In this document: positions 1 to 64,000 of the stretch, piece by piece
How the letters are laid out: every line of letters starts with the position of its first letter
Position numbering within the stretch: position 1 is the stretch's first letter
Notes under the pieces: model-generated
Told to the model about the DNA's origin: nothing
Database searches by the model: none
Seen by the model: only the letters and a program-made list of their open reading frames with translations
Assembly: GCA_016929635.1 (NCBI GenBank)
Contig: JAFGIL010000067.1
Location: forward strand, 6,010 to 70,009
Direction: 5' to 3'
Origin: Endomicrobiales bacterium
GTDB taxonomy: Bacteria > Elusimicrobiota > Endomicrobiia > Endomicrobiales > JAFGIL01
DNA: 64,000 nucleotides
Made by a program: the position numbers and the translations under genes

Positions 1-48
1 TCTAATTAAAACCGTCAGGTCAGGAAATGTCCCTGTTTTTTTCATGCC

Positions 49-1086
49 CTATACCTGGCTGGAATATTTGCCTAAAATTATCCCGAAGGTTACTTTTATA
101 ATACAAGCCATCGGGATTGCAATCAGCATGCCTAAAATACCGTATATCTTTGCACCCGCCATTATCGAAAATATCATTGCAACCGGGCCAAGCTTAACTC
201 CCTTGGAAACAATCAGGGGTTTAAGCACGTTATTATCAATAAACTGCACAATAGCAAAAACGATTATTATTCCGATAATCATGGTAATACTCTGGTATTT
301 CAAAAAACCTACAAGAATTGCAGGGATAGCGCCTACAACCGGGCCGGCATACGGAATCATATTCAAAAGGCCTGCTACGATACCTATTATTATTGCGTAA
401 TCAATGTTTAATATCAGAAGGCCTATAATAGTCAGAATACCTACAACCGCAGACTCTGTTATCTGCCCTCTTATGTACTTACCCAGGATTTCGTCCGCTT
501 CGCTTATCAATCCAAGCACGGTTTCAACGTGGCGGCTAGGTATTATGTCAAAAAACCTGTCAACGGTATCCCTGCCGCCAAGAAGCAAAAAGAACGTTAC
601 AAAGGGGATGAGAATAAAAAGAGAAAACAGCGAAAATATCTGCAGTATGTAAGAAGGAATTTCGGATATCTCTTTTTCCAAAAACTGCAGCACCTTCCTT
701 GTGCCTGATTCGACTAATCCTTTTCTCCTGATTATCGGGAACCTGTTTTCAATACGCCTCTGGAAGTCGAATAAAATGTACTGGGTCTTTCTGACGTGAT
801 TCGGCAGGTTTCTTTTCAATCCGGCAGCCTCGTTTGCCACGCGGGGGATTATGGACATTATAACTCCGGCAGAGGTTAAAAGAAATAATGCAAACAGTAT
901 TACAACGGCTATTGTCCTTTTTATCCCGTAGGACTGGAGCCTTGTAATTAACGGCGAAAGAACGTACGCCAGAATCCCCGAGATTACGAATGGAACCAGT
1001 ATATCGCTGACGATATAAAGAAACCATAAGCCTATCATGATAAAAACCAGCAAAAAAACTATTTTTGTGACTTTGACTTCCTGCAT
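49..1086 (-). CDS. AI-2E family (PerM-like) transporter
   Basis: 345 aa multi-TM; family-typical segments 'ILAYVLSPLITRL', 'GKYIRGQ', 'LLNMIPYAGP', 'QFIDNNVLKP', 'GILGMLIAIP'. Confidence 0.9.
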   Translation of the reverse strand: MQEVKVTKIVFLLVFIMIGLWFLYIVSDILVPFVISGILAYVLSPLITRLQSYGIKRTIAVVILFALFLLTSAGVIMSIIPRVANEAAGLKRNLPNHVRKTQYILFDFQRRIENRFPIIRRKGLVESGTRKVLQFLEKEISEIPSYILQIFSLFSLFILIPFVTFFLLLGGRDTVDRFFDIIPSRHVETVLGLISEADEILGKYIRGQITESAVVGILTIIGLLILNIDYAIIIGIVAGLLNMIPYAGPVVGAIPAILVGFLKYQSITMIIGIIIVFAIVQFIDNNVLKPLIVSKGVKLGPVAMIFSIMAGAKIYGILGMLIAIPMACIIKVTFGIILGKYSSQV

Positions 1087-1104
1087 AATATCCCGCCGGG
1101 ACTG

Positions 1105-1602
1105 TTATATTTTTTTCTTCGGGTCAAGGACTTCCGCAAACCCTTCGCTTGTGCTTCTTAAACGCGTGCATAAAATCTTGGAAAGGTTCTTCAGCACTTT
1201 TACCCCGACCGAAGGGTCGCTCTCCAGAAGGCCGTCAAACTTAACTTTATATATCAGTATGAGTTTACAATCAGAGAATGCTATTGCCTTTGCAGAACGC
1301 GGAACTTCCTCAAGCAGCGCCATCTCGCCGAGAAAATCGCCTTCGTTCAAAGTTGCGAGTTTTTTTTCGCCTTTAAGTATTGCAACCTCACCCGATTTTA
1401 CGATATACAGGGCTTTCCCGACCTTCCCTTCCTCGAATATGACCTCATTGATACTGTAATTTCTTTCATAGGATATGCCCAGCACCATGCTCAAAGCTTT
1501 CCTGCTCAAACCCGAAAACAGCGAAACATTTCTTATAAAATTAATTTTTTCCTTGAACTCGTCGTCAATAACCAATTTTTTTAGAAGTGAATTTATACTC
1601 AT
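1105..1602 (-). CDS. Stand-alone cyclic nucleotide-binding (cNMP) domain protein
   Basis: 'IFEEG..G.ALYIVKSGEV', 'GDFLGEMALL...PRSA.A.A' phosphate-binding cassette; no HTH. Confidence 0.9.
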   Translation of the reverse strand: MSINSLLKKLVIDDEFKEKINFIRNVSLFSGLSRKALSMVLGISYERNYSINEVIFEEGKVGKALYIVKSGEVAILKGEKKLATLNEGDFLGEMALLEEVPRSAKAIAFSDCKLILIYKVKFDGLLESDPSVGVKVLKNLSKILCTRLRSTSEGFAEVLDPKKKI

Positions 1603-1650
1603 ATATGCTCCTCTGTATTGGAGAAATAGAATACTCCATTTCTTCTTATT

Positions 1651-1677
1651 TTCCTCTCCCCCTTTGGGGAGAGGGAA
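1651..1677. repeat. GC-rich intergenic hairpin (REP-like or terminator)
   Basis: cctctcccc-cttt-ggggagagg inverted repeat between the ybaB-like and cNMP genes. Confidence 0.5.
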
Positions 1678-1710
1678 TAGTATGAGATATCAATGACTAT
1701 TAAATGCTTT

Positions 1711-2007
1711 TTACATACCCGGAAGCTTCAATCCTCCGGTTAAACTCTTTGCCTCTTCCTTCATCACGTCCTGGGACTGTTTTATGGCTTGCTGGATGAC
1801 CCTAAGCATATCTTTCTCTGTTTTGCTTACATCCTGCTTAGCAACATCCTGTGAAAGCTTCAAATCAAGCACTTCGCTCTTTGCGTTTATTTTTATCCTG
1901 ATACCGTTTTCTTCCACTTCTATAATCTTATCCCTAAGAGTTTTATCGATCTCGCTAAGCTTGCTTTTCATTGCCATCGCGTCTTTCATCATCTTAAACA
2001 TATCCAT
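1711..2007 (-). CDS. YbaB/EbfC family nucleoid-associated protein
   Basis: 98 aa; 'MDMFKMMKDAMAMKSKL' N-terminus and 'LTGGLKLPGM' C-terminus; AGGAG RBS. Confidence 0.85.
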   Translation of the reverse strand: MDMFKMMKDAMAMKSKLSEIDKTLRDKIIEVEENGIRIKINAKSEVLDLKLSQDVAKQDVSKTEKDMLRVIQQAIKQSQDVMKEEAKSLTGGLKLPGM

Positions 2008-2023
2008 ATTTTATCTCCTTTAT

Positions 2024-2063
2024 ACACAGATGATCGCAGATTCAAAGCAGATGATCGCAGATA
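2024..2063 (+). repeat. CAGAT-based repeat, left arm flanking GxxExxY gene
   Basis: ACACAGATGATCGCAGAT (2024-2041) and GCAGATGATCGCAGATA (2047-2063). Confidence 0.85.
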
Positions 2064-2068
2064 CTTAT

Positions 2069-2518
2069 CTATTTATTACCTGTATATATCAATCTTTTTA
2101 CACCCAGTTTATCTGCTCCGAAATTTATAAGCAAAACCAATTGATATTTGGTTCCCTTAACATAATAATAAACCTGATCTTGCATAGCTTTTGTCATAGT
2201 CGGAGCTACTTTAATTTCAAGAATAACCTTATCTTCAATAAGAAAGTCCGGCCTATAGGAGCCAATCTTTTTGCCTTTGTAAATCACATCTATGGATTTT
2301 TCTTCATCAAATGTAATATTACTATTCTGAAATTCCATAGCTAAAGCTTTATGATAGATAACTTCTTTATGTAATGAACCTAATTCTTTATGCACTTCAT
2401 AAGCACAGCCTATTATCTTATATGTTAAATCCTTATAGATATAATCCTCGCCCGTATCTTCTGCTATAATCTGTATCTGTTTATCTGCGATCATCTGCGT
2501 CTTTTCATCTGTGGCCAT
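2069..2518 (-). CDS. GxxExxY family PD-(D/E)XK-like nuclease
   Basis: 'TYKIIGCAYEVHKELGSLHKEVIYHKAL', 'YRPDFLIEDKVILEIK', 'LLINFG'; first ~20 aa are encoded by the flanking repeat. Confidence 0.9.
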   Translation of the reverse strand: MATDEKTQMIADKQIQIIAEDTGEDYIYKDLTYKIIGCAYEVHKELGSLHKEVIYHKALAMEFQNSNITFDEEKSIDVIYKGKKIGSYRPDFLIEDKVILEIKVAPTMTKAMQDQVYYYVKGTKYQLVLLINFGADKLGVKRLIYTGNK

Positions 2519-2524
2519 CTGCGT
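2469..2524 (-). repeat. CAGAT-based repeat, right arm (inverted relative to 2024-2063)
   Basis: tatctgcgatcatctgc (2482-2498) is the exact reverse complement of 2047-2063; six atctg units between 2469 and 2521. Confidence 0.85.
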
Positions 2525-2525
2525 T

Positions 2526-4937
2526 TCACTTCCTCAATTTCATAACAAAGAGCTTGCCATGCACTATGTTTCTCAGTTTTCCGTTTATCTCAAACAGCAT
2601 AGAATCTGCTATAGTTCCATGGATAAAGATGCTTATCTTTTCCCTGGTTACCTCCATGGAAATCCACTTGCCCCTGTGCTGGAATTTCAGCTTCAGGCTG
2701 TTCCAGAATTTCGGCAGATTGGGGTCAATCTGTATCCTGTCATTGACTATTCTTATTCCGGCAAATCCCCTCATCACAATGTCAATGGAACCGCCCATTA
2801 CACCGCAATGGATCCCCTCGGGAGTAGTGCCTCCCTGGGTATCATGTATATCTGACTTCAACACTTCCCTGAACCAATGCCAGGCACCCTGTTTTTTGCC
2901 CAGATAGTATGCAATAAAACAATGCACTACCTTGCTTAGAGTGGAACCATGGCTGGTCCTTCTTAAATAATAATCGTAGTTTTTCCTTGGCATGTTCTTT
3001 GTCAGCTTATACCCAAGCCTTGTAAATATATCTCCAATTTCGGGAAGAGAAAAGAGATAAAAAATCATTAAAACATCAGCCTGTTTTGAAAGCTTATAAG
3101 AATCCGGAGAACGGCCCTCTGCTTTTAATATTCTGTCCAGCCGCTCTATTTTTCCGTATTCAGACCTGTATCCTTCCCAATCCAGCTCTTTGAGTTTCAT
3201 ATACCCCTTGAACTGGCTTATAACCCCTTCATCGTTTATTATCAGATTCATCTTTCTGGTTATCCGGTCCCATTTAATGAGCTCATCGGGAACAAGCTTT
3301 ATTTTCTTTACGATGCGCCTTTTGTGCTTTTCAGAAAGCATCTTTAAAATGTCCTGCGCCCTTAGAAGAATCCAGGTAACCATAAAGTTCGTGTATGCGT
3401 TGTCCTCCACCCCGGCTTCCTTGGAGTTCGGGTATTTCTCGTGAAACTCATCCGGCCCCATCACGCCTTTTATATGATACCTGTTGTCCTTGGAGTTGTA
3501 TTTCGCAAGGCTGGCACAGAACTGAGCAATGGAAAGTAAGACTTCCGCGCCGTATTTTTTAAGGAACTCGAAATCGTTAGTCCTTTCCCAGTGTTTCCAT
3601 ACGTTATGTGCAATCGCAAAATTTATATGCCTCTGGGCTGAGCTGTAATCCGGCCCCCATTTCCCGGACATGGGATTTAAATGGACTACCTGGGTCTCTT
3701 CCCTGCCGCTGGAACCGCTCTGCCACGGGAACATCGCGCCTTTATAACCGAACTTCTTTGCGTATTCCCTTGCTTTGCCAAGACGCCTGTACCTGTATAA
3801 AATAACTGACCTTGAAATATCCGGATTATGAAAATCATAAAAAGCCATGGTGTACATCTCGTCCCAGAAAATATGCCCGCGGTATGCTTCCCCGTGAAGC
3901 CCCCTTGCCGGTATGCCCGCATCAATATCCTTGTTGTGATGCGTTGCAACCTGAAGCAGATGAAACATATGCAGCCTTAAAACTTTCTGGGCAAAATTAT
4001 CGCCCTCAATTATAATATCGAACTTCTTCCATCTCTCTTCCCAGACCTGCTGGTGCGTTTTTAAAAGCTCGCTGAACCTGGGCAGGTTTTTTGCCATTTT
4101 AATCGATTCTTTTTTCGGGTATCTTACGGAAAAATCCTGAGAGGTAAATATCGCCACGGTCTTTTCTATCTCGTAAGGCCTCCCGCATTTCGCATAAATT
4201 TTAAACTCCTGCCCGTTTCTTTCTTTATCCTTAACCAGGTGTTTTATTGTCGGTTTGATTTCCTTTTTATTGGAAAAAATCCTTATCTTCGAGGCTTCGC
4301 AGGCTTCGATTTTGGACTGGCTTGTTTTCATGCATAAAAAAATGCCGTTTTTGGCAAAAGTCCCGCCGGAAGAATACACCCAATGCCTGTTATTCAGCTG
4401 CCTGTACCTCTCCACCCCTGTATTTAAAACCGACCCGTTGATCATTGTTCTAACAGTAATCCAATCATCGTAATTTTCAGGCTTGACTACATACCTCATT
4501 GCACCTACGTGAGGATTCTGGATATGTACTATACGCTCCGTGATGACCTGGGTAATCTGGCCTCTTGAATTCTGGAAACGCAGGGCTCTCCTCAACATGC
4601 CTTTTTTCATATTAAGCTCCTGCTTATATGAAAGCAGTTTTGAAGTGGCAGGATAGAACCACTCGCTGTCTCCTATTTTGAAAGTAAGGCACAGCCAGTT
4701 TGGACAATTTACCAGGTCCTCATTGACTATATTTCTTCCCGCAATGTGGGTTGTAAGCCTGTTGTATAAACCGGCAATATAAGTACCCGGATAATGTATC
4801 TTTGTGGCGCCCGACTCCGGAGCAGCGCCCCGCGTGCCAAAATAGCCGTTCCCCAGGGTACAAAGCGCTTCCCTCAACCCCTCTTCCGTAGGCTCAAAAT
4901 TATCATACGAAATTGACCATAAATTAGTGTCTTTCAT
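2526..4937 (-). CDS. Glycoside hydrolase family 65 (disaccharide phosphorylase-like)
   Basis: 'LGNGYFGTRG', 'GEAYRGHIFWDE', 'GPDEFHE', 'KQADVLM', 'HGSTLS'. Confidence 0.95.
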   Translation of the reverse strand: MKDTNLWSISYDNFEPTEEGLREALCTLGNGYFGTRGAAPESGATKIHYPGTYIAGLYNRLTTHIAGRNIVNEDLVNCPNWLCLTFKIGDSEWFYPATSKLLSYKQELNMKKGMLRRALRFQNSRGQITQVITERIVHIQNPHVGAMRYVVKPENYDDWITVRTMINGSVLNTGVERYRQLNNRHWVYSSGGTFAKNGIFLCMKTSQSKIEACEASKIRIFSNKKEIKPTIKHLVKDKERNGQEFKIYAKCGRPYEIEKTVAIFTSQDFSVRYPKKESIKMAKNLPRFSELLKTHQQVWEERWKKFDIIIEGDNFAQKVLRLHMFHLLQVATHHNKDIDAGIPARGLHGEAYRGHIFWDEMYTMAFYDFHNPDISRSVILYRYRRLGKAREYAKKFGYKGAMFPWQSGSSGREETQVVHLNPMSGKWGPDYSSAQRHINFAIAHNVWKHWERTNDFEFLKKYGAEVLLSIAQFCASLAKYNSKDNRYHIKGVMGPDEFHEKYPNSKEAGVEDNAYTNFMVTWILLRAQDILKMLSEKHKRRIVKKIKLVPDELIKWDRITRKMNLIINDEGVISQFKGYMKLKELDWEGYRSEYGKIERLDRILKAEGRSPDSYKLSKQADVLMIFYLFSLPEIGDIFTRLGYKLTKNMPRKNYDYYLRRTSHGSTLSKVVHCFIAYYLGKKQGAWHWFREVLKSDIHDTQGGTTPEGIHCGVMGGSIDIVMRGFAGIRIVNDRIQIDPNLPKFWNSLKLKFQHRGKWISMEVTREKISIFIHGTIADSMLFEINGKLRNIVHGKLFVMKLRK

Positions 4938-4957
4938 TAATTATCCTTTCTATCAAA

Positions 4958-4970
4958 CGCGCTCAAGAGG
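4958..4970 (-). repeat. 13-bp duplicate of the tRNA-Arg 3' end (att-like scar)
   Basis: cgcgctcaagagg identical to 5121-5133. Confidence 0.7.
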
Positions 4971-5120
4971 TCGCTTTTCTGCCTCGCCGGCAAGACGGTC
5001 GCTAAAGTCGCCGACGCTTCATAGCTTTGGCGACGAAGTGCTTCTGCGGACAGATGATGCCTTACTTCGATTTTAAAAGCTTCCTTCAATTCTGCCATCC
5101 GTAACTTTAGTGAAGGAAAG

Positions 5121-5194
5121 CGCGCTCAAGAGGATTCGAACCTCTAACCTTTTGATTCGTAGTCAAACGCTCTATCCAGTTGAGCTATGAGCGC
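5121..5194 (-). tRNA. tRNA-Arg(ACG), intact, CCA not encoded
   Basis: GCGCTCA acceptor pairs with TGAGCGC; D-arm GCTC/GAGC; anticodon arm TTTGA-CT ACG AA-TCAAA; T-arm AGAGG-TTCGAAT-CCTCT. Confidence 0.97.
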
Positions 5195-5204
5195 ATTTTT
5201 GCTG
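5131..5204. repeat. att direct repeat, left copy
   Basis: aggattcgaa...gcgcatttttgctg, 74 bp, identical to 28088-28161. Confidence 0.95.
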
Positions 5205-5236
5205 TTCCTATTGATTTTTATAACACTTTTTTAATT

Positions 5237-6301
5237 TCAGAAACTACCCTTGATCTCCGCTTTTTCAAAAGTTTGTCCAAAGTTTGTCTGTCCCCTGTCA
5301 AAGTCATCAAATTTTGAGAGTTTATTCAAATGCTCGATTTCTTCCTTTTTGAAGTTCGGAGATAGGTGTGCATAGTAGTTTTCTGTTACCTTTACGCTAC
5401 TATGTCCAAGCCATTTGCAAACCTGATAAATGCTCACTCCTGCCATTGTTAAGTAACTTGCAAAGGTATGCCTTAGCAGATGAAACGTGAAATGCTTAAT
5501 ACCTAACCTGTTACAAAACTTTTCAAACCTGTGTGATATATAATCAGGGCTTAATTTGCCAAAGACATGATCCTCTTCGTTTATCCCCTTGCTGTACACC
5601 CCTATTAAATAATCATGGAGGGTGTTATTTATTGGAACATGCCTTTCCTTGCCTGATTTAGAACGCTTAATAAATATATTCCTTACGGGCAAAGACACAT
5701 CTTTCCATTTCAAATTACATATCTCGCTTCGCCTCATTCCTGTATGCAAAGCACAAAGATAATAGGGATATATAATATCACCTTTCAGGTTTTCCTCAAG
5801 AAGCCTTACTTCTTCCTGAGACAAGTATCTGATATGCGCATTAGGCTCTCTTTTAAGTTTAACCCCGTTTGCTGGATTAAATCCCCTAAATCTGTCCCAG
5901 AAAATCATTTTATTGAATATAGCCTTTACTAGAGCATGATTCCTGTCAATACTTGAGGATTTCAACCCCTTTTGTTTAAGCTCATTACGCATATTTTGAA
6001 TATCCAGAGCAGTGAAATCAACCAATTTTTTATCTCCGAAAAGAGTATTTAGATATTCAATTTCAGATAAATCAGATTTCCAAGAACGCTTATTCGGCTT
6101 GGAATGTTTCTCAAAGAACAATTGAGAGGCTTGCCTAAAAGTAATCTGCTCATTTTTAAAGGAATTAGCGTTGAATTCTAACCTTTTTTGAGCTTCCGCT
6201 TTTATTGCCTGCTCTTTGGACTTAAAACGCTTCCTTAAACGTTTTCCGAAATGCCAAAAATCATACGTCCAAGTCTTATTTGAGGTGCGAAGAATGGTCA
6301 T
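5237..6301 (-). CDS. Tyrosine recombinase / phage-type integrase
   Basis: Catalytic set intact: 'TGMRRSEI' (R), 'SKSGK' (K), 'HLLRH' (HxxR), 'LGHSS' (H), 'YYAH' (Y); short N-terminal arm-binding-like domain. Confidence 0.97.
   Translation of the reverse strand: MTILRTSNKTWTYDFWHFGKRLRKRFKSKEQAIKAEAQKRLEFNANSFKNEQITFRQASQLFFEKHSKPNKRSWKSDLSEIEYLNTLFGDKKLVDFTALDIQNMRNELKQKGLKSSSIDRNHALVKAIFNKMIFWDRFRGFNPANGVKLKREPNAHIRYLSQEEVRLLEENLKGDIIYPYYLCALHTGMRRSEICNLKWKDVSLPVRNIFIKRSKSGKERHVPINNTLHDYLIGVYSKGINEEDHVFGKLSPDYISHRFEKFCNRLGIKHFTFHLLRHTFASYLTMAGVSIYQVCKWLGHSSVKVTENYYAHLSPNFKKEEIEHLNKLSKFDDFDRGQTNFGQTFEKAEIKGSF
5267..5289 (+). promoter_or_regulatory. Putative integrase arm-type binding sites (left)
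   Basis: aaaagtttgtccaaagtttgtct: tandem AAAGTTTGTC, matching 27921-27943 at 22/23 nt; lies inside the int 3' end. Confidence 0.7.
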
Positions 6302-6531
6302 ATTTTATGCTCCTCGCCCTCTGCTGATTTTGCATTATAGCATTTTTTCATATCAAATGGAATATGTTCTCTGCTTTCAAGCCAAATTTCAATGTGTTCT
6401 TTATTAAATCTGACCAAATTCCCGACCTTAATGTACGGAATGCGACCTCTATATACCCAATCTCTTAAAGTATTCTTTTTAACGCTCAAGTATTCACATA
6501 ATTGGTTAATGTTTAAAAGTTTTTGTTCCAT
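6298..6531 (-). CDS. Excisionase-like HTH (HTH_17/MerR-type) protein
   Basis: 'LLNINQLCEYLSVKKNTLRDWVYRGRIPYIKVGNLVRFNKEHIEIWL'; ATGA overlap with int. Confidence 0.9.
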   Translation of the reverse strand: MEQKLLNINQLCEYLSVKKNTLRDWVYRGRIPYIKVGNLVRFNKEHIEIWLESREHIPFDMKKCYNAKSAEGEEHKI

Positions 6532-6993
6532 ATCTGGTTATTACATCCTGTTATTTTCCTGTTTTACCGGATTTAGATTTTATAGTTATTCATTGTTTTA
6601 TAATGCATAAGCCTCTGTTCATTTATTGGGGTAATTTTTCCAAAAAAACATGTGATTTTGGACTTTTATTACCCTGCCTTAAATGTTAACTAGACTTTCA
6701 AATAAACTGATTCTTAATACAATCAAAAATGCAGGCAATCGCAAATACTTTTCTTGCTTTTTTTCCAAATTTATTTTAATCTAACTTTTTCATTGTAATT
6801 TTCGTGTTTTTTTAAAGTTTTTTGTGCATTATGCGTATTTACGTGTTTAAACTTAACTCTTCCTGGCATTTATTCCCCTTAAAAAGTATGCGAATGTCAG
6901 CAAAAAGCCTACAAATATCTAATATTCATACAAGTATGGTTTTTTTACAAAATAAGCCTTTGTTTTTTCTCAAATAAGACTTATTGTCCCCTG

Positions 6994-7233
6994 CTATTTA
7001 GGCACCCTGTTCGTTGAAATTTGAGCCTTAACACCCTCATTGTCGGGGGTATTCATACCCCTTGAATCTTTCATCTCAACCTTCTTTTCAACTCTACCCA
7101 GCCTGTAAGGGTATAAAGAGCAATTTAAATCCTTGCAAAACCTTACTGCCTCACTGCTACCACAAACACAATCAAGGCATTGCTTTCTAATGGCTCTCCA
7201 TAACTCTTTTTTTGTTACTTTTACTTTTGGCAT
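6994..7233 (-). CDS. Small Cys-rich phage/island-type protein (possible Zn-binding)
   Basis: 'AIRKQCLDCVCGS..AVRFC...NCSLYPYRLG' pattern typical of small mobile-element proteins. Confidence 0.65.
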   Translation of the reverse strand: MPKVKVTKKELWRAIRKQCLDCVCGSSEAVRFCKDLNCSLYPYRLGRVEKKVEMKDSRGMNTPDNEGVKAQISTNRVPK

Positions 7234-7309
7234 TTTAAACCTCTTTTTTTATGGACGCTCGAAACTCCCTTCAATTTGTCCCTTTTTTAAATGTCGCGAA
7301 ACTCTTATT

Positions 7310-7348
7310 TTGTTACACAATATTGTGATACATATTTGTTACACATTT
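7310..7348. repeat. Three tandem 13-mers (candidate iterons)
   Basis: ttgttacacaata / ttgtgatacatat / ttgttacacattt starting at 7310, 7323, 7336. Confidence 0.6.
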
Positions 7349-8039
7349 AGGTTATTATGGGTCTCTCTGGGTGCTTCCACTGTAGGAATCTGTATCCATT
7401 TGCCTTTCTCATGCCGAAAGTCCCAGATTGCCCTTTTTCTACTATTTCAATAATCCCTTCATCTACTAATAAAAGAACTAGACGCCGAATTTCCGCAGCT
7501 TCCGATATACACTGATAGCTGTCCCTTAGCATAGAACCTATCTCCCTAAATCCTATATAAATAATCTCCCCTGCATTCTTGTCAAATTGGGCTTTTCTCA
7601 GTGATTGCACAATATAGAACATTGCTTTACCTTTGGACTGAAAACGTATTACTAAAAACTTCTCTAGTTCCTGCAAATCAAACGGCAAAACAGAAATTTG
7701 TTTACTGTTTTTATTAGCTCTTTTAATATAGAAAATACATTTATCCTTACCTATACAAAAATCGTTCAATGCATTACACCCCATCTTGCTGTCTTTTTTT
7801 TCAAACCAATCCACATATTTAAGCAATTGGCTTCTTTGCTCACTAGGATTTAATGGCTTCTCACATCTTTTGTTCCATTCAAGCAATTCATCTTTAATTT
7901 GTGATGGACTTAATCCCAGCCTTTTTAACTCAGCAATTAAACCATGCCTCATTTTTTGGAATTCATAGCCTCGTTCACACCCATTTTCATAAGCATTTTT
8001 AACACAATCACGCATATTGTTAAATATCTTCATTTCCAT
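7347..8039 (-). CDS. Putative replication protein (PriCT-1-like domain, Cys cluster, C-terminal winged helix)
   Basis: 'LKRLGLSPSQIKDELLEWNKRCEKPLNPSE' resembles a primase C-terminal domain; 'GC......FC..KDKC'; 'LVDEGIIEIVEKG....RKANGYRF' wing. Confidence 0.6.
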   Translation of the reverse strand: MEMKIFNNMRDCVKNAYENGCERGYEFQKMRHGLIAELKRLGLSPSQIKDELLEWNKRCEKPLNPSEQRSQLLKYVDWFEKKDSKMGCNALNDFCIGKDKCIFYIKRANKNSKQISVLPFDLQELEKFLVIRFQSKGKAMFYIVQSLRKAQFDKNAGEIIYIGFREIGSMLRDSYQCISEAAEIRRLVLLLVDEGIIEIVEKGQSGTFGMRKANGYRFLQWKHPERPIIT

Positions 8040-8163
8040 TTTAATATTCCTAAATAATTAAGAGTTATAAAGCAAACTCCTTAAATCCTTATTCATTTTC
8101 ATTACTCCGTTTTTTACATTATCAAATTGCTCTCATATATTAATAGCGAAAATTCAGCAAAAC

Positions 8164-8194
8164 AAAAAAAGCATACCGAAATTTCGGCATGCTT
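8164..8194 (-). terminator. Rho-independent terminator
   Basis: minus strand AAGCATGCCGAAATTTCGGTATGCTT followed by a T run, downstream of 8264..8968. Confidence 0.75.
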
Positions 8195-8263
8195 ATATAT
8201 TAATTGATTCAAATTTATATTTTATACTATACTAAAGCAATGATGAAATATCACCAACACTAA

Positions 8264-8968
8264 TTATATCAATGCTCCTTTGTAGGTTATATTAAACTTT
8301 GCCTTATATGATTTATTCTTTTTATATGAATAAAATGGGTCATCTTTTAAACCCATTACTAATTTAAGCCTTTTCCGTAATTCTTGGAATCTCTTTTGTG
8401 AATTTTCTCTTCCAGTATCCATTTTGAAAGAAAACTCCCCATTATTCTTAGCTAGACCTAGTAATGTTTCCCATTGAAAATCTGGCAAATCTTTTCTTTT
8501 ATCCTTAAAACCAATTTGAGAATAATGATACTTTTTTTTCATTTCTTTTACTCTAATTTTTAGATTTTCTTCATCAATGAATGATATACATACTTCATTC
8601 CAATCTATTCCATCTGGAGTAGGGAACCTAGAAATAGGTTTTTCTTCTATTAAACATTTTATTTCTTTAAAGTATTTATTAAAATCTTTTCCAATGTCAA
8701 CTATCTCGTCAACTACCTCGTCAGGATTACCGCCCTCTTTAACCAAATTTTCAGTTATCTGGATATTATCTATCACGCTTCTACCTGATTCCATTCCTTC
8801 AATAGAAATACCATTTATTATGCTCCTAATTTCTTTACTGCTTAATCCCTCCTTATTTAAGCTCCTTGCGATAAGTTCAAAACTTATATATCTTTGGTCG
8901 TGTCTACGCATTTCATAAGCTTGTTTAATAGCTTTTAATATTATATGTTCTTTCTCAAGATAGTCCAT
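8264..8968 (-). CDS. Hypothetical island protein, possible DNA-binding regulator
   Basis: 234 aa; C-terminal 'FPTP..IDW.EV.ISF...QWETLLGLA...KRFQELRKRLKLVMGL.DDPF' helical, wHTH-like region. Confidence 0.55.
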   Translation of the reverse strand: MDYLEKEHIILKAIKQAYEMRRHDQRYISFELIARSLNKEGLSSKEIRSIINGISIEGMESGRSVIDNIQITENLVKEGGNPDEVVDEIVDIGKDFNKYFKEIKCLIEEKPISRFPTPDGIDWNEVCISFIDEENLKIRVKEMKKKYHYSQIGFKDKRKDLPDFQWETLLGLAKNNGEFSFKMDTGRENSQKRFQELRKRLKLVMGLKDDPFYSYKKNKSYKAKFNITYKGALI

Positions 8969-9005
8969 AAAATAATTCTTTATTTCTGTTTGTCCACTTT
9001 TATCT

Positions 9006-9093
9006 AGTTAAACGTCAATTTATGCCCCCCTTGGGATTTTTGTTTCAAAATCAGGCCAGAGCCAAAGAATGCTTCTTGTCTCTCAAGTTCAGA
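9006..9093. repeat. Degenerate direct repeat, copy A
   Basis: 9025-9093 aligns without gaps to 13598-13666 (53/69 identical by hand); similarity extends left to agttaaac. Confidence 0.8.
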
Positions 9094-9189
9094 AATGATG
9101 ATAAATAGGGACAGCGACTATTTATTCATTCTCTTTTTACATAATATAGAATATGACTCAATCTTTAACTGCTAATTTATCTTTATTAA

Positions 9190-10779
9190 TCACTCTCCTG
9201 TCCCCTTATCGTTCCAATTTTTTATACACTCACATATATTTTTTAAATGACCTTCCAATTCTGTTTTTTTTAAAAAATTATCTGTTGTTAATGCGTCACA
9301 TGCTTTTTTGGCAAATTCAATTCTTCTATGATATATTTCTTTATTTTCTTCATATATTTCATCTGGCAAATAACACTCTATTGTTAATTTGTTTTTAACT
9401 TCCACTTTGTCATCTTTTTTCGTTTCAACTGTCAATGGTGTCATGTTATCAGTCATCCAGAAATAAGCCCCTCTTCTATTTGCTAATTTATTTTTAATTC
9501 TAGTCCTTATATCTATATTTTTATCACGATTTTTTTCATAGAATTTATCAGCATCAACCAAAAACACACAATTAGGATTTAAGTCTGGCAGATTAACTAT
9601 TTTCGTGGCTTCTTCTAAATCGCTCCAATCAAAATCCATATGATAAGCAAAATTAGGCCCGCCATACCACATAAATGCATAATTAATCCATTCTTGATAT
9701 TTGACATATTCATCTTCACCTTTTTTATAAAGTTCCAACCATTTACGTAAATAAATAATATCCGAAGGTCCTTCAACCCAAATAATTCCATTTGCCTGCA
9801 AAACATCACTAGCTCTAACCCCCAATTCCCCATAAAGAAACTTCTTTAATTCATCATATTTATTATTTTCAAGCTGAACAACAGTAGAAATTTTCTTATC
9901 TTTCTTTGTTAATAAGAAAACCTTTGAGTTATCCACTTCTTCTAGTAAATTCGCATCAATAAAAACAGAAGAATGGGTAGTTAGAACAAATTGATAACCT
10001 TCCTTAGTCAAATCTACCAAATAACTCAGAAATAATCTTTGCATTCTTGGATGCATATGATTTTCTGGTTCTTCAATTAAAAATGTTTTTATCTCAGTTT
10101 TCCATTCCGATTTACTACGGATTTCCATTATAAGATACACAAATTCCTGTATTCCATTACCATGCTCTAATACGATATATTTATCTAATAATAGATCTTG
10201 ACAATATACTGCTCGTCTTTCTCTTTCTTCTGGTGTTAGTTTAGATGGTTTTTTATCAATATTAAAACCTAAATATTTCTTAATATCATCTTTAATTATT
10301 TCCCAAGAATTATCTATTAAATCTGCATTATATATCGTGTTTCCGTTTTCTTCCTCTGCTTTATAAGAACCTAGTAAAGGGAGTAATCGTTTTGGTCCAA
10401 TTGAAAATATTTCTTTTAAGGGATGACTGTTTTCATTTATACTAGTTTTCAATATATTGTTATCGGGGGAGGACTTAATGCTGCCATTTTCAAAATACTT
10501 CATTTCGTATGTTATATAAAATTCCCATTTATAATTCGCACTTTCAGTGATAACATTCATAATAAAAGGGCTATGCTTATCTATTAAATCATTGATTGAA
10601 AAGCTTAATCCAAGATTGCCAATATCTCTATCCATACCTTTTCTGCATATCATCCTTAATGCATGAACGAAATTACTTTTACCGGAAGAGTTAGGTCCTA
10701 TCAAGACGTTTATTTTATCTAAGTTAAATTCTTTATTCTCAAAGGTTCTATAATTAACTATTTCTATTTTATTTATCAT
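9190..10779 (-). CDS. OLD-family ATP-dependent nuclease (ABC ATPase + TOPRIM)
   Basis: Walker A 'GPNSSGKS', Walker B/D-loop 'LIEEPENHMHP', H-loop 'TTHS', TOPRIM 'WVEGPSD' and 'VDAD'. Confidence 0.9.
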   Translation of the reverse strand: MINKIEIVNYRTFENKEFNLDKINVLIGPNSSGKSNFVHALRMICRKGMDRDIGNLGLSFSINDLIDKHSPFIMNVITESANYKWEFYITYEMKYFENGSIKSSPDNNILKTSINENSHPLKEIFSIGPKRLLPLLGSYKAEEENGNTIYNADLIDNSWEIIKDDIKKYLGFNIDKKPSKLTPEERERRAVYCQDLLLDKYIVLEHGNGIQEFVYLIMEIRSKSEWKTEIKTFLIEEPENHMHPRMQRLFLSYLVDLTKEGYQFVLTTHSSVFIDANLLEEVDNSKVFLLTKKDKKISTVVQLENNKYDELKKFLYGELGVRASDVLQANGIIWVEGPSDIIYLRKWLELYKKGEDEYVKYQEWINYAFMWYGGPNFAYHMDFDWSDLEEATKIVNLPDLNPNCVFLVDADKFYEKNRDKNIDIRTRIKNKLANRRGAYFWMTDNMTPLTVETKKDDKVEVKNKLTIECYLPDEIYEENKEIYHRRIEFAKKACDALTTDNFLKKTELEGHLKNICECIKNWNDKGTGE

Positions 10780-10914
10780 TTATTTCTCGATTCAATTATT
10801 TCTCATTTCTTGATTTAATGTATCAATAGTTGCAATTTATTCTAAAATGGTGAAAATCTACTATTTTTTACTATAGTTGCCTCATTTTGGATTTTCTGTT
10901 TAATTCTAACACAA

Positions 10915-11505
10915 CTATCTATCTATTGTTTTTATAAAACTATAAGGAATCCAGTATGCTTCTCCGATTTGATAATCATCTGGACCATCTTTTACCCTTA
11001 CCTTTCTTAATTTATACTTTTTATCTATTATAAGGACACTTGTACCCTTATATAACAGCATTGTTTTACCGTTTTTTATTAATTCTTCTACACCATAACT
11101 GTCAATAATATCTAATGCTTTTTCATATCTTTTGAAATCTTCTATTGTAATAGCTCCTACCACATCGTAACTTATTACTCCGCTCTTGCCAACCGAGGTT
11201 TTAAAATAATGTATACTATTCCATTTTTTGTATATATCTTTGTATAGTTCAGGGATACCTACTATAACAAGTAATATTGCCCCTATAAAGATTATTACTT
11301 TAAATATACTGCTTTCAAATAAAGGAGATAGCATGTTATTTACTTTATTTTCATAACTATTTAATTTCTTTATTACACCTGGGCCATATGTAACAAATAT
11401 AAATATTATCGATATAAAACATATAGCAATTAATATAGCTAAAAGACTTTCCAAATTAATAATGTTTACATTTAGTTCTTTAAAATAACTTAGAATTTTA
11501 TTCAT
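10915..11505 (-). CDS. Hypothetical membrane protein (2 TM + SH3-like C-terminus)
   Basis: Two hydrophobic helices; C-terminal 'GTSVLIIDKK..LRKVRV......GEAYWIP' beta-rich segment. Confidence 0.6.
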   Translation of the reverse strand: MNKILSYFKELNVNIINLESLLAILIAICFISIIFIFVTYGPGVIKKLNSYENKVNNMLSPLFESSIFKVIIFIGAILLVIVGIPELYKDIYKKWNSIHYFKTSVGKSGVISYDVVGAITIEDFKRYEKALDIIDSYGVEELIKNGKTMLLYKGTSVLIIDKKYKLRKVRVKDGPDDYQIGEAYWIPYSFIKTIDR

Positions 11506-11745
11506 ATTAATGCATCCTTCCTACTTTATCTCAGCTGCACCATTCTAACACAATTTACGTTTTTTATTAATCAATATAATCAGTAATATTAAAGAAAATA
11601 TTGATACATTTACACAAAAAGGTAAACCATGTTTTGCCATATCCACAGTTAGTTTATTCCAAAATTCGAAAAATGGGGACAGCTCACATTTATTCTATCA
11701 CACATTAAAAATATTTCAATGCAAGACCTGACCCTATCTATATTC

Positions 11746-12330
11746 TTATTGTTTAAATAATCTTGTTCTATTTTTTGTTAAAGGTATTGGTAATTCTTCT
11801 CGCATTTCCGCAATTACTTCCGCGGCCTTGTTTGTAAGCAATTCATAATACTTATGAAATTTTGAAGGATAATCTGTTTTTTTGATGTCTTCTGATATGA
11901 CTATATTCATTGCTTCATTATGCAATGTTTCAAGTTCTTTAAACTTATCATAAATAACTCTTGATTTAGCTCTTGAAAAATAAAGTGCAAAATCTAAATA
12001 TACCTTTGATGAATATTCATAATTCATATTTATTGAATTCTGCAAGTCTCTCTCCAAACTAAACTTTTGACCATCTGACAATTTATCTTTTATTCTTAAT
12101 TTGTGTAGTTGTTCTGCATTCCTCATTATACTTTGAGCATTTGCCACATACTTCACTAAAGAGTGGGCGATTTCTAATCTTTGATCAATGACTGCTTTTT
12201 TTTCAAGGTAATTATTCTGCAAATACCATATACCAAATGTTCCTAATAAGATAGATACAAAAGTTATGACTAATGGGTGTCTAAGTAAAGAATTATTAGT
12301 ATTTTGGTTCATTGTCCTATTGTCTTTCAT
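11746..12330 (-). CDS. Hypothetical protein, N-terminal TM anchor plus helical domain
   Basis: 194 aa; 'LVITFVSILLGTFGIWYL' TM. Confidence 0.6.
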   Translation of the reverse strand: MKDNRTMNQNTNNSLLRHPLVITFVSILLGTFGIWYLQNNYLEKKAVIDQRLEIAHSLVKYVANAQSIMRNAEQLHKLRIKDKLSDGQKFSLERDLQNSINMNYEYSSKVYLDFALYFSRAKSRVIYDKFKELETLHNEAMNIVISEDIKKTDYPSKFHKYYELLTNKAAEVIAEMREELPIPLTKNRTRLFKQ

Positions 12331-12497
12331 TTTTTTTCCTTATCAAATAATACAATTACCATTTTCAAACAAAAATCATATTTAATATTTCAATACTTTA
12401 TTGAACACAACAAGTCATATTGCATCTTAATTCATATAGACAATTTATAGATATTGTCGCAATATCGAATTACTTACCACAACCACTACTTTATTGG

Positions 12498-13487
12498 TTA
12501 TCTAACTTCCAATTCCAGTATTTGCTTATTGTGAGGATCGAAAAAATGTCCTCTTCTAATATCATTCTTTGTCTCTTGGCAATTCCTAGACAAACAAATA
12601 GAATAAGATAAATAATTCATTAATGATACTTGAGCGACAATAGATATACCATCTAAAGCCTTATTAACTGTTATTATATGCCCAGAACGTCGCATACCTG
12701 CTATAGGTTCATCACTTAAAATTGCTTTATCTTTTGGTATAACTAAGGGATAATTAGGTTTATTACCATAACGTATATAATTTCTTATTACGTCAAAATC
12801 TTTGCTCAAGCATATTGCTTTCCCTTTAAAATATATAAAATAATTAAATGCTATCTTTGCCATAACTTTAAATTTGTTTTCACCAATACATTCAGTAATT
12901 TCACAACTAATATCTGTCATTGTTGAATCAGGATCAATCATACCTTCTGTTTTAAAATACTTAAATCCTTTTTCAGCAAATTTCTTATTTATTTCTTCAA
13001 AATCAAATACACCAAATATTCTTGTACTCCCTTTCTTATCAGTTTGATATCCCCTTGCAACTAATTCTTCATTTGTTGGTATTTCACTCCAAAGAAAATA
13101 ATCAAATATATTGTCTTTATTTAAAAAACCAGCCTGTGGAAGAGGAATGGCTTCAATTCTTTGAAGTTGTTCTGAATATCTAGCTTCAATGTATACTCCT
13201 TTAAATGGTTCTTCATGTGCTTTTTCAATTAATCTCTTATTTTTGGTTAATGCCTTAAACTCTTCTTCTGATTTAATATTTTCTTTGAACCTTAATCGTC
13301 CTTCAATAGAATCACGTCCTAAAGATAATTCCAAATCTTTGGAGAAATACTCATTACATGCACTACATACTTCATTATGATTTAAAACAAAAGTATTACT
13401 ACCAAATGTACCAAATGATTGAGGAATAACATGTTCTCTATTGAAACTGTTTTTTTCCTTTAAACAATAAACACACTTTTCATTCAT
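12498..13487 (-). CDS. HNH endonuclease (zinc-knuckle HNH_5 type)
   Basis: 'CVYC.....REHVIPQSFG.....VCSACNEYFS'. Confidence 0.85.
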   Translation of the reverse strand: MNEKCVYCLKEKNSFNREHVIPQSFGTFGSNTFVLNHNEVCSACNEYFSKDLELSLGRDSIEGRLRFKENIKSEEEFKALTKNKRLIEKAHEEPFKGVYIEARYSEQLQRIEAIPLPQAGFLNKDNIFDYFLWSEIPTNEELVARGYQTDKKGSTRIFGVFDFEEINKKFAEKGFKYFKTEGMIDPDSTMTDISCEITECIGENKFKVMAKIAFNYFIYFKGKAICLSKDFDVIRNYIRYGNKPNYPLVIPKDKAILSDEPIAGMRRSGHIITVNKALDGISIVAQVSLMNYLSYSICLSRNCQETKNDIRRGHFFDPHNKQILELEVR

Positions 13488-13578
13488 TTTTGTTGTGTTA
13501 ATCTAATTGATTGTCTTAATATTCACGTCTTATTTTATCTTATTTCAATATTAACTTTCGTTTGTACATTTACACCCA

Positions 13579-13666
13579 GTTAAACCTTAATCTACCCCCC
13601 CCCTTAGGGGTCTTGTTTCAAAATTAAAACAAGGCCAAAGAATGCTTTTTACTTTTCAAGTTCCGA
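13579..13666. repeat. Degenerate direct repeat, copy B
   Basis: partner of 9006-9093. Confidence 0.8.
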
Positions 13667-13893
13667 TAATATCAATTATGGTGATTTATTGAGAAACTGA
13701 TTATCTATTGTATTTTCAATATGTTTTACCAAATTCCTTTCCTAACATGAAGTATAATTGATATTTTTTTGTCACTTTTTTATTCTTAGCACTCTCAATT
13801 TTGTCAGAATCTGCGTTTGTTTGTTCATTTTAAATTATTAAATCATTTTAAAGTTACTAATTTATAATATTAGAATTAATACTTATGATTTTC

Positions 13894-14625
13894 TTATTTC
13901 AAATCAATTTTTGGTATTTTTTCAATATCCTCCTTAATCTCTTTTATTATCTCACTTTTATCTTGGTTTGTGCTAATATTTGATGCTTTATTTTCATTAC
14001 TATTTTTCTCTTGACTATAAAAACAAAAATTATAATTGAATAATACACTAATTCCACCAAGTCCGACTTTACTCCAGTCGGAGTTTGTATTAACATTACT
14101 GTATTTTAATGTGAAACCAACACTTTCATTCGAAATTGATGTTAATAGCTGAATTCCAAAAAATGTCTCTTGCATAGTACTTTTATATCTATCAAAGTAT
14201 AATTGCCTATTCGCTGGCACAAATCCAATGCCACAACCATAATGTAGATATTTCCAAAAAGTATTTTTTTGCAATAAAGAAATCCATACTGGAATTATTA
14301 ACATGGTTTCCTTAATATCATATCTCCCTATATATACTGAATTGCTATATAGTGCAACATTGTTTTCTTTATATGTATCACGATATCTCTCAACTTCCAA
14401 TCTGATTCCTAATTCTTTTTTCCAAATAGTTGTATCAATTCCAAATAAAATATCAACACCATGATATTTCGAAACAACACTATCTACTAAAGAAAAGATG
14501 CCCATTTTTGGACTTATTACCATATAAGTGTCTTTATTACTTATATTACTTAGTTTAGTATTATCTGCATTTAGAGAGAAAAAAGGACATATCAGAATTA
14601 GAAAACATATTAAAATATTTTTCAT
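13894..14625 (-). CDS. Exported protein, probable small outer-membrane beta-barrel
   Basis: Signal peptide from 'MKNILICF..FSLNA' (start moved from 14667); alternating beta-strand pattern ending 'GGISVLFNYNF' plus a charged tail. Confidence 0.55.
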   Translation of the reverse strand: MKNILICFLILICPFFSLNADNTKLSNISNKDTYMVISPKMGIFSLVDSVVSKYHGVDILFGIDTTIWKKELGIRLEVERYRDTYKENNVALYSNSVYIGRYDIKETMLIIPVWISLLQKNTFWKYLHYGCGIGFVPANRQLYFDRYKSTMQETFFGIQLLTSISNESVGFTLKYSNVNTNSDWSKVGLGGISVLFNYNFCFYSQEKNSNENKASNISTNQDKSEIIKEIKEDIEKIPKIDLK

Positions 14626-14790
14626 AGTATTTTTTCCCAAATAATATAACCACACTGAACTAGTCAATGTGGCTATATTATATCCCCTCTATTGATGCTG
14701 ATATTCCCCTTATATGCATATTCATCCCGACTAAATTCTATATCTTTTTAAAAAACAAATCAAATAGTATATCTTCTCTAATTTTAAAAT

Positions 14791-14832
14791 AAAAAAGCCC
14801 GTAGAGTGCATGTCCATACCTTTACTGGGCTA
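14791..14832 (-). terminator. Probable terminator
   Basis: minus strand GCCCAGTA...TACGGGC followed by TTTTTT, just after stop 14847. Confidence 0.55.
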
Positions 14833-14846
14833 AGATTAGTACTTGA

Positions 14847-15416
14847 TTAATACTTCAATGAAATCATAAAGCCCGAGGTGTTGCTTGAATCAGCGTCATC
14901 CCCGGTCAATGTTATCAAAATACCCTGAAGACCAACACCCACATCTATCCTGCTTAATGAATATACCAGTCCAACGTTATAAGGAACGGTTATTCCGTCA
15001 GAATAGACTGAAGCAACGCTTTTTGCTTCCAGTTTCCATTTAGGCGAGAATTCATATCTTCCTGCTAATCCGACTCCCGGGGCTGTTGTAAATCCCGTTG
15101 AATCAGCTTCATATTCAAGCTTTGAAAACGTAACTCCAAGTATCAAATCGCTGCTGAATCCGTATTTCTCGTAGAATTTGTTTTGGGTATAAACCGAGCC
15201 GTAATAATTGCGCTCCGCTGTCCAGGTATCCTGAAAATTAAAAACAGAGATGTCCAATCCAAAATCAAAAAAATTGTCATTCTGCTTTAATAATGAAACA
15301 AATCCAGAATTGTAACCATTTCCAACAGATACCCCGCCATTCAACATAATTTGAGATGCAAAAATGTTTATATTTAAAGCCATCAGGAACAACATCGAAA
15401 AAAGCATTCTATACAT
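14847..15416 (-). CDS. Outer-membrane beta-barrel protein
   Basis: Start moved to 15416 (GGGGAG RBS; 'MYRMLF...IFA' signal peptide); amphipathic strands; terminal aromatic 'GFMISLKY'. Confidence 0.65.
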   Translation of the reverse strand: MYRMLFSMLFLMALNINIFASQIMLNGGVSVGNGYNSGFVSLLKQNDNFFDFGLDISVFNFQDTWTAERNYYGSVYTQNKFYEKYGFSSDLILGVTFSKLEYEADSTGFTTAPGVGLAGRYEFSPKWKLEAKSVASVYSDGITVPYNVGLVYSLSRIDVGVGLQGILITLTGDDADSSNTSGFMISLKY

Positions 15417-15436
15417 AGTGAATCTCCCCAAGGTTA

Positions 15437-16120
15437 TTAGTTTAAAAATCTGGTCGGCCTTGCTGTGATGGCAAATGTCCACCCTGTAAGGTTACTCGCA
15501 GTTGTAGTGCCAACAGGCATATCAAGCACTTTGATATCTAAAACTATATAAGTTTCTGAACCATTTTCTACATTAAAAGCATTAAGATATCCGTTAGCAG
15601 TTGAAAGTGTTATTGTTTCACTTGTCTCAACTATTTGAATAGTTTTGGAAATACTTTTTATTACCCCTACAGAGTTAGGCATTTTATTGAATGTTTTACT
15701 TGTCCCGTCACTAAATAAAAAAGTTACTTTCGGCTGAATGTGTATCCTGATACCCTCATACTGTCCCGCAGAAACATTTACAGGATCAGTGATGCGAATC
15801 GGAGTTGGGTCTGTAGTAATAGTAATTTCCTGCAAAGTATTTAAAACAGTTTCCCACTCCTCTCCGGTTTTTGAAATTGCAATTTCATCAATAAATACTG
15901 TTACCGACTCTATTCTCCCGCTCTGATAACTATCTAAAGTTTTTCTGCTGATGGCTGAACTGCTCCCAGGCTGTTCACCGCTATAAAATGAAATAGCGCC
16001 ATAGTTTGTTCCCAGCGGGTCAGCCGGGCTGGAAGCCCTTTTTGAAGAAGTATAAGGATTTTTCTCACAGCTTGCGGCAAAAAACAACAATAAAACACCA
16101 AATAACGCAAATTTTTTCAT
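15437..16120 (-). CDS. Lipoprotein, DUF4382-like beta-sandwich
   Basis: Lipobox 'FAASC'; 'IESVTVFIDEIAIS...WETV', 'AGQYEGIRIHI', 'ETYIVLDI'. Confidence 0.65.
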   Translation of the reverse strand: MKKFALFGVLLLFFAASCEKNPYTSSKRASSPADPLGTNYGAISFYSGEQPGSSSAISRKTLDSYQSGRIESVTVFIDEIAISKTGEEWETVLNTLQEITITTDPTPIRITDPVNVSAGQYEGIRIHIQPKVTFLFSDGTSKTFNKMPNSVGVIKSISKTIQIVETSETITLSTANGYLNAFNVENGSETYIVLDIKVLDMPVGTTTASNLTGWTFAITARPTRFLN

Positions 16121-16130
16121 ATTTACCCCC

Positions 16131-17471
16131 TTATTTATTTTCTAGTACGATCAATCGCTGCTCTAAATCTTCTATTTTTGTTTGTTGTCCTTTTATGACC
16201 TCTAATAATATAACCGATAATTTACTGTATGCAATAGATTTATAGCCATCTCTATCTGTATAGACAAGTTCCGGGAATTGCTCCTCTAATTCCTGGGCAT
16301 TTAAACCGACCTGTTCTCTATCACAAAAACTCAAGTCTCTTTTTTCTACTTCTGCAAGTATTTTAGCTTCTTTTTCTGCCTTTACATCTTTCTCTAAGTT
16401 CAATTCCTTTAGTTTTTCTACTCTTGCCGAATATTCTATATCCTTAAGTTTATTTTTATTAAATTTATATTTTATCGCTGATAACTGCATTACCCTGCTC
16501 TTGATATCACCGGATAGATTCTCAACCTGCTCTTTCAGTCTTATATCTGAATCTTCGTAACATTGTATACATTGGATATAACCCTGAACATCAAAATGAA
16601 TTCCTGGATTTGTTTTATTAACACCTATATCTCCACTAGTAGCAAACCACATCCTTGTACCGCCGTTTACGTAAATATCAAGGGGGTATTCACCCAATGT
16701 ACCCATCTGAACTATATTGTCAGGATAACCTGCTGCCTGCATAAATCCTACCGCCTCATTGTCATCCTCTAACCTAATCGTAGGGCTGTTTGCACTGTAT
16801 ACGTGAAGTTCTGCACTCGGATTATCTGTGCCTATTCCTACTTTACCGTTCGGCTGTATCCTCATTCTTGAGGCGCTATTCAAATAAAAATCCAGGCCTT
16901 GATTGCCCAGCGTCCCTATCTGCAGTAAATTATCACTGGGACCTACTGCCTGCATAAATCCAATTACTTCATCATCATCTTGCACATATAATGAAGGATT
17001 GTTGCCGTACACATGCAATTTTGCAGATGCAGTAGTTGTTCCTATGGCAACATTTTCTAATACTGTAAGATCCTTCTTTACATTAAAATCCGACACACTC
17101 CCTAAAGCATAACCAGATGCCCCTATGGCCTGCTTTGGAGTCATCTCATTTTCGCTGTCTATTGCTATTCCCACTTCATATTCTGCATTAAAGTCCAACC
17201 CATCTAAATTAGCAGTGTCAGCTCCAAGTGTTACATTAAATAACCCATCATCTCCGATTGTAACTCCATGATTCTCTGTCTGACCCCACAACGCCTCACT
17301 ACTGCTTTTGTCATAAAGCATGAACTTCAATACATGATACCCTGTAACCGGATCACCCAAACTGTCAGTCAGTTTACCCTGCAGATTGATTTTCTTCTCG
17401 CCTGCATAAACTCTTGATACCATAAGTAATAGAAACATTACCGCTACTACCCTTACAATTTTTGTGTACAT
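16131..17471 (-). CDS. Exported fibre-like protein with C-terminal peptidase S74 intramolecular chaperone
   Basis: Start moved to 17471 (AAGGAGG RBS; signal peptide 'MYTKIVRV...VYA'); 'NLQGKLTD..G.P' N-domain; 'V(A/G)IGT..(A/P)SA.LHVY' repeats; 'SDIRLKE', 'GLNAQE', 'FPELV', coiled-coil tail. Confidence 0.88.
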   Translation of the reverse strand: MYTKIVRVVAVMFLLLMVSRVYAGEKKINLQGKLTDSLGDPVTGYHVLKFMLYDKSSSEALWGQTENHGVTIGDDGLFNVTLGADTANLDGLDFNAEYEVGIAIDSENEMTPKQAIGASGYALGSVSDFNVKKDLTVLENVAIGTTTASAKLHVYGNNPSLYVQDDDEVIGFMQAVGPSDNLLQIGTLGNQGLDFYLNSASRMRIQPNGKVGIGTDNPSAELHVYSANSPTIRLEDDNEAVGFMQAAGYPDNIVQMGTLGEYPLDIYVNGGTRMWFATSGDIGVNKTNPGIHFDVQGYIQCIQCYEDSDIRLKEQVENLSGDIKSRVMQLSAIKYKFNKNKLKDIEYSARVEKLKELNLEKDVKAEKEAKILAEVEKRDLSFCDREQVGLNAQELEEQFPELVYTDRDGYKSIAYSKLSVILLEVIKGQQTKIEDLEQRLIVLENK

Positions 17472-17565
17472 TTTCTGTACCTCCTTAAGATTATTTTGCA
17501 AAATCCATTCTAAATCCATTTCTAAGATAGTAAAGGATTAGCCTTCTAACTATCTTTATTTATAG

Positions 17566-18216
17566 CTATTTTATAATATTAGTATTTTTACTTTTTTCAA
17601 TTTTATACTTGATATCTGTGACAAAATGTTCATGAAATAATTTACCATTATCGTATTCCTGCTGTTTCACAATCCAATGATTAGGCGCAAAATAATATAT
17701 ATTTTCCTGCAATCCCCGAACATCCGCAGCATTAGCAATATATGAATCCTTTATTACAATACAGTCCTTAAATATTTTTGCCGGCGTTTCTACAGTTGCA
17801 GTTGTTCCCAACACTTCATATGTATGCTCATCATCCCTTAAAATGTGCTTCCACTTCTTACCCTTTTTTAATGGCAATTCAAGATATATCCATTTTTCTT
17901 TAGACCATCCAAGAATAAAGAATATTTCATCTTTATTTATAACAAGCTTTTCATCACTAGGTGAAATATCACCATAGACATGAACATTATAGTTATTGTC
18001 GTTATCTTTCTTAAACTCATAAATTTCATCTTTGAATGTTTCTGTTCCTTTATAATAAAGGACGAGTTCTTTGCCCATATCAAAAAATTGCTTCGTCATT
18101 TTTTTGTCTCCTGGGTCATTCACTTTTTTTTGTATGTTCTTAGCATCACATGCTGAAAAGCATAAACATAGAACTACTAATAAAAATATTGATTTGACAG
18201 TCATCGTTTTTCTCAT
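17566..18216 (-). CDS. Lipoprotein, candidate immunity protein
   Basis: Lipobox 'FSAC'; starts 12 bp after the RHS toxin stop with GGAGG RBS; 'TVETPAK.F.DCIVI...YYFAP...IVK' beta-sheet. Confidence 0.6.
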   Translation of the reverse strand: MRKTMTVKSIFLLVVLCLCFSACDAKNIQKKVNDPGDKKMTKQFFDMGKELVLYYKGTETFKDEIYEFKKDNDNNYNVHVYGDISPSDEKLVINKDEIFFILGWSKEKWIYLELPLKKGKKWKHILRDDEHTYEVLGTTATVETPAKIFKDCIVIKDSYIANAADVRGLQENIYYFAPNHWIVKQQEYDNGKLFHEHFVTDIKYKIEKSKNTNIIK

Positions 18217-18228
18217 ACTTATGCCTCC

Positions 18229-21200
18229 TTATTTTATTATTATATCAGGATAATAACCGTTATTGGATTTAAAACTCTGCAAATGACCTATTAATGAATT
18301 TATATCCTGGTTTTGCATTCGGGCACAGCCCCGTGTATTCATCAATTGATGTTTTGGCGCCCAAGGATTAGCAAGTTTACTGCCACCACCATGTATATCT
18401 TTTCCACCACTACCCTTTAAACCAATATATCCAGTTCCATACGCACTGCCGTCAGGACTATAGTTGGAGTTTACTATTGGTTTTGATTTTGATCCTTTTA
18501 ACACATGGTCAATTTCATAAACACCTTTTTCCTGTGTCCCATATTTCGCTTCAGCAGAGAAGACTTCATTATTGTTATTATCATACATTTTAATAGTATT
18601 CCCAGCCTGGTCATATTCAACCCTAGCAGCAGAAGCTGACCGATCAACACCTAAAGCATCCTGAGCCTGAGCTACCTGTTCCTCCTGTTGTTGAACATTA
18701 TTCCCTGTAGAAGCGTTTGCTACAGCATTCACTCCATACGCAAGCATGCTCATTCCAAAAGCAGTAAGAAATGCTTCCCCTTCTTTTCCTTTTTCCGCCC
18801 CGCTCATAGCCATAAGTCCAGATAGACCCGCACTTCCCATAGTACCCCATATCCCACCACTCATTCCATCTGCAACTCCTGCCATAACAAAACTAGAACC
18901 AAAGCTTAATATTCCTTGTCCCACCATATCCATATTCCCACTCATCAGACCTGCCATTGCCTGTGTGCCGCTCATCATCATATTTGCCGTACTGTAAACC
19001 TCCATAGCCGTAGCAATAAATTTAGCTGCATAGATTAAACCAATCCAAATATGGCCTGATGGATCTGTATATATTATGGGATTATTCCTGCAATATGCAT
19101 ACCTGTTTAAACTTTGTGGATCATACGGGCTTTGAATAATCGTATCAGGGGTTAAGAAAATACCAAGAGCAGGGTCATAGTATCGAGCTCCGTAATAATA
19201 TAATCCAGTATTATCATCTAAACGCTGCCCTGTGAATTTATGTTCATTGTCGGGTGAGCCTGATTCATAACATACAGCCCCAAATGGTAAATAATCCGTA
19301 TTTTTTACTATATCACTGCCGTTTGATATACTCCTAACGCTTCCAAGATGATCATGGTGAAAATAATACAATCCTGTTTTTGTACTATCAATTGCAACAC
19401 GTTGGTCACCTGCATATATATAATTTATTTGTTCATCCAAAATGCTGTTAATATAAGTTTCCTCATAGATTGTTCCAATATAGACAGTTGACTGGATTGC
19501 CGATTGCCCGGGAATGACAGAAGAAATGGTTTTTTTCACACGTTGTCCTTGCCAGTCATATGTGAATTCAACTACCTGACCTTCTGCAGTTACTATCTTT
19601 ATAGGCTGGTTATTAACATTATAAAATATTCTCCTTCCATTAAGCACATCCATGTTTCCATTCCCATCTTTGTGCATTGTATACATATGCTGTTTTAGGC
19701 CATCTGCTATTTCCTGCTCTTGGCTAGAGCTGTAACCCAACAGTTCTTCTTCCGTAATCTCATCCTTATCAGGAGTTGATGCCTCTTCCCCACCCTCATC
19801 CTCAGAAGGTGGAATATAAAATGAATTAATATCACACACTCCGCCTTGATATCCCCATACACATACTGTTGCGCTGCTTATACTTTTACCAACCGTATTC
19901 TCAGCTATTGTCTGAACCGCATCCTTGTTCCCACCTGAACTTATACCGCCGTTCCATCCTACACGCAAAGGACCTGATATATTCGCATCTAACTGATTGT
20001 ATATATTCACAACTAATTCGGGACTCCATTCCGATTCGTTGCTGTTTTCATCTACTGCTTTTACTTTAACAAGATAAATATAATCTGTTGTCCATGTATG
20101 AGTTGCAATTATCTGCTCCCCGCTAGTATAAAAACCTGTTTCTTCAAGCCCAGAACCGTCATCCCAATCTATAACATACTTCATCTGGTCATAATCCATA
20201 TCAACTGCTTTAAATTTAAAACTATAAGACACATTCTTTTGACCATAAAAATCGCCAGGACCTGACACTGATTCAGGCATGTATGGCTGATTTGGATTTA
20301 AATTCGGCGCAGACTCATATAAGCTTGTTATCTCCGTTGAGCTTAATGCTACACTGTAAATGTTCACTTCGTCCATTATTCCCGTGAGTCCTGTTCCCAA
20401 GATAACAGGTTCCTGCGTCGTATCTATTGTTCCGCTTGCAGACACTTCTGCTTCCAGTTCACCATTAAAATAGAGCCTCATATTTGAGCCATCGTACGTC
20501 ATTGCAAGATGCATCCAAGTATTCAATCTGGCATCTATGTCTTTAGTTATATTTGCTGTCTTAATGCCTCCTGATAAATATAGCTTTCCTTCAACACTGC
20601 TACCTGTGATTTTTCCAAATCTGAATGAATTGCTTTTTGAAATAACATAATCACTACTGTTTGACTGGGGACGCACCCAGAACTCTACAGTTATCTGTTC
20701 TTTCGGGCTTAATGTTTTCGAATTTTTAATTTCAGCTGTCGAGCTTCCGTTAAATAATAATCCTTTACCTATTTTTCCATTATCATACTGTTGTGTTCCG
20801 CCATAAAAATTTAAATCCGACGTATCTTCGAAACCTCCGAAATATATATCCTGGCAATCAGTTTCCTTAGTAATATTGCCCAGAGTATCATAAGAATACG
20901 TTTTTGTGCCGTAACCGTAAATGTCCTGTGCCTGTGTAAGCCTGTATAAATCATCATATGTAAAATCCTGGTGAGTTGAGGCAAGATTGTCTGTTATCCT
21001 TGTGATGTTCCCAACATTATCATACTGATATTCATAATCCATATATTTTGTTTCGGATGCATTCTTGGTTATTAACCTGGTTAACATTAAAGTGTCTGAA
21101 TTATATGTATATGTGGTTCTAATACCATTGCCATATAGCAACTCAGCTAGCTTACCTGGTAGAGTTGTACTGGGGTCAAGGGCTGCATAAGTAAAAGTAC

Positions 21201-24200
21201 CTTGGGGATTTTTTACGGCTGAAAGGGTACTCTTATTATAATCAAATTTTATGGTTTTTCCCGTGTCATCTGCTTTAGGATACGTCAAAGTTTTTTCTCT
21301 ACCCACAGCATCGTACGTATTGCTTGAAATATACACTATACCGTCTATTGTGCGGGTTTTTCTTATATTGTTTCCAAGATTGTCATATTCAAACTCAGTT
21401 ACTCCAGCTAAATCCTCAACTTTCACAAGCCTTCCAGTAGAATACTCCACAGAAAAGTCATCGTAATAATAAGTAGTATTCCCGTCAAGCGTAGATTTGA
21501 TAACCAGCCTGTTTAATCTGTCATAAGTCATAGTTGTTTCCTGATCTTTCTCGTCTTCCTGCCATATAAGGTTCCCGTTTGAATCATAATCATATTCCCA
21601 AGTACCCATTTGTAGATCTGTCATCGATATTTTTCTTCCAAGATTGTCATATGTTATAGTTGTTTCCTGATTCTGAGAGTTTGTTATTTCTATAAGATTA
21701 CCTAAGACGTCGTATTCATATGTGGTTGTATATTTATCATAATTATCATTATTGTATTCATCTACTTGTACAATATTCCCATATGCGCCTCTATGAAATG
21801 ATTTCTGGTTTCCGTTCTCATCCGTTATTGTTTCTTCCCATCCATAGTACACAGTTGTAGAATACGTGCTGTCAGGGTTTGTTACTTTTGTCACTCTTCC
21901 CAGTGCGTCATATTCTGTTGTTGTTTTTGGTTTACCTGTTGGGGGTGTTTCATAGCCAGTTGAAAAGTCATCAACATATGGCAAATAAGCATTTTCTATT
22001 AATCCCCTACAATTATAAACTACATCCCCTGTTACAATCTGATGGTTATCAAAATTCGGAGACCTGGTCTGCATAGTCCTTCCTAAACCATCTAAAAATT
22101 TATATGTATCCAAGGTTTCATTTGAATTGTGATATACTTTCTGTTTAGTTACTATCCTATGAGGCGGAGTTCCGATATTATATGTATAGCTTAACGTAGG
22201 GACAAAGTAGGTATCCTGATCATTTGGACCCCTTAATTCTATAACTCTGCCAAAATTGTCATATTCGTAAGTAGTCTTCTGGCCATTTGGATCAATATAC
22301 TCATTTACAAGCCAGGTAAAAGTCCCATTATAAGTGTAGTATTTACTATGACCAAGTACGTTTGTTACTGTGGATACAAACTGATGATATGTTTCATCAT
22401 AATCTTTGTGAATATAGTTTCCATCCGTACCGCTGGAATTAACCCATTTAGGATCATACTCATCCGTAATGTTGCCATATTTATCATATTTGAATATTGC
22501 AGTAGAAAATACAGTCGAATAAATCCACCTTTGTATTTCAGTAAGATTAGTTTTACCATCATTTATATCTTCATATACGTATAACGTTTCCTGTTCCTTA
22601 TTCTGCCCTACAACTAAACCTTCATATACAACTTCACGTGTTTTTAAACCTACAATATAATCATCTTCATTAGTGCTGAATTCCCTATATACAGTTTTTT
22701 CATCATTATCAGTCCTTACTTCACCGTAATTTTGTATTACTGTAACATTACCGTAATTATCATAAGTATATTCAACGCACGTTTCCTTTTCTATTTCCTG
22801 GTTTGCATAAACATAACTTTCAGTGCGAATAAGTTCAGGTAAGTATACTGCATAAAGAGTGCCGCACGGCTGACTGGAATCATATGTATTTTTAGCACGT
22901 GTTAACAACACTGCGCTTGAATTATACTTTGAAACTTCATCCACTTTTCCTTTAAAAATATTAATGTCATCTTCGGGATCATCATCTTGCAAGAATTTGG
23001 TTATGGTATAGTTACCCTCTGCTTCTATTGTCTTTACCTCGCCAAATCCCAAGAACTCTTTACTTTGCCAGGGGTTTCTGTCATATAAACCATTAGAATA
23101 CTCATAGTTAACTGTAACACAATTATCCATTCCGTCATTTGTAGCAATTGAGGTTGCTATATGCGCTACAAAGGGTAGTCCCTCACAATCATCTTTATTA
23201 TAAACAGAATAATTAATATCTGTTGTACTTCCTAGTGAATTTTCCACTTGATCCATTAGGTTTATTGCAGGGCCATCTGTTATTAATCCCCATGTCTCAT
23301 TATAATATGTCTGTCCACCTTTCTTTCCATAGCCATAATATGCAATGTCTTTTTTCCCATCTCCGTTAAAATCACCAGCACTCCACGAATAATTATGTTC
23401 AGCCCATGTAGTTGTATCAAGTTCAGCCCAGTCTGAAAATTCAAAATAACCATTTTTATTTATGCCAATAGATAATTTATGATAATGTCCACTCAACCCA
23501 TTATTGTAACTTGAAACATCTAGTAGCCCATCTCCGTTGAAATCTCCCAGGAGAACATAGTTCCATATTTGATATTCTGACCAACTGGTTTTTTCAAATG
23601 TATTATCACCTTTATTTAACCCTATCCAATGTTTGTCAACATCGGATCTATAATAATATATATCGCTTAAGCCATCTGAATTGAAATCTGCCACTGCCCA
23701 ATACCATTGTGAATCTCCTCCAAGTGGCGGGGCACTCCCAAAATCTGTCCCTGTCGGGTTTATCCAACTGAAACTATTCTGTCCATTACTTACACCTACG
23801 CATAAAGTATTATCTTTATAAAAAAAGATATCACTGGCACCGTCCCCATTTATATCTCCCACACTCCATGTTCCTGTATTAAAAGGAGCATCACCCAATG
23901 ATACCGATTCACTCCATGAGCTAAATGTAAAACTCTCATCACCGTTATTGATTCCTACTTCCGTTACATAAAGAAAATGCCCTGTATAAGGAGGGTTTGG
24001 CGGGCCAGGGACCCATACTTTAGAATAAAAACAAATATCACTATATCCGTCATTGTTAAAATCACCAACTCTAAATGTCTTTGATATTTCAGTCCAATAA
24101 GAGCTAAAACTCGAATCAGTATACCATACACTGAAAGTAAATGTATCGCTTCCATTACTTAAACCAACGTATATATCACCTGTATTATTGTTCATAAAAC

Positions 24201-25509
24201 ATATATCATATCTTCCATTTTTATTAAAATCACCTACACTAAAACTCTCTGAATTATATACAGCTTGATTGGCCCAATTTGTAAAGCTCATAGTTCCATT
24301 ACTGTATTCTCCAACAAGAATTTTTGTTTCTGCAGCTCTATAGAAACACACCTCATCTATGCCATCTCCATCAAAGTCTGCTGTTTTCCATGTGCGATTG
24401 AACGGATCGCTGCCAAAATCATCTGTGTTCCAGTTACCAAATGTCATTGTTTCAGGTATATCCTGATAACTAAATTGTGTTTCGGGTAAAGAATTATCAT
24501 CATTCAATCCAATTCTTTTAATTGATGAAAGCATTGATAAACCAGCGGAGTTTGTAATGTAACTAAATTCATATTTAGATATTAAAGCAGCGGGTGATTG
24601 AAGTTTATAAATCTCTATTGATTTTAGACGTTTATCTATTCTTTGCTCAATACCGGGGTTATATTTCGTTATAACATCTGGACGAGCAGATGCCTCTAGA
24701 TAAAATTCAATTTTATATTTTGGATTTTCATCAATATCTTTATTATCATTTAAATAACGACCAGTATATTTTATAATATCTGAGAGCACAGGTTCTCCTT
24801 CCCCACCACCCCCAGAAGTGCTTGATGTCCTTGGAGAATAATATACAACTGTGTTTGTTTCTTCGCTGTATATGTTTTCAAAAGTCATATAGTTACGATT
24901 GGTATCTTCTATTTCTGATAATCCCCAGTGAAATACCTGGTATGTGCTTGAGTCTATCGTTTTTGTGCTGATTTTAAGAAACGTGTATTTCTTTCCTGTT
25001 TTATCTTTTGCCTCCCATGTCTTATCATCAGGATAGTACTTAAATTCCATAAAAGAACCTTCTATCTGAGTCCTATATTCCCAGTAATCATCCGCTGTTC
25101 CGTTAATCCTTACCAGTTCGCTACTTTGTCCTCCAAAATTAACAATAAACGTATCTGAGGTTCCATTTGAATCATCATCATATTTTGGAACGCCATTGGA
25201 TGTTTTTCTTTGAATAGAACCCATTGACAAACTCCATCCCTGACCACATATCCCATTTCCTGATTGGGAGTTATAAATAAGTTGTAAATTCGGTTGTATA
25301 CCGTTGCGACCAGAGGGTACTTCTATAGGATATGAATAGGTGAATGCTCCTGTATACAGTGAAACGCTGTTTGAACCTGTAGGAGCAAGGTTTCCTGGAT
25401 TTGGACCTGCTGATTCAACTGCAAATGCTATGTTAGTGATTATTGTTAATGCAAGTACTAAATAGAAAACAAAAAGGAAGGTTTTGAGGATTGGCTTCTT
25501 TATTTTCAT
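18229..25509 (-). CDS. Giant RHS/YD-repeat polymorphic toxin (signal peptide-SpvB-FG-GAP-TcdB_midN-YD-LamG-PKD-RHS core-toxin tip)
   Basis: SpvB 'TGAFTYSYPIEVPSGRNGIQPNLQLIYNSQ..NG..GQGWSL'; many 'GDFNGDG..D' repeats; 'EFLGFGEV'; YD repeats; 'FTGQRLD..TGLYYYGARYYDP.LG.FL.PD...LNRYAYCRNNP..YTDPSGH'. Confidence 0.95.
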   Translation of the reverse strand: MKIKKPILKTFLFVFYLVLALTIITNIAFAVESAGPNPGNLAPTGSNSVSLYTGAFTYSYPIEVPSGRNGIQPNLQLIYNSQSGNGICGQGWSLSMGSIQRKTSNGVPKYDDDSNGTSDTFIVNFGGQSSELVRINGTADDYWEYRTQIEGSFMEFKYYPDDKTWEAKDKTGKKYTFLKISTKTIDSSTYQVFHWGLSEIEDTNRNYMTFENIYSEETNTVVYYSPRTSSTSGGGGEGEPVLSDIIKYTGRYLNDNKDIDENPKYKIEFYLEASARPDVITKYNPGIEQRIDKRLKSIEIYKLQSPAALISKYEFSYITNSAGLSMLSSIKRIGLNDDNSLPETQFSYQDIPETMTFGNWNTDDFGSDPFNRTWKTADFDGDGIDEVCFYRAAETKILVGEYSNGTMSFTNWANQAVYNSESFSVGDFNKNGRYDICFMNNNTGDIYVGLSNGSDTFTFSVWYTDSSFSSYWTEISKTFRVGDFNNDGYSDICFYSKVWVPGPPNPPYTGHFLYVTEVGINNGDESFTFSSWSESVSLGDAPFNTGTWSVGDINGDGASDIFFYKDNTLCVGVSNGQNSFSWINPTGTDFGSAPPLGGDSQWYWAVADFNSDGLSDIYYYRSDVDKHWIGLNKGDNTFEKTSWSEYQIWNYVLLGDFNGDGLLDVSSYNNGLSGHYHKLSIGINKNGYFEFSDWAELDTTTWAEHNYSWSAGDFNGDGKKDIAYYGYGKKGGQTYYNETWGLITDGPAINLMDQVENSLGSTTDINYSVYNKDDCEGLPFVAHIATSIATNDGMDNCVTVNYEYSNGLYDRNPWQSKEFLGFGEVKTIEAEGNYTITKFLQDDDPEDDINIFKGKVDEVSKYNSSAVLLTRAKNTYDSSQPCGTLYAVYLPELIRTESYVYANQEIEKETCVEYTYDNYGNVTVIQNYGEVRTDNDEKTVYREFSTNEDDYIVGLKTREVVYEGLVVGQNKEQETLYVYEDINDGKTNLTEIQRWIYSTVFSTAIFKYDKYGNITDEYDPKWVNSSGTDGNYIHKDYDETYHQFVSTVTNVLGHSKYYTYNGTFTWLVNEYIDPNGQKTTYEYDNFGRVIELRGPNDQDTYFVPTLSYTYNIGTPPHRIVTKQKVYHNSNETLDTYKFLDGLGRTMQTRSPNFDNHQIVTGDVVYNCRGLIENAYLPYVDDFSTGYETPPTGKPKTTTEYDALGRVTKVTNPDSTYSTTVYYGWEETITDENGNQKSFHRGAYGNIVQVDEYNNDNYDKYTTTYEYDVLGNLIEITNSQNQETTITYDNLGRKISMTDLQMGTWEYDYDSNGNLIWQEDEKDQETTMTYDRLNRLVIKSTLDGNTTYYYDDFSVEYSTGRLVKVEDLAGVTEFEYDNLGNNIRKTRTIDGIVYISSNTYDAVGREKTLTYPKADDTGKTIKFDYNKSTLSAVKNPQGTFTYAALDPSTTLPGKLAELLYGNGIRTTYTYNSDTLMLTRLITKNASETKYMDYEYQYDNVGNITRITDNLASTHQDFTYDDLYRLTQAQDIYGYGTKTYSYDTLGNITKETDCQDIYFGGFEDTSDLNFYGGTQQYDNGKIGKGLLFNGSSTAEIKNSKTLSPKEQITVEFWVRPQSNSSDYVISKSNSFRFGKITGSSVEGKLYLSGGIKTANITKDIDARLNTWMHLAMTYDGSNMRLYFNGELEAEVSASGTIDTTQEPVILGTGLTGIMDEVNIYSVALSSTEITSLYESAPNLNPNQPYMPESVSGPGDFYGQKNVSYSFKFKAVDMDYDQMKYVIDWDDGSGLEETGFYTSGEQIIATHTWTTDYIYLVKVKAVDENSNESEWSPELVVNIYNQLDANISGPLRVGWNGGISSGGNKDAVQTIAENTVGKSISSATVCVWGYQGGVCDINSFYIPPSEDEGGEEASTPDKDEITEEELLGYSSSQEQEIADGLKQHMYTMHKDGNGNMDVLNGRRIFYNVNNQPIKIVTAEGQVVEFTYDWQGQRVKKTISSVIPGQSAIQSTVYIGTIYEETYINSILDEQINYIYAGDQRVAIDSTKTGLYYFHHDHLGSVRSISNGSDIVKNTDYLPFGAVCYESGSPDNEHKFTGQRLDDNTGLYYYGARYYDPALGIFLTPDTIIQSPYDPQSLNRYAYCRNNPIIYTDPSGHIWIGLIYAAKFIATAMEVYSTANMMMSGTQAMAGLMSGNMDMVGQGILSFGSSFVMAGVADGMSGGIWGTMGSAGLSGLMAMSGAEKGKEGEAFLTAFGMSMLAYGVNAVANASTGNNVQQQEEQVAQAQDALGVDRSASAARVEYDQAGNTIKMYDNNNNEVFSAEAKYGTQEKGVYEIDHVLKGSKSKPIVNSNYSPDGSAYGTGYIGLKGSGGKDIHGGGSKLANPWAPKHQLMNTRGCARMQNQDINSLIGHLQSFKSNNGYYPDIIIK

Positions 25510-25836
25510 GTTACACCCCTATATTGTGTATTATGGGTAGTCTGGATACAGGATAGATAAAGCGTTCCTATTCTATCTAATTAACCTGAAAATGTCAAAT
25601 AAATTTTTTCTACATTTTTTGGCACAATTTTACTAAAAATAATGCCCCTAAGCCCCTCTGTTTTCACCAATCCTTGCGCTTACATATAATATGACAAACG
25701 AATGTTGATTTTCTTCCCTCATTGTAAAAAAATCTCCCCTTATTCTAAGTGGGGGAGATAGTAAAAGAGGCTTAATTTCGGAGGTATCCCTGAGAAATAA
25801 TTTCCCTGATAATACTTAAAAAAGAAAATATCAAAC

Positions 25837-25870
25837 AAAAAAACCACATCTCTTTCAAGATATGGTTTTA
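25837..25870 (-). terminator. Rho-independent terminator
   Basis: minus strand AAAACCATATCTTGAAAGAGATGTGGTTTTTTT. Confidence 0.65.
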
Positions 25871-26026
25871 TTAATTGATTTTTCAATATTTTTTGTTAAC
25901 AGGTCCCTTAATAGACGATTTTATAATTATGCCTTATGATAGCATATGCATAAATCAAACAGCAAATTACCTGCAAATATCATAGAGGAAAGTTAGCGAA
26001 AGGATAAATTACTAATTTAATTAGGT

Positions 26027-26722
26027 TTAATACCATTCTATTGTAGCAGTATATGCACCTATGCCAGGATTCCAGTTTGTGATACCTATATACAATTCAC
26101 CAGGCATGACATTATTTGTTATAAATTCATCTCCAATTCCATAACCTGTAGTTTTAGAGGAAGATATCTTAAAAACAAGAGATTGACAAGGACGTTGACC
26201 ATCAAACCATGAATAGGCAATATGTGTATCACTAGTATCACCTTCGGGACCAGTTGTTCCATAATATGAAGAAGTAACTTGTCCTGTACCAGTCATCTTT
26301 ATTTTATCCCCTATCTGTATATATAAATGTGTATTGGTTGGATCTGCTGCCTGTACAAACGGTATATAAAAGGATTGTAATAGTCCAATATTACTTTTTT
26401 TTACTTCTCCATATACAGTTATTACTTTCAGCTCTCCTGGTCTTATACCTGATGAGGGCAACGTAAAAGTGATTGAAGTATCACTCCAAGAAGTAATAGC
26501 TGTTAACTCAATGTCGTTAAGATACAATTTGCTACTTCCTTGTGAATCCCCAAAATTTTCACCTGTAATGGTTACAGATTCGCCCATAACCATAGGACTT
26601 GGAGAAACACTGTTGATACCAGCATTATCATTCGATGCACCAGTAATCATTCTATTTATTAGCGGACGCTGCTCGCATCCTAAAAATAACAATATAATAA
26701 TTAACACAAAATATTTCTTCAT
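26027..26722 (-). CDS. Lipoprotein with IPT/TIG domain and PA-IL(LecA)-like C-terminal beta domain
   Basis: Lipobox 'FLGC'; IPT 'INSVSPS....GESVTITGENFG...G.S.LYLN......SWSDTSITFTLP'; C-terminal 'GDKIKMTGTG...GELYIGI.N....GAYTATI'. Confidence 0.7.
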   Translation of the reverse strand: MKKYFVLIIILLFLGCEQRPLINRMITGASNDNAGINSVSPSPMVMGESVTITGENFGDSQGSSKLYLNDIELTAITSWSDTSITFTLPSSGIRPGELKVITVYGEVKKSNIGLLQSFYIPFVQAADPTNTHLYIQIGDKIKMTGTGQVTSSYYGTTGPEGDTSDTHIAYSWFDGQRPCQSLVFKISSSKTTGYGIGDEFITNNVMPGELYIGITNWNPGIGAYTATIEWY

Positions 26723-26726
26723 TCTA

Positions 26727-27746
26727 TTACCAATTATATGATAATCCGCCGTTTATTGTAATTCCTGTCAAATCAGTTTCTTTCATTAAATAATGGTTAT
26801 AAAGTATTTCAATCTGAAACCCTAAATTATAACTTTGTGTTAAATCCAGACCTATTCCAACCTTCATTAATGGGTCAAAAGAGATTTCAGATACAGTTTT
26901 ATTTAACATACTGGATGAAACAGCGCTTTTTCCATATGACATTCCTAAACCAGTTTTGCTATATATTTCAAAAACAAATGGAAGAGATAAATAGTGCTGT
27001 ATATTGAAAGAAGAGGGTATGTATTCTATTTTATAATCTGATTGACTATTAGAGTCTTTAGTTCTTTCAATTGTAAAATAACCAATTTCTAGTTCTGTAT
27101 AAGTATTGTCTATTTTAATAAACGGCATTCCTTGCTTTCTAAATGAAATGTTATAATTTAATGAGTTTGAATCTACGTTTTTTATACCTCCTAAAAAAAT
27201 AAAACTTCCTATATTAGTTCTTATACAGTTTTTTGTTATTCTTCTTCTAGAATGTTTTCTGGATTCTGTTTTCTTTTTAGTCATAGACTCTGCTATTAAT
27301 ATGGCTAAATCATTTGCTTTATTTGGTAACTCTTCCTGACTCTTACAACTCACTTTTTCTGAATGAACTATTTTGCCCGTTTCTATATCAACAACACTGG
27401 CGGTTATATAGTACTGTTTTGCAAATACTGTTAAATTACCAATAATCATTTTTTGAACATTCAGCAACTTTCCCATTTTTACAGCACATTTATAATCCGT
27501 GCATCCGCTTAATTGAAAGTTTTGTTCGGCTAGTACTATATCCATATTACCGCGTTCCAGCACATTGAAAAGATTGGTATTTACTAGACCTGTACGAAAG
27601 AAATTACTAATTGTTACCGCATCTGATAAAGGCACATTTTCCGCAGAAAACTCAGCAACACCAACATTCAGAACGTCATCAGCTGCAATAACTTTATTTG
27701 TAACTGCTAAAATAGATATTAAAACTATTAAGATTAATTTTCTCAT
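26727..27746 (-). CDS. CsgG/HfaB-like domain fused to an outer-membrane beta-barrel
   Basis: Signal peptide; 'VGVAEF', 'FNVLERGNMDIVLAEQNFQLSGCTD..CAVKMGKLLNV', 'VDIETGKI'; C-terminal strands ending 'GGLSYNW'. Confidence 0.8.
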   Translation of the reverse strand: MRKLILIVLISILAVTNKVIAADDVLNVGVAEFSAENVPLSDAVTISNFFRTGLVNTNLFNVLERGNMDIVLAEQNFQLSGCTDYKCAVKMGKLLNVQKMIIGNLTVFAKQYYITASVVDIETGKIVHSEKVSCKSQEELPNKANDLAILIAESMTKKKTESRKHSRRRITKNCIRTNIGSFIFLGGIKNVDSNSLNYNISFRKQGMPFIKIDNTYTELEIGYFTIERTKDSNSQSDYKIEYIPSSFNIQHYLSLPFVFEIYSKTGLGMSYGKSAVSSSMLNKTVSEISFDPLMKVGIGLDLTQSYNLGFQIEILYNHYLMKETDLTGITINGGLSYNW

Positions 27747-27920
27747 TTGTTTTAGATTATATCATATTAGCTATAAATCTCAAAACCTCTTAAAAATTAT
27801 CTTTTTGAAGTTTAAAAAGCACGATTTATAATTAACATGGAAGGGTAAGGCTGGGTGTCAAGCATTCCCCATACTATACTATATAAGCTCTATTTGAATT
27901 CCCCCCATAGGGGGTGGTAA

Positions 27921-27943
27921 AAAAGTTTGTCTAAAGTTTGTCT
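27921..27943 (+). promoter_or_regulatory. Putative integrase arm-type binding sites (right)
   Basis: aaaagtttgtctaaagtttgtct, same orientation as 5267-5289. Confidence 0.7.
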
Positions 27944-28076
27944 ATGTATAGCCAGAAATACACATAAACAGCCAGTAAATCAACTTTTTAAGCCTTGTTA
28001 TATAAGATTAGGTTTTATGGTATGTTTCCGTCTTAAAAGAAGTGTTAAGCAGAGGGCTTTTTGTTGGTTTATGGTT

Positions 28077-28151
28077 TGGGCTCGGATAGGATTCGAACCT
28101 CTAACCTTTTGATTCGTAGTCAAACGCTCTATCCAGTTGAGCTATGAGCGC
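28077..28151 (-). pseudogene. tRNA-Arg(ACG) copy with divergent 3' end (right att site)
   Basis: Identical to the intact tRNA through TTCGAATCCT, then ATCCGAGCCCA instead of CTTGAGCGCG, which disrupts the T and acceptor stems. Confidence 0.85.
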
Positions 28152-28188
28152 ATTTTTGCTGCAGAATTTGCTTTATTTCAGGGTGTCA

Positions 28189-28217
28189 ATTATACAAAAA
28201 AATGAAAATCTTTTCAA
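28189..28217 (-). promoter_or_regulatory. Host sigma70 promoter of the tRNA locus
   Basis: TTGAAA-N17-TATAAT on the minus strand, ~40 bp upstream of the right tRNA copy. Confidence 0.8.
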
Positions 28218-28298
28218 TTATCAGCAAGAATTTGTAATATTAATACTATTCTTTATTTATTGTATTTTCAATACTTTCTGATTTGACGAGTCTTATAA

Positions 28299-29657
28299 TT
28301 ATGTAATCTTATATTTAGTCAGCAACCTGTACAATTTAGCTCTGCTTAAGCCCAAAGACTTTGCGGTGTCCACTTTGTTCTGCTTGAACTCATTTAATGT
28401 TTCAATTAAAACGTTTTTTTCGAAATCTTCAACCAGTTTTTTCATGCTCTTTTTGTCAACCGGGGAAAAAGCTGTCTTTGGCTGGGAACTAAACTCCAAA
28501 GGAAGGTCCTGCGGCATGATTGTTTCGCCTGATGATATGATTATGGCACGCTCGATTATGTTTGCAAGCTCCCTGATATTGCCGGGCCAGTCATATTTCA
28601 TTAAAATGTCAATTGATTCTTTTTTTACTTTCTTCTTTGTTGTGGTTGTTACCTTACTGTTTGCAATAAAATGGTTAACCAAAATGGGTATATCCTCTCT
28701 TCTTTCCCTTAAAGGCGGCAGATGAACCGGAAAGACATTAAGCCTGTAGAAAAGGTCTTTCCTGAAACTTCCCTTGCTCACCTCTTCCTTTAAATCCCTG
28801 TTGGTAGCGGCAATAATCCGAACGTCAACCTTAATCTCCTTGTTGCTTCCCAGCCTCCTGAAATTCTGAGTCTCTATAATACGCAATAACTTTGACTGAA
28901 GAGACATTGGCATCTCTCCAATCTCATCAATGAACAACGTGCCTCCGTCAGCCACTTCGAACAATCCTCTTTTTACCGTCGAAGCGTCCGTATATGCACC
29001 TTTTTCATGGCCGAAAAGTTCGTTCTCCAGCAGGTTCTCGGGGATGGATGCACAGTCAACTATCAGGAACGATTTATCGGACCTTAAACTGCCTTTATGG
29101 ATTGCGCGCGCTGCAAGCTCTTTACCTGTACCGCTTTCCCCTGTTATAAGCACAAGTGAAGGCGTTTTTGCGACTTTTTCTATCAGGCCAAAAATCTGTT
29201 TTATCTTATCGCTTTTTCCCACCATCTCAAAATATTTGTCTTTCAGCTGCAGCTCTTCTTTTAAAAATATGTTTTCTTTGTTGATAAGCTTTTTTTCGTA
29301 AGCTTTATGGATAATAACTTCCAGCTCATCAAGGCTTATCGGCTTGGTCAGATAATCGTAACATCCTGTCTTCATGGATTCGATTGCGGTAGGCACGTCA
29401 GCCTGGCCCGTAAGTATAATAAACTCGGAAAGGGTGTTGTGCTGTTTTAATTTTTTCAGCAGCTCAAGCCCGTTAATGTCCGGCAACCCTATGTCAATAA
29501 CGCCAACGTCAAACTCCTTATGCTCAACAGCGCGGATTACGTCTTTTCCTTTTTCAAACAGTTCAACGTCGTATTTCTCGACCGGAAAGGATTTTTTCAT
29601 AAGCTTAAGGAACTGGGTCTCGTCATCAACTATAAAGAGAGATATTTTCTTAGCCAT
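28299..29657 (-). CDS. NtrC-family sigma54-dependent response regulator (REC-AAA+-HTH)
   Basis: REC 'IVDDE'; 'GESGTGKE'; 'ELFGHEKGAYTDA'; 'LFIDEIGE'; 'FRKDLFYRLNV'; 'WPGNIREL'; Fis-type HTH. Confidence 0.95.
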   Translation of the reverse strand: MAKKISLFIVDDETQFLKLMKKSFPVEKYDVELFEKGKDVIRAVEHKEFDVGVIDIGLPDINGLELLKKLKQHNTLSEFIILTGQADVPTAIESMKTGCYDYLTKPISLDELEVIIHKAYEKKLINKENIFLKEELQLKDKYFEMVGKSDKIKQIFGLIEKVAKTPSLVLITGESGTGKELAARAIHKGSLRSDKSFLIVDCASIPENLLENELFGHEKGAYTDASTVKRGLFEVADGGTLFIDEIGEMPMSLQSKLLRIIETQNFRRLGSNKEIKVDVRIIAATNRDLKEEVSKGSFRKDLFYRLNVFPVHLPPLRERREDIPILVNHFIANSKVTTTTKKKVKKESIDILMKYDWPGNIRELANIIERAIIISSGETIMPQDLPLEFSSQPKTAFSPVDKKSMKKLVEDFEKNVLIETLNEFKQNKVDTAKSLGLSRAKLYRLLTKYKIT

Positions 29658-31293
29658 TAGTATCTCCTGTCAGTTTTTTTATTTTTTCGTCAACCTCATC
29701 CATGGTAAAAGGCTTCTCCAGAAACTCATACTGGCTTTCCTTCTTAAAAGCTTTTATAATTTCGCTGTTTTCTATGCCAGTACTGATAATAATCTTGGTA
29801 TGAGGCGAATGTGTTTTGATTTCATCTATCACTTCCGTACCCTTTACTCCGGGCATAATGTAATCGAGAAACACTATATGATAAATCTCATTCTTTATCA
29901 TTTTAAGGGCTTCTTTTGCCGATTCGGAATCCTTAACTTTATAGCCTTTCTTTTCAAGATGTTTAACCAGCAGTTTTCTTATGTTTACCTCATCATCAAC
30001 GACAAGGATGTTCAGCGGCCCGGGCCCCAGGATTTCTTTCTTCTTCCTTGCTTCGTTTTTTCCTTCCTCACTCCTTGTTTCATCCTTTTTAACCTCGGGT
30101 AAAAAAATCCTGACCGTACTACCATGCCCCTGCTTGCTGGCAAATTCAATTCTTCCGCCCTGATTCTGCACGATTCCATAGACTACAAACAAACCCAGTC
30201 CTCTTCCCTCTACGGAACCTTCCCCCAAAGAGCCTTTCGTTGTATAAAAAGGCTCAAAAATCCTGGGCAGGTCTTCCTTTGGGATGCCTTTTCCGGTATC
30301 AGCAAAGCTTATCTCAATATTATCGTGATCTTTCTTTACAGATACGGTCAAAGCCCCTCCGTCCGGCAGCAACGCATCACGGGCGTTCATTATTATATGT
30401 AAAAATGCCTGCTGCATCTCTGCCTTGTTTACAAAAGCAAACTGGTCCTTTTCGTATTTTCTCTTTATCTCGATATTCCTTTTAGTAAACTGCCTCTCCA
30501 TAAGGACTAATACGCTGTCTGCCAAATCACTTACAATACATAACTCTTTCTCTTTTTTATCCTGTTTTGAAAAAGCCAGCAGGTTCTTTACGATTTTAGA
30601 AGCTTCTGCCGTAGTTTCCAGGATTATTTCCAGAGCCTCCCGTATATCTTCGGGCTTATTGGTTTTATTTGCATGTTTTGCGTACCCGTCTATTATCTGA
30701 AGCATGTTGTTAAACTCATGAGCCACACCGCTTGCCAGGGTCCCTATACCGGCCATTTTTTCGTTTTGAATCAAACGTATTCTATAGAGTTCTTTTTCCT
30801 TCTGTGCAAATTTTCTCTGTTCTTCGACATTAATCGCCAAAGAAATGATATCCAGCGCTCTCTTGTCTTCTTCGCTGAGAGAACTGTCTTTCTTATAAAA
30901 AACACCCAAAACCCCCGGGCTTTTATCGGGATGCTTCACTTTAACTCCGGCAAAAGCATTAAAATTATTCTCTTTGATAAAAACATCGTTCTTTACATAT
31001 GATGTTTTAGAAAGATTATTAATTACCTGTATCGTTTCGGTTTTTGATTTTATTAAATTATTAAAAATATTGTTATCGGTATCGAACCGGCATGTAAAAC
31101 CTTTAGGAAGATTCCAGTGTGCCTGCAAATTAAGAGTATTCCCGTTTGGGTGCAGGTATAAAGAACAATCACTCTTAAGCAACTCCCCGCATAAACCAAC
31201 CAGGGTGTTTATGTTTTTATCCGGGTTAGCTCCAAGAGTTACCAGGCATTCGTTTATTTTATGAATTTTATCCTGTATGACTGTTTTCCCCAT
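29650..31293 (-). CDS. Hybrid sensor histidine kinase (GAF-HisKA-HATPase-REC)
   Basis: 'GVAHEFNN', 'NARDA', 'DTGKGI', 'FEPFYTTK', 'GLGL'; C-terminal receiver. Confidence 0.93.
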   Translation of the reverse strand: MGKTVIQDKIHKINECLVTLGANPDKNINTLVGLCGELLKSDCSLYLHPNGNTLNLQAHWNLPKGFTCRFDTDNNIFNNLIKSKTETIQVINNLSKTSYVKNDVFIKENNFNAFAGVKVKHPDKSPGVLGVFYKKDSSLSEEDKRALDIISLAINVEEQRKFAQKEKELYRIRLIQNEKMAGIGTLASGVAHEFNNMLQIIDGYAKHANKTNKPEDIREALEIILETTAEASKIVKNLLAFSKQDKKEKELCIVSDLADSVLVLMERQFTKRNIEIKRKYEKDQFAFVNKAEMQQAFLHIIMNARDALLPDGGALTVSVKKDHDNIEISFADTGKGIPKEDLPRIFEPFYTTKGSLGEGSVEGRGLGLFVVYGIVQNQGGRIEFASKQGHGSTVRIFLPEVKKDETRSEEGKNEARKKKEILGPGPLNILVVDDEVNIRKLLVKHLEKKGYKVKDSESAKEALKMIKNEIYHIVFLDYIMPGVKGTEVIDEIKTHSPHTKIIISTGIENSEIIKAFKKESQYEFLEKPFTMDEVDEKIKKLTGDTNG

Positions 31294-31368
31294 ATGAAGT
31301 ATATATTATTAGTTATATTTGTATATAGAATTAAACCAAAAAAATAGGAAAAAGGCAAATTGCTTTGG

Positions 31369-31397
31369 TTGACAAAGTATATCCTATTTAATAAAAT
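31369..31397 (+). promoter_or_regulatory. sigma70-type promoter
   Basis: TTGACA-N17-TAAAAT upstream of the rpoN-like gene. Confidence 0.75.
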
Positions 31398-31409
31398 TTA
31401 AAGGCTTAT

Positions 31410-32456
31410 TTGGAGGTCCGGGTGGAGTTTAGAAATAGATTAAGCAACAAACTTAAAACAAAGCAATCCTTTTACATTAAAATGGCTAATGTGATTGCTT
31501 TAAACGAGCATGATTTCAGCGAGCTTATAAAAAACATCGAACTTGACCCCCTCTTCGAAAAACTCCGGAGCTTAGGCGTTCTTAAACGACAGAAACACCG
31601 CAACTCTAGAATAGCCTCGGATTTCCTTGAATTTGACGACAACATCTTTCATCAGGGATCCGGCGACTCCGATATCAGCGAATTCATAGAAAAAAACAAG
31701 GATATCATTCCCGTAATAAAAAAGATGGGGATCGAGAAGTTCAAGAATTTGTTCTTATACAATGAAAATCCGGACATTGAAGAAATATCAAAAAACTGCA
31801 GCATCCCGGTCCCGATTGTTAAAAGAATAATGGGCCTTGTAAATAACGTTTTTGTAATCTCGGAGTTTTTTCATCCCTCAAAGATTGTCACACCGAATAT
31901 TGCATATACGAAAGTGGCAAAAATAGAAATAGACAAAAACCAGCTGTTCTGCGCATATTATATAACCCATATGGCCCAGGGAGGATATCTGGTAGATAGC
32001 GAAAAACTAAAAAAATTAAAACAAACATTAAAAACCGAAGACAAGCAACATCTTGAAAAAATTATTTCATCAATAAACCTGGCCAACCAGAGAAAATCCG
32101 TACTTCACAATATGATTTCTCTGCTTTCAGACAAACAGAAGGAGTTTTTTACAAAAGGTAGCATATCCGAACTTAAGGTTTTCACGGAAAAGGAGCTCGC
32201 GGAACAACTTGAGATTTCCAGAAGCTCTGTCTGCAGGACTTTGTACGCAAAGAGCATAGTAACGCCTCAAAACAAGGAAATCCCCATAAAGATGCTGCTG
32301 CCGAGCAAGAAAAGCCTTATTAAACATATACTGCGTGATGTTTTACGGGATAATTCCAAACATACTGATACACAGCTCAAGGAAAAGTTATTAAAGGAAT
32401 ACAACATCAGCGCGTCCAGGCGGCTTGTCTGCCAGTGCAGAAATGAAATTGGTTAA
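31410..32456 (+). CDS. Divergent, short sigma54 (RpoN)-like protein
   Basis: Region-I-like 'DFSELIKNIELDPLFE'; HTH 'FTEKELAEQLEISRSSVCR...K.I.TP'; 'TDTQL..KL' and RpoN-box-like 'SRRLVCQCRNE'; true start may be GTG 31422 (GGAGG RBS). Confidence 0.75.
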   Translation: MEVRVEFRNRLSNKLKTKQSFYIKMANVIALNEHDFSELIKNIELDPLFEKLRSLGVLKRQKHRNSRIASDFLEFDDNIFHQGSGDSDISEFIEKNKDIIPVIKKMGIEKFKNLFLYNENPDIEEISKNCSIPVPIVKRIMGLVNNVFVISEFFHPSKIVTPNIAYTKVAKIEIDKNQLFCAYYITHMAQGGYLVDSEKLKKLKQTLKTEDKQHLEKIISSINLANQRKSVLHNMISLLSDKQKEFFTKGSISELKVFTEKELAEQLEISRSSVCRTLYAKSIVTPQNKEIPIKMLLPSKKSLIKHILRDVLRDNSKHTDTQLKEKLLKEYNISASRRLVCQCRNEIG

Positions 32457-32486
32457 AGATTAAAAATAAAACTACAGGAGACACAG

Positions 32487-33383
32487 ATGAAAGTAAAATT
32501 ATTAGACACACTAATCAACTATCTGAAAACAATAGTCCTAAATGCTCCAAAAATATTCGGCATAATACTACTTATTGCAATCGTACATTATGCTGCAAAA
32601 TTTATTTTGCATAAAGTTGAAGGATACCTTATAGAAAAAGCCAAAGAAAAAGGGAAGCTTCCCAGGGAACAGGAAAAAAGGATACAGACAATAACAGGTA
32701 TTCTTAATAAGTTTATTTATCTGTCCATATGGTTTGTGGGATTTTTAATAATCCTGGGTGAAATCGGCATTAATATCGGCCCCATTCTTGCAAGCGTAGG
32801 GGTGCTGGGGCTGGCACTGAGCTTCGGAGCGCAAAACCTGGTAAGAGATTTAATAAGCGGCATCTTTATGCTATTAGAAAACCAGGTAAGGGTGGGAGAC
32901 GTTGCCATTATTAACGGCACCGGCGGTTTGGTAGAAAATATTAATTTAAGGACAATCATCCTAAGAGACCTTGCAGGAGTCGTACATGTTTTTCCCAACG
33001 GGAGCATAAACACATTATCAAACATGACCAAGGACTGGTCAGGATGGGTATTTGATATCGGAGTAGCATACAAAGAGAATACCGATAAAGTAATCGACAT
33101 CATAAAAAAAGTCGGCAAAGAGATGGAGGAAGATAAAGTGTTTGGAAGCAAAATCATCGAACCTCTGGAAATATTCGGACTTGATAAATTCGATGATTCT
33201 GCCATCGTTATTAAAGGGCGGCTGAAAACCTTGCCCATCGAACAATGGAACGTAGGCAGGGAGTTTAACAAAAGAATAAAAAATGTTTTCGATGAAAAAA
33301 ATATCGAAATACCTTTCCCTCACAGGAGTGTATATTTCGGGGAAGCGTCCAAGCCTATTGAAGTACTGCTGAAAAAGAAATAA
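32487..33383 (+). CDS. Small-conductance mechanosensitive channel (MscS/YbiO-like)
   Basis: 'LALSFGAQNLVRDLISG.F.L.ENQ.RVGD', 'FPNG.I', 'IEIPFP'. Confidence 0.95.
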   Translation: MKVKLLDTLINYLKTIVLNAPKIFGIILLIAIVHYAAKFILHKVEGYLIEKAKEKGKLPREQEKRIQTITGILNKFIYLSIWFVGFLIILGEIGINIGPILASVGVLGLALSFGAQNLVRDLISGIFMLLENQVRVGDVAIINGTGGLVENINLRTIILRDLAGVVHVFPNGSINTLSNMTKDWSGWVFDIGVAYKENTDKVIDIIKKVGKEMEEDKVFGSKIIEPLEIFGLDKFDDSAIVIKGRLKTLPIEQWNVGREFNKRIKNVFDEKNIEIPFPHRSVYFGEASKPIEVLLKKK

Positions 33384-35324
33384 TTGAGGAATATGAAAAA
33401 ACAGATAAAAGCGCCCTGCGGTTCATGGAAATCCCCTTTTACAGGAGAAAGCATAGTAAAAAAATCTATCGGTTTAAGCGAGATAAGAATCGATAACGGC
33501 TACCTTTACTGGCTGGAAATGAGGCCGACCGAAGGCGGAAGATACGTTATAGTAAAAAGCGACATAAAAGGGCAGACGCAAGATGCGATCCCGGAAGATT
33601 TTAACGCACGCACAAGAGTCCATGAATACGGCGGCGGCTCTTATTTAGTAAATAGGGAAATTATATACTTCTCCAATTTTAAAGACCAGCGCGTCTACAG
33701 GCTCTCGCCGAACAAAACACCCGTACCTATTACTCCTGACAAAAAGCTCCGTTATGCAGACGGGGTCTTTGACACCCTGCGAAACAAGATAATTTTCGTC
33801 AGGGAAGACCACACAAAGGCCGGCCGCGAGCCTGTTAACACCCTCGTAAGTTTAAATCCTGAAGAAGAAAATGCAGGTGATATTATCGCAGAAGGCAACG
33901 ACTTCTATTCTTCCCCCCGCATAGACCGGACATGTACTCATATTGCATGGCTGACATGGAAGCACCCAAACATGCCGTGGGACAGCACTGAGCTTTGGGC
34001 CGGAACATTGAACATGGATGGTTCCCTGAAAGAAAAAACGCTTGTTGCCGGAGGAAATAACGAATCTGTTTTCCAGCCCGGATGGTCGCATGATGGTGTG
34101 TTATACTTTATATCCGATAGAAGCGGATGGTGGAATCTGTACCGCTGGAAAAACGGCACAGTGGAGCCGTTATTTACAATAGACTGCGAGTTCGGAGTCC
34201 CTCAATGGATTTTCGGAATGAATACTTATTCATTTGTAAAAAAAGACAACATCATCTGCACTTACTACAAAGACGGCGCATGGAGGCTCGGGCTTCTTGA
34301 TCTGGTCTTTAAAAGGCTTAAAGACATTAAAGTCCCTTATACCAGCATTTCCTATCCCTGCTCCCTGGAGAACGATATATATTTTATCGGAGGTTCACCT
34401 GTAAAAAGCCCATCCATAGTACAGCTTCACCTGGGCACTCTGGGACATAAAACCCTAAGAAGTTCGTTAAATATAAAACTCAGCAAGCAGTCTATTTCCC
34501 AGCCGGAAGAAATCAGGTTCCCGACAAGCGACGGTGATATAGCCTTTGCTTATTTTTATAAACCAAGGAACGAAAAATATCTGCCGAAAAATAATGAAAA
34601 ACCACCTCTAATCGTAAAATCTCACGGAGGGCCTACCTCATGCGCAAGAACTTCCCTATCGCTTGAAACCCAGTACTGGACAAGCCGCGGTTTTGCTGTT
34701 GTTGATGTAAACTACAGAGGAAGCACATCATTCGGCAGAAAGTACCGGAATCTTCTTCAAAAAAAATGGGGAGTTTACGATGTGGATGACTGCATTAATG
34801 CTGCAAAATACCTTGTTAGTAAAGGTTTAGCGGATAAAAACCGGCTCATTATCAGGGGCGGCAGTGCGGGCGGCTACACCACTTTGTGCGCACTTACGTT
34901 TCATGATGTCTTCAAAGCCGGAGCAAGCTACTACGGGGTCAGTGACCTGGAAATTCTTGTAAGAGATACCCACAAATTCGAGTCCAGATACCTTGATAAG
35001 CTAATCGGGCCGTATCCTGAAAAGAAAAAGCTGTATCATGAACGTTCTCCAATATATCATACAGATAAATTGTCCTGCCCTTTGATTATACTCCAGGGCA
35101 TTGAAGATAAAATAGTGCCGGTAAACCAGGCAGAGTTAATCTACAAGGCTGTTCTGAAAAAAGGCCTGCCTGTAGCCTATATTACCTTCGAAGGCGAGCA
35201 GCACGGATTCAGGCAAGCAAAAAACATAAAACAGGCAATCGAATCAGAATTGTATTTTTACTCAAGGATATTTAAATTTAAAAGTCCGGATAAATTAAGC
35301 CCGATAGAAATAAAGAATATTTAA
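33384..35324 (+). CDS. S9 family (prolyl oligo/acylaminoacyl) peptidase
   Basis: 'GSWKSP' N-terminus, 'HGGPT', nucleophile 'GGSAGG', 'QGIEDKIV', 'GEQHGF'; start probably ATG 33393. Confidence 0.95.
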   Translation: MRNMKKQIKAPCGSWKSPFTGESIVKKSIGLSEIRIDNGYLYWLEMRPTEGGRYVIVKSDIKGQTQDAIPEDFNARTRVHEYGGGSYLVNREIIYFSNFKDQRVYRLSPNKTPVPITPDKKLRYADGVFDTLRNKIIFVREDHTKAGREPVNTLVSLNPEEENAGDIIAEGNDFYSSPRIDRTCTHIAWLTWKHPNMPWDSTELWAGTLNMDGSLKEKTLVAGGNNESVFQPGWSHDGVLYFISDRSGWWNLYRWKNGTVEPLFTIDCEFGVPQWIFGMNTYSFVKKDNIICTYYKDGAWRLGLLDLVFKRLKDIKVPYTSISYPCSLENDIYFIGGSPVKSPSIVQLHLGTLGHKTLRSSLNIKLSKQSISQPEEIRFPTSDGDIAFAYFYKPRNEKYLPKNNEKPPLIVKSHGGPTSCARTSLSLETQYWTSRGFAVVDVNYRGSTSFGRKYRNLLQKKWGVYDVDDCINAAKYLVSKGLADKNRLIIRGGSAGGYTTLCALTFHDVFKAGASYYGVSDLEILVRDTHKFESRYLDKLIGPYPEKKKLYHERSPIYHTDKLSCPLIILQGIEDKIVPVNQAELIYKAVLKKGLPVAYITFEGEQHGFRQAKNIKQAIESELYFYSRIFKFKSPDKLSPIEIKNI

Positions 35325-35334
35325 AGAGCGGGGT

Positions 35335-36519
35335 GTGTATATGCCAAAAGATCCAATTTGCGGAATGGAAGTAAGTGAATCTACAAACCTAAAAGTAGAA
35401 AAAGATTCAAAAACTTACTATTTCTGCAGCCGGCACTGCCTTGAAAAATTTATACAGCAGGAACATATAGAATACAAAAAGCCTGAAACAGAAACATGTC
35501 CTACCTGCGAGGTTCATGCAAATAAATGGTATAAGAATAAAACATTTACAGTAACGGCTATCCTTGTTTTTCTGGTTATCCTGTCCTATTTTTTTAACTT
35601 CCTAAAACCTTTCCGCATGTCATTATGGATGTACTTTAAAACCATATGGTGGGCGGTATTTTTGGGGCTTATTCTTGGAGGAATAATCGATTATTTTATC
35701 CCCAGGGAGTATATCTCTAAAATTCTGTCAAAACCCAAAAAGCGGACTATTTTTTATTCCGTATTTCTGGGATTTTTAATGAGCGCCTGCAGCCACGGAA
35801 TTCTTGCCCTTACAATTCAACTATATAAAAAAGGCGCATCAACACCGGCCGTGGTAAGCTTCTTGCTGGCAAGCCCGTGGGCAAACCTGCCCCTAACTTT
35901 GATAATGTTCGGATTTTTTGGATTTAAAGCATTTTTTATCATAATATCTGCTATAATAATTGCCGTAATCACGGGTTTACTGTTTCAACTTCTGGACAGC
36001 AGGAGTTTAATTGAGAAAAATCCTTATACTGTTGCGGTAAAAGAGGATTTTTCAATCATCGGCGACATGAAAGAAAGAACAGCAGCCTATAAATTTTCTT
36101 TTGCCCGGACCGTAAAAGACATCAAAGGCATAATTGACGGGAGTATTGCTTTATCAGATATGGTACTCTGGTGGATACTCATAGGTATGGGCCTTGCAAG
36201 CTTAGCAGCCGCTTACATACCTCAAAATGTATTTCAGCAGTACATGGGCCCGACTTTACTCGGCATCTGTATTACTTTGTTTGTGGCAACAATCCTTGAA
36301 GTCTGTTCTGAAGGAACAGCGCCGTTGGCTTTTGAAATATTCAGGCAAACGGGCGCTCTGGGAAACAGCTTTGTCTTTCTTATGGCCGGCGTTGTAACCG
36401 ATTATACGGAGATTGGGCTTTTATGGGCAAATATAGGAAGAAAAACCGCGATATGGATGCCGTTGATTACGGTGCCCCAGGTAATACTTCTGGGCATACT
36501 GGCTAATTTTTTATTTTAA
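35335..36519 (+). CDS. YHS domain + ArsP/DUF318-type permease
   Basis: YHS 'KDPICGM.V.....TYYFCS..C'; permease 'SACSHG', 'FLLASP', 'EVCSEG'; start probably ATG 35341. Confidence 0.88.
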   Translation: MYMPKDPICGMEVSESTNLKVEKDSKTYYFCSRHCLEKFIQQEHIEYKKPETETCPTCEVHANKWYKNKTFTVTAILVFLVILSYFFNFLKPFRMSLWMYFKTIWWAVFLGLILGGIIDYFIPREYISKILSKPKKRTIFYSVFLGFLMSACSHGILALTIQLYKKGASTPAVVSFLLASPWANLPLTLIMFGFFGFKAFFIIISAIIIAVITGLLFQLLDSRSLIEKNPYTVAVKEDFSIIGDMKERTAAYKFSFARTVKDIKGIIDGSIALSDMVLWWILIGMGLASLAAAYIPQNVFQQYMGPTLLGICITLFVATILEVCSEGTAPLAFEIFRQTGALGNSFVFLMAGVVTDYTEIGLLWANIGRKTAIWMPLITVPQVILLGILANFLF

Positions 36520-36545
36520 TAAATTGAAAGGAGCAATGACGACAA

Positions 36546-37844
36546 ATGAAAACTTTTATTCTTGACACAAATGTTCTGATTCATGACCCGAACTCTATTT
36601 CCTCGTTTTCCGACAACCTTGTAATAATTCCCATGGCTGTAATCGAAGAACTTGACGGGCTTAAACGTTCCCGCGACGAACGAGGACGGAGCGTAAGACT
36701 GGTTATCAGAAAACTTAACGAACTCCGGGCGAAAGGCAGATTCTCAGAAGGAATAAAACTTGATAACGGCGGTATACTAAAAATAGAACTCGACTATCAC
36801 GAGAGGCTGCCGTACGAGTTTATTACATCAAAGATGGACCATCGCATTTTAGGCACGGGATTAAAATTACAGGAAAAAAACGGCAAAGTAATACTTATTA
36901 CCAAAGATATAAACCTTCGTATAAAAGCAGAAGCCCTTAGGCTTGAGACCCAGGATTATGAAAAACTGAAGGTCAAAGTTGAAACCCTTTATAACGGCTG
37001 GCGCGAGATAACAATGAAAACAGACCAGATCGACGACTTTTATAAAAACAAAAAGCTGGCAGTCAAAGATGATTTCATTGCTAACGAGGGCGTATCCATA
37101 AGGGATGAATCAGGAAGTTCTAAGAGTGCACTTGCAAAATATAATCCGGACGACAAGACCCTGATACCCCTTACATACATAAATGCACATCCATGGAACA
37201 TAAAACCGCTTAACATCGAACAGCGGTTCGCGGTTGAACTTCTGCTGGATGACAGCATAGCACTGGTAACTCTAATCGGAGTGCCCGGTGCAGGAAAGAC
37301 GCTTTTATCGCTTGCATGCGGCCTGCAAAAGACCATTGAAGAGAACATATTTCGCCGCTTGTTCATTGCACGCCCCATCGTGCCAATGGGCAGGGACATA
37401 GGATTTCTTCCAGGCACTAAAGAAGAAAAACTTACGTCCTGGATGGGTGCTATTTACGATAACCTGGAGTTTCTTTTGAACCGTTTCGACCCCAAACAAA
37501 AAAGCGAAGAGACAATCCAGTATCTGACTGATACTAAAAAAATCGAAATCGAAGCGCTTACATTCATACGCGGCAGGTCATTGCCAAAGCAGTATATCAT
37601 TATCGATGACGCCCAGAACCTTACGCCGCATGAAATTAAAACAATTATCTCGCGCGCAGGGCTTGGCACAAAGATAGTCCTCACGGGAGATCCTTACCAG
37701 ATAGACAACCCGTACCTTGACGTAGCTTCGAACGGACTTACTTATCTGGTTGAAAATTTCAAAGGCCAAAAAACATTCGGGCATATAAATTTCAAAAAGA
37801 GCGAGCGCAGCAACCTGGCTGCATTGGCTTCAGAACTGTTATAA
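36546..37844 (+). CDS. PIN-PhoH family protein (PhoH2/YlaK-like)
   Basis: PIN 'ILDTNVLIHDP', 'TKDINLR'; Walker A 'GVPGAGKT'; 'IRGRS', 'DDAQN', 'GDP.QID'. Confidence 0.95.
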   Translation: MKTFILDTNVLIHDPNSISSFSDNLVIIPMAVIEELDGLKRSRDERGRSVRLVIRKLNELRAKGRFSEGIKLDNGGILKIELDYHERLPYEFITSKMDHRILGTGLKLQEKNGKVILITKDINLRIKAEALRLETQDYEKLKVKVETLYNGWREITMKTDQIDDFYKNKKLAVKDDFIANEGVSIRDESGSSKSALAKYNPDDKTLIPLTYINAHPWNIKPLNIEQRFAVELLLDDSIALVTLIGVPGAGKTLLSLACGLQKTIEENIFRRLFIARPIVPMGRDIGFLPGTKEEKLTSWMGAIYDNLEFLLNRFDPKQKSEETIQYLTDTKKIEIEALTFIRGRSLPKQYIIIDDAQNLTPHEIKTIISRAGLGTKIVLTGDPYQIDNPYLDVASNGLTYLVENFKGQKTFGHINFKKSERSNLAALASELL

Positions 37845-37864
37845 CTGCACTAGAAAAATACGAA

Positions 37865-39121
37865 ATGCACTCTACTTTAGACTCCATATACGATGTAATC
37901 GTTGTAGGCGGCGGCGCTTCCGGCATGATGGCAGCAGGGCACGCGGCTGAAAACGGTGCAAAAGCCCTCCTCCTGGAAAAAAACAATAAACTCGGAAGCA
38001 AACTCCTTATTACCGGCAAGGGAAGATGCAACATAACCAACATCGGAGAAATAAATGATTTCATAGAAAGTTACGGCAAAAACGGCAGGTTCCTTTACAG
38101 GGCTTTTCAAACTTATTTTAACTACGACTTAATGGGTTTCTTTGAGAAGTACGGCATTAAGACAAAAACAGAAAGAGGCGGAAGGGTTTTTCCCGTAAGT
38201 GACGAATCCGGAAGTATCGTTTATGCATTAAAGCAGTACTTAAATAAAAATAACGTAAACGTCAAATTAAACCTGGGTGTTAAAAAAATAAATACTGAAA
38301 AAAACAGCGTAGCAAGCGTAGTCCTTCATAATAATCAAGTCATAAAAACAAAAAACGCAATACTTGCAACGGGAGGGCTTTCCTACCCAAAAACAGGCTC
38401 TACGGGAGACGGGTACAGATTTGCAAAAGAACTCGGCCATACAATCGAACCGTTAAGGCCCGCCCTGGTCCCCCTGGAAACAAAAGAAAATTTCGTAAAA
38501 AAACTCCAGGGGCTTTCTTTAAGAAACGTGCTTATTACTGTTTTTGCCGATGATAAAGAGATAGCCTCGGAATTCGGGGAGATGCTGTTTACGCATTTCG
38601 GCGTATCTGGGCCGATAATCCTAAAAATAAGCGGAGACGTTGTTGACAGGCTGAGAAAGAATGAAAATGTATCAATATCAATCAACCTTAAACCCGCCTT
38701 GGACAGCCAGATGCTTGATAACAGAATATCCAGAGAAATCAGGAACAATAACCGTAAATCAATAAAGAACATGCTTAAAAATATGCTGCCGAGCAGTTTA
38801 ATTCCCGTTTTTTTGAATCTTGCCGGCATTCCGGAGCATAAAAAATGCAATCAGATTAATCAAAAAGAATTAAAAAAAATCAGAAATTTGATTTTTTCTT
38901 TCAAAATTACTATAATTAAATCTAGAAGCATTGATGAAGCAATAATCACACGAGGAGGAATATCATTGGATCAGATCAATCCCTACACCATGGAGTCAAA
39001 GATAGTCAAGGGATTGTATTTTTGCGGCGAACTAATCGACATCGACGGAATAACAGGCGGATTCAACCTGCAAGCCGCATTTTCAACTGGATATTTAGCT
39101 GGTAATAACAAATTTCGTTAG
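37865..39121 (+). CDS. HI0933/YhiN (BaiN-like) flavoprotein
   Basis: 'GGGASG', 'KLLITGKGRCN.TN', 'ATGGLSYP.TGSTGDG', 'LFTHFG.SGP', 'TGGFNLQAAFSTG'. Confidence 0.95.
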   Translation: MHSTLDSIYDVIVVGGGASGMMAAGHAAENGAKALLLEKNNKLGSKLLITGKGRCNITNIGEINDFIESYGKNGRFLYRAFQTYFNYDLMGFFEKYGIKTKTERGGRVFPVSDESGSIVYALKQYLNKNNVNVKLNLGVKKINTEKNSVASVVLHNNQVIKTKNAILATGGLSYPKTGSTGDGYRFAKELGHTIEPLRPALVPLETKENFVKKLQGLSLRNVLITVFADDKEIASEFGEMLFTHFGVSGPIILKISGDVVDRLRKNENVSISINLKPALDSQMLDNRISREIRNNNRKSIKNMLKNMLPSSLIPVFLNLAGIPEHKKCNQINQKELKKIRNLIFSFKITIIKSRSIDEAIITRGGISLDQINPYTMESKIVKGLYFCGELIDIDGITGGFNLQAAFSTGYLAGNNKFR

Positions 39122-39129
39122 AGTACTTA

Positions 39130-40740
39130 ATGAATATCAAGTTTTCCAATCCAAAAACATACGTTTTTTTATTAGTTTTAATAATCGGAATCCTTTTCTC
39201 TCTTCTATCCTGCACCAGCCACAAAATCGTTAAACCACAAATCATTAAAAGCCACTTTATATGGCACTGGCACGATAATACATACCTTGAGGAACATGAC
39301 GCTAAACAATTAAAGAATTACAATATTAAAGGCGTATTCTTCCAGATAGGCAATTTCTCCTATTACAAGAACAAGATGCAGTTTGACGGATTTAATTTCA
39401 AAACCGACACCTTTCAGAGGCTGCGCAACCTTAATGAATTCCAGACTCATTTAGTTTTTACGTTTGCAAATGAAGGAAGATTCCCGTTCGTAAGACATTT
39501 CAATCATAATACGGATGATGCAATTGATTTTATAGTAAGAAAAATCGAGTCGCAGCTAAATATCTGCAGGCACGAAAACCTGGAGATAAAAGGCATTCAG
39601 CTGGATATGGAAGGCAGGCTCAACTTCAGCAAATACAAGAAGCTCATAGACAGGATTATTAATAAATTCGGCGAAAAATATTTAGTATCCATCTGCGTGC
39701 AATCTTACTGGATCAAACAAAACGGCTTCAGTTCATTAATAGAAGACGTTGATTTCATCGTGCCTATGCTTTATGACTATCAGGTCGGATTCACAAAAGA
39801 AGAAAGCATGAAAGTTACGAACATTTCATGGATCAACAGGATGATAGATAAGTATAAAAAGGTAAACAAACCTTTTTATGTCGGCATACCTGCTTACAGC
39901 TACAGTAAAATTTACGACCATAACGGCAAAAAAGTAGAGATGTGGGCCGGATTATCGGTCGAAGACCTTTCCGAAAATCCTGATTTCAGGCTGGTGAAAA
40001 CTAAAGCAAACAGAAGTAAAAAATCCAAACACTACAAGGGTGACAATGACTATGTGTTTAAGGCAATACGCGATACCAGCCTTATTAACTACAAACTGAA
40101 AAAAGGAGCCGTGGTTAAATTCAATATATTGACTGTAGATGCGTTAAAAAATTACATAAAAGTCGTAAATGAGAATAAAACCGAAAACCTGCTTGGTATT
40201 TCCATATTCAGATTCGGATACCCATGGGAAGACCTTATTATAAGCAACGGCGAGCTTGGCGAAACCCTGGGTTTGAAAAAAACAGACGGAAGCATACCCA
40301 AAATAGAGGTATTAATTGATTACGATAATTATTCAAAAATTTATGATAGCGACTATGTAAACCTGAACATCAAACTGCAGAATATCGGTTGTAAAGGAAG
40401 CTTCCTGTCCAAAAGAGCCAACAGAGTAAATCTTGAGGTGGAACACGGCTGGATAACAGACTATGACCGCGGCGGTTTTGACAATGTCAGAAGAATTAAA
40501 AATACTTTGATCTTCGAAGAATACCATTTAGAAAAAAGTGAAGTCCTGTATTCCGGCATAATAAGAATCCTAAACAGGGTTAAAACTCCCCCCCTTGTTA
40601 TAAAGGTTAACGCCAGTTCCCTTCAGCTAAACGGAAAAACAGAATTAAACAGCAATACAATAATCGTAAAAATAGATGAGAAAGACATAAAAATAAAAAA
40701 TACAGATATTGACTCTCCCAAAAAAATAAGTTATAAATAG
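39130..40740 (+). CDS. Lipoprotein with DUF3142/GH18-like TIM barrel
   Basis: Lipobox 'LLSC'; 'GIQLDMEG', 'VDFIVPMLYD', 'PFYVGIPAY'. Confidence 0.7.
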   Translation: MNIKFSNPKTYVFLLVLIIGILFSLLSCTSHKIVKPQIIKSHFIWHWHDNTYLEEHDAKQLKNYNIKGVFFQIGNFSYYKNKMQFDGFNFKTDTFQRLRNLNEFQTHLVFTFANEGRFPFVRHFNHNTDDAIDFIVRKIESQLNICRHENLEIKGIQLDMEGRLNFSKYKKLIDRIINKFGEKYLVSICVQSYWIKQNGFSSLIEDVDFIVPMLYDYQVGFTKEESMKVTNISWINRMIDKYKKVNKPFYVGIPAYSYSKIYDHNGKKVEMWAGLSVEDLSENPDFRLVKTKANRSKKSKHYKGDNDYVFKAIRDTSLINYKLKKGAVVKFNILTVDALKNYIKVVNENKTENLLGISIFRFGYPWEDLIISNGELGETLGLKKTDGSIPKIEVLIDYDNYSKIYDSDYVNLNIKLQNIGCKGSFLSKRANRVNLEVEHGWITDYDRGGFDNVRRIKNTLIFEEYHLEKSEVLYSGIIRILNRVKTPPLVIKVNASSLQLNGKTELNSNTIIVKIDEKDIKIKNTDIDSPKKISYK

Positions 40741-40742
40741 CA

Positions 40743-40771
40743 TTGACCAGCCTTTAACAAAAATATACAAT
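40743..40771 (+). promoter_or_regulatory. sigma70-type promoter
   Basis: TTGACC-N17-TACAAT. Confidence 0.6.
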
Positions 40772-40833
40772 ATTATAACCTATTAATTAATGCGCAGCTT
40801 GAAAGCTGCCTTCTTAATTTAATCTCAGGTTTT

Positions 40834-41751
40834 ATGGGGGAATATATGAAGACGAAAAGAAAAAGAAAAGTACAATTTGCAGAACTTCTTGATATGGACA
40901 ATCCTGCCGTTGTTTTTGAAGAAGTAAAATATAACTTTATTAATCATTATCCTGTTGAAGAGTTCCTCATAGTAAGAAAAACATTTAAAGATTTTAATGA
41001 TTTATATGATGGCAAATATCCCGGGTATTGTGCATGCAACACAAAATACCACGACAAGATACATACTACAGATGCACTATTGACAATCTCCAGACTGATA
41101 GACGGTTACAACCTCTCAAATACCAACAAACTCCCCACAGATAAAGTTGTAATTGCTTTAATATCCACCATCCTGCATGATACGGGCTATATACAGAACA
41201 AAAGGGATACAAAGGGCACCGGGGCAAAATACACGCTCAATCACGTGGAAAGAAGCGTTGAATTCCTGAAAAAGTATTTCAAAAGAAACGGCCTCAGCAA
41301 AAAAGATTTTATTTCTGGCATGAACATGATAAGATGTACCGGCCTGTTTACTAACCTCAGTAATATACCTTTCACCGGCAAAGAAGAAAAAACACTGGGG
41401 CTAATGCTTGGTACATCCGATTTGCTGGGACAGATGGCTTCCAGGACATATCTTGAACGCTTAATATACCTGTACCGTGAATTTAAGGAAGGACACGTAA
41501 AGGGATACACTTCTGAATTAAATCTGCTAAAAAAAACCCTGTCATTTTATGATTCAATAAAAATAAGGCTGAAAACAGATCTCGAAAGCGTAAACAAATA
41601 CGCAAGAATACACTTTAAGGAAAGATATGGAATAAATAAAGACATGTATGAAGAGTCTATTACAGACCAGATTAGATATTTGAAGTATATACTCAAGCGC
41701 AGGCCAGAAACTTACAGAAGCAAGCTAAAACGTAAAATAGTAATACACTAA
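40834..41751 (+). CDS. HD-domain metal-dependent phosphohydrolase
   Basis: 'YHD..HT', 'ILHDTGY', 'HVERS', 'SDLLGQMA'. Confidence 0.85.
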   Translation: MGEYMKTKRKRKVQFAELLDMDNPAVVFEEVKYNFINHYPVEEFLIVRKTFKDFNDLYDGKYPGYCACNTKYHDKIHTTDALLTISRLIDGYNLSNTNKLPTDKVVIALISTILHDTGYIQNKRDTKGTGAKYTLNHVERSVEFLKKYFKRNGLSKKDFISGMNMIRCTGLFTNLSNIPFTGKEEKTLGLMLGTSDLLGQMASRTYLERLIYLYREFKEGHVKGYTSELNLLKKTLSFYDSIKIRLKTDLESVNKYARIHFKERYGINKDMYEESITDQIRYLKYILKRRPETYRSKLKRKIVIH

Positions 41752-41760
41752 AGACTTTTT

Positions 41761-42390
41761 TTATTGACTTGCCAGATTAATAGCAAGCTGTTTTGCAGCA
41801 AGCTCAAGCCCTTTTTCAACAATTGATTTTTTATCAACAGATTTTCCTAATTTAGCAAACCAGAAAGCCACCCAATTTCTCTGTTTTACATAACTCGAAG
41901 CTTTACCTGAAGATATCAGTTCACCAGTTTCAACATCTATTAATCTGGCATCAACCGAAACCTCGACTTTTTTACCCTCAGTATACATAATGACTATTGT
42001 CTGCTTATTTTTTGAATATTTTACAGATGAAAGGCTCCCAAATAATAAGGCATCTACCCCCAACTGGTTGCCGACTTCTTTTGCCCTCATTGGATCAATA
42101 AGGCCTGTCATGTTAAGCTTTAACTCATCCAATATTGCCTGCAGCCTGTTCCTTTCAACCAATCTAAATTTCCTGGTCTTATGTATTTCATCTATCAGGA
42201 TCCCCGTAATGCTCTTGGCTGAACTGTCATAATCCGGGTCTCCCGTTTTATTGTCAAAATCTACCACAGCTATAACCAGGCGTTTGTCTTTATTCGTTTC
42301 AGATATCGGCATCTCCTTAATCTTACTTGCAGAAAAACAACCATTTAATAAAAACACAAAACTAATAAGATATAATTCTTTCAGCTTCAT
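41761..42390 (-). CDS. CsgG/HfaB family lipoprotein
   Basis: Lipobox 'LNGC'; 'IAVVDFDNKTG', 'FRLVERNRL..ILDEL', 'DARLIDVETGE'. Confidence 0.88.
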   Translation of the reverse strand: MKLKELYLISFVFLLNGCFSASKIKEMPISETNKDKRLVIAVVDFDNKTGDPDYDSSAKSITGILIDEIHKTRKFRLVERNRLQAILDELKLNMTGLIDPMRAKEVGNQLGVDALLFGSLSSVKYSKNKQTIVIMYTEGKKVEVSVDARLIDVETGELISSGKASSYVKQRNWVAFWFAKLGKSVDKKSIVEKGLELAAKQLAINLASQ

Positions 42391-42468
42391 TTTCCCCTCC
42401 GATTACCGGTAAATTTATAATAACATATAAAATATTATGAACTAAGTCAAGCAGTTTTTTATATGATA

Positions 42469-42497
42469 TTGATAAAAGTAGTAAAAAAATATAAAAT
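42469..42497 (+). promoter_or_regulatory. sigma70-type promoter
   Basis: TTGATA-N17-TAAAAT just upstream of 42509. Confidence 0.55.
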
Positions 42498-42508
42498 AGT
42501 ATGAAGCT

Positions 42509-44557
42509 ATGAATGAAAAACTGCAGTTTAATGCAATTTTAAGAGCTCTAATTAAACTTTTTTATCTAAACGGCATTTTTCTTTTATTAATGTCATTATA
42601 CCGCCTTTTTTTCTTTTCGTATTTTGCAAACCTATCTGATTTCAAAGGTTTATACAGCTATCTTATAAAAGCATTTATTCTGGGCATGCGCTATGACCTG
42701 GCGATCATCGCATATATAAACCTGCCCGTAACACTTACCATAATAATTATCCTAATTTTAAATAGAAAGGCTTATTTTAAGAATTTACTAAAACCCATAA
42801 CATATTACTACTCAACCATGTATTCCCTGGTATCCATCCTTTTGATAACCGATTTCGGATTTTTCTTGTACTTTAAAAATCATATCAACATCCTGATATT
42901 CGGCATTATCGAAGATGATACCGGAGCGCTTATATCCACAATATATGAAAACTATCCCATAATTAAGGCGGTGATAGGTTTTTCGGTTTTTGTAGTTCTG
43001 ATATATTTTATTTGCAAATATGTGATTTCACTGATAGAATCAGACACAAAGGAAATCAAGCCTTATTCCGTATTTGTCAAGACGGGTTTTGCTCTTTTTC
43101 TTGTAACCGCAAACGTACTTGCTGCCAGAGGTTCCCTGGGGCTTTTTCCCCTGGGAGTCATGGATGCAGAAATATCCCCCAACTCCTTTATCAATAAACT
43201 GGCAATAACAGGTATTCATACATTCCAGCAGGCAATCGAATTCAGAATGAAAGAAACCAAGGATTATAATTTAACAAAGGAAATGGGATACGAGAACAAT
43301 ATTGAACAGGCTTTCATGGATTTCCTTGACGTAGATGCCTCCAGGCTTAACGGTAAAGAGATAGGGCTTTCTTTGGTAAGGAAGACAAGAAAGAACATAT
43401 TATTGCAAGATGCTAAACCAAATGTAATAGTAATTATGATGGAGGGATTCGGCGCGGACCTGATGAAATACAACTCCGAGGAATTTGACGTGCTGGGTGA
43501 TTTAAAGAAGCATTTTGCTTCAGATTATTTTTTCCCAAATTTTCTCTCAGGGGATGTCGGCACTATAGGAAGCATAGAATCAGTATGTTTTAACATCCCC
43601 AAGAGGCCGCAATCCAAACCTTTAACCCAGTCTAAATACGCATATAACGATTATGCTTTTGCAGGTGCAAAACCTTATAAAAAAGCAGGATATGAGACTA
43701 TTTTTATGTACGGTGGGAATGCAAACTGGAGAAATATGCTCTCCATTATGCCCAAGGTTGGTTTTGATTTCATTGAAGGACAGGGCTCTATGAAGCCCGA
43801 ATACTTAAAAAACCAGTGGGGCGTATACGACGAATTTCTATTTGACCATATATATGAAAGAATCTCCGTTAAAAACGGAAAACCGAAATTCATATTTGTG
43901 ATGACAACAAGCAACCATCCCCCGTACTCGCTGCCGCCGACTTACAAAAAACTTCCTCTTAACATATCCGAGGCACTAAATGACCGGATTACAGGGAACA
44001 AAGACCTGGCCAAGATGAGATTTCAGACATATCAGTATTCAAACCAAAGGCTTGCAGAATTTATCACAAGGATTAAAAACTCTGAGTTTGCCGAAAACAC
44101 AATTATAGCAGTTACCGGAGACCATAACTTCTGGGATGTTTTTGATTATAAAACCGAGGAGCTTATTGATTTATACAGTGTCCCGTTTTACATTTATATT
44201 CCTAAAAAACTTAAGCCGGAAACCTCAGACACCGGCACTTTCGGCTGCCATATCGACATACTGCCTACACTTTACAACCTGTCTTTATCAGATGCAAAAT
44301 ATATATCAATAGGAACCAATTTGTTTGACTTAAGCATCCCGCACATTGCTTTTAACGTTGACGGGCTGATAATGTCAAGCGATGCGGTGGCAACTTATTC
44401 CTCTATCAATAAAAGCACTTCATACTACAGATTGAACGACAACAGGAAACTGTCCCCGTCAAATCAAACAGATAAACACAACATGATACTTAAACACTAC
44501 AAATCCGCACTCGCAGTTACGGAATATTTGATTAAAAACCCTTTTGACATAAAATAA
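42509..44557 (+). CDS. LTA synthase / phosphoglycerol transferase-like sulfatase family membrane protein
   Basis: N-terminal TMs with 'GMRYDL'; 'PNVIVIMMEG', 'WGVYD', 'TTSNHPPY', 'TGDH'. Confidence 0.9.
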   Translation: MNEKLQFNAILRALIKLFYLNGIFLLLMSLYRLFFFSYFANLSDFKGLYSYLIKAFILGMRYDLAIIAYINLPVTLTIIIILILNRKAYFKNLLKPITYYYSTMYSLVSILLITDFGFFLYFKNHINILIFGIIEDDTGALISTIYENYPIIKAVIGFSVFVVLIYFICKYVISLIESDTKEIKPYSVFVKTGFALFLVTANVLAARGSLGLFPLGVMDAEISPNSFINKLAITGIHTFQQAIEFRMKETKDYNLTKEMGYENNIEQAFMDFLDVDASRLNGKEIGLSLVRKTRKNILLQDAKPNVIVIMMEGFGADLMKYNSEEFDVLGDLKKHFASDYFFPNFLSGDVGTIGSIESVCFNIPKRPQSKPLTQSKYAYNDYAFAGAKPYKKAGYETIFMYGGNANWRNMLSIMPKVGFDFIEGQGSMKPEYLKNQWGVYDEFLFDHIYERISVKNGKPKFIFVMTTSNHPPYSLPPTYKKLPLNISEALNDRITGNKDLAKMRFQTYQYSNQRLAEFITRIKNSEFAENTIIAVTGDHNFWDVFDYKTEELIDLYSVPFYIYIPKKLKPETSDTGTFGCHIDILPTLYNLSLSDAKYISIGTNLFDLSIPHIAFNVDGLIMSSDAVATYSSINKSTSYYRLNDNRKLSPSNQTDKHNMILKHYKSALAVTEYLIKNPFDIK

Positions 44558-44656
44558 TTGCAGGCATCAGGGATAACACCTTCAGATTTAGCCCCCTAAA
44601 ACCTTCGATATTACCCCTTTAGCCTGCAATTTTCTCCACTCTATTACACCTAAATA

Positions 44657-45598
44657 TCAGGAACCATAGACAGGGAATGGATTGACATTTGTATTCAAAT
44701 AACGCGGTTTCTGTTCTTTGTCCCACATATTCTTTCTTTTAACTATCTTAATCCCGTACATGTTATCATCAGCTAATTTAAAAAGCTCCTTTTCATTTTT
44801 CAGATTGGAGTGGTATTCCGCTACACCTATACTTATCGAAAATGATATTTTTTGGTCCTCGCCTTCCACGTTAAACCACTTGTCCATGATCTCATCCATC
44901 ACCCTGTCCATTGCACGTTTTGCCTGCGCCTCATCGGATTCTGGAAAGATAACGCTAAACTCATCACCGCCGTATCTTGAAATTATATCTGACCTTCTTA
45001 AAGTCTTCTCCATGATGGAACTAAACTTCTTTAAAACATAATCGCCCACTGTATGACCGTACGAGTCATTTATGTTTTTCAGATTATCAACATCTATGAC
45101 TGCAAGCGAGAATCTCTGTTTATACCTCTTTGCCATGTTATAAAAAAGACTTAACTGCTTTTTAAAGTAGTGGACATTATAAAGGCCTGTAAGCCCGTCT
45201 GTCATAGCTATTTTTTCATAATAGACCCTTCTTAACAAAGCAGATTCAATCCTTGCCAATAGCTCATCCATGTCACAAGGCTTGGTTATATAGTCATCCA
45301 CGCCCAGCTTGAGGCCTTTGACTTTATCCCCCGTTGCATTCAATGCAGTTAAGAATATAACCGGGATACCTGCTGTTATTATGTCATCATTGAGTTTTAC
45401 CCTGGCTTCTCTTCCTCCCATATGCGGCATCATTATATCCAGCAGGATTAAATCCGGTACAACCTTCTTAGCCAGCTTCAACACTTCATACCCGTTACTT
45501 GCCTTAAAAACCTCATAACCCGCTTCCGTTAGTATTTTTTCCAGAAGTTTCAGAATATTCTTTTCATCATCTGCAATCAATATCTTTTTTTTGTCCAT
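44657..45598 (-). CDS. Response regulator diguanylate cyclase (REC-GGDEF)
   Basis: REC 'LIADDE...LLDIMMP'; 'DGLTGLYN', I-site 'RRSD', 'RYGGDEF'; start moved to 45598 (GGAGG RBS). Confidence 0.93.
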   Translation of the reverse strand: MDKKKILIADDEKNILKLLEKILTEAGYEVFKASNGYEVLKLAKKVVPDLILLDIMMPHMGGREARVKLNDDIITAGIPVIFLTALNATGDKVKGLKLGVDDYITKPCDMDELLARIESALLRRVYYEKIAMTDGLTGLYNVHYFKKQLSLFYNMAKRYKQRFSLAVIDVDNLKNINDSYGHTVGDYVLKKFSSIMEKTLRRSDIISRYGGDEFSVIFPESDEAQAKRAMDRVMDEIMDKWFNVEGEDQKISFSISIGVAEYHSNLKNEKELFKLADDNMYGIKIVKRKNMWDKEQKPRYLNTNVNPFPVYGS

Positions 45599-45627
45599 AT
45601 TATTCCTCCCCGTAAATTGTTTTATTT

Positions 45628-46017
45628 CTAAACAACGCATTTGCCAATAGTCTCAACTAACTGGCTGAGTTCAAATGATTTTAAAATATACCCTTTAACC
45701 TCTCTTTTCATAGTAACATCCTTCAGGTTCAGCTCCATTTTAGCCGAAAGTATTATAATAGGTATTTTGCTTATCTCATCAATGTGCTCTGCTAATGCTT
45801 TTTTACCCTGCAGCGCGTGAAATATTCCGCCGTTATAGCTTTTATGCATTGCTATATCTACTATGATTAAATCCGGTTTTTCCGCATGGATTTTAGATAA
45901 TGTTTTTTTCTCGTCACTTAAATAAACAACTTCATAATTATTTTCAGTCAGCATTCTTTCAAGAACATGATAAATTCCTATTTCGTTCCCTACAATAAGC
46001 ACTTTATGCTTCTTCAT
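45628..46017 (-). CDS. Single-domain response regulator (acidic pocket partly degenerate)
   Basis: 'VLIVGNE', 'KPDLIIVDI', 'IPIIILSA'; start moved to 46017 (AGGGGG RBS). Confidence 0.8.
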   Translation of the reverse strand: MKKHKVLIVGNEIGIYHVLERMLTENNYEVVYLSDEKKTLSKIHAEKPDLIIVDIAMHKSYNGGIFHALQGKKALAEHIDEISKIPIIILSAKMELNLKDVTMKREVKGYILKSFELSQLVETIGKCVV

Positions 46018-46027
46018 ACTTCCCCCT

Positions 46028-48592
46028 TTATCTGGCACTGCTATTATTTATTTCCATTTTCGATAAACTGCTTTTACTGTCTTCGTGAATATATTCGGTA
46101 ATTACATTACTGCTTTTGCCTATCAGTTTGGGGGTCTGCTCGCGCCCGTATAAGCGCCTTGCCAGGTAAGAAACTTCGGCAATCACATAATCCTCAAGTT
46201 CCTTAAAAGTCAGCACATCGTTACTGTCAGTGTTAGCATCTCCGTGTAATCCCTTTAAAAAAAAGTAAGTAAACAAGGAATGCTGTTTTTCCGGATACCA
46301 CGACGTGAGTTCGGTATCAGAACATCCCGTGAAAACATTTATCCCTTTTGGTATCTTGGATCTGTAAACCATGGCCAGAGGACTTGCGCCTTTCACCAGC
46401 GTACCGCTTTCTGAATTTCCCGAGAAGCACGCATCCAGTACAACCGTCATATTTTTCGCGGGCAATTTGCTGATGTTATAATAAAACTGGTCCAGAGAAT
46501 AACCGCTTAATTCAACATAGTTAGAATGGCAGTCCGAAGGCACAAAGTATGTTGCTTTCGAATTAACCCCGGGCGCGCCGTGCCCCGTATAGTAAATGAA
46601 GACGTCGGATTTCCCGGATTTTATATAGTTGAATAACTGTCCTTTATGGTTATCCCTGGTCCCGAAAATTCTTTCAAAATCGGCTTTTGTCGGATTTTCA
46701 GCAAATATTATATTGCCTTCCCTGTAACCCAGAGTCTTAACAAGGTATTGCTTTACCATATAAGCATCATTTAAGGCATACTTAACCCTGGGAACTGACT
46801 CATTCGTATACTCCTGTACTCCGATTACAACAGCGACTGCATCCGGATTCACCTTTCCTTTGGGAATATCCTCGTTGATTTCTGATTGGTAACTGACTAT
46901 CTCCGAACCAGCTGATTTAGCGTCAAGCACCAGGGCAAGCTCTTCAATCATTTCCTGGTATGTCCTGGATTGTTTTTCTTCAACAACGTTTTTGGCTATC
47001 CAACCGCCGCCTTCAAGGTAATACCAGCTTCCCTTTTCTCCTATTGCTATCAGGATTGCTTCCTCTTTTACGGAAGCTACTTTATTGGATGATTTATCCG
47101 GTTTTTCCGCGATAGATGCGTCTTTTTTAGCCTTGAGATATACATATTTCGGGGTATAATCAACAACCGGTTCTCTAATATTAAAAGGAATATCGATGCT
47201 TTTTGCGGAGGTATCCGTGACTTTCAATACAAGCTCCGTTTCAGGCGTTATCATTATCTTGGATTCAAACGGATATGCATCCGTATAAACATTATCAGCT
47301 TTGTTAAAGCTGAATTTCTTCCTTAATAATTCCATATTGCCTATTTTCACGCTTGATATTTTCTTGTCATCATATGCAACACCTTTTATATAAAGGTACG
47401 GTTCTTCAAAATGCTTTTCATATATTTCCACAGCGGGCTTCATCAGGTCCGGCTTCTCAAAAGATATGTTATCTGCAGATATCCAGCCTTTCAGGGTTTT
47501 GCCGACTTTTACATACAGGCTATTACCTTTCTGTGCCATAACCTCGACTCTTGTCATAACAGGAAGCCTGGTTAATACTTTTCCTGTTGAGCTGAAAAGC
47601 CCAGCTTCATCTTTTGTTGTGTAAACATATTTGTCTAACGGGTTCTTCCATAAAGTAATTTTTTTATCACCGCCGCCCGTAGCAATATATTTCCCGTCAT
47701 GAGAAAATGCGGCAGAATAAACATAAGATGAGCCATTATCAAACTCTTCCAGGCATTCGCCTGTAACAAGCGACCATATCCTTATTTGCTGATCGCTGGA
47801 CCCTGAAACTACACATTTCCCGTACGGAGCCATGGATACAGAATAAACCTGCCCGGAGCCGTTTTTCAGCGTCTTGATACACTCTCCAGAATCCAGCGAC
47901 CAGACTTTTATGGTCTTGTCGTCGCTGCCAGATAACAAATAGTTTCCCTCACTCGAGAACGAGACCGAATTTACATAATCCAGATGCCCTTTAAAAGTCC
48001 TCACCAGATACCCGTCACTAATTCTCCAGACTTTTACTATATTACTCATGCCCCCGGACGCAATATACTCTCCATTTGGAGAAATCGCAATTGACAGAAC
48101 CCATCCGACCACCAGCCTGAAACTCCTTATGCATTTCCCTGTATCAACTGACCATATCCTTAATGATTTATCCGCGCTGCCGGATGCGATATACTTCCCG
48201 TCAGGTGAAAAACATACAGCATGAACCCACCCCGTATGCCCCTGGAAAGTCTTAACACATTCCCCTGTTTCAACAGACCACAATTTTATGGTGTTATCTT
48301 CACTGCCGGAAGCAAGGTATTTGCTGTCAGGTGAAAAAACTACCGACCACACACCTCCTGTATGCCCTTTAAAAGTATTCATACAGGTACCGCTTTTCAC
48401 GTGCCACAGCTTTACCGAATTATCAAAACTCCCGGAGGCAAGATATTTGCCGTCTTTTGAAAAAGACACGGATCTTACCAGCTGCGCATGATCTTCCAGG
48501 ATTTTTAACTTGTAATCCTGCTTTGCAGCGGCAAAACTGCTTAGAACCAGGATTAAAATTGTAATAATTAAATAAATTGCTTTTTTAATCAT
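46028..48592 (-). CDS. Exported WD40-repeat protein with SH3-like domains and C-terminal caspase-like (peptidase C14) domain
   Basis: Signal peptide; ~7 'GH...V..V.FSPDG.YLASGS.D.TIKLW' repeats; two SH3b-like segments; catalytic dyad 'YYTGHG' / 'DACFSG'. Confidence 0.92.
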   Translation of the reverse strand: MIKKAIYLIITILILVLSSFAAAKQDYKLKILEDHAQLVRSVSFSKDGKYLASGSFDNSVKLWHVKSGTCMNTFKGHTGGVWSVVFSPDSKYLASGSEDNTIKLWSVETGECVKTFQGHTGWVHAVCFSPDGKYIASGSADKSLRIWSVDTGKCIRSFRLVVGWVLSIAISPNGEYIASGGMSNIVKVWRISDGYLVRTFKGHLDYVNSVSFSSEGNYLLSGSDDKTIKVWSLDSGECIKTLKNGSGQVYSVSMAPYGKCVVSGSSDQQIRIWSLVTGECLEEFDNGSSYVYSAAFSHDGKYIATGGGDKKITLWKNPLDKYVYTTKDEAGLFSSTGKVLTRLPVMTRVEVMAQKGNSLYVKVGKTLKGWISADNISFEKPDLMKPAVEIYEKHFEEPYLYIKGVAYDDKKISSVKIGNMELLRKKFSFNKADNVYTDAYPFESKIMITPETELVLKVTDTSAKSIDIPFNIREPVVDYTPKYVYLKAKKDASIAEKPDKSSNKVASVKEEAILIAIGEKGSWYYLEGGGWIAKNVVEEKQSRTYQEMIEELALVLDAKSAGSEIVSYQSEINEDIPKGKVNPDAVAVVIGVQEYTNESVPRVKYALNDAYMVKQYLVKTLGYREGNIIFAENPTKADFERIFGTRDNHKGQLFNYIKSGKSDVFIYYTGHGAPGVNSKATYFVPSDCHSNYVELSGYSLDQFYYNISKLPAKNMTVVLDACFSGNSESGTLVKGASPLAMVYRSKIPKGINVFTGCSDTELTSWYPEKQHSLFTYFFLKGLHGDANTDSNDVLTFKELEDYVIAEVSYLARRLYGREQTPKLIGKSSNVITEYIHEDSKSSLSKMEINNSSAR

Positions 48593-48601
48593 TTTTACAC
48601 C

Positions 48602-49861
48602 CTATTGCTGCCTCTCTTTTATACCGTAAGGCAATATGACCATTGCCCATTGAGAACGCTCCAGTTCAGCCAACCTCTTGAATATTTTGGATGCATCGCC
48701 CAAATATAACTGGGAACAGCCGCAAATCTCAACTTCATCAACATCCATTACGTCAAATAATGGCTTGTCTTTTGTAATTATTATGTGCAGAAACTCCTGC
48801 GTTTCCTTTTTATTTTCGGGCAAATACGTTTTAAGGGATATATTTGTATAATCCGGCGTACAGCTCGGGAAATCAAAAATCTCGCCTGCATTCACGTAAT
48901 TTACCTTATCATACCAATTCGGATATAAAAGCGATGCATTCTTATCTTCATCTATTACGATAAGATGTACGTATGAGTTCTTTGTTGCCCAGAAAGAAAC
49001 ATTAAAATTGTCCCCGTTATAATAAAGAGGCTGATTCAACCCGAGCTTTTTATTTTTATAATCCAGCTTTATCTCATATGACGGGTCTCTCTGGCCCTTT
49101 GAAATAATTTCTCCTTTTATTTTTACGTAACACTTAATCCCGCCTTCTTTCAGGTTCTCATACACAGGAGCCTCAACTTGTTTGTAATCAACAATAGCAT
49201 TGCTCCATAAAAGCACATAGTTGGATACGAAACTGTAGCTTTTCTTATTGGACTCTAACATGTAATCCTGAAACACACTTTGAACGTCAATACCGTTTTT
49301 CTTCAATGCCTTGTTCAGGGCATCCTCTTCCGCTCTTTTTTCAGCATCAAAAGCGCGCTCAAACTTGGACGCCGCACCTTCGCCCACTTCTTCAAATCTA
49401 ATCACTCTCTCCTGTATCCTTTTATCTGTATCTGTATTATCTGACAGCACGGGCAATCCCAGGGCACCGGAAGAGACTTTATTGTATTTATCTATATGCC
49501 TGTCAAGTTCTGAAAATGAATCATTAGCCCTGTTTCTAATGCAATTTATGGAAGAGGGCTTCTTTGCCGCACATGCACACAAGGATAAGTAACATCCAAT
49601 AGCAATAAAAATGCATACATTGCTTTTACCGCAGAAAATGCTTTTTAAGTTGTAATATACTTTTGTGTAGAGTATTTTGTATTTCAGATTGAATTTGATA
49701 TTGTAAATTGCCATATTTATGTTATGTACTAAAACCGAATATTTCCAGGAAACGTATTTCATTCTCAGATAATGCTTTAGTCTATTGTAACGGCTTTCTA
49801 AACTGTATAATTTGTAAATTGACTTGTTTCTTATATATTTCCTCATCATACAATCCTCCAT
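48602..49861 (-). CDS. DUF4384-domain putative lipoprotein
   Basis: Internal lipobox-like 'LCAC' after a long basic N-region; C-terminal 'Y.NGD.F.V.F..TKNSYV.L...D.D.NASLLYPN' and 'EFLHIIITK'; start uncertain. Confidence 0.75.
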   Translation of the reverse strand: MEDCMMRKYIRNKSIYKLYSLESRYNRLKHYLRMKYVSWKYSVLVHNINMAIYNIKFNLKYKILYTKVYYNLKSIFCGKSNVCIFIAIGCYLSLCACAAKKPSSINCIRNRANDSFSELDRHIDKYNKVSSGALGLPVLSDNTDTDKRIQERVIRFEEVGEGAASKFERAFDAEKRAEEDALNKALKKNGIDVQSVFQDYMLESNKKSYSFVSNYVLLWSNAIVDYKQVEAPVYENLKEGGIKCYVKIKGEIISKGQRDPSYEIKLDYKNKKLGLNQPLYYNGDNFNVSFWATKNSYVHLIVIDEDKNASLLYPNWYDKVNYVNAGEIFDFPSCTPDYTNISLKTYLPENKKETQEFLHIIITKDKPLFDVMDVDEVEICGCSQLYLGDASKIFKRLAELERSQWAMVILPYGIKERQQ

Positions 49862-49882
49862 TCAATCCCCATTTGTAATAAC

Positions 49883-49898
49883 TGCAATTTTTATTCCA
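49883..49898 (-). promoter_or_regulatory. sigma54 -24/-12 promoter
   Basis: TGGAAT-AAAAA-TTGCA with canonical GG-N10-GC spacing, upstream of the DUF4384 gene. Confidence 0.65.
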
Positions 49899-49981
49899 TA
49901 ATTTCCGTTAGTAACTATTTCAAAAAACTATTCTTTTTTGAATTGTTTTCCGGTATTCCTAAAATCAAATCCTATCAATGA

Positions 49982-49999
49982 TGTCTCAGAAGTGATACA
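49982..49999. promoter_or_regulatory. Candidate enhancer (UAS) palindrome
   Basis: TGTCTCA-gaag-TGATACA, ~85-100 bp upstream of the -24/-12 site. Confidence 0.5.
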
Positions 50000-50070
50000 G
50001 TAAACTTTACGATAACAAAACTTATTGAAATTTTATGCCATTTTTAAATCTTATTTTTAATACAATGGAG

Positions 50071-50799
50071 TTACAATGTAACCTCATATTTTGTACAGAG
50101 TCTTTTATTGTAAGATTCAAAGTTGCTTTCCAGAATTATTGTAACGCATGCATCTACGGCATCGGGATCGTAAAGAACGCCTCTATTTTGAACTACTTCC
50201 TGAATTGCATCTAATACGTTTTGACTTGATTTATCAAACATAATGGAATCAACAACATCAGCAACTGCTAATATTTTTGCCTCAGTCCATATCTCATTTC
50301 CGCTCAATCCAAATGGATATCCGGAGCCGTTGATACGTTCATGGTGCTGCGCAACCACTTCACCAATTGGCCATGAAAAACCGGCGGTTTTTAATATTTC
50401 GCTGCTGATTGTTGAATGCGTTTTGACTATATCAAACTCATGGTCGTTTAATTTATTGGGTAAAGTTGTAACCTCTTCCGGTATGAACATCAGGCCAACA
50501 TCATGAAGCAGGCCTGCAATACGAATTATATTGATTCTTTTCTCGGAAAGCCCTATTCTTCTTCCTATTTTACATGCCAGAAGCGATACCCTGCGCTGGT
50601 GTTTTTCAAGATCAGTGTCTATTTTTTCGCTAATGTTTATTGAATTATACAAGGATTCGTTAATTACCCAGTTTGTTTCTTTAACCCTCTGCCTTAATTC
50701 ATTCTCAAATCTAAATAAATTCAACTGCACCAATCCTGCCAAATGCCTGAATTTTTCCTCATTTTCCAGCAAATTAACTAAGTTATGATTTGTATTCAT
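50071..50799 (-). CDS. HD-GYP domain phosphodiesterase
   Basis: 'HQRRV', 'GLLHDVG', 'HHERINGSGYP', 'ILAVADV.D'. Confidence 0.92.
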   Translation of the reverse strand: MNTNHNLVNLLENEEKFRHLAGLVQLNLFRFENELRQRVKETNWVINESLYNSINISEKIDTDLEKHQRRVSLLACKIGRRIGLSEKRINIIRIAGLLHDVGLMFIPEEVTTLPNKLNDHEFDIVKTHSTISSEILKTAGFSWPIGEVVAQHHERINGSGYPFGLSGNEIWTEAKILAVADVVDSIMFDKSSQNVLDAIQEVVQNRGVLYDPDAVDACVTIILESNFESYNKRLCTKYEVTL

Positions 50800-50838
50800 T
50801 GTCTTCCTCCTTTTTTTACTCTTCCCAACAATTCTTAC

Positions 50839-50854
50839 TGCAATTTATATGCCA
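50839..50854 (-). promoter_or_regulatory. sigma54 -24/-12 promoter
   Basis: TGGCAT-ATAAA-TTGCA, 40 bp upstream of the HD-GYP start. Confidence 0.75.
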
Positions 50855-50870
50855 AATTAAGGGTGTATAT

Positions 50871-50908
50871 AAAAAAAACCACATTGTTATAACTAAACAA
50901 TGTGGCTT
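50871..50908 (-). terminator. Rho-independent terminator
   Basis: minus strand CCACATTGTT-tagttat-AACAATGTGG followed by T8, after the cheB-like gene. Confidence 0.8.
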
Positions 50909-50960
50909 TTAGACTTATATTGTCTATTCAATTAAATTGAATAGATATTATTCTCTGTAA

Positions 50961-51536
50961 TTATTTGGCGAATAATTCGATAATTTTATCCCTTATTCCT
51001 CTGGGTGTCAGCATAAAATCAACTTTTTTTGTTGCAATAGCAGCTTTCGGCATATAGTGAAGAGCGCAGCTGTTATATTCCTGGGCTATTGTAACCCCCC
51101 CGATTTCCTTAATGTGGCTGATACCTGCTGCACCGTCTTTACCCATACCGGTGAGAATGATTCCCGTAAAATGATAGCCTTGTATTTTCTGCATCGATTG
51201 CATTGCTACATCTATTGAGGGCATAACAAAATTAACAAAATTGCCGCACTCAAGCCGTATTTTTTCATTTAGAACCACTTTCAAATGGATTTTGCTTGGC
51301 GCAATGTATACCGTTTCATTCTGAAGATACTCGTTGTTATCGGGTATCTTCACATTCATATCTGTTTTTGCGCCCAGCTCCCTCCTGAGTGATTCATTTA
51401 TGCACAGGGGCATATGCTGGACTATAATAACAGAAGCATTTATTTTTGGCATCCCGGAAAATATCGCATCAAGGGCTCTCGGCCCCCCTGCTGATGCTCC
51501 TATTATTATGATGTTTTTAGAAAACGATACTCTCAT
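50961..51536 (-). CDS. Stand-alone CheB-type methylesterase domain
   Basis: 'IGASAGGP.AL', 'VQHMP', 'PSID', 'ILTGMGKDGA.G', 'MPKAAI'; no receiver domain. Confidence 0.92.
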   Translation of the reverse strand: MRVSFSKNIIIIGASAGGPRALDAIFSGMPKINASVIIVQHMPLCINESLRRELGAKTDMNVKIPDNNEYLQNETVYIAPSKIHLKVVLNEKIRLECGNFVNFVMPSIDVAMQSMQKIQGYHFTGIILTGMGKDGAAGISHIKEIGGVTIAQEYNSCALHYMPKAAIATKKVDFMLTPRGIRDKIIELFAK

Positions 51537-51541
51537 ATGTT

Positions 51542-51919
51542 TTATTTATTAAGATACGAACTGTACTTCTGCACTATATCAACTAACTCATCGGAATCAA
51601 AAGGTTTCGTTACGTAATCTATTACGTACTCCTTTACGCTTTCCATCTTTTCGCTCGGCTGCTCCACTGCTGTCAGCATAATAATGACTATATCTTTCCA
51701 CAGCCCCTTGTCAATAATCTGTTTTACGGTATCCCAGCCGTCAATTCCGGGCATCATAATATCCAATATTATTACTCCCTTAAATCCTTTTTCCAGTTCC
51801 TCAATACACTCTTTTCCATTGCTTGCAGTGACTACTTCATAGCCATTATGCTCAAAAAGGACTCTAATTGTAGTTAAAATATCCGGTTCATCATCAACTA
51901 CCATTAATTTTTTTATCAT
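51542..51919 (-). CDS. Single-domain response regulator
   Basis: 'MVVDDE', 'ILDIMMPGIDG', 'MLTA', 'TKPF'. Confidence 0.93.
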   Translation of the reverse strand: MIKKLMVVDDEPDILTTIRVLFEHNGYEVVTASNGKECIEELEKGFKGVIILDIMMPGIDGWDTVKQIIDKGLWKDIVIIMLTAVEQPSEKMESVKEYVIDYVTKPFDSDELVDIVQKYSSYLNK

Positions 51920-51956
51920 AAACCTTATCCTCCCTGATTATGAACTAGTATTAAGT

Positions 51957-53054
51957 TTAAAAAGCTAATTTGATTAATCCCTGAACGCCGAAGTCGCCAA
52001 CGCTTTCCTTTTGTGAGCCGTATTCGCTTGAGCTGTCACCAAAAACCGCAAAAGGAAGTATCGCTATTTCAATTATGTCATTATAAAAATAGTCGGCCAC
52101 GCTGCCTATAATGGTCGAACTGTCATTAAGATTTGAGAATACAAAACCGGTTATTGTCAGTTTCTCGCTAAACAGATAACTGGCTGACGGAACAATATAA
52201 TCAACCCCCAGAGTCCTGCCTTTAAACAATAAATTGACGTCATAATTTGCCTTATTTTTTGAACCAAAGCCATTGTAATAATACTCGCAGTTAAAAGTCC
52301 ATCTGTCATAAATATATTCAAGGCCCGTCACGAATTCGTCTTTTTCCTGATCATTGAATCTTGCTGCTTCCAGCCATATGCCCCAGTCTATTTTTGGGAT
52401 TGACCCCTTAATCGATACACCAAATACATTATCGTCATTATCTGTGTATTCTGTCCCATTTACCTCAAACTCTCTCTCTCCTAATTTCGTATAAGAAAGC
52501 GCTATGTCGAAATCAGATACATTCTTTTTTATCCGCAGGCCAAAATCTTCCTTTCCTGTTTCGTCTATAGTAATATCAGAGCTTACCTCATTCTCTATGG
52601 AATATCCGGCAGCATAAACAAAATCTGTCATTGCCCCAAAATGATATGAAGTTAAAGTAACAGCATCTCTCCCTGTCTTATAATATACAGGGTCAAATGC
52701 AGCCCCCAGCGGCTTTGAGTTGAAAATATCGGTAGGATTAAAGTTATACCCGCTTCCCCATGCCATCAGCTGCCTTCCGACAACCAAATCAAACTTACCC
52801 TTTAGAAACTTTACATAAGCAACGTTCAACCTGTGTTTGCTGTCCTCGTACTGATAATGAATATCGCTTACGATATTCTTCTTATCCAGCAGTTTAAGAA
52901 ATATCCTGCCAGAGATATCAGACGATGCCTCGGATTTCTTTGCTGAAACAGCGCTTAGAATAACCTCTGAAGTTAAATCCACTGCATAACAAGGAAGGAC
53001 AAAAAATGAAAAGATATAAACCGCTAAAATATATTTCAATTTAACCATTTGCAC
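51957..53054 (-). CDS. Outer-membrane beta-barrel partner of the MMPL/LolA-like system
   Basis: Signal peptide; 'GRQLMAWGSG..FNPTD.F', 'EYYYNGFG'; terminal Phe. Confidence 0.75.
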   Translation of the reverse strand: MQMVKLKYILAVYIFSFFVLPCYAVDLTSEVILSAVSAKKSEASSDISGRIFLKLLDKKNIVSDIHYQYEDSKHRLNVAYVKFLKGKFDLVVGRQLMAWGSGYNFNPTDIFNSKPLGAAFDPVYYKTGRDAVTLTSYHFGAMTDFVYAAGYSIENEVSSDITIDETGKEDFGLRIKKNVSDFDIALSYTKLGEREFEVNGTEYTDNDDNVFGVSIKGSIPKIDWGIWLEAARFNDQEKDEFVTGLEYIYDRWTFNCEYYYNGFGSKNKANYDVNLLFKGRTLGVDYIVPSASYLFSEKLTITGFVFSNLNDSSTIIGSVADYFYNDIIEIAILPFAVFGDSSSEYGSQKESVGDFGVQGLIKLAF

Positions 53055-53068
53055 ATATTTGCTGTCTG

Positions 53069-53800
53069 CTATTTTTTAAGGTATCTCTCAGAGAACAATT
53101 TATCATCCAGTCTCAGGTCAAACTCGGCAGAATCCTCTTTCATTTCAAAATTTGTTATTTTCTGTGAGCCGATTTCTTTCATGGACACGAAAAGTGCTAC
53201 CAGATGTCCGCCAATATTCACAATATCTTTCGATATAAGTTCTTTGTATTTAAGGTCGTTTTTATTATAATACTCAACTTTTGTGGCAATAAAATCATCC
53301 TTCCGGACATCAGCCAGCAGATATTTATAGGTTTTGTCTTTATCTTTAGGGATTATCTTAAGCACATATTCCTTATCCGTCTCTTTTTCGATTTCAGCCG
53401 TATAGTCATCCACGTAATTCATGTCCATATCTTCGTAACTGAAGCTTGAACCCATCATGCTGCCTTTTTTGGCTGATTTTGAAAGAAGGCGCACCCTGTT
53501 TGTCCTGTTATTATAATACCAGATATTGTCACCTACGGTAAGTATTGCGGTTCCTTTGAGCCTTGCAGGTTCAGTAAACCGCATCAGGCTCATGTCTTCT
53601 TCTTCTCCGGTTTTTTCATAAGAAATCAGTGACATGCTGGTTGTATGCCCGTCCCTGTTGATAATTTTCATAGTAGCATTCATCTTTGCGGTTTTATAAT
53701 CCCTTACGTCATCCATTTTATCGAGTATCTCATCCGCCGTTAATGCGAACAGTAAAGTCCTGCAAAAAATGACTATAAATGATATAAATATTTTTCTCAC
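53069..53800 (-). CDS. Outer-membrane lipoprotein-sorting protein (LolA-like)
   Basis: 'LTADEIL.KMD', 'RF.EPA..KGTA.L', 'S.MGS.FSYED', 'FSERYL'. Confidence 0.88.
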   Translation of the reverse strand: MRKIFISFIVIFCRTLLFALTADEILDKMDDVRDYKTAKMNATMKIINRDGHTTSMSLISYEKTGEEEDMSLMRFTEPARLKGTAILTVGDNIWYYNNRTNRVRLLSKSAKKGSMMGSSFSYEDMDMNYVDDYTAEIEKETDKEYVLKIIPKDKDKTYKYLLADVRKDDFIATKVEYYNKNDLKYKELISKDIVNIGGHLVALFVSMKEIGSQKITNFEMKEDSAEFDLRLDDKLFSERYLKK

Positions 53801-53816
53801 TTAAACCTCCAAATTA

Positions 53817-56399
53817 TCATTCACTAGCTTTTTCTGTTACTTTTATCAGACTGCTTAATAATAGAACTGTCAGAAGAAAAGCCCAGCCGATTCCGATTAT
53901 CAAAAGCTTCCCGAATGAACCGAACCCCTGGTATTTGCTAACTATCATTGTTCCGAATGCTGCCATAGTTGTTAGGGTAGTCAATAAAATTGCCCGCCCG
54001 GTACTCTTCATGGCTATAACGATATTTCTTTCAATTAAATACCTGTGAATCAGATGCACTCCGTCATCCACTCCTATACCGATAATAATCGGCAATGCGA
54101 TTATATTAACATAATCGAATTTCATCCCTGTCCATACCATAACGCCAACTAACAGAACCAGAGTAAAAGCCATCGGCATCATTGCGAAAGTCGCAAACTT
54201 TAGACTCCTGAAATCTATAAGAAGAATAATAAATATCGCACATACAACCAACAAAAGAACTTTCTTTCCTTCACTTGCTGCTATATTCATAACCTCAATG
54301 CTTAAAAGAGAAGAGCCGGTCAGGGGCATATCCAGAGACTGTATTTCTGCCACATAAAGAGGCTGAAACTCGTTTGTCCAAACATCTTCCTTGGGATAAA
54401 TAGTGGTTAGGAACGTGCCGTCTTTGCCGATGTAGTTTTCTTTTATGGTTCTAGGTATATCTTCCAAAGTTATTTTTTTGCTGCTGTTAGCATTCAGGAC
54501 CGTTTTTTTTATGTTCTTTATGAACAGTTTCTGTATTTTAACAAGATTATCGGCATTACCATCCAGGCTGTCTTTAGTCTCCTGTATTAGATTGCTATTA
54601 ACCAATTTATCTATTTTTTCAACTATCTTTGTTTCTCCTCCGATATATGCAAGGTCGCTCAACTCTATTAAATTCGCCTCAAGCCTCATGATCTCATCTT
54701 TCAGCTGTTCCAGGTGGAGCCCTGAATCTGCTTCCGGCTTAATTCTTTTCTTTATACCGGCAAGAAGCTTCATGCGTTTCTGCTGTTCCTTTTGCACAGG
54801 AATATAATTTGCGATAGACTGTACCATGCCTACCGTATCAAGGTCTTCTGCCTGGTCCTTGATTTTATGCGCCTCTTCGATTGTTTTTGTTATCCCAAGC
54901 GTTATATCATTGCTAAAATCGAACTTTTCTATCATCTTATCGTTTATCTCAAGTGATTCAAGGCCTTTTGCCTCGATATCTTTTAAATTCCTCGAAAACT
55001 CTATATCTTTAAATCTTACCGCGCTTAAAATCAGAAGTACAGCAATAAAGATTATAACAAGCGAAGGCCTTTTAACAACCGTACTTTCATATAACTTTAT
55101 TGCAACTGATTCTTCTTCCATTCTTTTTACTTCTTTTCTTCCAAAAATCAAAAGCAGGGAAGGAAGTATGAATATCGAAGCTAAAAGAGTGCAGATTATA
55201 CCTATTCCAAGGGTAAATCCGAACTCCCTGAACGCGGGAAAAGTACTTATTACGAACATCATAAAACCAATCGAGGTCGTTATAGATCCCGTAATAATAC
55301 CTTTCACGCTCTTCTCGTATACCTTGGTAATGGAATCTTCAACGCTGGTTCCCTTGTGGCGCTCTTCGGTATACAGTGCAATAATATGTATCGCGTAATC
55401 TATTCCAAGCCCTATAAGAATTGCACCCATCATAGCAGTAAAAGAATTAAGCCATCCTACAAATATATATGTCAATCCCATAGACCATATAATCCCGATA
55501 ATTAAAGGGATAATTGCAAGTATAGTATATCGTATCAGCTTGAATCCTATTAAAAATATCAGGAATATAAAAATAATCGATAAAATCGAAGATACTTTCA
55601 TATCGCGCATGCTCGTATTCATTTCATCGCGTTGAAGCACCAGGAACCCGCCAATACCGGCTTTTACGTTATGAGCTTTCTGGTTATCCTTTATTACACC
55701 TTCGAGTTTATCTATAAAAGGGACCAATACCATAACTTCTGTTATAGGTATATCTGTCTTAACAAACATAAGACCCATAGACCTGTCAGACGAAATCATG
55801 TACTTTGGCCCGGCCAGGAATTCATCAGACAGCTTTTTTACTTTATTTTTGTCGACTTCTGGGGCTTTCAGAGTATTTAAAAAATCTTCAATAGTGTTAA
55901 ATACTCCAAGCATTTCCTGCCTGTCTTTCCTCATTTTATCCGAATCCTCACCGGCAATGTATTCTTTTTCGAAATTATCGTTTAACCCGCCGACAAAATC
56001 CTTTAGGCTGGATGCAGTGAGCATTCCCTCGATAGATTCCAGCTCCCTTTCTTTAAGCAGTAAAAAACCGTGTTTCTTGATAAAATCCGTTTCCGATTTA
56101 TATATAACCTCATCAACGTTATCCAGCTTGGATACTTTATGCCTGGTATCCTCTATGTAACTGATAATATCTTCTTCTCTGCCTTCAATAGCCACATTGA
56201 TTAAATCAATACCTACAAAATTATCCAGGGCATTCTGGTATGCAACAACCGTAGGCTGGTTCTTCGGAAGCATATCCTCCATCCTCATATTCAGCTCCAG
56301 CTTACTGATCCACCATATGCACAGCGCCGTAAATAAAAATGATACAGCCAAAATTATTTTATAGCGTTTTTTTATTAACTCAGCGATTTTTATTAACAT
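53817..56399 (-). CDS. MMPL/RND superfamily transporter
   Basis: Two repeats with 'ILIGLGIDYAIH' and 'IGIGVDDGVH', 'TG.AILLT.LTT..AFG'. Confidence 0.93.
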   Translation of the reverse strand: MLIKIAELIKKRYKIILAVSFLFTALCIWWISKLELNMRMEDMLPKNQPTVVAYQNALDNFVGIDLINVAIEGREEDIISYIEDTRHKVSKLDNVDEVIYKSETDFIKKHGFLLLKERELESIEGMLTASSLKDFVGGLNDNFEKEYIAGEDSDKMRKDRQEMLGVFNTIEDFLNTLKAPEVDKNKVKKLSDEFLAGPKYMISSDRSMGLMFVKTDIPITEVMVLVPFIDKLEGVIKDNQKAHNVKAGIGGFLVLQRDEMNTSMRDMKVSSILSIIFIFLIFLIGFKLIRYTILAIIPLIIGIIWSMGLTYIFVGWLNSFTAMMGAILIGLGIDYAIHIIALYTEERHKGTSVEDSITKVYEKSVKGIITGSITTSIGFMMFVISTFPAFREFGFTLGIGIICTLLASIFILPSLLLIFGRKEVKRMEEESVAIKLYESTVVKRPSLVIIFIAVLLILSAVRFKDIEFSRNLKDIEAKGLESLEINDKMIEKFDFSNDITLGITKTIEEAHKIKDQAEDLDTVGMVQSIANYIPVQKEQQKRMKLLAGIKKRIKPEADSGLHLEQLKDEIMRLEANLIELSDLAYIGGETKIVEKIDKLVNSNLIQETKDSLDGNADNLVKIQKLFIKNIKKTVLNANSSKKITLEDIPRTIKENYIGKDGTFLTTIYPKEDVWTNEFQPLYVAEIQSLDMPLTGSSLLSIEVMNIAASEGKKVLLLVVCAIFIILLIDFRSLKFATFAMMPMAFTLVLLVGVMVWTGMKFDYVNIIALPIIIGIGVDDGVHLIHRYLIERNIVIAMKSTGRAILLTTLTTMAAFGTMIVSKYQGFGSFGKLLIIGIGWAFLLTVLLLSSLIKVTEKASE

Positions 56400-56567
56400 C
56401 TTTTTCTCACTTTCAGATTAATACTAATCTTCATTTATTTTATTTATTTAATAATGTATTTTTATTCAAAGGTAAGCTGTCTGCTCTTGTATTTAAAAAA
56501 TCATAGGCAACATTTTCAACAACGGTATGAGATTTAAAATTACTCTTTTTAAAGTGGTGGGTTATAC

Positions 56568-56750
56568 CTATTTCCTCTTGCGCCTATCGTTTATTATCCG
56601 CCTCTCGGTTCCGTCTCTCCTTTCGCCCATTAACCTTCTTTCTTTTCCAACAGAAACATTATTCTTTCTTCTTTGAGCACCGCTTCTTCTATCTCTATCG
56701 GACCTTCGTTCTTTATCTGATCTTTTCTCTCTAAAATCCAATAAACTCAC
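56568..56750 (-). CDS. Small Arg-rich protein of tandem (E/D)RRxxx(D/E)RR motifs
   Basis: 'EKRSDKERRSDRDRRSGAQRR...ERRLMGERRDGTERRIINDRR'; co-directional with upstream genes. Confidence 0.7.
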   Translation of the reverse strand: MSLLDFREKRSDKERRSDRDRRSGAQRRKNNVSVGKERRLMGERRDGTERRIINDRRKRK

Positions 56751-56761
56751 CCCCGCACAAA

Positions 56762-57160
56762 CTACCTTCTATCTAATATGATTTCTCCTTTATCAAAATC
56801 CATCTTAACACTAAAATTTCTGATATAATTCAGGCCTATCACTCCGTCAACATATCTTTCTTTCGGAAAGTTATAGCAATAAACCTCCAGATCCTCAATC
56901 GGCTCGTTTCCTATAGAAAATTCTCTGAGCCTTACCATAGGCACGCTCTCTATATTATCAACAGTTATCATCTTCGCGGTTTCCTGGCTCTGGCCAGGCT
57001 CATAGCCCAGATACTTTACCATATCATAAGATATAGTCGTAACTGCTGCTCCGGTATCAAATGCAAGTTTAATTAAAAATTCCTGATCATTCTCTTTTCC
57101 AACCAGGATAGCTTCAACCACAATCAGGCTTTTATCCGGGTCAAACTTTATTTTTCCCAT
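56762..57160 (-). CDS. Retropepsin-like (clan AA) aspartyl protease
   Basis: 'AFDTGAAVTTIS', 'DGVIGLNYI..F.V..DF'. Confidence 0.9.
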   Translation of the reverse strand: MGKIKFDPDKSLIVVEAILVGKENDQEFLIKLAFDTGAAVTTISYDMVKYLGYEPGQSQETAKMITVDNIESVPMVRLREFSIGNEPIEDLEVYCYNFPKERYVDGVIGLNYIRNFSVKMDFDKGEIILDRR

Positions 57161-57402
57161 TTAATCAACCCGCTCTTTTCCGGAATCTCTCCGATATACC
57201 TTAACGCTACCTTCCCTTTATAATCCCTAAACTCCTGCAGCCTAACAGATACCTCATCTCTGCTGTTTGTATGAAAAGCTACCTGGCCTGAGCTTAACTC
57301 GCCGTTATCGCTGAACTGGCAGTCGATCATAAATACCCATTGCTCTTTATACTTTTTCTCCACTTCTTTTGCAGTTAAAACCTGGGCTGACATTTTACTC
57401 AC
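57148..57402 (-). CDS. Small DUF5678-like protein
   Basis: 'KYKEQWV.......G.V.FH...RDEV', 'YIGEIP'; overlaps the protease start. Confidence 0.65.
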   Translation of the reverse strand: MSKMSAQVLTAKEVEKKYKEQWVFMIDCQFSDNGELSSGQVAFHTNSRDEVSVRLQEFRDYKGKVALRYIGEIPEKSGLIKWEK

Positions 57403-57420
57403 CTCCGTTTAAACATTGCT

Positions 57421-57777
57421 TCAGCAAGTTAGATGAAATGCACCGACAACCTTTTTACCTTTGCTTAAATAATCATTAAATATTTTTACCGCTTCATCTG
57501 TGCTTCTATCGATAATTTTTATATTTAAATCTTCCAGCTTCTTTTTAGTAGAATAAGGAACGTCCATAACACCGGAAGCCCCCTTGCCAATAATTAAAAA
57601 CTCGGGTTTATATGCTATTACTATTTTTAAATCATCTATATTTAACGAGTGCCCTTCTTTTCTCCACCAGCTATTTATTACTTTATCAGGAAAAATTATT
57701 ATGTCTCGATTATATGACTTGCCATTAACTTTAATAAAGCCAAAGGAATACTCATCGATTTCCATAATTTTCAACAA
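57421..57777 (-). CDS. Mth938-like (DUF498) protein
   Basis: 'YSFG.I.VNG..Y..DIII', 'WWRKEGH', 'IIG.G.SG', 'GAFHLTC'. Confidence 0.92.
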   Translation of the reverse strand: MLKIMEIDEYSFGFIKVNGKSYNRDIIIFPDKVINSWWRKEGHSLNIDDLKIVIAYKPEFLIIGKGASGVMDVPYSTKKKLEDLNIKIIDRSTDEAVKIFNDYLSKGKKVVGAFHLTC

Positions 57778-57803
57778 ATATCATTAACTTATAATAAATC
57801 CCG

Positions 57804-58301
57804 CTACTTCTTTATTGGTGTAGTTGTCTTCCTGAGCGTCGGTTTTGTTGTTGTCTTATTCGTGGTTGATTTTTTTGTTGCTGGGGTTGTCTTCTTTTTT
57901 GTGGTTGTTCTCCTCTTCGGGGTTGTTTTTTTAACCGGCTTTACCAGTTGTTTCTTTGTTTTTAAATAAAAATCCACATCCTTCTGGAATTGATGCACGC
58001 TTTTTGCCCAGTCTTCAAGAAGAATATTTTCCTGCTCTATATAATTGTTTGAAAGAGGCTGATCATCTTCATCAATCATCTCGGTTTTTAGCCTTTCCTG
58101 CCTTTTTAACCATCTCTGGTACATGCTGCGTGTCTTTTTTACCCAATTTAAGGATATTACTACATTTTTTCTAGCTTCAGCAACCACCGATTTTTTCAAG
58201 TCCGTTTCTTTGACTTCAAAATCCAACAAATCCTTAGGTTCCGAATAAACACATACACTGCAGGTTAAAAACAACAAAAAACTGACAAACAACTTCCTCA
58301 T
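57804..58301 (-). CDS. Exported hypothetical protein with Lys/Thr/Pro-rich C-terminal tail
   Basis: Signal peptide; tail 'KKTTPKRRTTTKKKTTPATKKSTT...'; AGGAGG RBS. Confidence 0.7.
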   Translation of the reverse strand: MRKLFVSFLLFLTCSVCVYSEPKDLLDFEVKETDLKKSVVAEARKNVVISLNWVKKTRSMYQRWLKRQERLKTEMIDEDDQPLSNNYIEQENILLEDWAKSVHQFQKDVDFYLKTKKQLVKPVKKTTPKRRTTTKKKTTPATKKSTTNKTTTKPTLRKTTTPIKK

Positions 58302-58443
58302 AAACAGCCTCCTTTGTTTTTAATAAAATCTGGCTCTAATATATTATATTTATATTGTACAACACTATAAACTTACAGTCAAGGCATTCTATAAGCTAGC
58401 TAAAAATAATTCCTTGTGCAGATATAAGGTAAAATACTCATAT

Positions 58444-58896
58444 TTATTCTGATTTCTTAAATATTTCCATGATAGTTGAAGGATCTGATGCTTTGCATAT
58501 CTCTTCCCGGAATGAAACGTTTCTCAACAGGCGTGTTAATTGTGCAAGGATTACCAGGTATGTATTAATCTCTGATTTCGGGGTCCCAATTAAAAATATT
58601 ATTTTGACTTTTTTGCCGTCTAAAGAATCAAAATTAATCCCCTGAGCCGATACCCCCAGGGAAATTTTTATTTTATTAACTGCATCAGTCCGGGCGTGCG
58701 GAATGGCGACCTCATTTCCTATGCCCGTTGTTGCTATCTTTTCGCGTTCAAGCACATCGGTAATAAACAAAGGATAATCAAGCATGCCATCGCTGTTTTT
58801 CATCAACCCAACCAGCTTCTTTATAGCCTCATCCTTGTGATCTGCTTTTAAGTCAATCGCAATTAAATGCTTATCCAGGTAATCTGAAATTCTCAT
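58444..58896 (-). CDS. PTS EIIA (fructose/mannitol/Ntr-type) domain protein
   Basis: 'LEREKIATTGIGNEVAIPHAR', 'FDSLDG..V..IFL'; start moved to 58896 (AGGAGG RBS). Confidence 0.92.
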   Translation of the reverse strand: MRISDYLDKHLIAIDLKADHKDEAIKKLVGLMKNSDGMLDYPLFITDVLEREKIATTGIGNEVAIPHARTDAVNKIKISLGVSAQGINFDSLDGKKVKIIFLIGTPKSEINTYLVILAQLTRLLRNVSFREEICKASDPSTIMEIFKKSE

Positions 58897-59029
58897 TCTT
58901 TTTATCCTCCTAGAAAAATCCAGCGATTGTTTGCATATACTTCTATTGTATAAATGCAACCTCATTATAGCATTTTTTTATATGGGTTTTGCAAATATAA
59001 ATTAAATAACCTTTAATTATAATGGCATT

Positions 59030-59070
59030 AAAAAAACAAGCACCCGCATACTGTAACGTAAGCGGATGCC
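59030..59070 (-). terminator. Probable terminator
   Basis: minus strand GCATCCGCTTAC-gttaca-GTATGCGGGTGC then TTGTTTTTTT. Confidence 0.65.
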
Positions 59071-59098
59071 TAATTTTTTTATTTATTTCAACAATCAA

Positions 59099-59647
59099 CT
59101 ATTCATCCATAGGCCTGTCATCCATAGAACCATCACCCATAGGGCCATGATCCCTCATTTTATTTCTCATGTGCTTTTTATTCCCTTTTCCCTTTTTCAT
59201 CATTTTTTTATGCTTTTTTTCCATATTTTCAGATAATTTCTCATATTGTTTTGGGGTTAAAACATCCTTCATCTCAAGCACTTTCTCAACGCGCAAATCT
59301 ATCATCTTTGCGTTCAAGGACTTAAGCTCACCTACTATTTTGTCCACTTTCGCTTTATCTGTTTTGGTTTTGTCAAGTTCCTTCTTCAATTCTTCTCTCT
59401 TTTCTTTAACTTCTTTATACAACTCTTTTCTTTTTTCCATGTGGTTTTTATGATTTTCCTTGATTTTCTTTTGCTGTTCTTCGTTTAAATCAAGGTCTTT
59501 GGCAAGCTCGTCGCAAAACCTGTCAAAACGCTCTTCGTGCCTCGGCCCGCATTTATCATCATCCTCAGGGTATCTTTTGGCATAAACATCCGAAGATAAT
59601 AACAAGAATATAGACATTACTGCCATAAAAAACATTTTCTTCATCAT
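59099..59647 (-). CDS. Spy/CpxP-family periplasmic protein
   Basis: Signal peptide from 'MMKKMFF'; 'LDLNEEQQKKI' and 'VLTPKQ' motifs; start moved to 59647 (GGAGG RBS; the ECF promoter overlaps the longer ORF start). Confidence 0.85.
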   Translation of the reverse strand: MMKKMFFMAVMSIFLLLSSDVYAKRYPEDDDKCGPRHEERFDRFCDELAKDLDLNEEQQKKIKENHKNHMEKRKELYKEVKEKREELKKELDKTKTDKAKVDKIVGELKSLNAKMIDLRVEKVLEMKDVLTPKQYEKLSENMEKKHKKMMKKGKGNKKHMRNKMRDHGPMGDGSMDDRPMDE

Positions 59648-59699
59648 ATTCATTACCTCCTTTATTTGCGGCAAATCCGCAATTTCCTTTTCTGAAAAA

Positions 59700-59728
59700 T
59701 TAGACAAAACATAACCTGTAAAAGTTCC
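59700..59728 (-). promoter_or_regulatory. ECF sigma promoter
   Basis: GGAACTTTTAC...TTTTGTCTAA (GGAACT-N17-GTCTAA), twin of 60806-60834. Confidence 0.8.
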
Positions 59729-59736
59729 ATGAACAT

Positions 59737-60246
59737 TTACAGGAATGTCTCTTCGATAATTGTTTCGAAGTTATCTTCATATAACATTGAATCGTTTTCT
59801 GCCACATCAAAAGACTGATAGAATTCATCCTGGACATCCGAGTACGTTACTTCCTGCTTCTGTTCTGCAACATATATCCCTACCTCAGAGTCTCTGGAGA
59901 TATAAAAATAGGAAACACTGACAACAACAAACAGAACAATAGAAGCAGCAACTGCTATTCTTGGAAAAACAAGAATACCAATTAACTTCTTCCTGAATTT
60001 TTCCAGGATTGTCTCCTTTTCTTCTCTCTGGATTGATGCTTTGACACTCTGCCATAATTCTTCTGGAATGACCGCATCCTTAGAATTTCTGAAAGGTTCT
60101 ACAGAAACTTTATAAACGTTCTGATAAAATTCCCTGCACTTGACGCATGACTCTAAATGCTTTTCTATCTCTTTTTTGCTGTTTGAATCAAGCTCATTAT
60201 CTATGTAATCAGTTATTAAGAGTTCCTGTATGGTCTTACAATTCAT
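59737..60246 (-). CDS. zf-HC2 (ZAS) anti-sigma factor, single TM
   Basis: 'MNC..IQELL..DYIDNEL......IEKHLESCVKC'; TM 'IAVAASIVLFVVVSV'; ATGA overlap with sigma gene. Confidence 0.92.
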   Translation of the reverse strand: MNCKTIQELLITDYIDNELDSNSKKEIEKHLESCVKCREFYQNVYKVSVEPFRNSKDAVIPEELWQSVKASIQREEKETILEKFRKKLIGILVFPRIAVAASIVLFVVVSVSYFYISRDSEVGIYVAEQKQEVTYSDVQDEFYQSFDVAENDSMLYEDNFETIIEETFL

Positions 60247-60788
60247 TTTAAATCCCCTCCTGACTTCCTGTAATTGGAAATCAATGATTCTCTGGCCCTT
60301 TTTAACCTTGAACGAACCGTGTTGATGTTGATTTTAAGTGTTTCTGCTATCTCTTTATAGTTTAATCCCTCAAACTCCCTTAATATTAAACACGCTTTTT
60401 GATCGCTGTTCAAAGAGTCAATGAGGCTGCTGATTTCTGTATTTGAAAAAGTTTTATGGCCTTCTGCGGTATTCATGTTCTTTATAGCATCGTTATACTC
60501 AGCTTGATGGAATCTTAATCTTGAAGCTTTTTTCCTGGCATTTATTGACTCGTTTACAGATATCCTGTATAACCAGGTTTTAAAAGACGATTTAAACCGG
60601 AAATTTTTCAATTCCTTGAATATCTTAATAAAAACACTCTGGCTGACTTCCCGGGCATCTTCACTATTTCCCATTACTCTTAAACACAGATTATATATGA
60701 ATCCTGAGTAGGTTATATATATATCTTCAAATGCATTAATATCGCCTTTTGAGGCTAGGACAATAGTTTCCCTTGGAATCTCAATCAT
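60243..60788 (-). CDS. ECF RNA polymerase sigma factor
   Basis: 'GD..AFE.IY', 'EDAREVSQ.VF', 'SSFKTWLYRI..N', 'LREFEGLNYKEIAETL.I..NTVRSRL.RAR'. Confidence 0.96.
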   Translation of the reverse strand: MIEIPRETIVLASKGDINAFEDIYITYSGFIYNLCLRVMGNSEDAREVSQSVFIKIFKELKNFRFKSSFKTWLYRISVNESINARKKASRLRFHQAEYNDAIKNMNTAEGHKTFSNTEISSLIDSLNSDQKACLILREFEGLNYKEIAETLKININTVRSRLKRARESLISNYRKSGGDLK

Positions 60789-60805
60789 AGTCTCTTTTTA
60801 ATAAA

Positions 60806-60834
60806 TTAGACAAAAAAAATCAAGTAAAAGTTCC
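60806..60834 (-). promoter_or_regulatory. ECF sigma autoregulatory promoter
   Basis: GGAACTTTTAC...TTTTGTCTAA, 17 bp before the sigma ATG. Confidence 0.8.
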
Positions 60835-60954
60835 CTTTCTTTGAATTAAATATTGAATTCAATTTGATTTAATCAGATGCTGTAACTAAAAAAAATAAGA
60901 TAACAGTTAAAAAATGCATGATATTTCAACTATTTATTGATGAATTAAGGGGGG

Positions 60955-61233
60955 TTAATACCTTCTGCTTTTGGCAAAAAATCTGTCCTGGGGTTTGTTT
61001 CGGGCTCTTTTTACTATAATCTTTTTCTCTTTTACTTCCTTTCCGTTAAGTTCGTTTATGGCATTAAAACCTTTGGCCTTGCCTTCCACTTCCAGAAAGG
61101 CAAAACCTTTTGGTTGACCTGTAGATTTATCCTTTATAATATTTATGTTTGATACGATGCCAAAGGGCTCGAATAATCCTTTTAACTCGTCTTCCAATAC
61201 TTCTTGTGATAGATTTCCAATATATATTTTCAT
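60955..61233 (-). CDS. RRM (RNP) RNA-binding protein
   Basis: RNP2 'IYIGNL', RNP1 'KGFAFLEV'. Confidence 0.92.
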   Translation of the reverse strand: MKIYIGNLSQEVLEDELKGLFEPFGIVSNINIIKDKSTGQPKGFAFLEVEGKAKGFNAINELNGKEVKEKKIIVKRARNKPQDRFFAKSRRY

Positions 61234-61284
61234 AATGATGTCTCCTTTTTTGTCAAATAACCTGCTAATTATGCTAAAAATCCG

Positions 61285-61710
61285 TTATTCTACAGACTGA
61301 ACCTTAACATCAAATGTAAGATCCTCGCCTGCCAACGGATGATTCAAGTCAAGCTTAAGATTATCCTGCGTAACACTTACTATCGTTGCCATGAATACTT
61401 TGCCGTCCTGGTTTTTTAGCTTTAACGCAACGCCGACTTTAGGCTCAAAATCCTTGGGAAATTTACTGGCAGGAAAATCTATTACTAGATCTTCTCTTTT
61501 GTTCCCATAAGCATCTTCTGCTTTTATAGTAAAGCTCTTTTCTTCATTTATATTCATGCCTTCTATTTCTCTATCAAAACCGGATATTACCTGGCCTGTG
61601 CCAACCGTAAACTCCAGAGGTTTTTGTTCTTGAGATTTGTCAAAAACATTTCCATTGCTGAGTTTTCCAACGTACTGAATCTTAACTTTATCGCCCTTTT
61701 TTATCGCCAT
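61285..61710 (-). CDS. FKBP-type peptidyl-prolyl isomerase (SlyD/SlpA-like)
   Basis: 'GDKVKIQY.GKL..G.VFD.S', 'G.GQVI.GF', 'DLNHPLAGEDLTF'. Confidence 0.95.
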   Translation of the reverse strand: MAIKKGDKVKIQYVGKLSNGNVFDKSQEQKPLEFTVGTGQVISGFDREIEGMNINEEKSFTIKAEDAYGNKREDLVIDFPASKFPKDFEPKVGVALKLKNQDGKVFMATIVSVTQDNLKLDLNHPLAGEDLTFDVKVQSVE

Positions 61711-61813
61711 TTTTTAACCTCCCTGGATTTACGGCTTTCTAATAGCCAGATTTAGCACACACTAAAGTATAATACTGAATTACCGATTCTTCAAGCTTCT
61801 GCAGATTTATTTT

Positions 61814-62161
61814 TTAATACCTGTCAAATCCTCTGCTTCTTCCGCTTCTGTTTCTGTCTCTTCCCCTGCCGCCACTGCCACCAAATCTATCCCTGCTGCC
61901 ATGGCTATGTTTCTTTTCCCTGCGAGGGCGGGCTTCATTTACGGTTAATGCCCTGTTTCTCAACTCTTTGCCGTTTAAAGATTGTATGGCGGCCTTTGCT
62001 TCTTCTTCATTAGGCATTTCAACAAAACCAAAACCTCTTGGCTGGCCTGAAAACTTATCTTTAATTACCGATGCAGAACTTACCTGCCCATAAGCTTCAA
62101 AAGCTGCCCTTAACTCATCCTCAGTAAGCTCCCAAGAAAGATTTCCTACATAGATGTTCAT
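61814..62161 (-). CDS. RRM RNA-binding protein with Gly/Arg-rich tail
   Basis: 'IYVGNL', 'RGFGFVEM', 'VNEARPR', RGG-like tail. Confidence 0.95.
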   Translation of the reverse strand: MNIYVGNLSWELTEDELRAAFEAYGQVSSASVIKDKFSGQPRGFGFVEMPNEEEAKAAIQSLNGKELRNRALTVNEARPRREKKHSHGSRDRFGGSGGRGRDRNRSGRSRGFDRY

Positions 62162-62413
62162 CTTAACGTTGCCTCCTAAATGACATAAAGTCTTACAATT
62201 TTAAAATAGTAAGATTATATTTTAAAATTACTATTTTATCTTTTCTTGGATTTACTTGAAAATATCAGGAATGAATGTGCGGCAAGCGAGTATAAGATGT
62301 GCTGAAATTGACAGAACCCATTAAATCAAGACGTTTTAAAATAATAATTTATTAGACATATTCTAGCTTATATTTACCATTCTGTCAAACACGGAAAATA
62401 TTTACACTTTTTT

Positions 62414-62668
62414 CTAAGTATTCAAAATTTTTAACAGTGCAACTATAAATGGCAGAGAAACCATGGCAAAAGAATATAATATGAAGGCCCTCATTTTCTT
62501 CAAGACTTCAAATGACATTTTTCCTTTTATTACAAAAACCGCAAGTATTACAACCACATTAAACAAACCCATATAAAATATTATACGCACTAAAAATAAA
62601 CCCAGGGCTTCATTCAAATATAGGTTAAAAGTATTAAAAAACGACATGATTTTTTCTCGATATGCCAA
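62414..62668 (-). CDS. Small hypothetical membrane protein
   Basis: Two hydrophobic segments; follows the pilin-like gene on the same strand. Confidence 0.5.
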   Translation of the reverse strand: MAYREKIMSFFNTFNLYLNEALGLFLVRIIFYMGLFNVVVILAVFVIKGKMSFEVLKKMRAFILYSFAMVSLPFIVALLKILNT

Positions 62669-62682
62669 TTTAGCCCGGGTTG

Positions 62683-62946
62683 TTAGTCCCCGGTTATTTC
62701 ATTCAGGGTGTTTTCTCTTTTCTTCAGTTTCTTATTGACTTCATCTGCTTTCTCTTTTGCGCTCTGCAGCATATCAGCATAACTGTCTGTCTTTATTCCC
62801 TGGTCAGCCAGCTCCTTTTTAATAGACCTGCCGCTTTCAGACTTAACCATGTATACTTTAAAAAAGTACCAGCTTAACAGTGCGATAATAACGGTTGAAA
62901 TAAGAAAACCTATTATTGAAAACCCCTTATTGTTTCTTACTTTCAT
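62683..62946 (-). CDS. Small prepilin-like protein
   Basis: 'MKVRNNKG|FSIIGFLISTVIIALL' class III signal-like; AGGAG RBS. Confidence 0.6.
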   Translation of the reverse strand: MKVRNNKGFSIIGFLISTVIIALLSWYFFKVYMVKSESGRSIKKELADQGIKTDSYADMLQSAKEKADEVNKKLKKRENTLNEITGD

Positions 62947-62970
62947 TTTATTCTCCTGATATTCAATTGG

Positions 62971-63064
62971 TTGTAGTGTAGGGCTTTATGCCCGTAATAA
63001 ATGAAGTTAAATGTAACCTGTAAATCCTAATATTTTTTTACGGCCACAAGGGCCTACACTACAA
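62971..63064. repeat. GTAG-type REP-like inverted doublet
   Basis: ttgtagtgtagggctttatgcccgta ... tacggccacaagggcctacactacaa (imperfect inverted pair, each arm with an internal palindrome). Confidence 0.75.
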
Positions 63065-63077
63065 TTCTCATAGGACC

Positions 63078-64000
63078 TTATTCTCTCCCCGAATTGTATT
63101 TGTAGAGTTTATACCTGGCCGGATTTTTTTTATAGAAATCCTGATGATAATCCTCCGCTTTATAGAATTTACCAGCTTTAATTATTTGAGTTACAATGGG
63201 CCTTTTATATTTTCCCGACTTCTGCAGCTCCGATTTTGATTTCTCCGCTGCTTTCCTCTGCTCTTCATTATGATAGAAAATAGACGTCCTGTACTGCGGG
63301 CCTTTATCAACGAACTGGCCAGTATCATCGGTAGGATCAATCTGGGTCCAGAACACCTTTAAAAGCTCTTCATATGTTATTCTTTTAGGATCATACATAA
63401 TCTGTATTGCTTCCACGTGACCGGTTTTACCGCTTGAGACTTCTTTATAAGTCGGGTCTTCTTTTGCACCTCCTGTATACCCAACTACCGATTCAATTAC
63501 TCCGTCCAGTTTATCATACGGAGGCTCCATGCACCAGAAACATCCGCCGGCAAACGTGGCTAATTGATATTTCTTCATTGCTTTCTTCTTAACAGGAACC
63601 GCTTCATCCTTCACAAAGTCCAGCGCAACTGAATTAATGCAGTAACGCTTGTTTGTAGGCGGGGGCCCGTCATCAAAAACATGGCCCAGATGCGCATCGC
63701 AGCGCGCACATAAGACTTCCGTACGTACCATAAAATGGCTTTTATCTTCATGCAATTTAATGTTTAAATCAGATACCGGCTCAAAGAAACTCGGCCATCC
63801 TGTTCCGGACTCAAACTTGGTTTTGGATACAAACAAATCCGTCCCGCAGCATACACACTTATATATTCCGCTGTCTTTGTTTTTATAATGCTCGCCCGAA
63901 CACGCCAGCTCCGTTCCTTTTTTCCTGGTTATTTTATATTGCTCGGGAGTAAGGATTTTCTTCCATTCTTCGTCACTTTTAACGACTTTATCAACAAGCA
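63078..64000 (-). CDS. msrAB: Bifunctional methionine sulfoxide reductase MsrB-MsrA (5' end outside window)
   Basis: Frame stays open to the window edge ('[20 protein letters not shown]'); MsrB 'SGTGWPSF','[10 protein letters not shown]','RYCINS'; MsrA 'FAGGCFWC','GH.EA','AEDYHQ'. Confidence 0.95.

Follow-up and report, generated by a model that had tools for sequence, protein, structure and literature searches.

A predicted integrative island with reversed attachment polarity in a tRNA-Arg(ACG) gene, and both polarities within its integrase family

The locus, its two tRNA-Arg(ACG) copies, and its genes

Repeat search of the window, the whole 64,000-nucleotide stretch of Endomicrobiales DNA that was analyzed and to which all coordinates refer, revealed a perfect 74-nt direct repeat at positions 5131–5204 and 28088–28161 (100% identity, spacing 22,957 nt). 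The two blocks bracket an interval of 22.9 kb at 5205–28087, hereafter the island, and both are read on the minus strand, the left one on the side of an integrase gene and the right one on the side of a host promoter-like site. Alignment of both loci showed that the minus-strand content of the repeat is a 10-nt leader, CAGCAAAAAT, followed by nt 1–64 of tRNA-Arg(ACG); beyond the 74-bp block, on either side, the two loci were unrelated in sequence when aligned on the tRNA strand. GC content was 27–31% over 8–14 kb inside the interval, compared with approximately 40% in the flanks, and the 15 ORFs of 100 aa or more that it contains all ran on the tRNA strand. Both flanks carry ordinary genes, namely a GH65 gene on the left and genes for a sigma-54 response regulator and a histidine kinase on the right.

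ARAGORN and Rfam identified an intact tRNA-Arg(ACG) gene at 5121–5194 (minus strand), which is the sole intact copy in the assembly and matched the complete Rfam tRNA model (positions 1–71) with 71.9 bits. The right copy, at 28077–28151 on the same strand, is truncated and non-canonical: it consists of nt 1–64 joined to an island-borne tail, ATCCGAGCCCA, at 28077–28087. It gave only a local Rfam match, covering model positions 8–63 with 41.4 bits and lacking the acceptor stem, and its minimum free energy fold contained no acceptor helix (−20.7 kcal/mol vs −26.4 kcal/mol for the left copy). ARAGORN reported both copies, at 5120–5194 and at 28076–28152 (the latter as tRNA-Arg(acg)). Its model of the right copy was irregular, with the acceptor stem moved to −1, a C.C mismatch, and little pairing in the T stem, and the shifted acceptor stem paired at six of seven positions. 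The copy at 28077–28151 therefore has neither the paired 7-bp acceptor stem nor the regular T arm of a functional tRNA, although, as ARAGORN scores it as a tRNA, it may retain some residual function.

These results bear on several claims of a preliminary description made from the letters of the window. Its account of the repeat as 10 bp of leader plus the first 64 nt of the tRNA, and not the tRNA 3' end, was borne out by repeat search, alignment, and Rfam, and its statement that the 3' end of the right copy breaks the stems agrees with the Rfam match to positions 8–63 only and with the fold lacking an acceptor helix. Scoring both copies as tRNAs, which it had proposed as a check, gave a divided answer: Rfam and folding found the right copy defective, but the permissive ARAGORN search still called it. 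A count of other tRNA-Arg(ACG) genes, likewise proposed, found none intact besides 5121–5194. The assembly (90% complete, 77 contigs) contains that one intact gene and the fragment, and its other arginine tRNAs have the anticodons TCG, CCG, TCT, and CCT.

The preliminary description had also suggested that the odd 3' tail is the relic of a different tRNA and implies a switch of target. The T-arm-plus-tail pattern GGTTCGAATCCTATCCGAGCCCA (23 nt, up to two mismatches) matched this genome only among 401 genomes of the phylum. With no second genome in that sample carrying the pattern, the suggestion was left unsupported and was set aside.

The tyrosine integrase gene (int) lies at 5237–6301 on the minus strand and encodes 354 aa in one complete ORF that is not split by an att site. 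Its product matched PF00589 (1.1e-29; 103.8 bits against a cut-off of 27.1), Int_N (PF24624), and the phrog_1 integrase profile (2.6e-72). Across 11 aligned sequences, R190, K215/K218, H274, H278, H300, and Y310 were invariant and R277 nearly so; we take these to be the catalytic residues of the motif R...K...H-x-x-R...H/W...Y, an assignment made from the motif and not from a structure. The stop codon of int lies 42 nt before the 5' end of the intact tRNA gene, on the same strand. An excisionase-like HTH_17 gene (xis) at 6298–6531 (minus strand) precedes int, its stop overlapping the int start.

The motif RGACAAACTTT had four exact matches in the 64 kb, arranged as two tandem pairs with one pair at each island end, compared with an expectation of 0.13; none of 100 shuffles reached four. 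One pair, AGACAAACTTT twice in tandem, is located near the right end at 27922–27943 (minus strand). The other, GGACAAACTTT/AGACAAACTTT, is located at 5268–5289 (minus strand) in the int 3' end, where it encodes the GQTNFGQT tail of the protein. From their sequence and placement, the pairs are plausible arm-type integrase sites flanking the core.

The cargo begins at the right end with a CsgG-like protein gene at 26727–27746 (minus strand, as are all cargo genes named here; PF03783, 1.1e-10), and the preliminary description was correct in placing it first after the host promoter. Domain searches identified next an IPT/TIG-domain protein gene (26027–26722) and a gene for a polymorphic-toxin-like protein of 2426 aa with RHS repeats, an SpvB-like domain, and FG-GAP repeats (18229–25509). 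Toward the integrase lie an HNH-domain protein gene (12498–13487) and a defense-type gene for a GajA/OLD-like AAA ATPase (9190–10779; GajA, 2.8e-28). Between the RHS and HNH genes lie several unknowns, one of them with a tail-fiber-like C-terminus.

Promoter-like sites and a probable reversed attachment arrangement

A promoter-like site, TTGAAA-N17-TATAAT, matching at 11 of 12 positions, was found at 28189–28217 (minus strand), with its −10 element ending 37 nt ahead of the first tRNA base of the fragment. As judged by eye, TTGACA/TTGACT-N17-TAAAAT stands at a comparable distance from the tRNA-Arg(ACG) genes of relatives, and the site at 28189–28217 is interpreted as the displaced host tRNA promoter. 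Upstream of the intact gene, the only promoter-like element that a simple scan detected between the int stop and the tRNA was an extended −10 candidate, TGTTATAAA, at 5217–5225 (minus strand). A sigma-70 scan found no site in that gap, and neither scan gave a convincing full promoter upstream of the rebuilt tRNA. Both points had been made in the preliminary description, which had the host promoter facing the defective copy and the intact tRNA 42 nt after the integrase stop on the same strand with nothing more than the extended −10 candidate, and both are upheld by the scans and by the relatives' promoter spacing. The simple scan returned candidates upstream of the tRNA in five of nine relatives' loci and none in L042, L040, L044, and L046.

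A second promoter-like site, TTGAGA-N16-TG-TATAAT, lies at 27756–27783 (minus strand) just upstream of the CsgG-like gene, with 11 of 12 positions matched and the TG present. No terminator was predicted near either tRNA copy or between the fragment and the CsgG-like gene, and the hairpins that folding produced near the tRNA copies were weak (z = −1.2 and −1.9).

Islands that target tRNA genes are usually held to be safe for the host, as they rebuild the 3' end of the gene and leave it on its own promoter, and both island finding and attB prediction lean on this rule. The window has a displaced 5' fragment upstream of an intact gene in the same orientation, with the integrase between them. This order means that attP reads int, leader, tRNA nt 1–64, the tail, and then cargo. 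We consider it very probable that 5205–28087 is an integrative island whose tyrosine integrase recombined it, site-specifically and with reversed polarity, into the one tRNA-Arg(ACG) gene of the host. The preliminary description had proposed such an inverted att logic, in which the island supplies the 5' part of the tRNA and the host promoter is parted from the gene, and the repeat anatomy, the GC content, the position of int and xis, the arm-type repeats, and the relatives described below all agree with it.

That the mobile DNA instead lies outside 5205–28087 with classical polarity, the fragment having been left by a different event or having arisen by local duplication, has the general rule on its side, namely that tRNA islands duplicate the 3' part. 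However, the displaced piece is a 5' fragment that precedes the intact gene and shares its orientation, and int, xis, the arm-type repeats, and the GC trough all fall inside the interval, which makes a classical insertion here exceedingly improbable.

Under the reversed arrangement, attP would lie immediately after the int stop and would consist of the leader, the tRNA 5' part, and a tail without function. Recombination within the segment shared with the host gene would then yield two products. At the int end, the host 3' end and its downstream flank would receive the island leader and 5' part, and this junction would be the sole functional gene. The opposite junction would put the host promoter and 5' part ahead of the island tail, as a dead copy aimed at the cargo. 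The rebuilt tRNA would be transcribed from inside the island, whether from the TGTTATAAA element at 5217–5225, from a promoter in the int 3' end, or by read-through of xis-int.

By analogy with the relatives, the crossover most likely occurs in the anticodon stem-loop. In the window, identity is lost after nt 64, where the block has entered the 3' strand of the T stem by three bases, compared with nt 39–43 in the other six reversed islands. For this element the crossover may therefore have taken place in the T loop, or attP may keep more of a captured tRNA.

The order of genes and promoter-like sites suggests that tRNA-Arg(ACG) may rely for its expression on transcription arising in the island, and that the CsgG-like cargo gene may be driven by the host promoter. 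The tRNA gene is single-copy in the 90%-complete assembly, so redundancy does not cancel this dependence. Such dependence would plausibly penalize imprecise loss: an imprecise deletion that took the copy next to int with it would leave the genome with no tRNA-Arg(ACG), and precise excision would restore the native promoter-tRNA unit.

Searches for alternative forms of the locus were negative. When both host flanks served as DNA queries against 40 relatives, the tRNA itself was the only match; the flanks are not conserved at the DNA level, and no empty site was returned. Two metatranscriptome runs belonging to the same study contained almost none of the sequence words, and no RNA coverage was obtained over 8401–28400. 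The exact 46-nt junction pattern had no match in metagenome_contigs, and neither a circle junction nor an attB form was found in the relatives' genomes, metagenome_contigs, or Logan contigs. A 17.6-kb 'joint' in the Logan contigs was discarded; one of its sides measured 21 nt and was too short.

Related loci and the two polarities of the integrase family

Integrase search across 104 genomes of the host's order returned 12 loci in six genomes. A full tRNA gene followed int directly on the same strand (xis-int-tRNA) at 10 of the 12 loci, the tRNAs being Arg-ACG (two loci), Leu-TAA, Leu-CAA, Glu-CTC (four loci), Ser-CGA, and Ser-GCT. One of the other two loci had no tRNA nearby; in the other, int precedes a 5' fragment of tRNA-Glu, a sign of a tandem array. 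The gap between the int stop and the tRNA was 1–42 nt in the eight close-clade loci that have a tRNA, which implies that the tRNA promoter often lies inside int or that the tRNA is co-transcribed with int. Analogous tandem repeats were visible at the int 3' ends of relatives, and the regions upstream of tRNA-Arg(ACG) in genomes G001 and G007 looked repeat-rich.

Both ends could be mapped for six further reversed islands, and in every case the repeat was the 5' part of the tRNA and ended inside it, at nt 39–43. The repeat comprised 1 nt of leader plus nt 1–41 in G000:C38, a second island of 15.3 kb in the same genome as the window; 2 nt of leader plus nt 1–43 in G005, on two contigs; 2 nt of leader plus nt 1–42 in G004:C15; and nt 1–39 in G004:C17. 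The other two of the six are L084 and L129, described below with the wider family. A TadA-like deaminase gene follows the intact tRNA in G005 and marks the host side. No tRNA 5' fragment or repeat was found within 40 kb at G001:C25, and second-end mapping left out G016:C90, G005:C47, G004:C7, and G016:C208, whose contigs were too short. Reversed polarity is the norm in this bacterial integrase clade, across at least five tRNA identities.

The mapped ends also bear on whether any hybrid gene was formed. The island could have brought its own complete tRNA-Arg(ACG) and inactivated the host gene, as in phage tRNA-dependent lysogeny; the intact gene does abut int, and the available part of PMC10865867 reports on phages that provide a substitute for the host tRNA gene they destroy. 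However, identity between the two copies stops within the tRNA at nt 64, and from the tRNA 3' end onward the sequence has host-like GC content and runs into the GH65 gene. The corresponding tRNA in G005 is followed by the TadA-like housekeeping gene, and the repeats of the six other reversed islands end within the tRNA at nt 39–43, which fits a crossover inside the gene. An imported complete tRNA is accordingly very unlikely, and we retain the reading of a hybrid gene rebuilt at the int end.

A single-protein integrase query against genome_contigs returned no close relatives, but alignment-based scans did find relatives. Among the best 80 of 536 relatives in genome_contigs (27–39% identity, many phyla), a tRNA followed int on the same strand in 31 and on the opposite strand in 31, with no tRNA in 17 and no room for one in 1. 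The 80 of 498 relatives kept from metagenome_contigs gave 23 on the same strand, 19 on the opposite strand, 26 with none, and 12 with no room. When the two samples were pooled (160 relatives), the tRNA lay on the int strand in 54 and on the opposite strand, the classical orientation with the tRNA 3' end facing int, in 50; both samples consist of best matches to a reversed query, and most polarity labels come from the tRNA strand alone. The repeats that were mapped agree with these strand-based labels. The reversed relatives L084 and L129 have repeats covering tRNA positions 0–40 and −14 to 40, respectively, and in the classical relatives L073, L089, L091, L103, L105, L127, L130, L190, and L195 the repeat runs from positions 28–35, in the anticodon stem, to the tRNA 3' end. 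Judged from these sequences, the family appears to use the anticodon stem-loop region in either orientation.

The same relatives weigh on the integrity of the assembly. An assembler might have joined an excised circle (attP) to an empty chromosomal tRNA gene through the 74-bp repeat, which is a possible mis-join point in a draft genome of 77 contigs, and the Logan contigs (k = 31) from the run that is the probable source end within the repeat and do not link the flanks. Yet the same integrated layout occurs within single contigs for G000:C38, G004:C15, G004:C17, L084, and L129, the last two from other assemblies. Moreover, even with a mis-join the tRNA 5' part would follow int in attP, and a swap at the repeat would alter the integrated or excised state of the element but not the design of attP. 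We therefore consider a mis-join very improbable, on a level with an imported tRNA, and continue with the integrated, reversed island.

A quick IQ-TREE analysis of 92 integrases (73 labeled rows; unrooted, short search) required at least 12 polarity changes. The window integrase fell in a clade of nine rows with 100% support, all nine reversed. Polarity also differed between similar proteins: L067 and L081, one reversed and one classical, shared 66% identity over 344 aa, and the end-mapped integrases L129 (reversed) and L103 (classical) shared 44%. At the level of the family, then, both polarities were about equally common in the sample and polarity flips often. No description of frequent polarity switching within one bacterial integrase family was found in the literature searched, the coverage of which was incomplete.

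ORF direction was also compared between the two groups. In the six mapped reversed islands, 61 of 64 ORFs ran from the displaced promoter toward the tRNA, whereas in seven classical relatives 41 of 54 followed the direction of int; the difference is suggestive, although the counts are few and come from related elements. It may be that attP abutting the int stop, together with a crossover in the anticodon stem-loop, which is symmetric, makes polarity labile, with about half of the family reversed. Reversed members would then be near-unidirectional gene arrays stretching from a captured host tRNA promoter to a tRNA that is essential, present once, and expressible by the element alone, and reversal would be a selected strategy, combining promoter takeover with lethal imprecise loss, rather than a rare accident. 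We offer this as a tentative and doubtful extension of the island model.

A variant with the same anatomy treats the displaced copy as a working or processed RNA, for example a leader cleaved by RNase P/Z that frees the cargo mRNA, the reversed design having been selected for promoter capture. The shifted acceptor stem in the ARAGORN model, with six of seven pairs, the lack of a terminator-like site between the fragment and the CsgG-like gene, and the 61 of 64 ORFs running from promoter to tRNA (vs 41 of 54 with int in the classical islands) are consistent with it, and host tRNA promoters that drive element genes are documented for ICEKp1 in the available part of PMC13023037. On the other side, the CsgG-like gene has a strong promoter-like site of its own, the ORF nearest the fragment in G000:C38 points the opposite way, and the ORF counts are small and drawn from related elements. 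A processed-RNA role for the displaced copy is thus unlikely, and we continue to regard it as a defective by-product of reversed integration.

Polarity lability bears on att-site prediction and on the choice of integrases for genome engineering. If the layout functions as its sequence suggests, an essential tRNA may come under the control of a mobile element, and cargo expression may be wired to the integration state.

Comparison with known systems

The comparisons that follow draw on the available portions of the cited papers. Events that involve the 5'-distal part of tRNA genes are called 'considerably less frequent' in PMC6563490, where the reference given for bacteria is Zhao and Williams 2002. 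The element reported in that reference (J Bacteriol 2002, 184:859), as conveyed by the paper's title and by its citation in PMC6563490, resembles the island in being a bacterial element that uses the 5'-distal part of a tRNA gene with the target orientation reversed. The configuration filter of Islander also lets pass a 5' fragment that precedes the tDNA (PMC4383910), and the layout in the window matches that configuration.

Archaeal integrases of the pTN3-like type use the 5' half of a tRNA gene, which is then expressed from the integrase promoter, and a similar case is said there to be 'seldomly encountered in bacteria' (PMC8371274). Elements of this type in Thermococcales (Cossu et al. 2017; PMC8371274, PMC5495485) are like the island in that attB is the tRNA 5' half and the rebuilt tRNA is parted from its original promoter. 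They differ in that their attP lies inside int and integration splits the gene, whereas the window int is an intact 354-aa gene ending 42 nt before the tRNA. The attP site is thus not within the int ORF, as it is in the 'suicidal' integrases of the pTN3-like and SSV types, and the xis gene and candidate arm-type repeats instead resemble a lambda-like bacterial design.

Among bacteria, the arg2 5'-end islands of Klebsiella pneumoniae (integrase clade I.d; bioRxiv 10.1101/2020.11.02.365908) also lie upstream of a tRNA-Arg gene, with a repeat made of the 5' acceptor strand and the D arm. The Klebsiella repeat ends in the D-loop, whereas the repeats described here extend through the anticodon arm (nt 39–43, relatives) or to the T arm (nt 64, window); the integrases were compared by description only. 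Classical anticodon-loop integrases, the symmetric sublocation class of Williams 2002 as presented in PMC8371274, share with this family an attP that abuts the int 3' end and, in the relatives, identity blocks that start at the anticodon stem. They are the mirror image of the reversed islands in supplying the 3' part of the tRNA and leaving the host promoter on the gene.

ICEKp1 provides a parallel for transcription, as the host tRNA promoter transcribes into the integrated element and ties expression to the integration state (PMC13023037). Its polarity is classical and its tRNA promoter drives int, whereas the predicted displaced promoter in the window faces cargo at the far end and the tRNA would depend on the element. 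Regarding the contrast that the preliminary description drew with the usual duplication of the 3' part, the reversed layout is well supported, but its novelty is less than was implied. Integration at tRNA 5' ends is already in print, and the island is a further case of a known, uncommon arrangement.

Gene orientation and a second island in the host genome

The mapped reversed islands, in which the att repeat covers the 5' part of the tRNA gene, carry almost unidirectional gene arrays. When ORFs of 100 aa or longer were counted in the window's island (5205-28087) together with five more of this kind, 61 of 64 were co-directional with the tRNA. For seven relatives of classical polarity, 41 of 54 ORFs followed the direction of the integrase.

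The host's own genome contains a further reversed island outside the window (G000:C38:108424-123732, locus L042), with genes in the order xis, int, and tRNA-Leu(CAA). Its integrase is 57% identical to that of the window, and its perfect 42-bp repeat comprises 1 nt of leader plus nucleotides 1-41 of the tRNA, with the other copy lying 15.3 kb upstream.

Repeats and motifs around the tRNA genes

Candidate arm-type tandem repeats were located at 5268-5289 of the window, inside the integrase coding sequence, where they encode the variable C-terminal tail of the protein (e.g., GQTNFGQT). Analogous tandem repeats of other sequences occupy the same place, the 3' end of the integrase gene, in L032, L038, L042, L039, L040, L044, L046, L149, L067, L075, and L102. 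In the stretch that separates the arm repeats from the start of the tRNA, inspection by eye revealed a ATTGAAAAnTCA-like motif that recurs in the close clade. It precedes the tRNA by approximately 20-35 nt in L039, L040, L044, L042, L038, and L032 and lies at approximately 5208-5216 in the window; it could represent a -35 element or be bound by a protein.

Logan unitigs of sequencing run X1 showed a depth of 32-52 at 28088-28144, within the right copy of the att repeat, versus 9-10 in its flanks, which exceeds the expectation for two copies. The excess probably stems from identical tRNA k-mers of other organisms in the sample.

A TadA-like deaminase gene directly follows tRNA-Arg(ACG) in the genome G005 (L032, G005:C318, 636-1115, minus strand); this enzyme family edits A34 of that tRNA. 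Upstream of their tRNA-Arg(ACG) genes, G001:C11 (L013/L029) carries short tandem repeats (two copies of TTAGACGG) and G007:C36 (L033) a remnant resembling a tRNA start (ATGCGCCAATAG); recorded together with these was an internal tRNA fragment of 36 nt at a distance of 2.7 kb. All of these could have been left behind by further insertions on the 5' side.

What looks like a tandem array of islands was found at G004:C17:12663-31633 (loci L052, L043, and L046), where a second integrase gene stops 11 nt ahead of the first island's displaced 5' piece of tRNA-Glu. No third att copy was found in the 40 kb searched at this site.

Cargo of the island in the window

A GajA/OLD-like ATPase gene (9190-10779) and its neighbours, two ORFs of unknown function and an HNH protein gene (10915-13487), all lie within the lowest-GC stretch of the island and may function together in defence. 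A GajB-like partner of the ATPase was not identified. The repeat search also detected a 69-nt direct repeat (family D4; 9025-9093 and 13598-13666; 77% identity) that begins with CCCCCCTT, both copies being intergenic and within the island.

The module at 18229-27746 encodes a CsgG-like protein, one with a TIG domain, and a 2426-aa RHS/SpvB/FG-GAP/Laminin_G_3 protein. Small ORFs of no assigned function come after the module and could be immunity genes; the module itself resembles a polymorphic-toxin locus.
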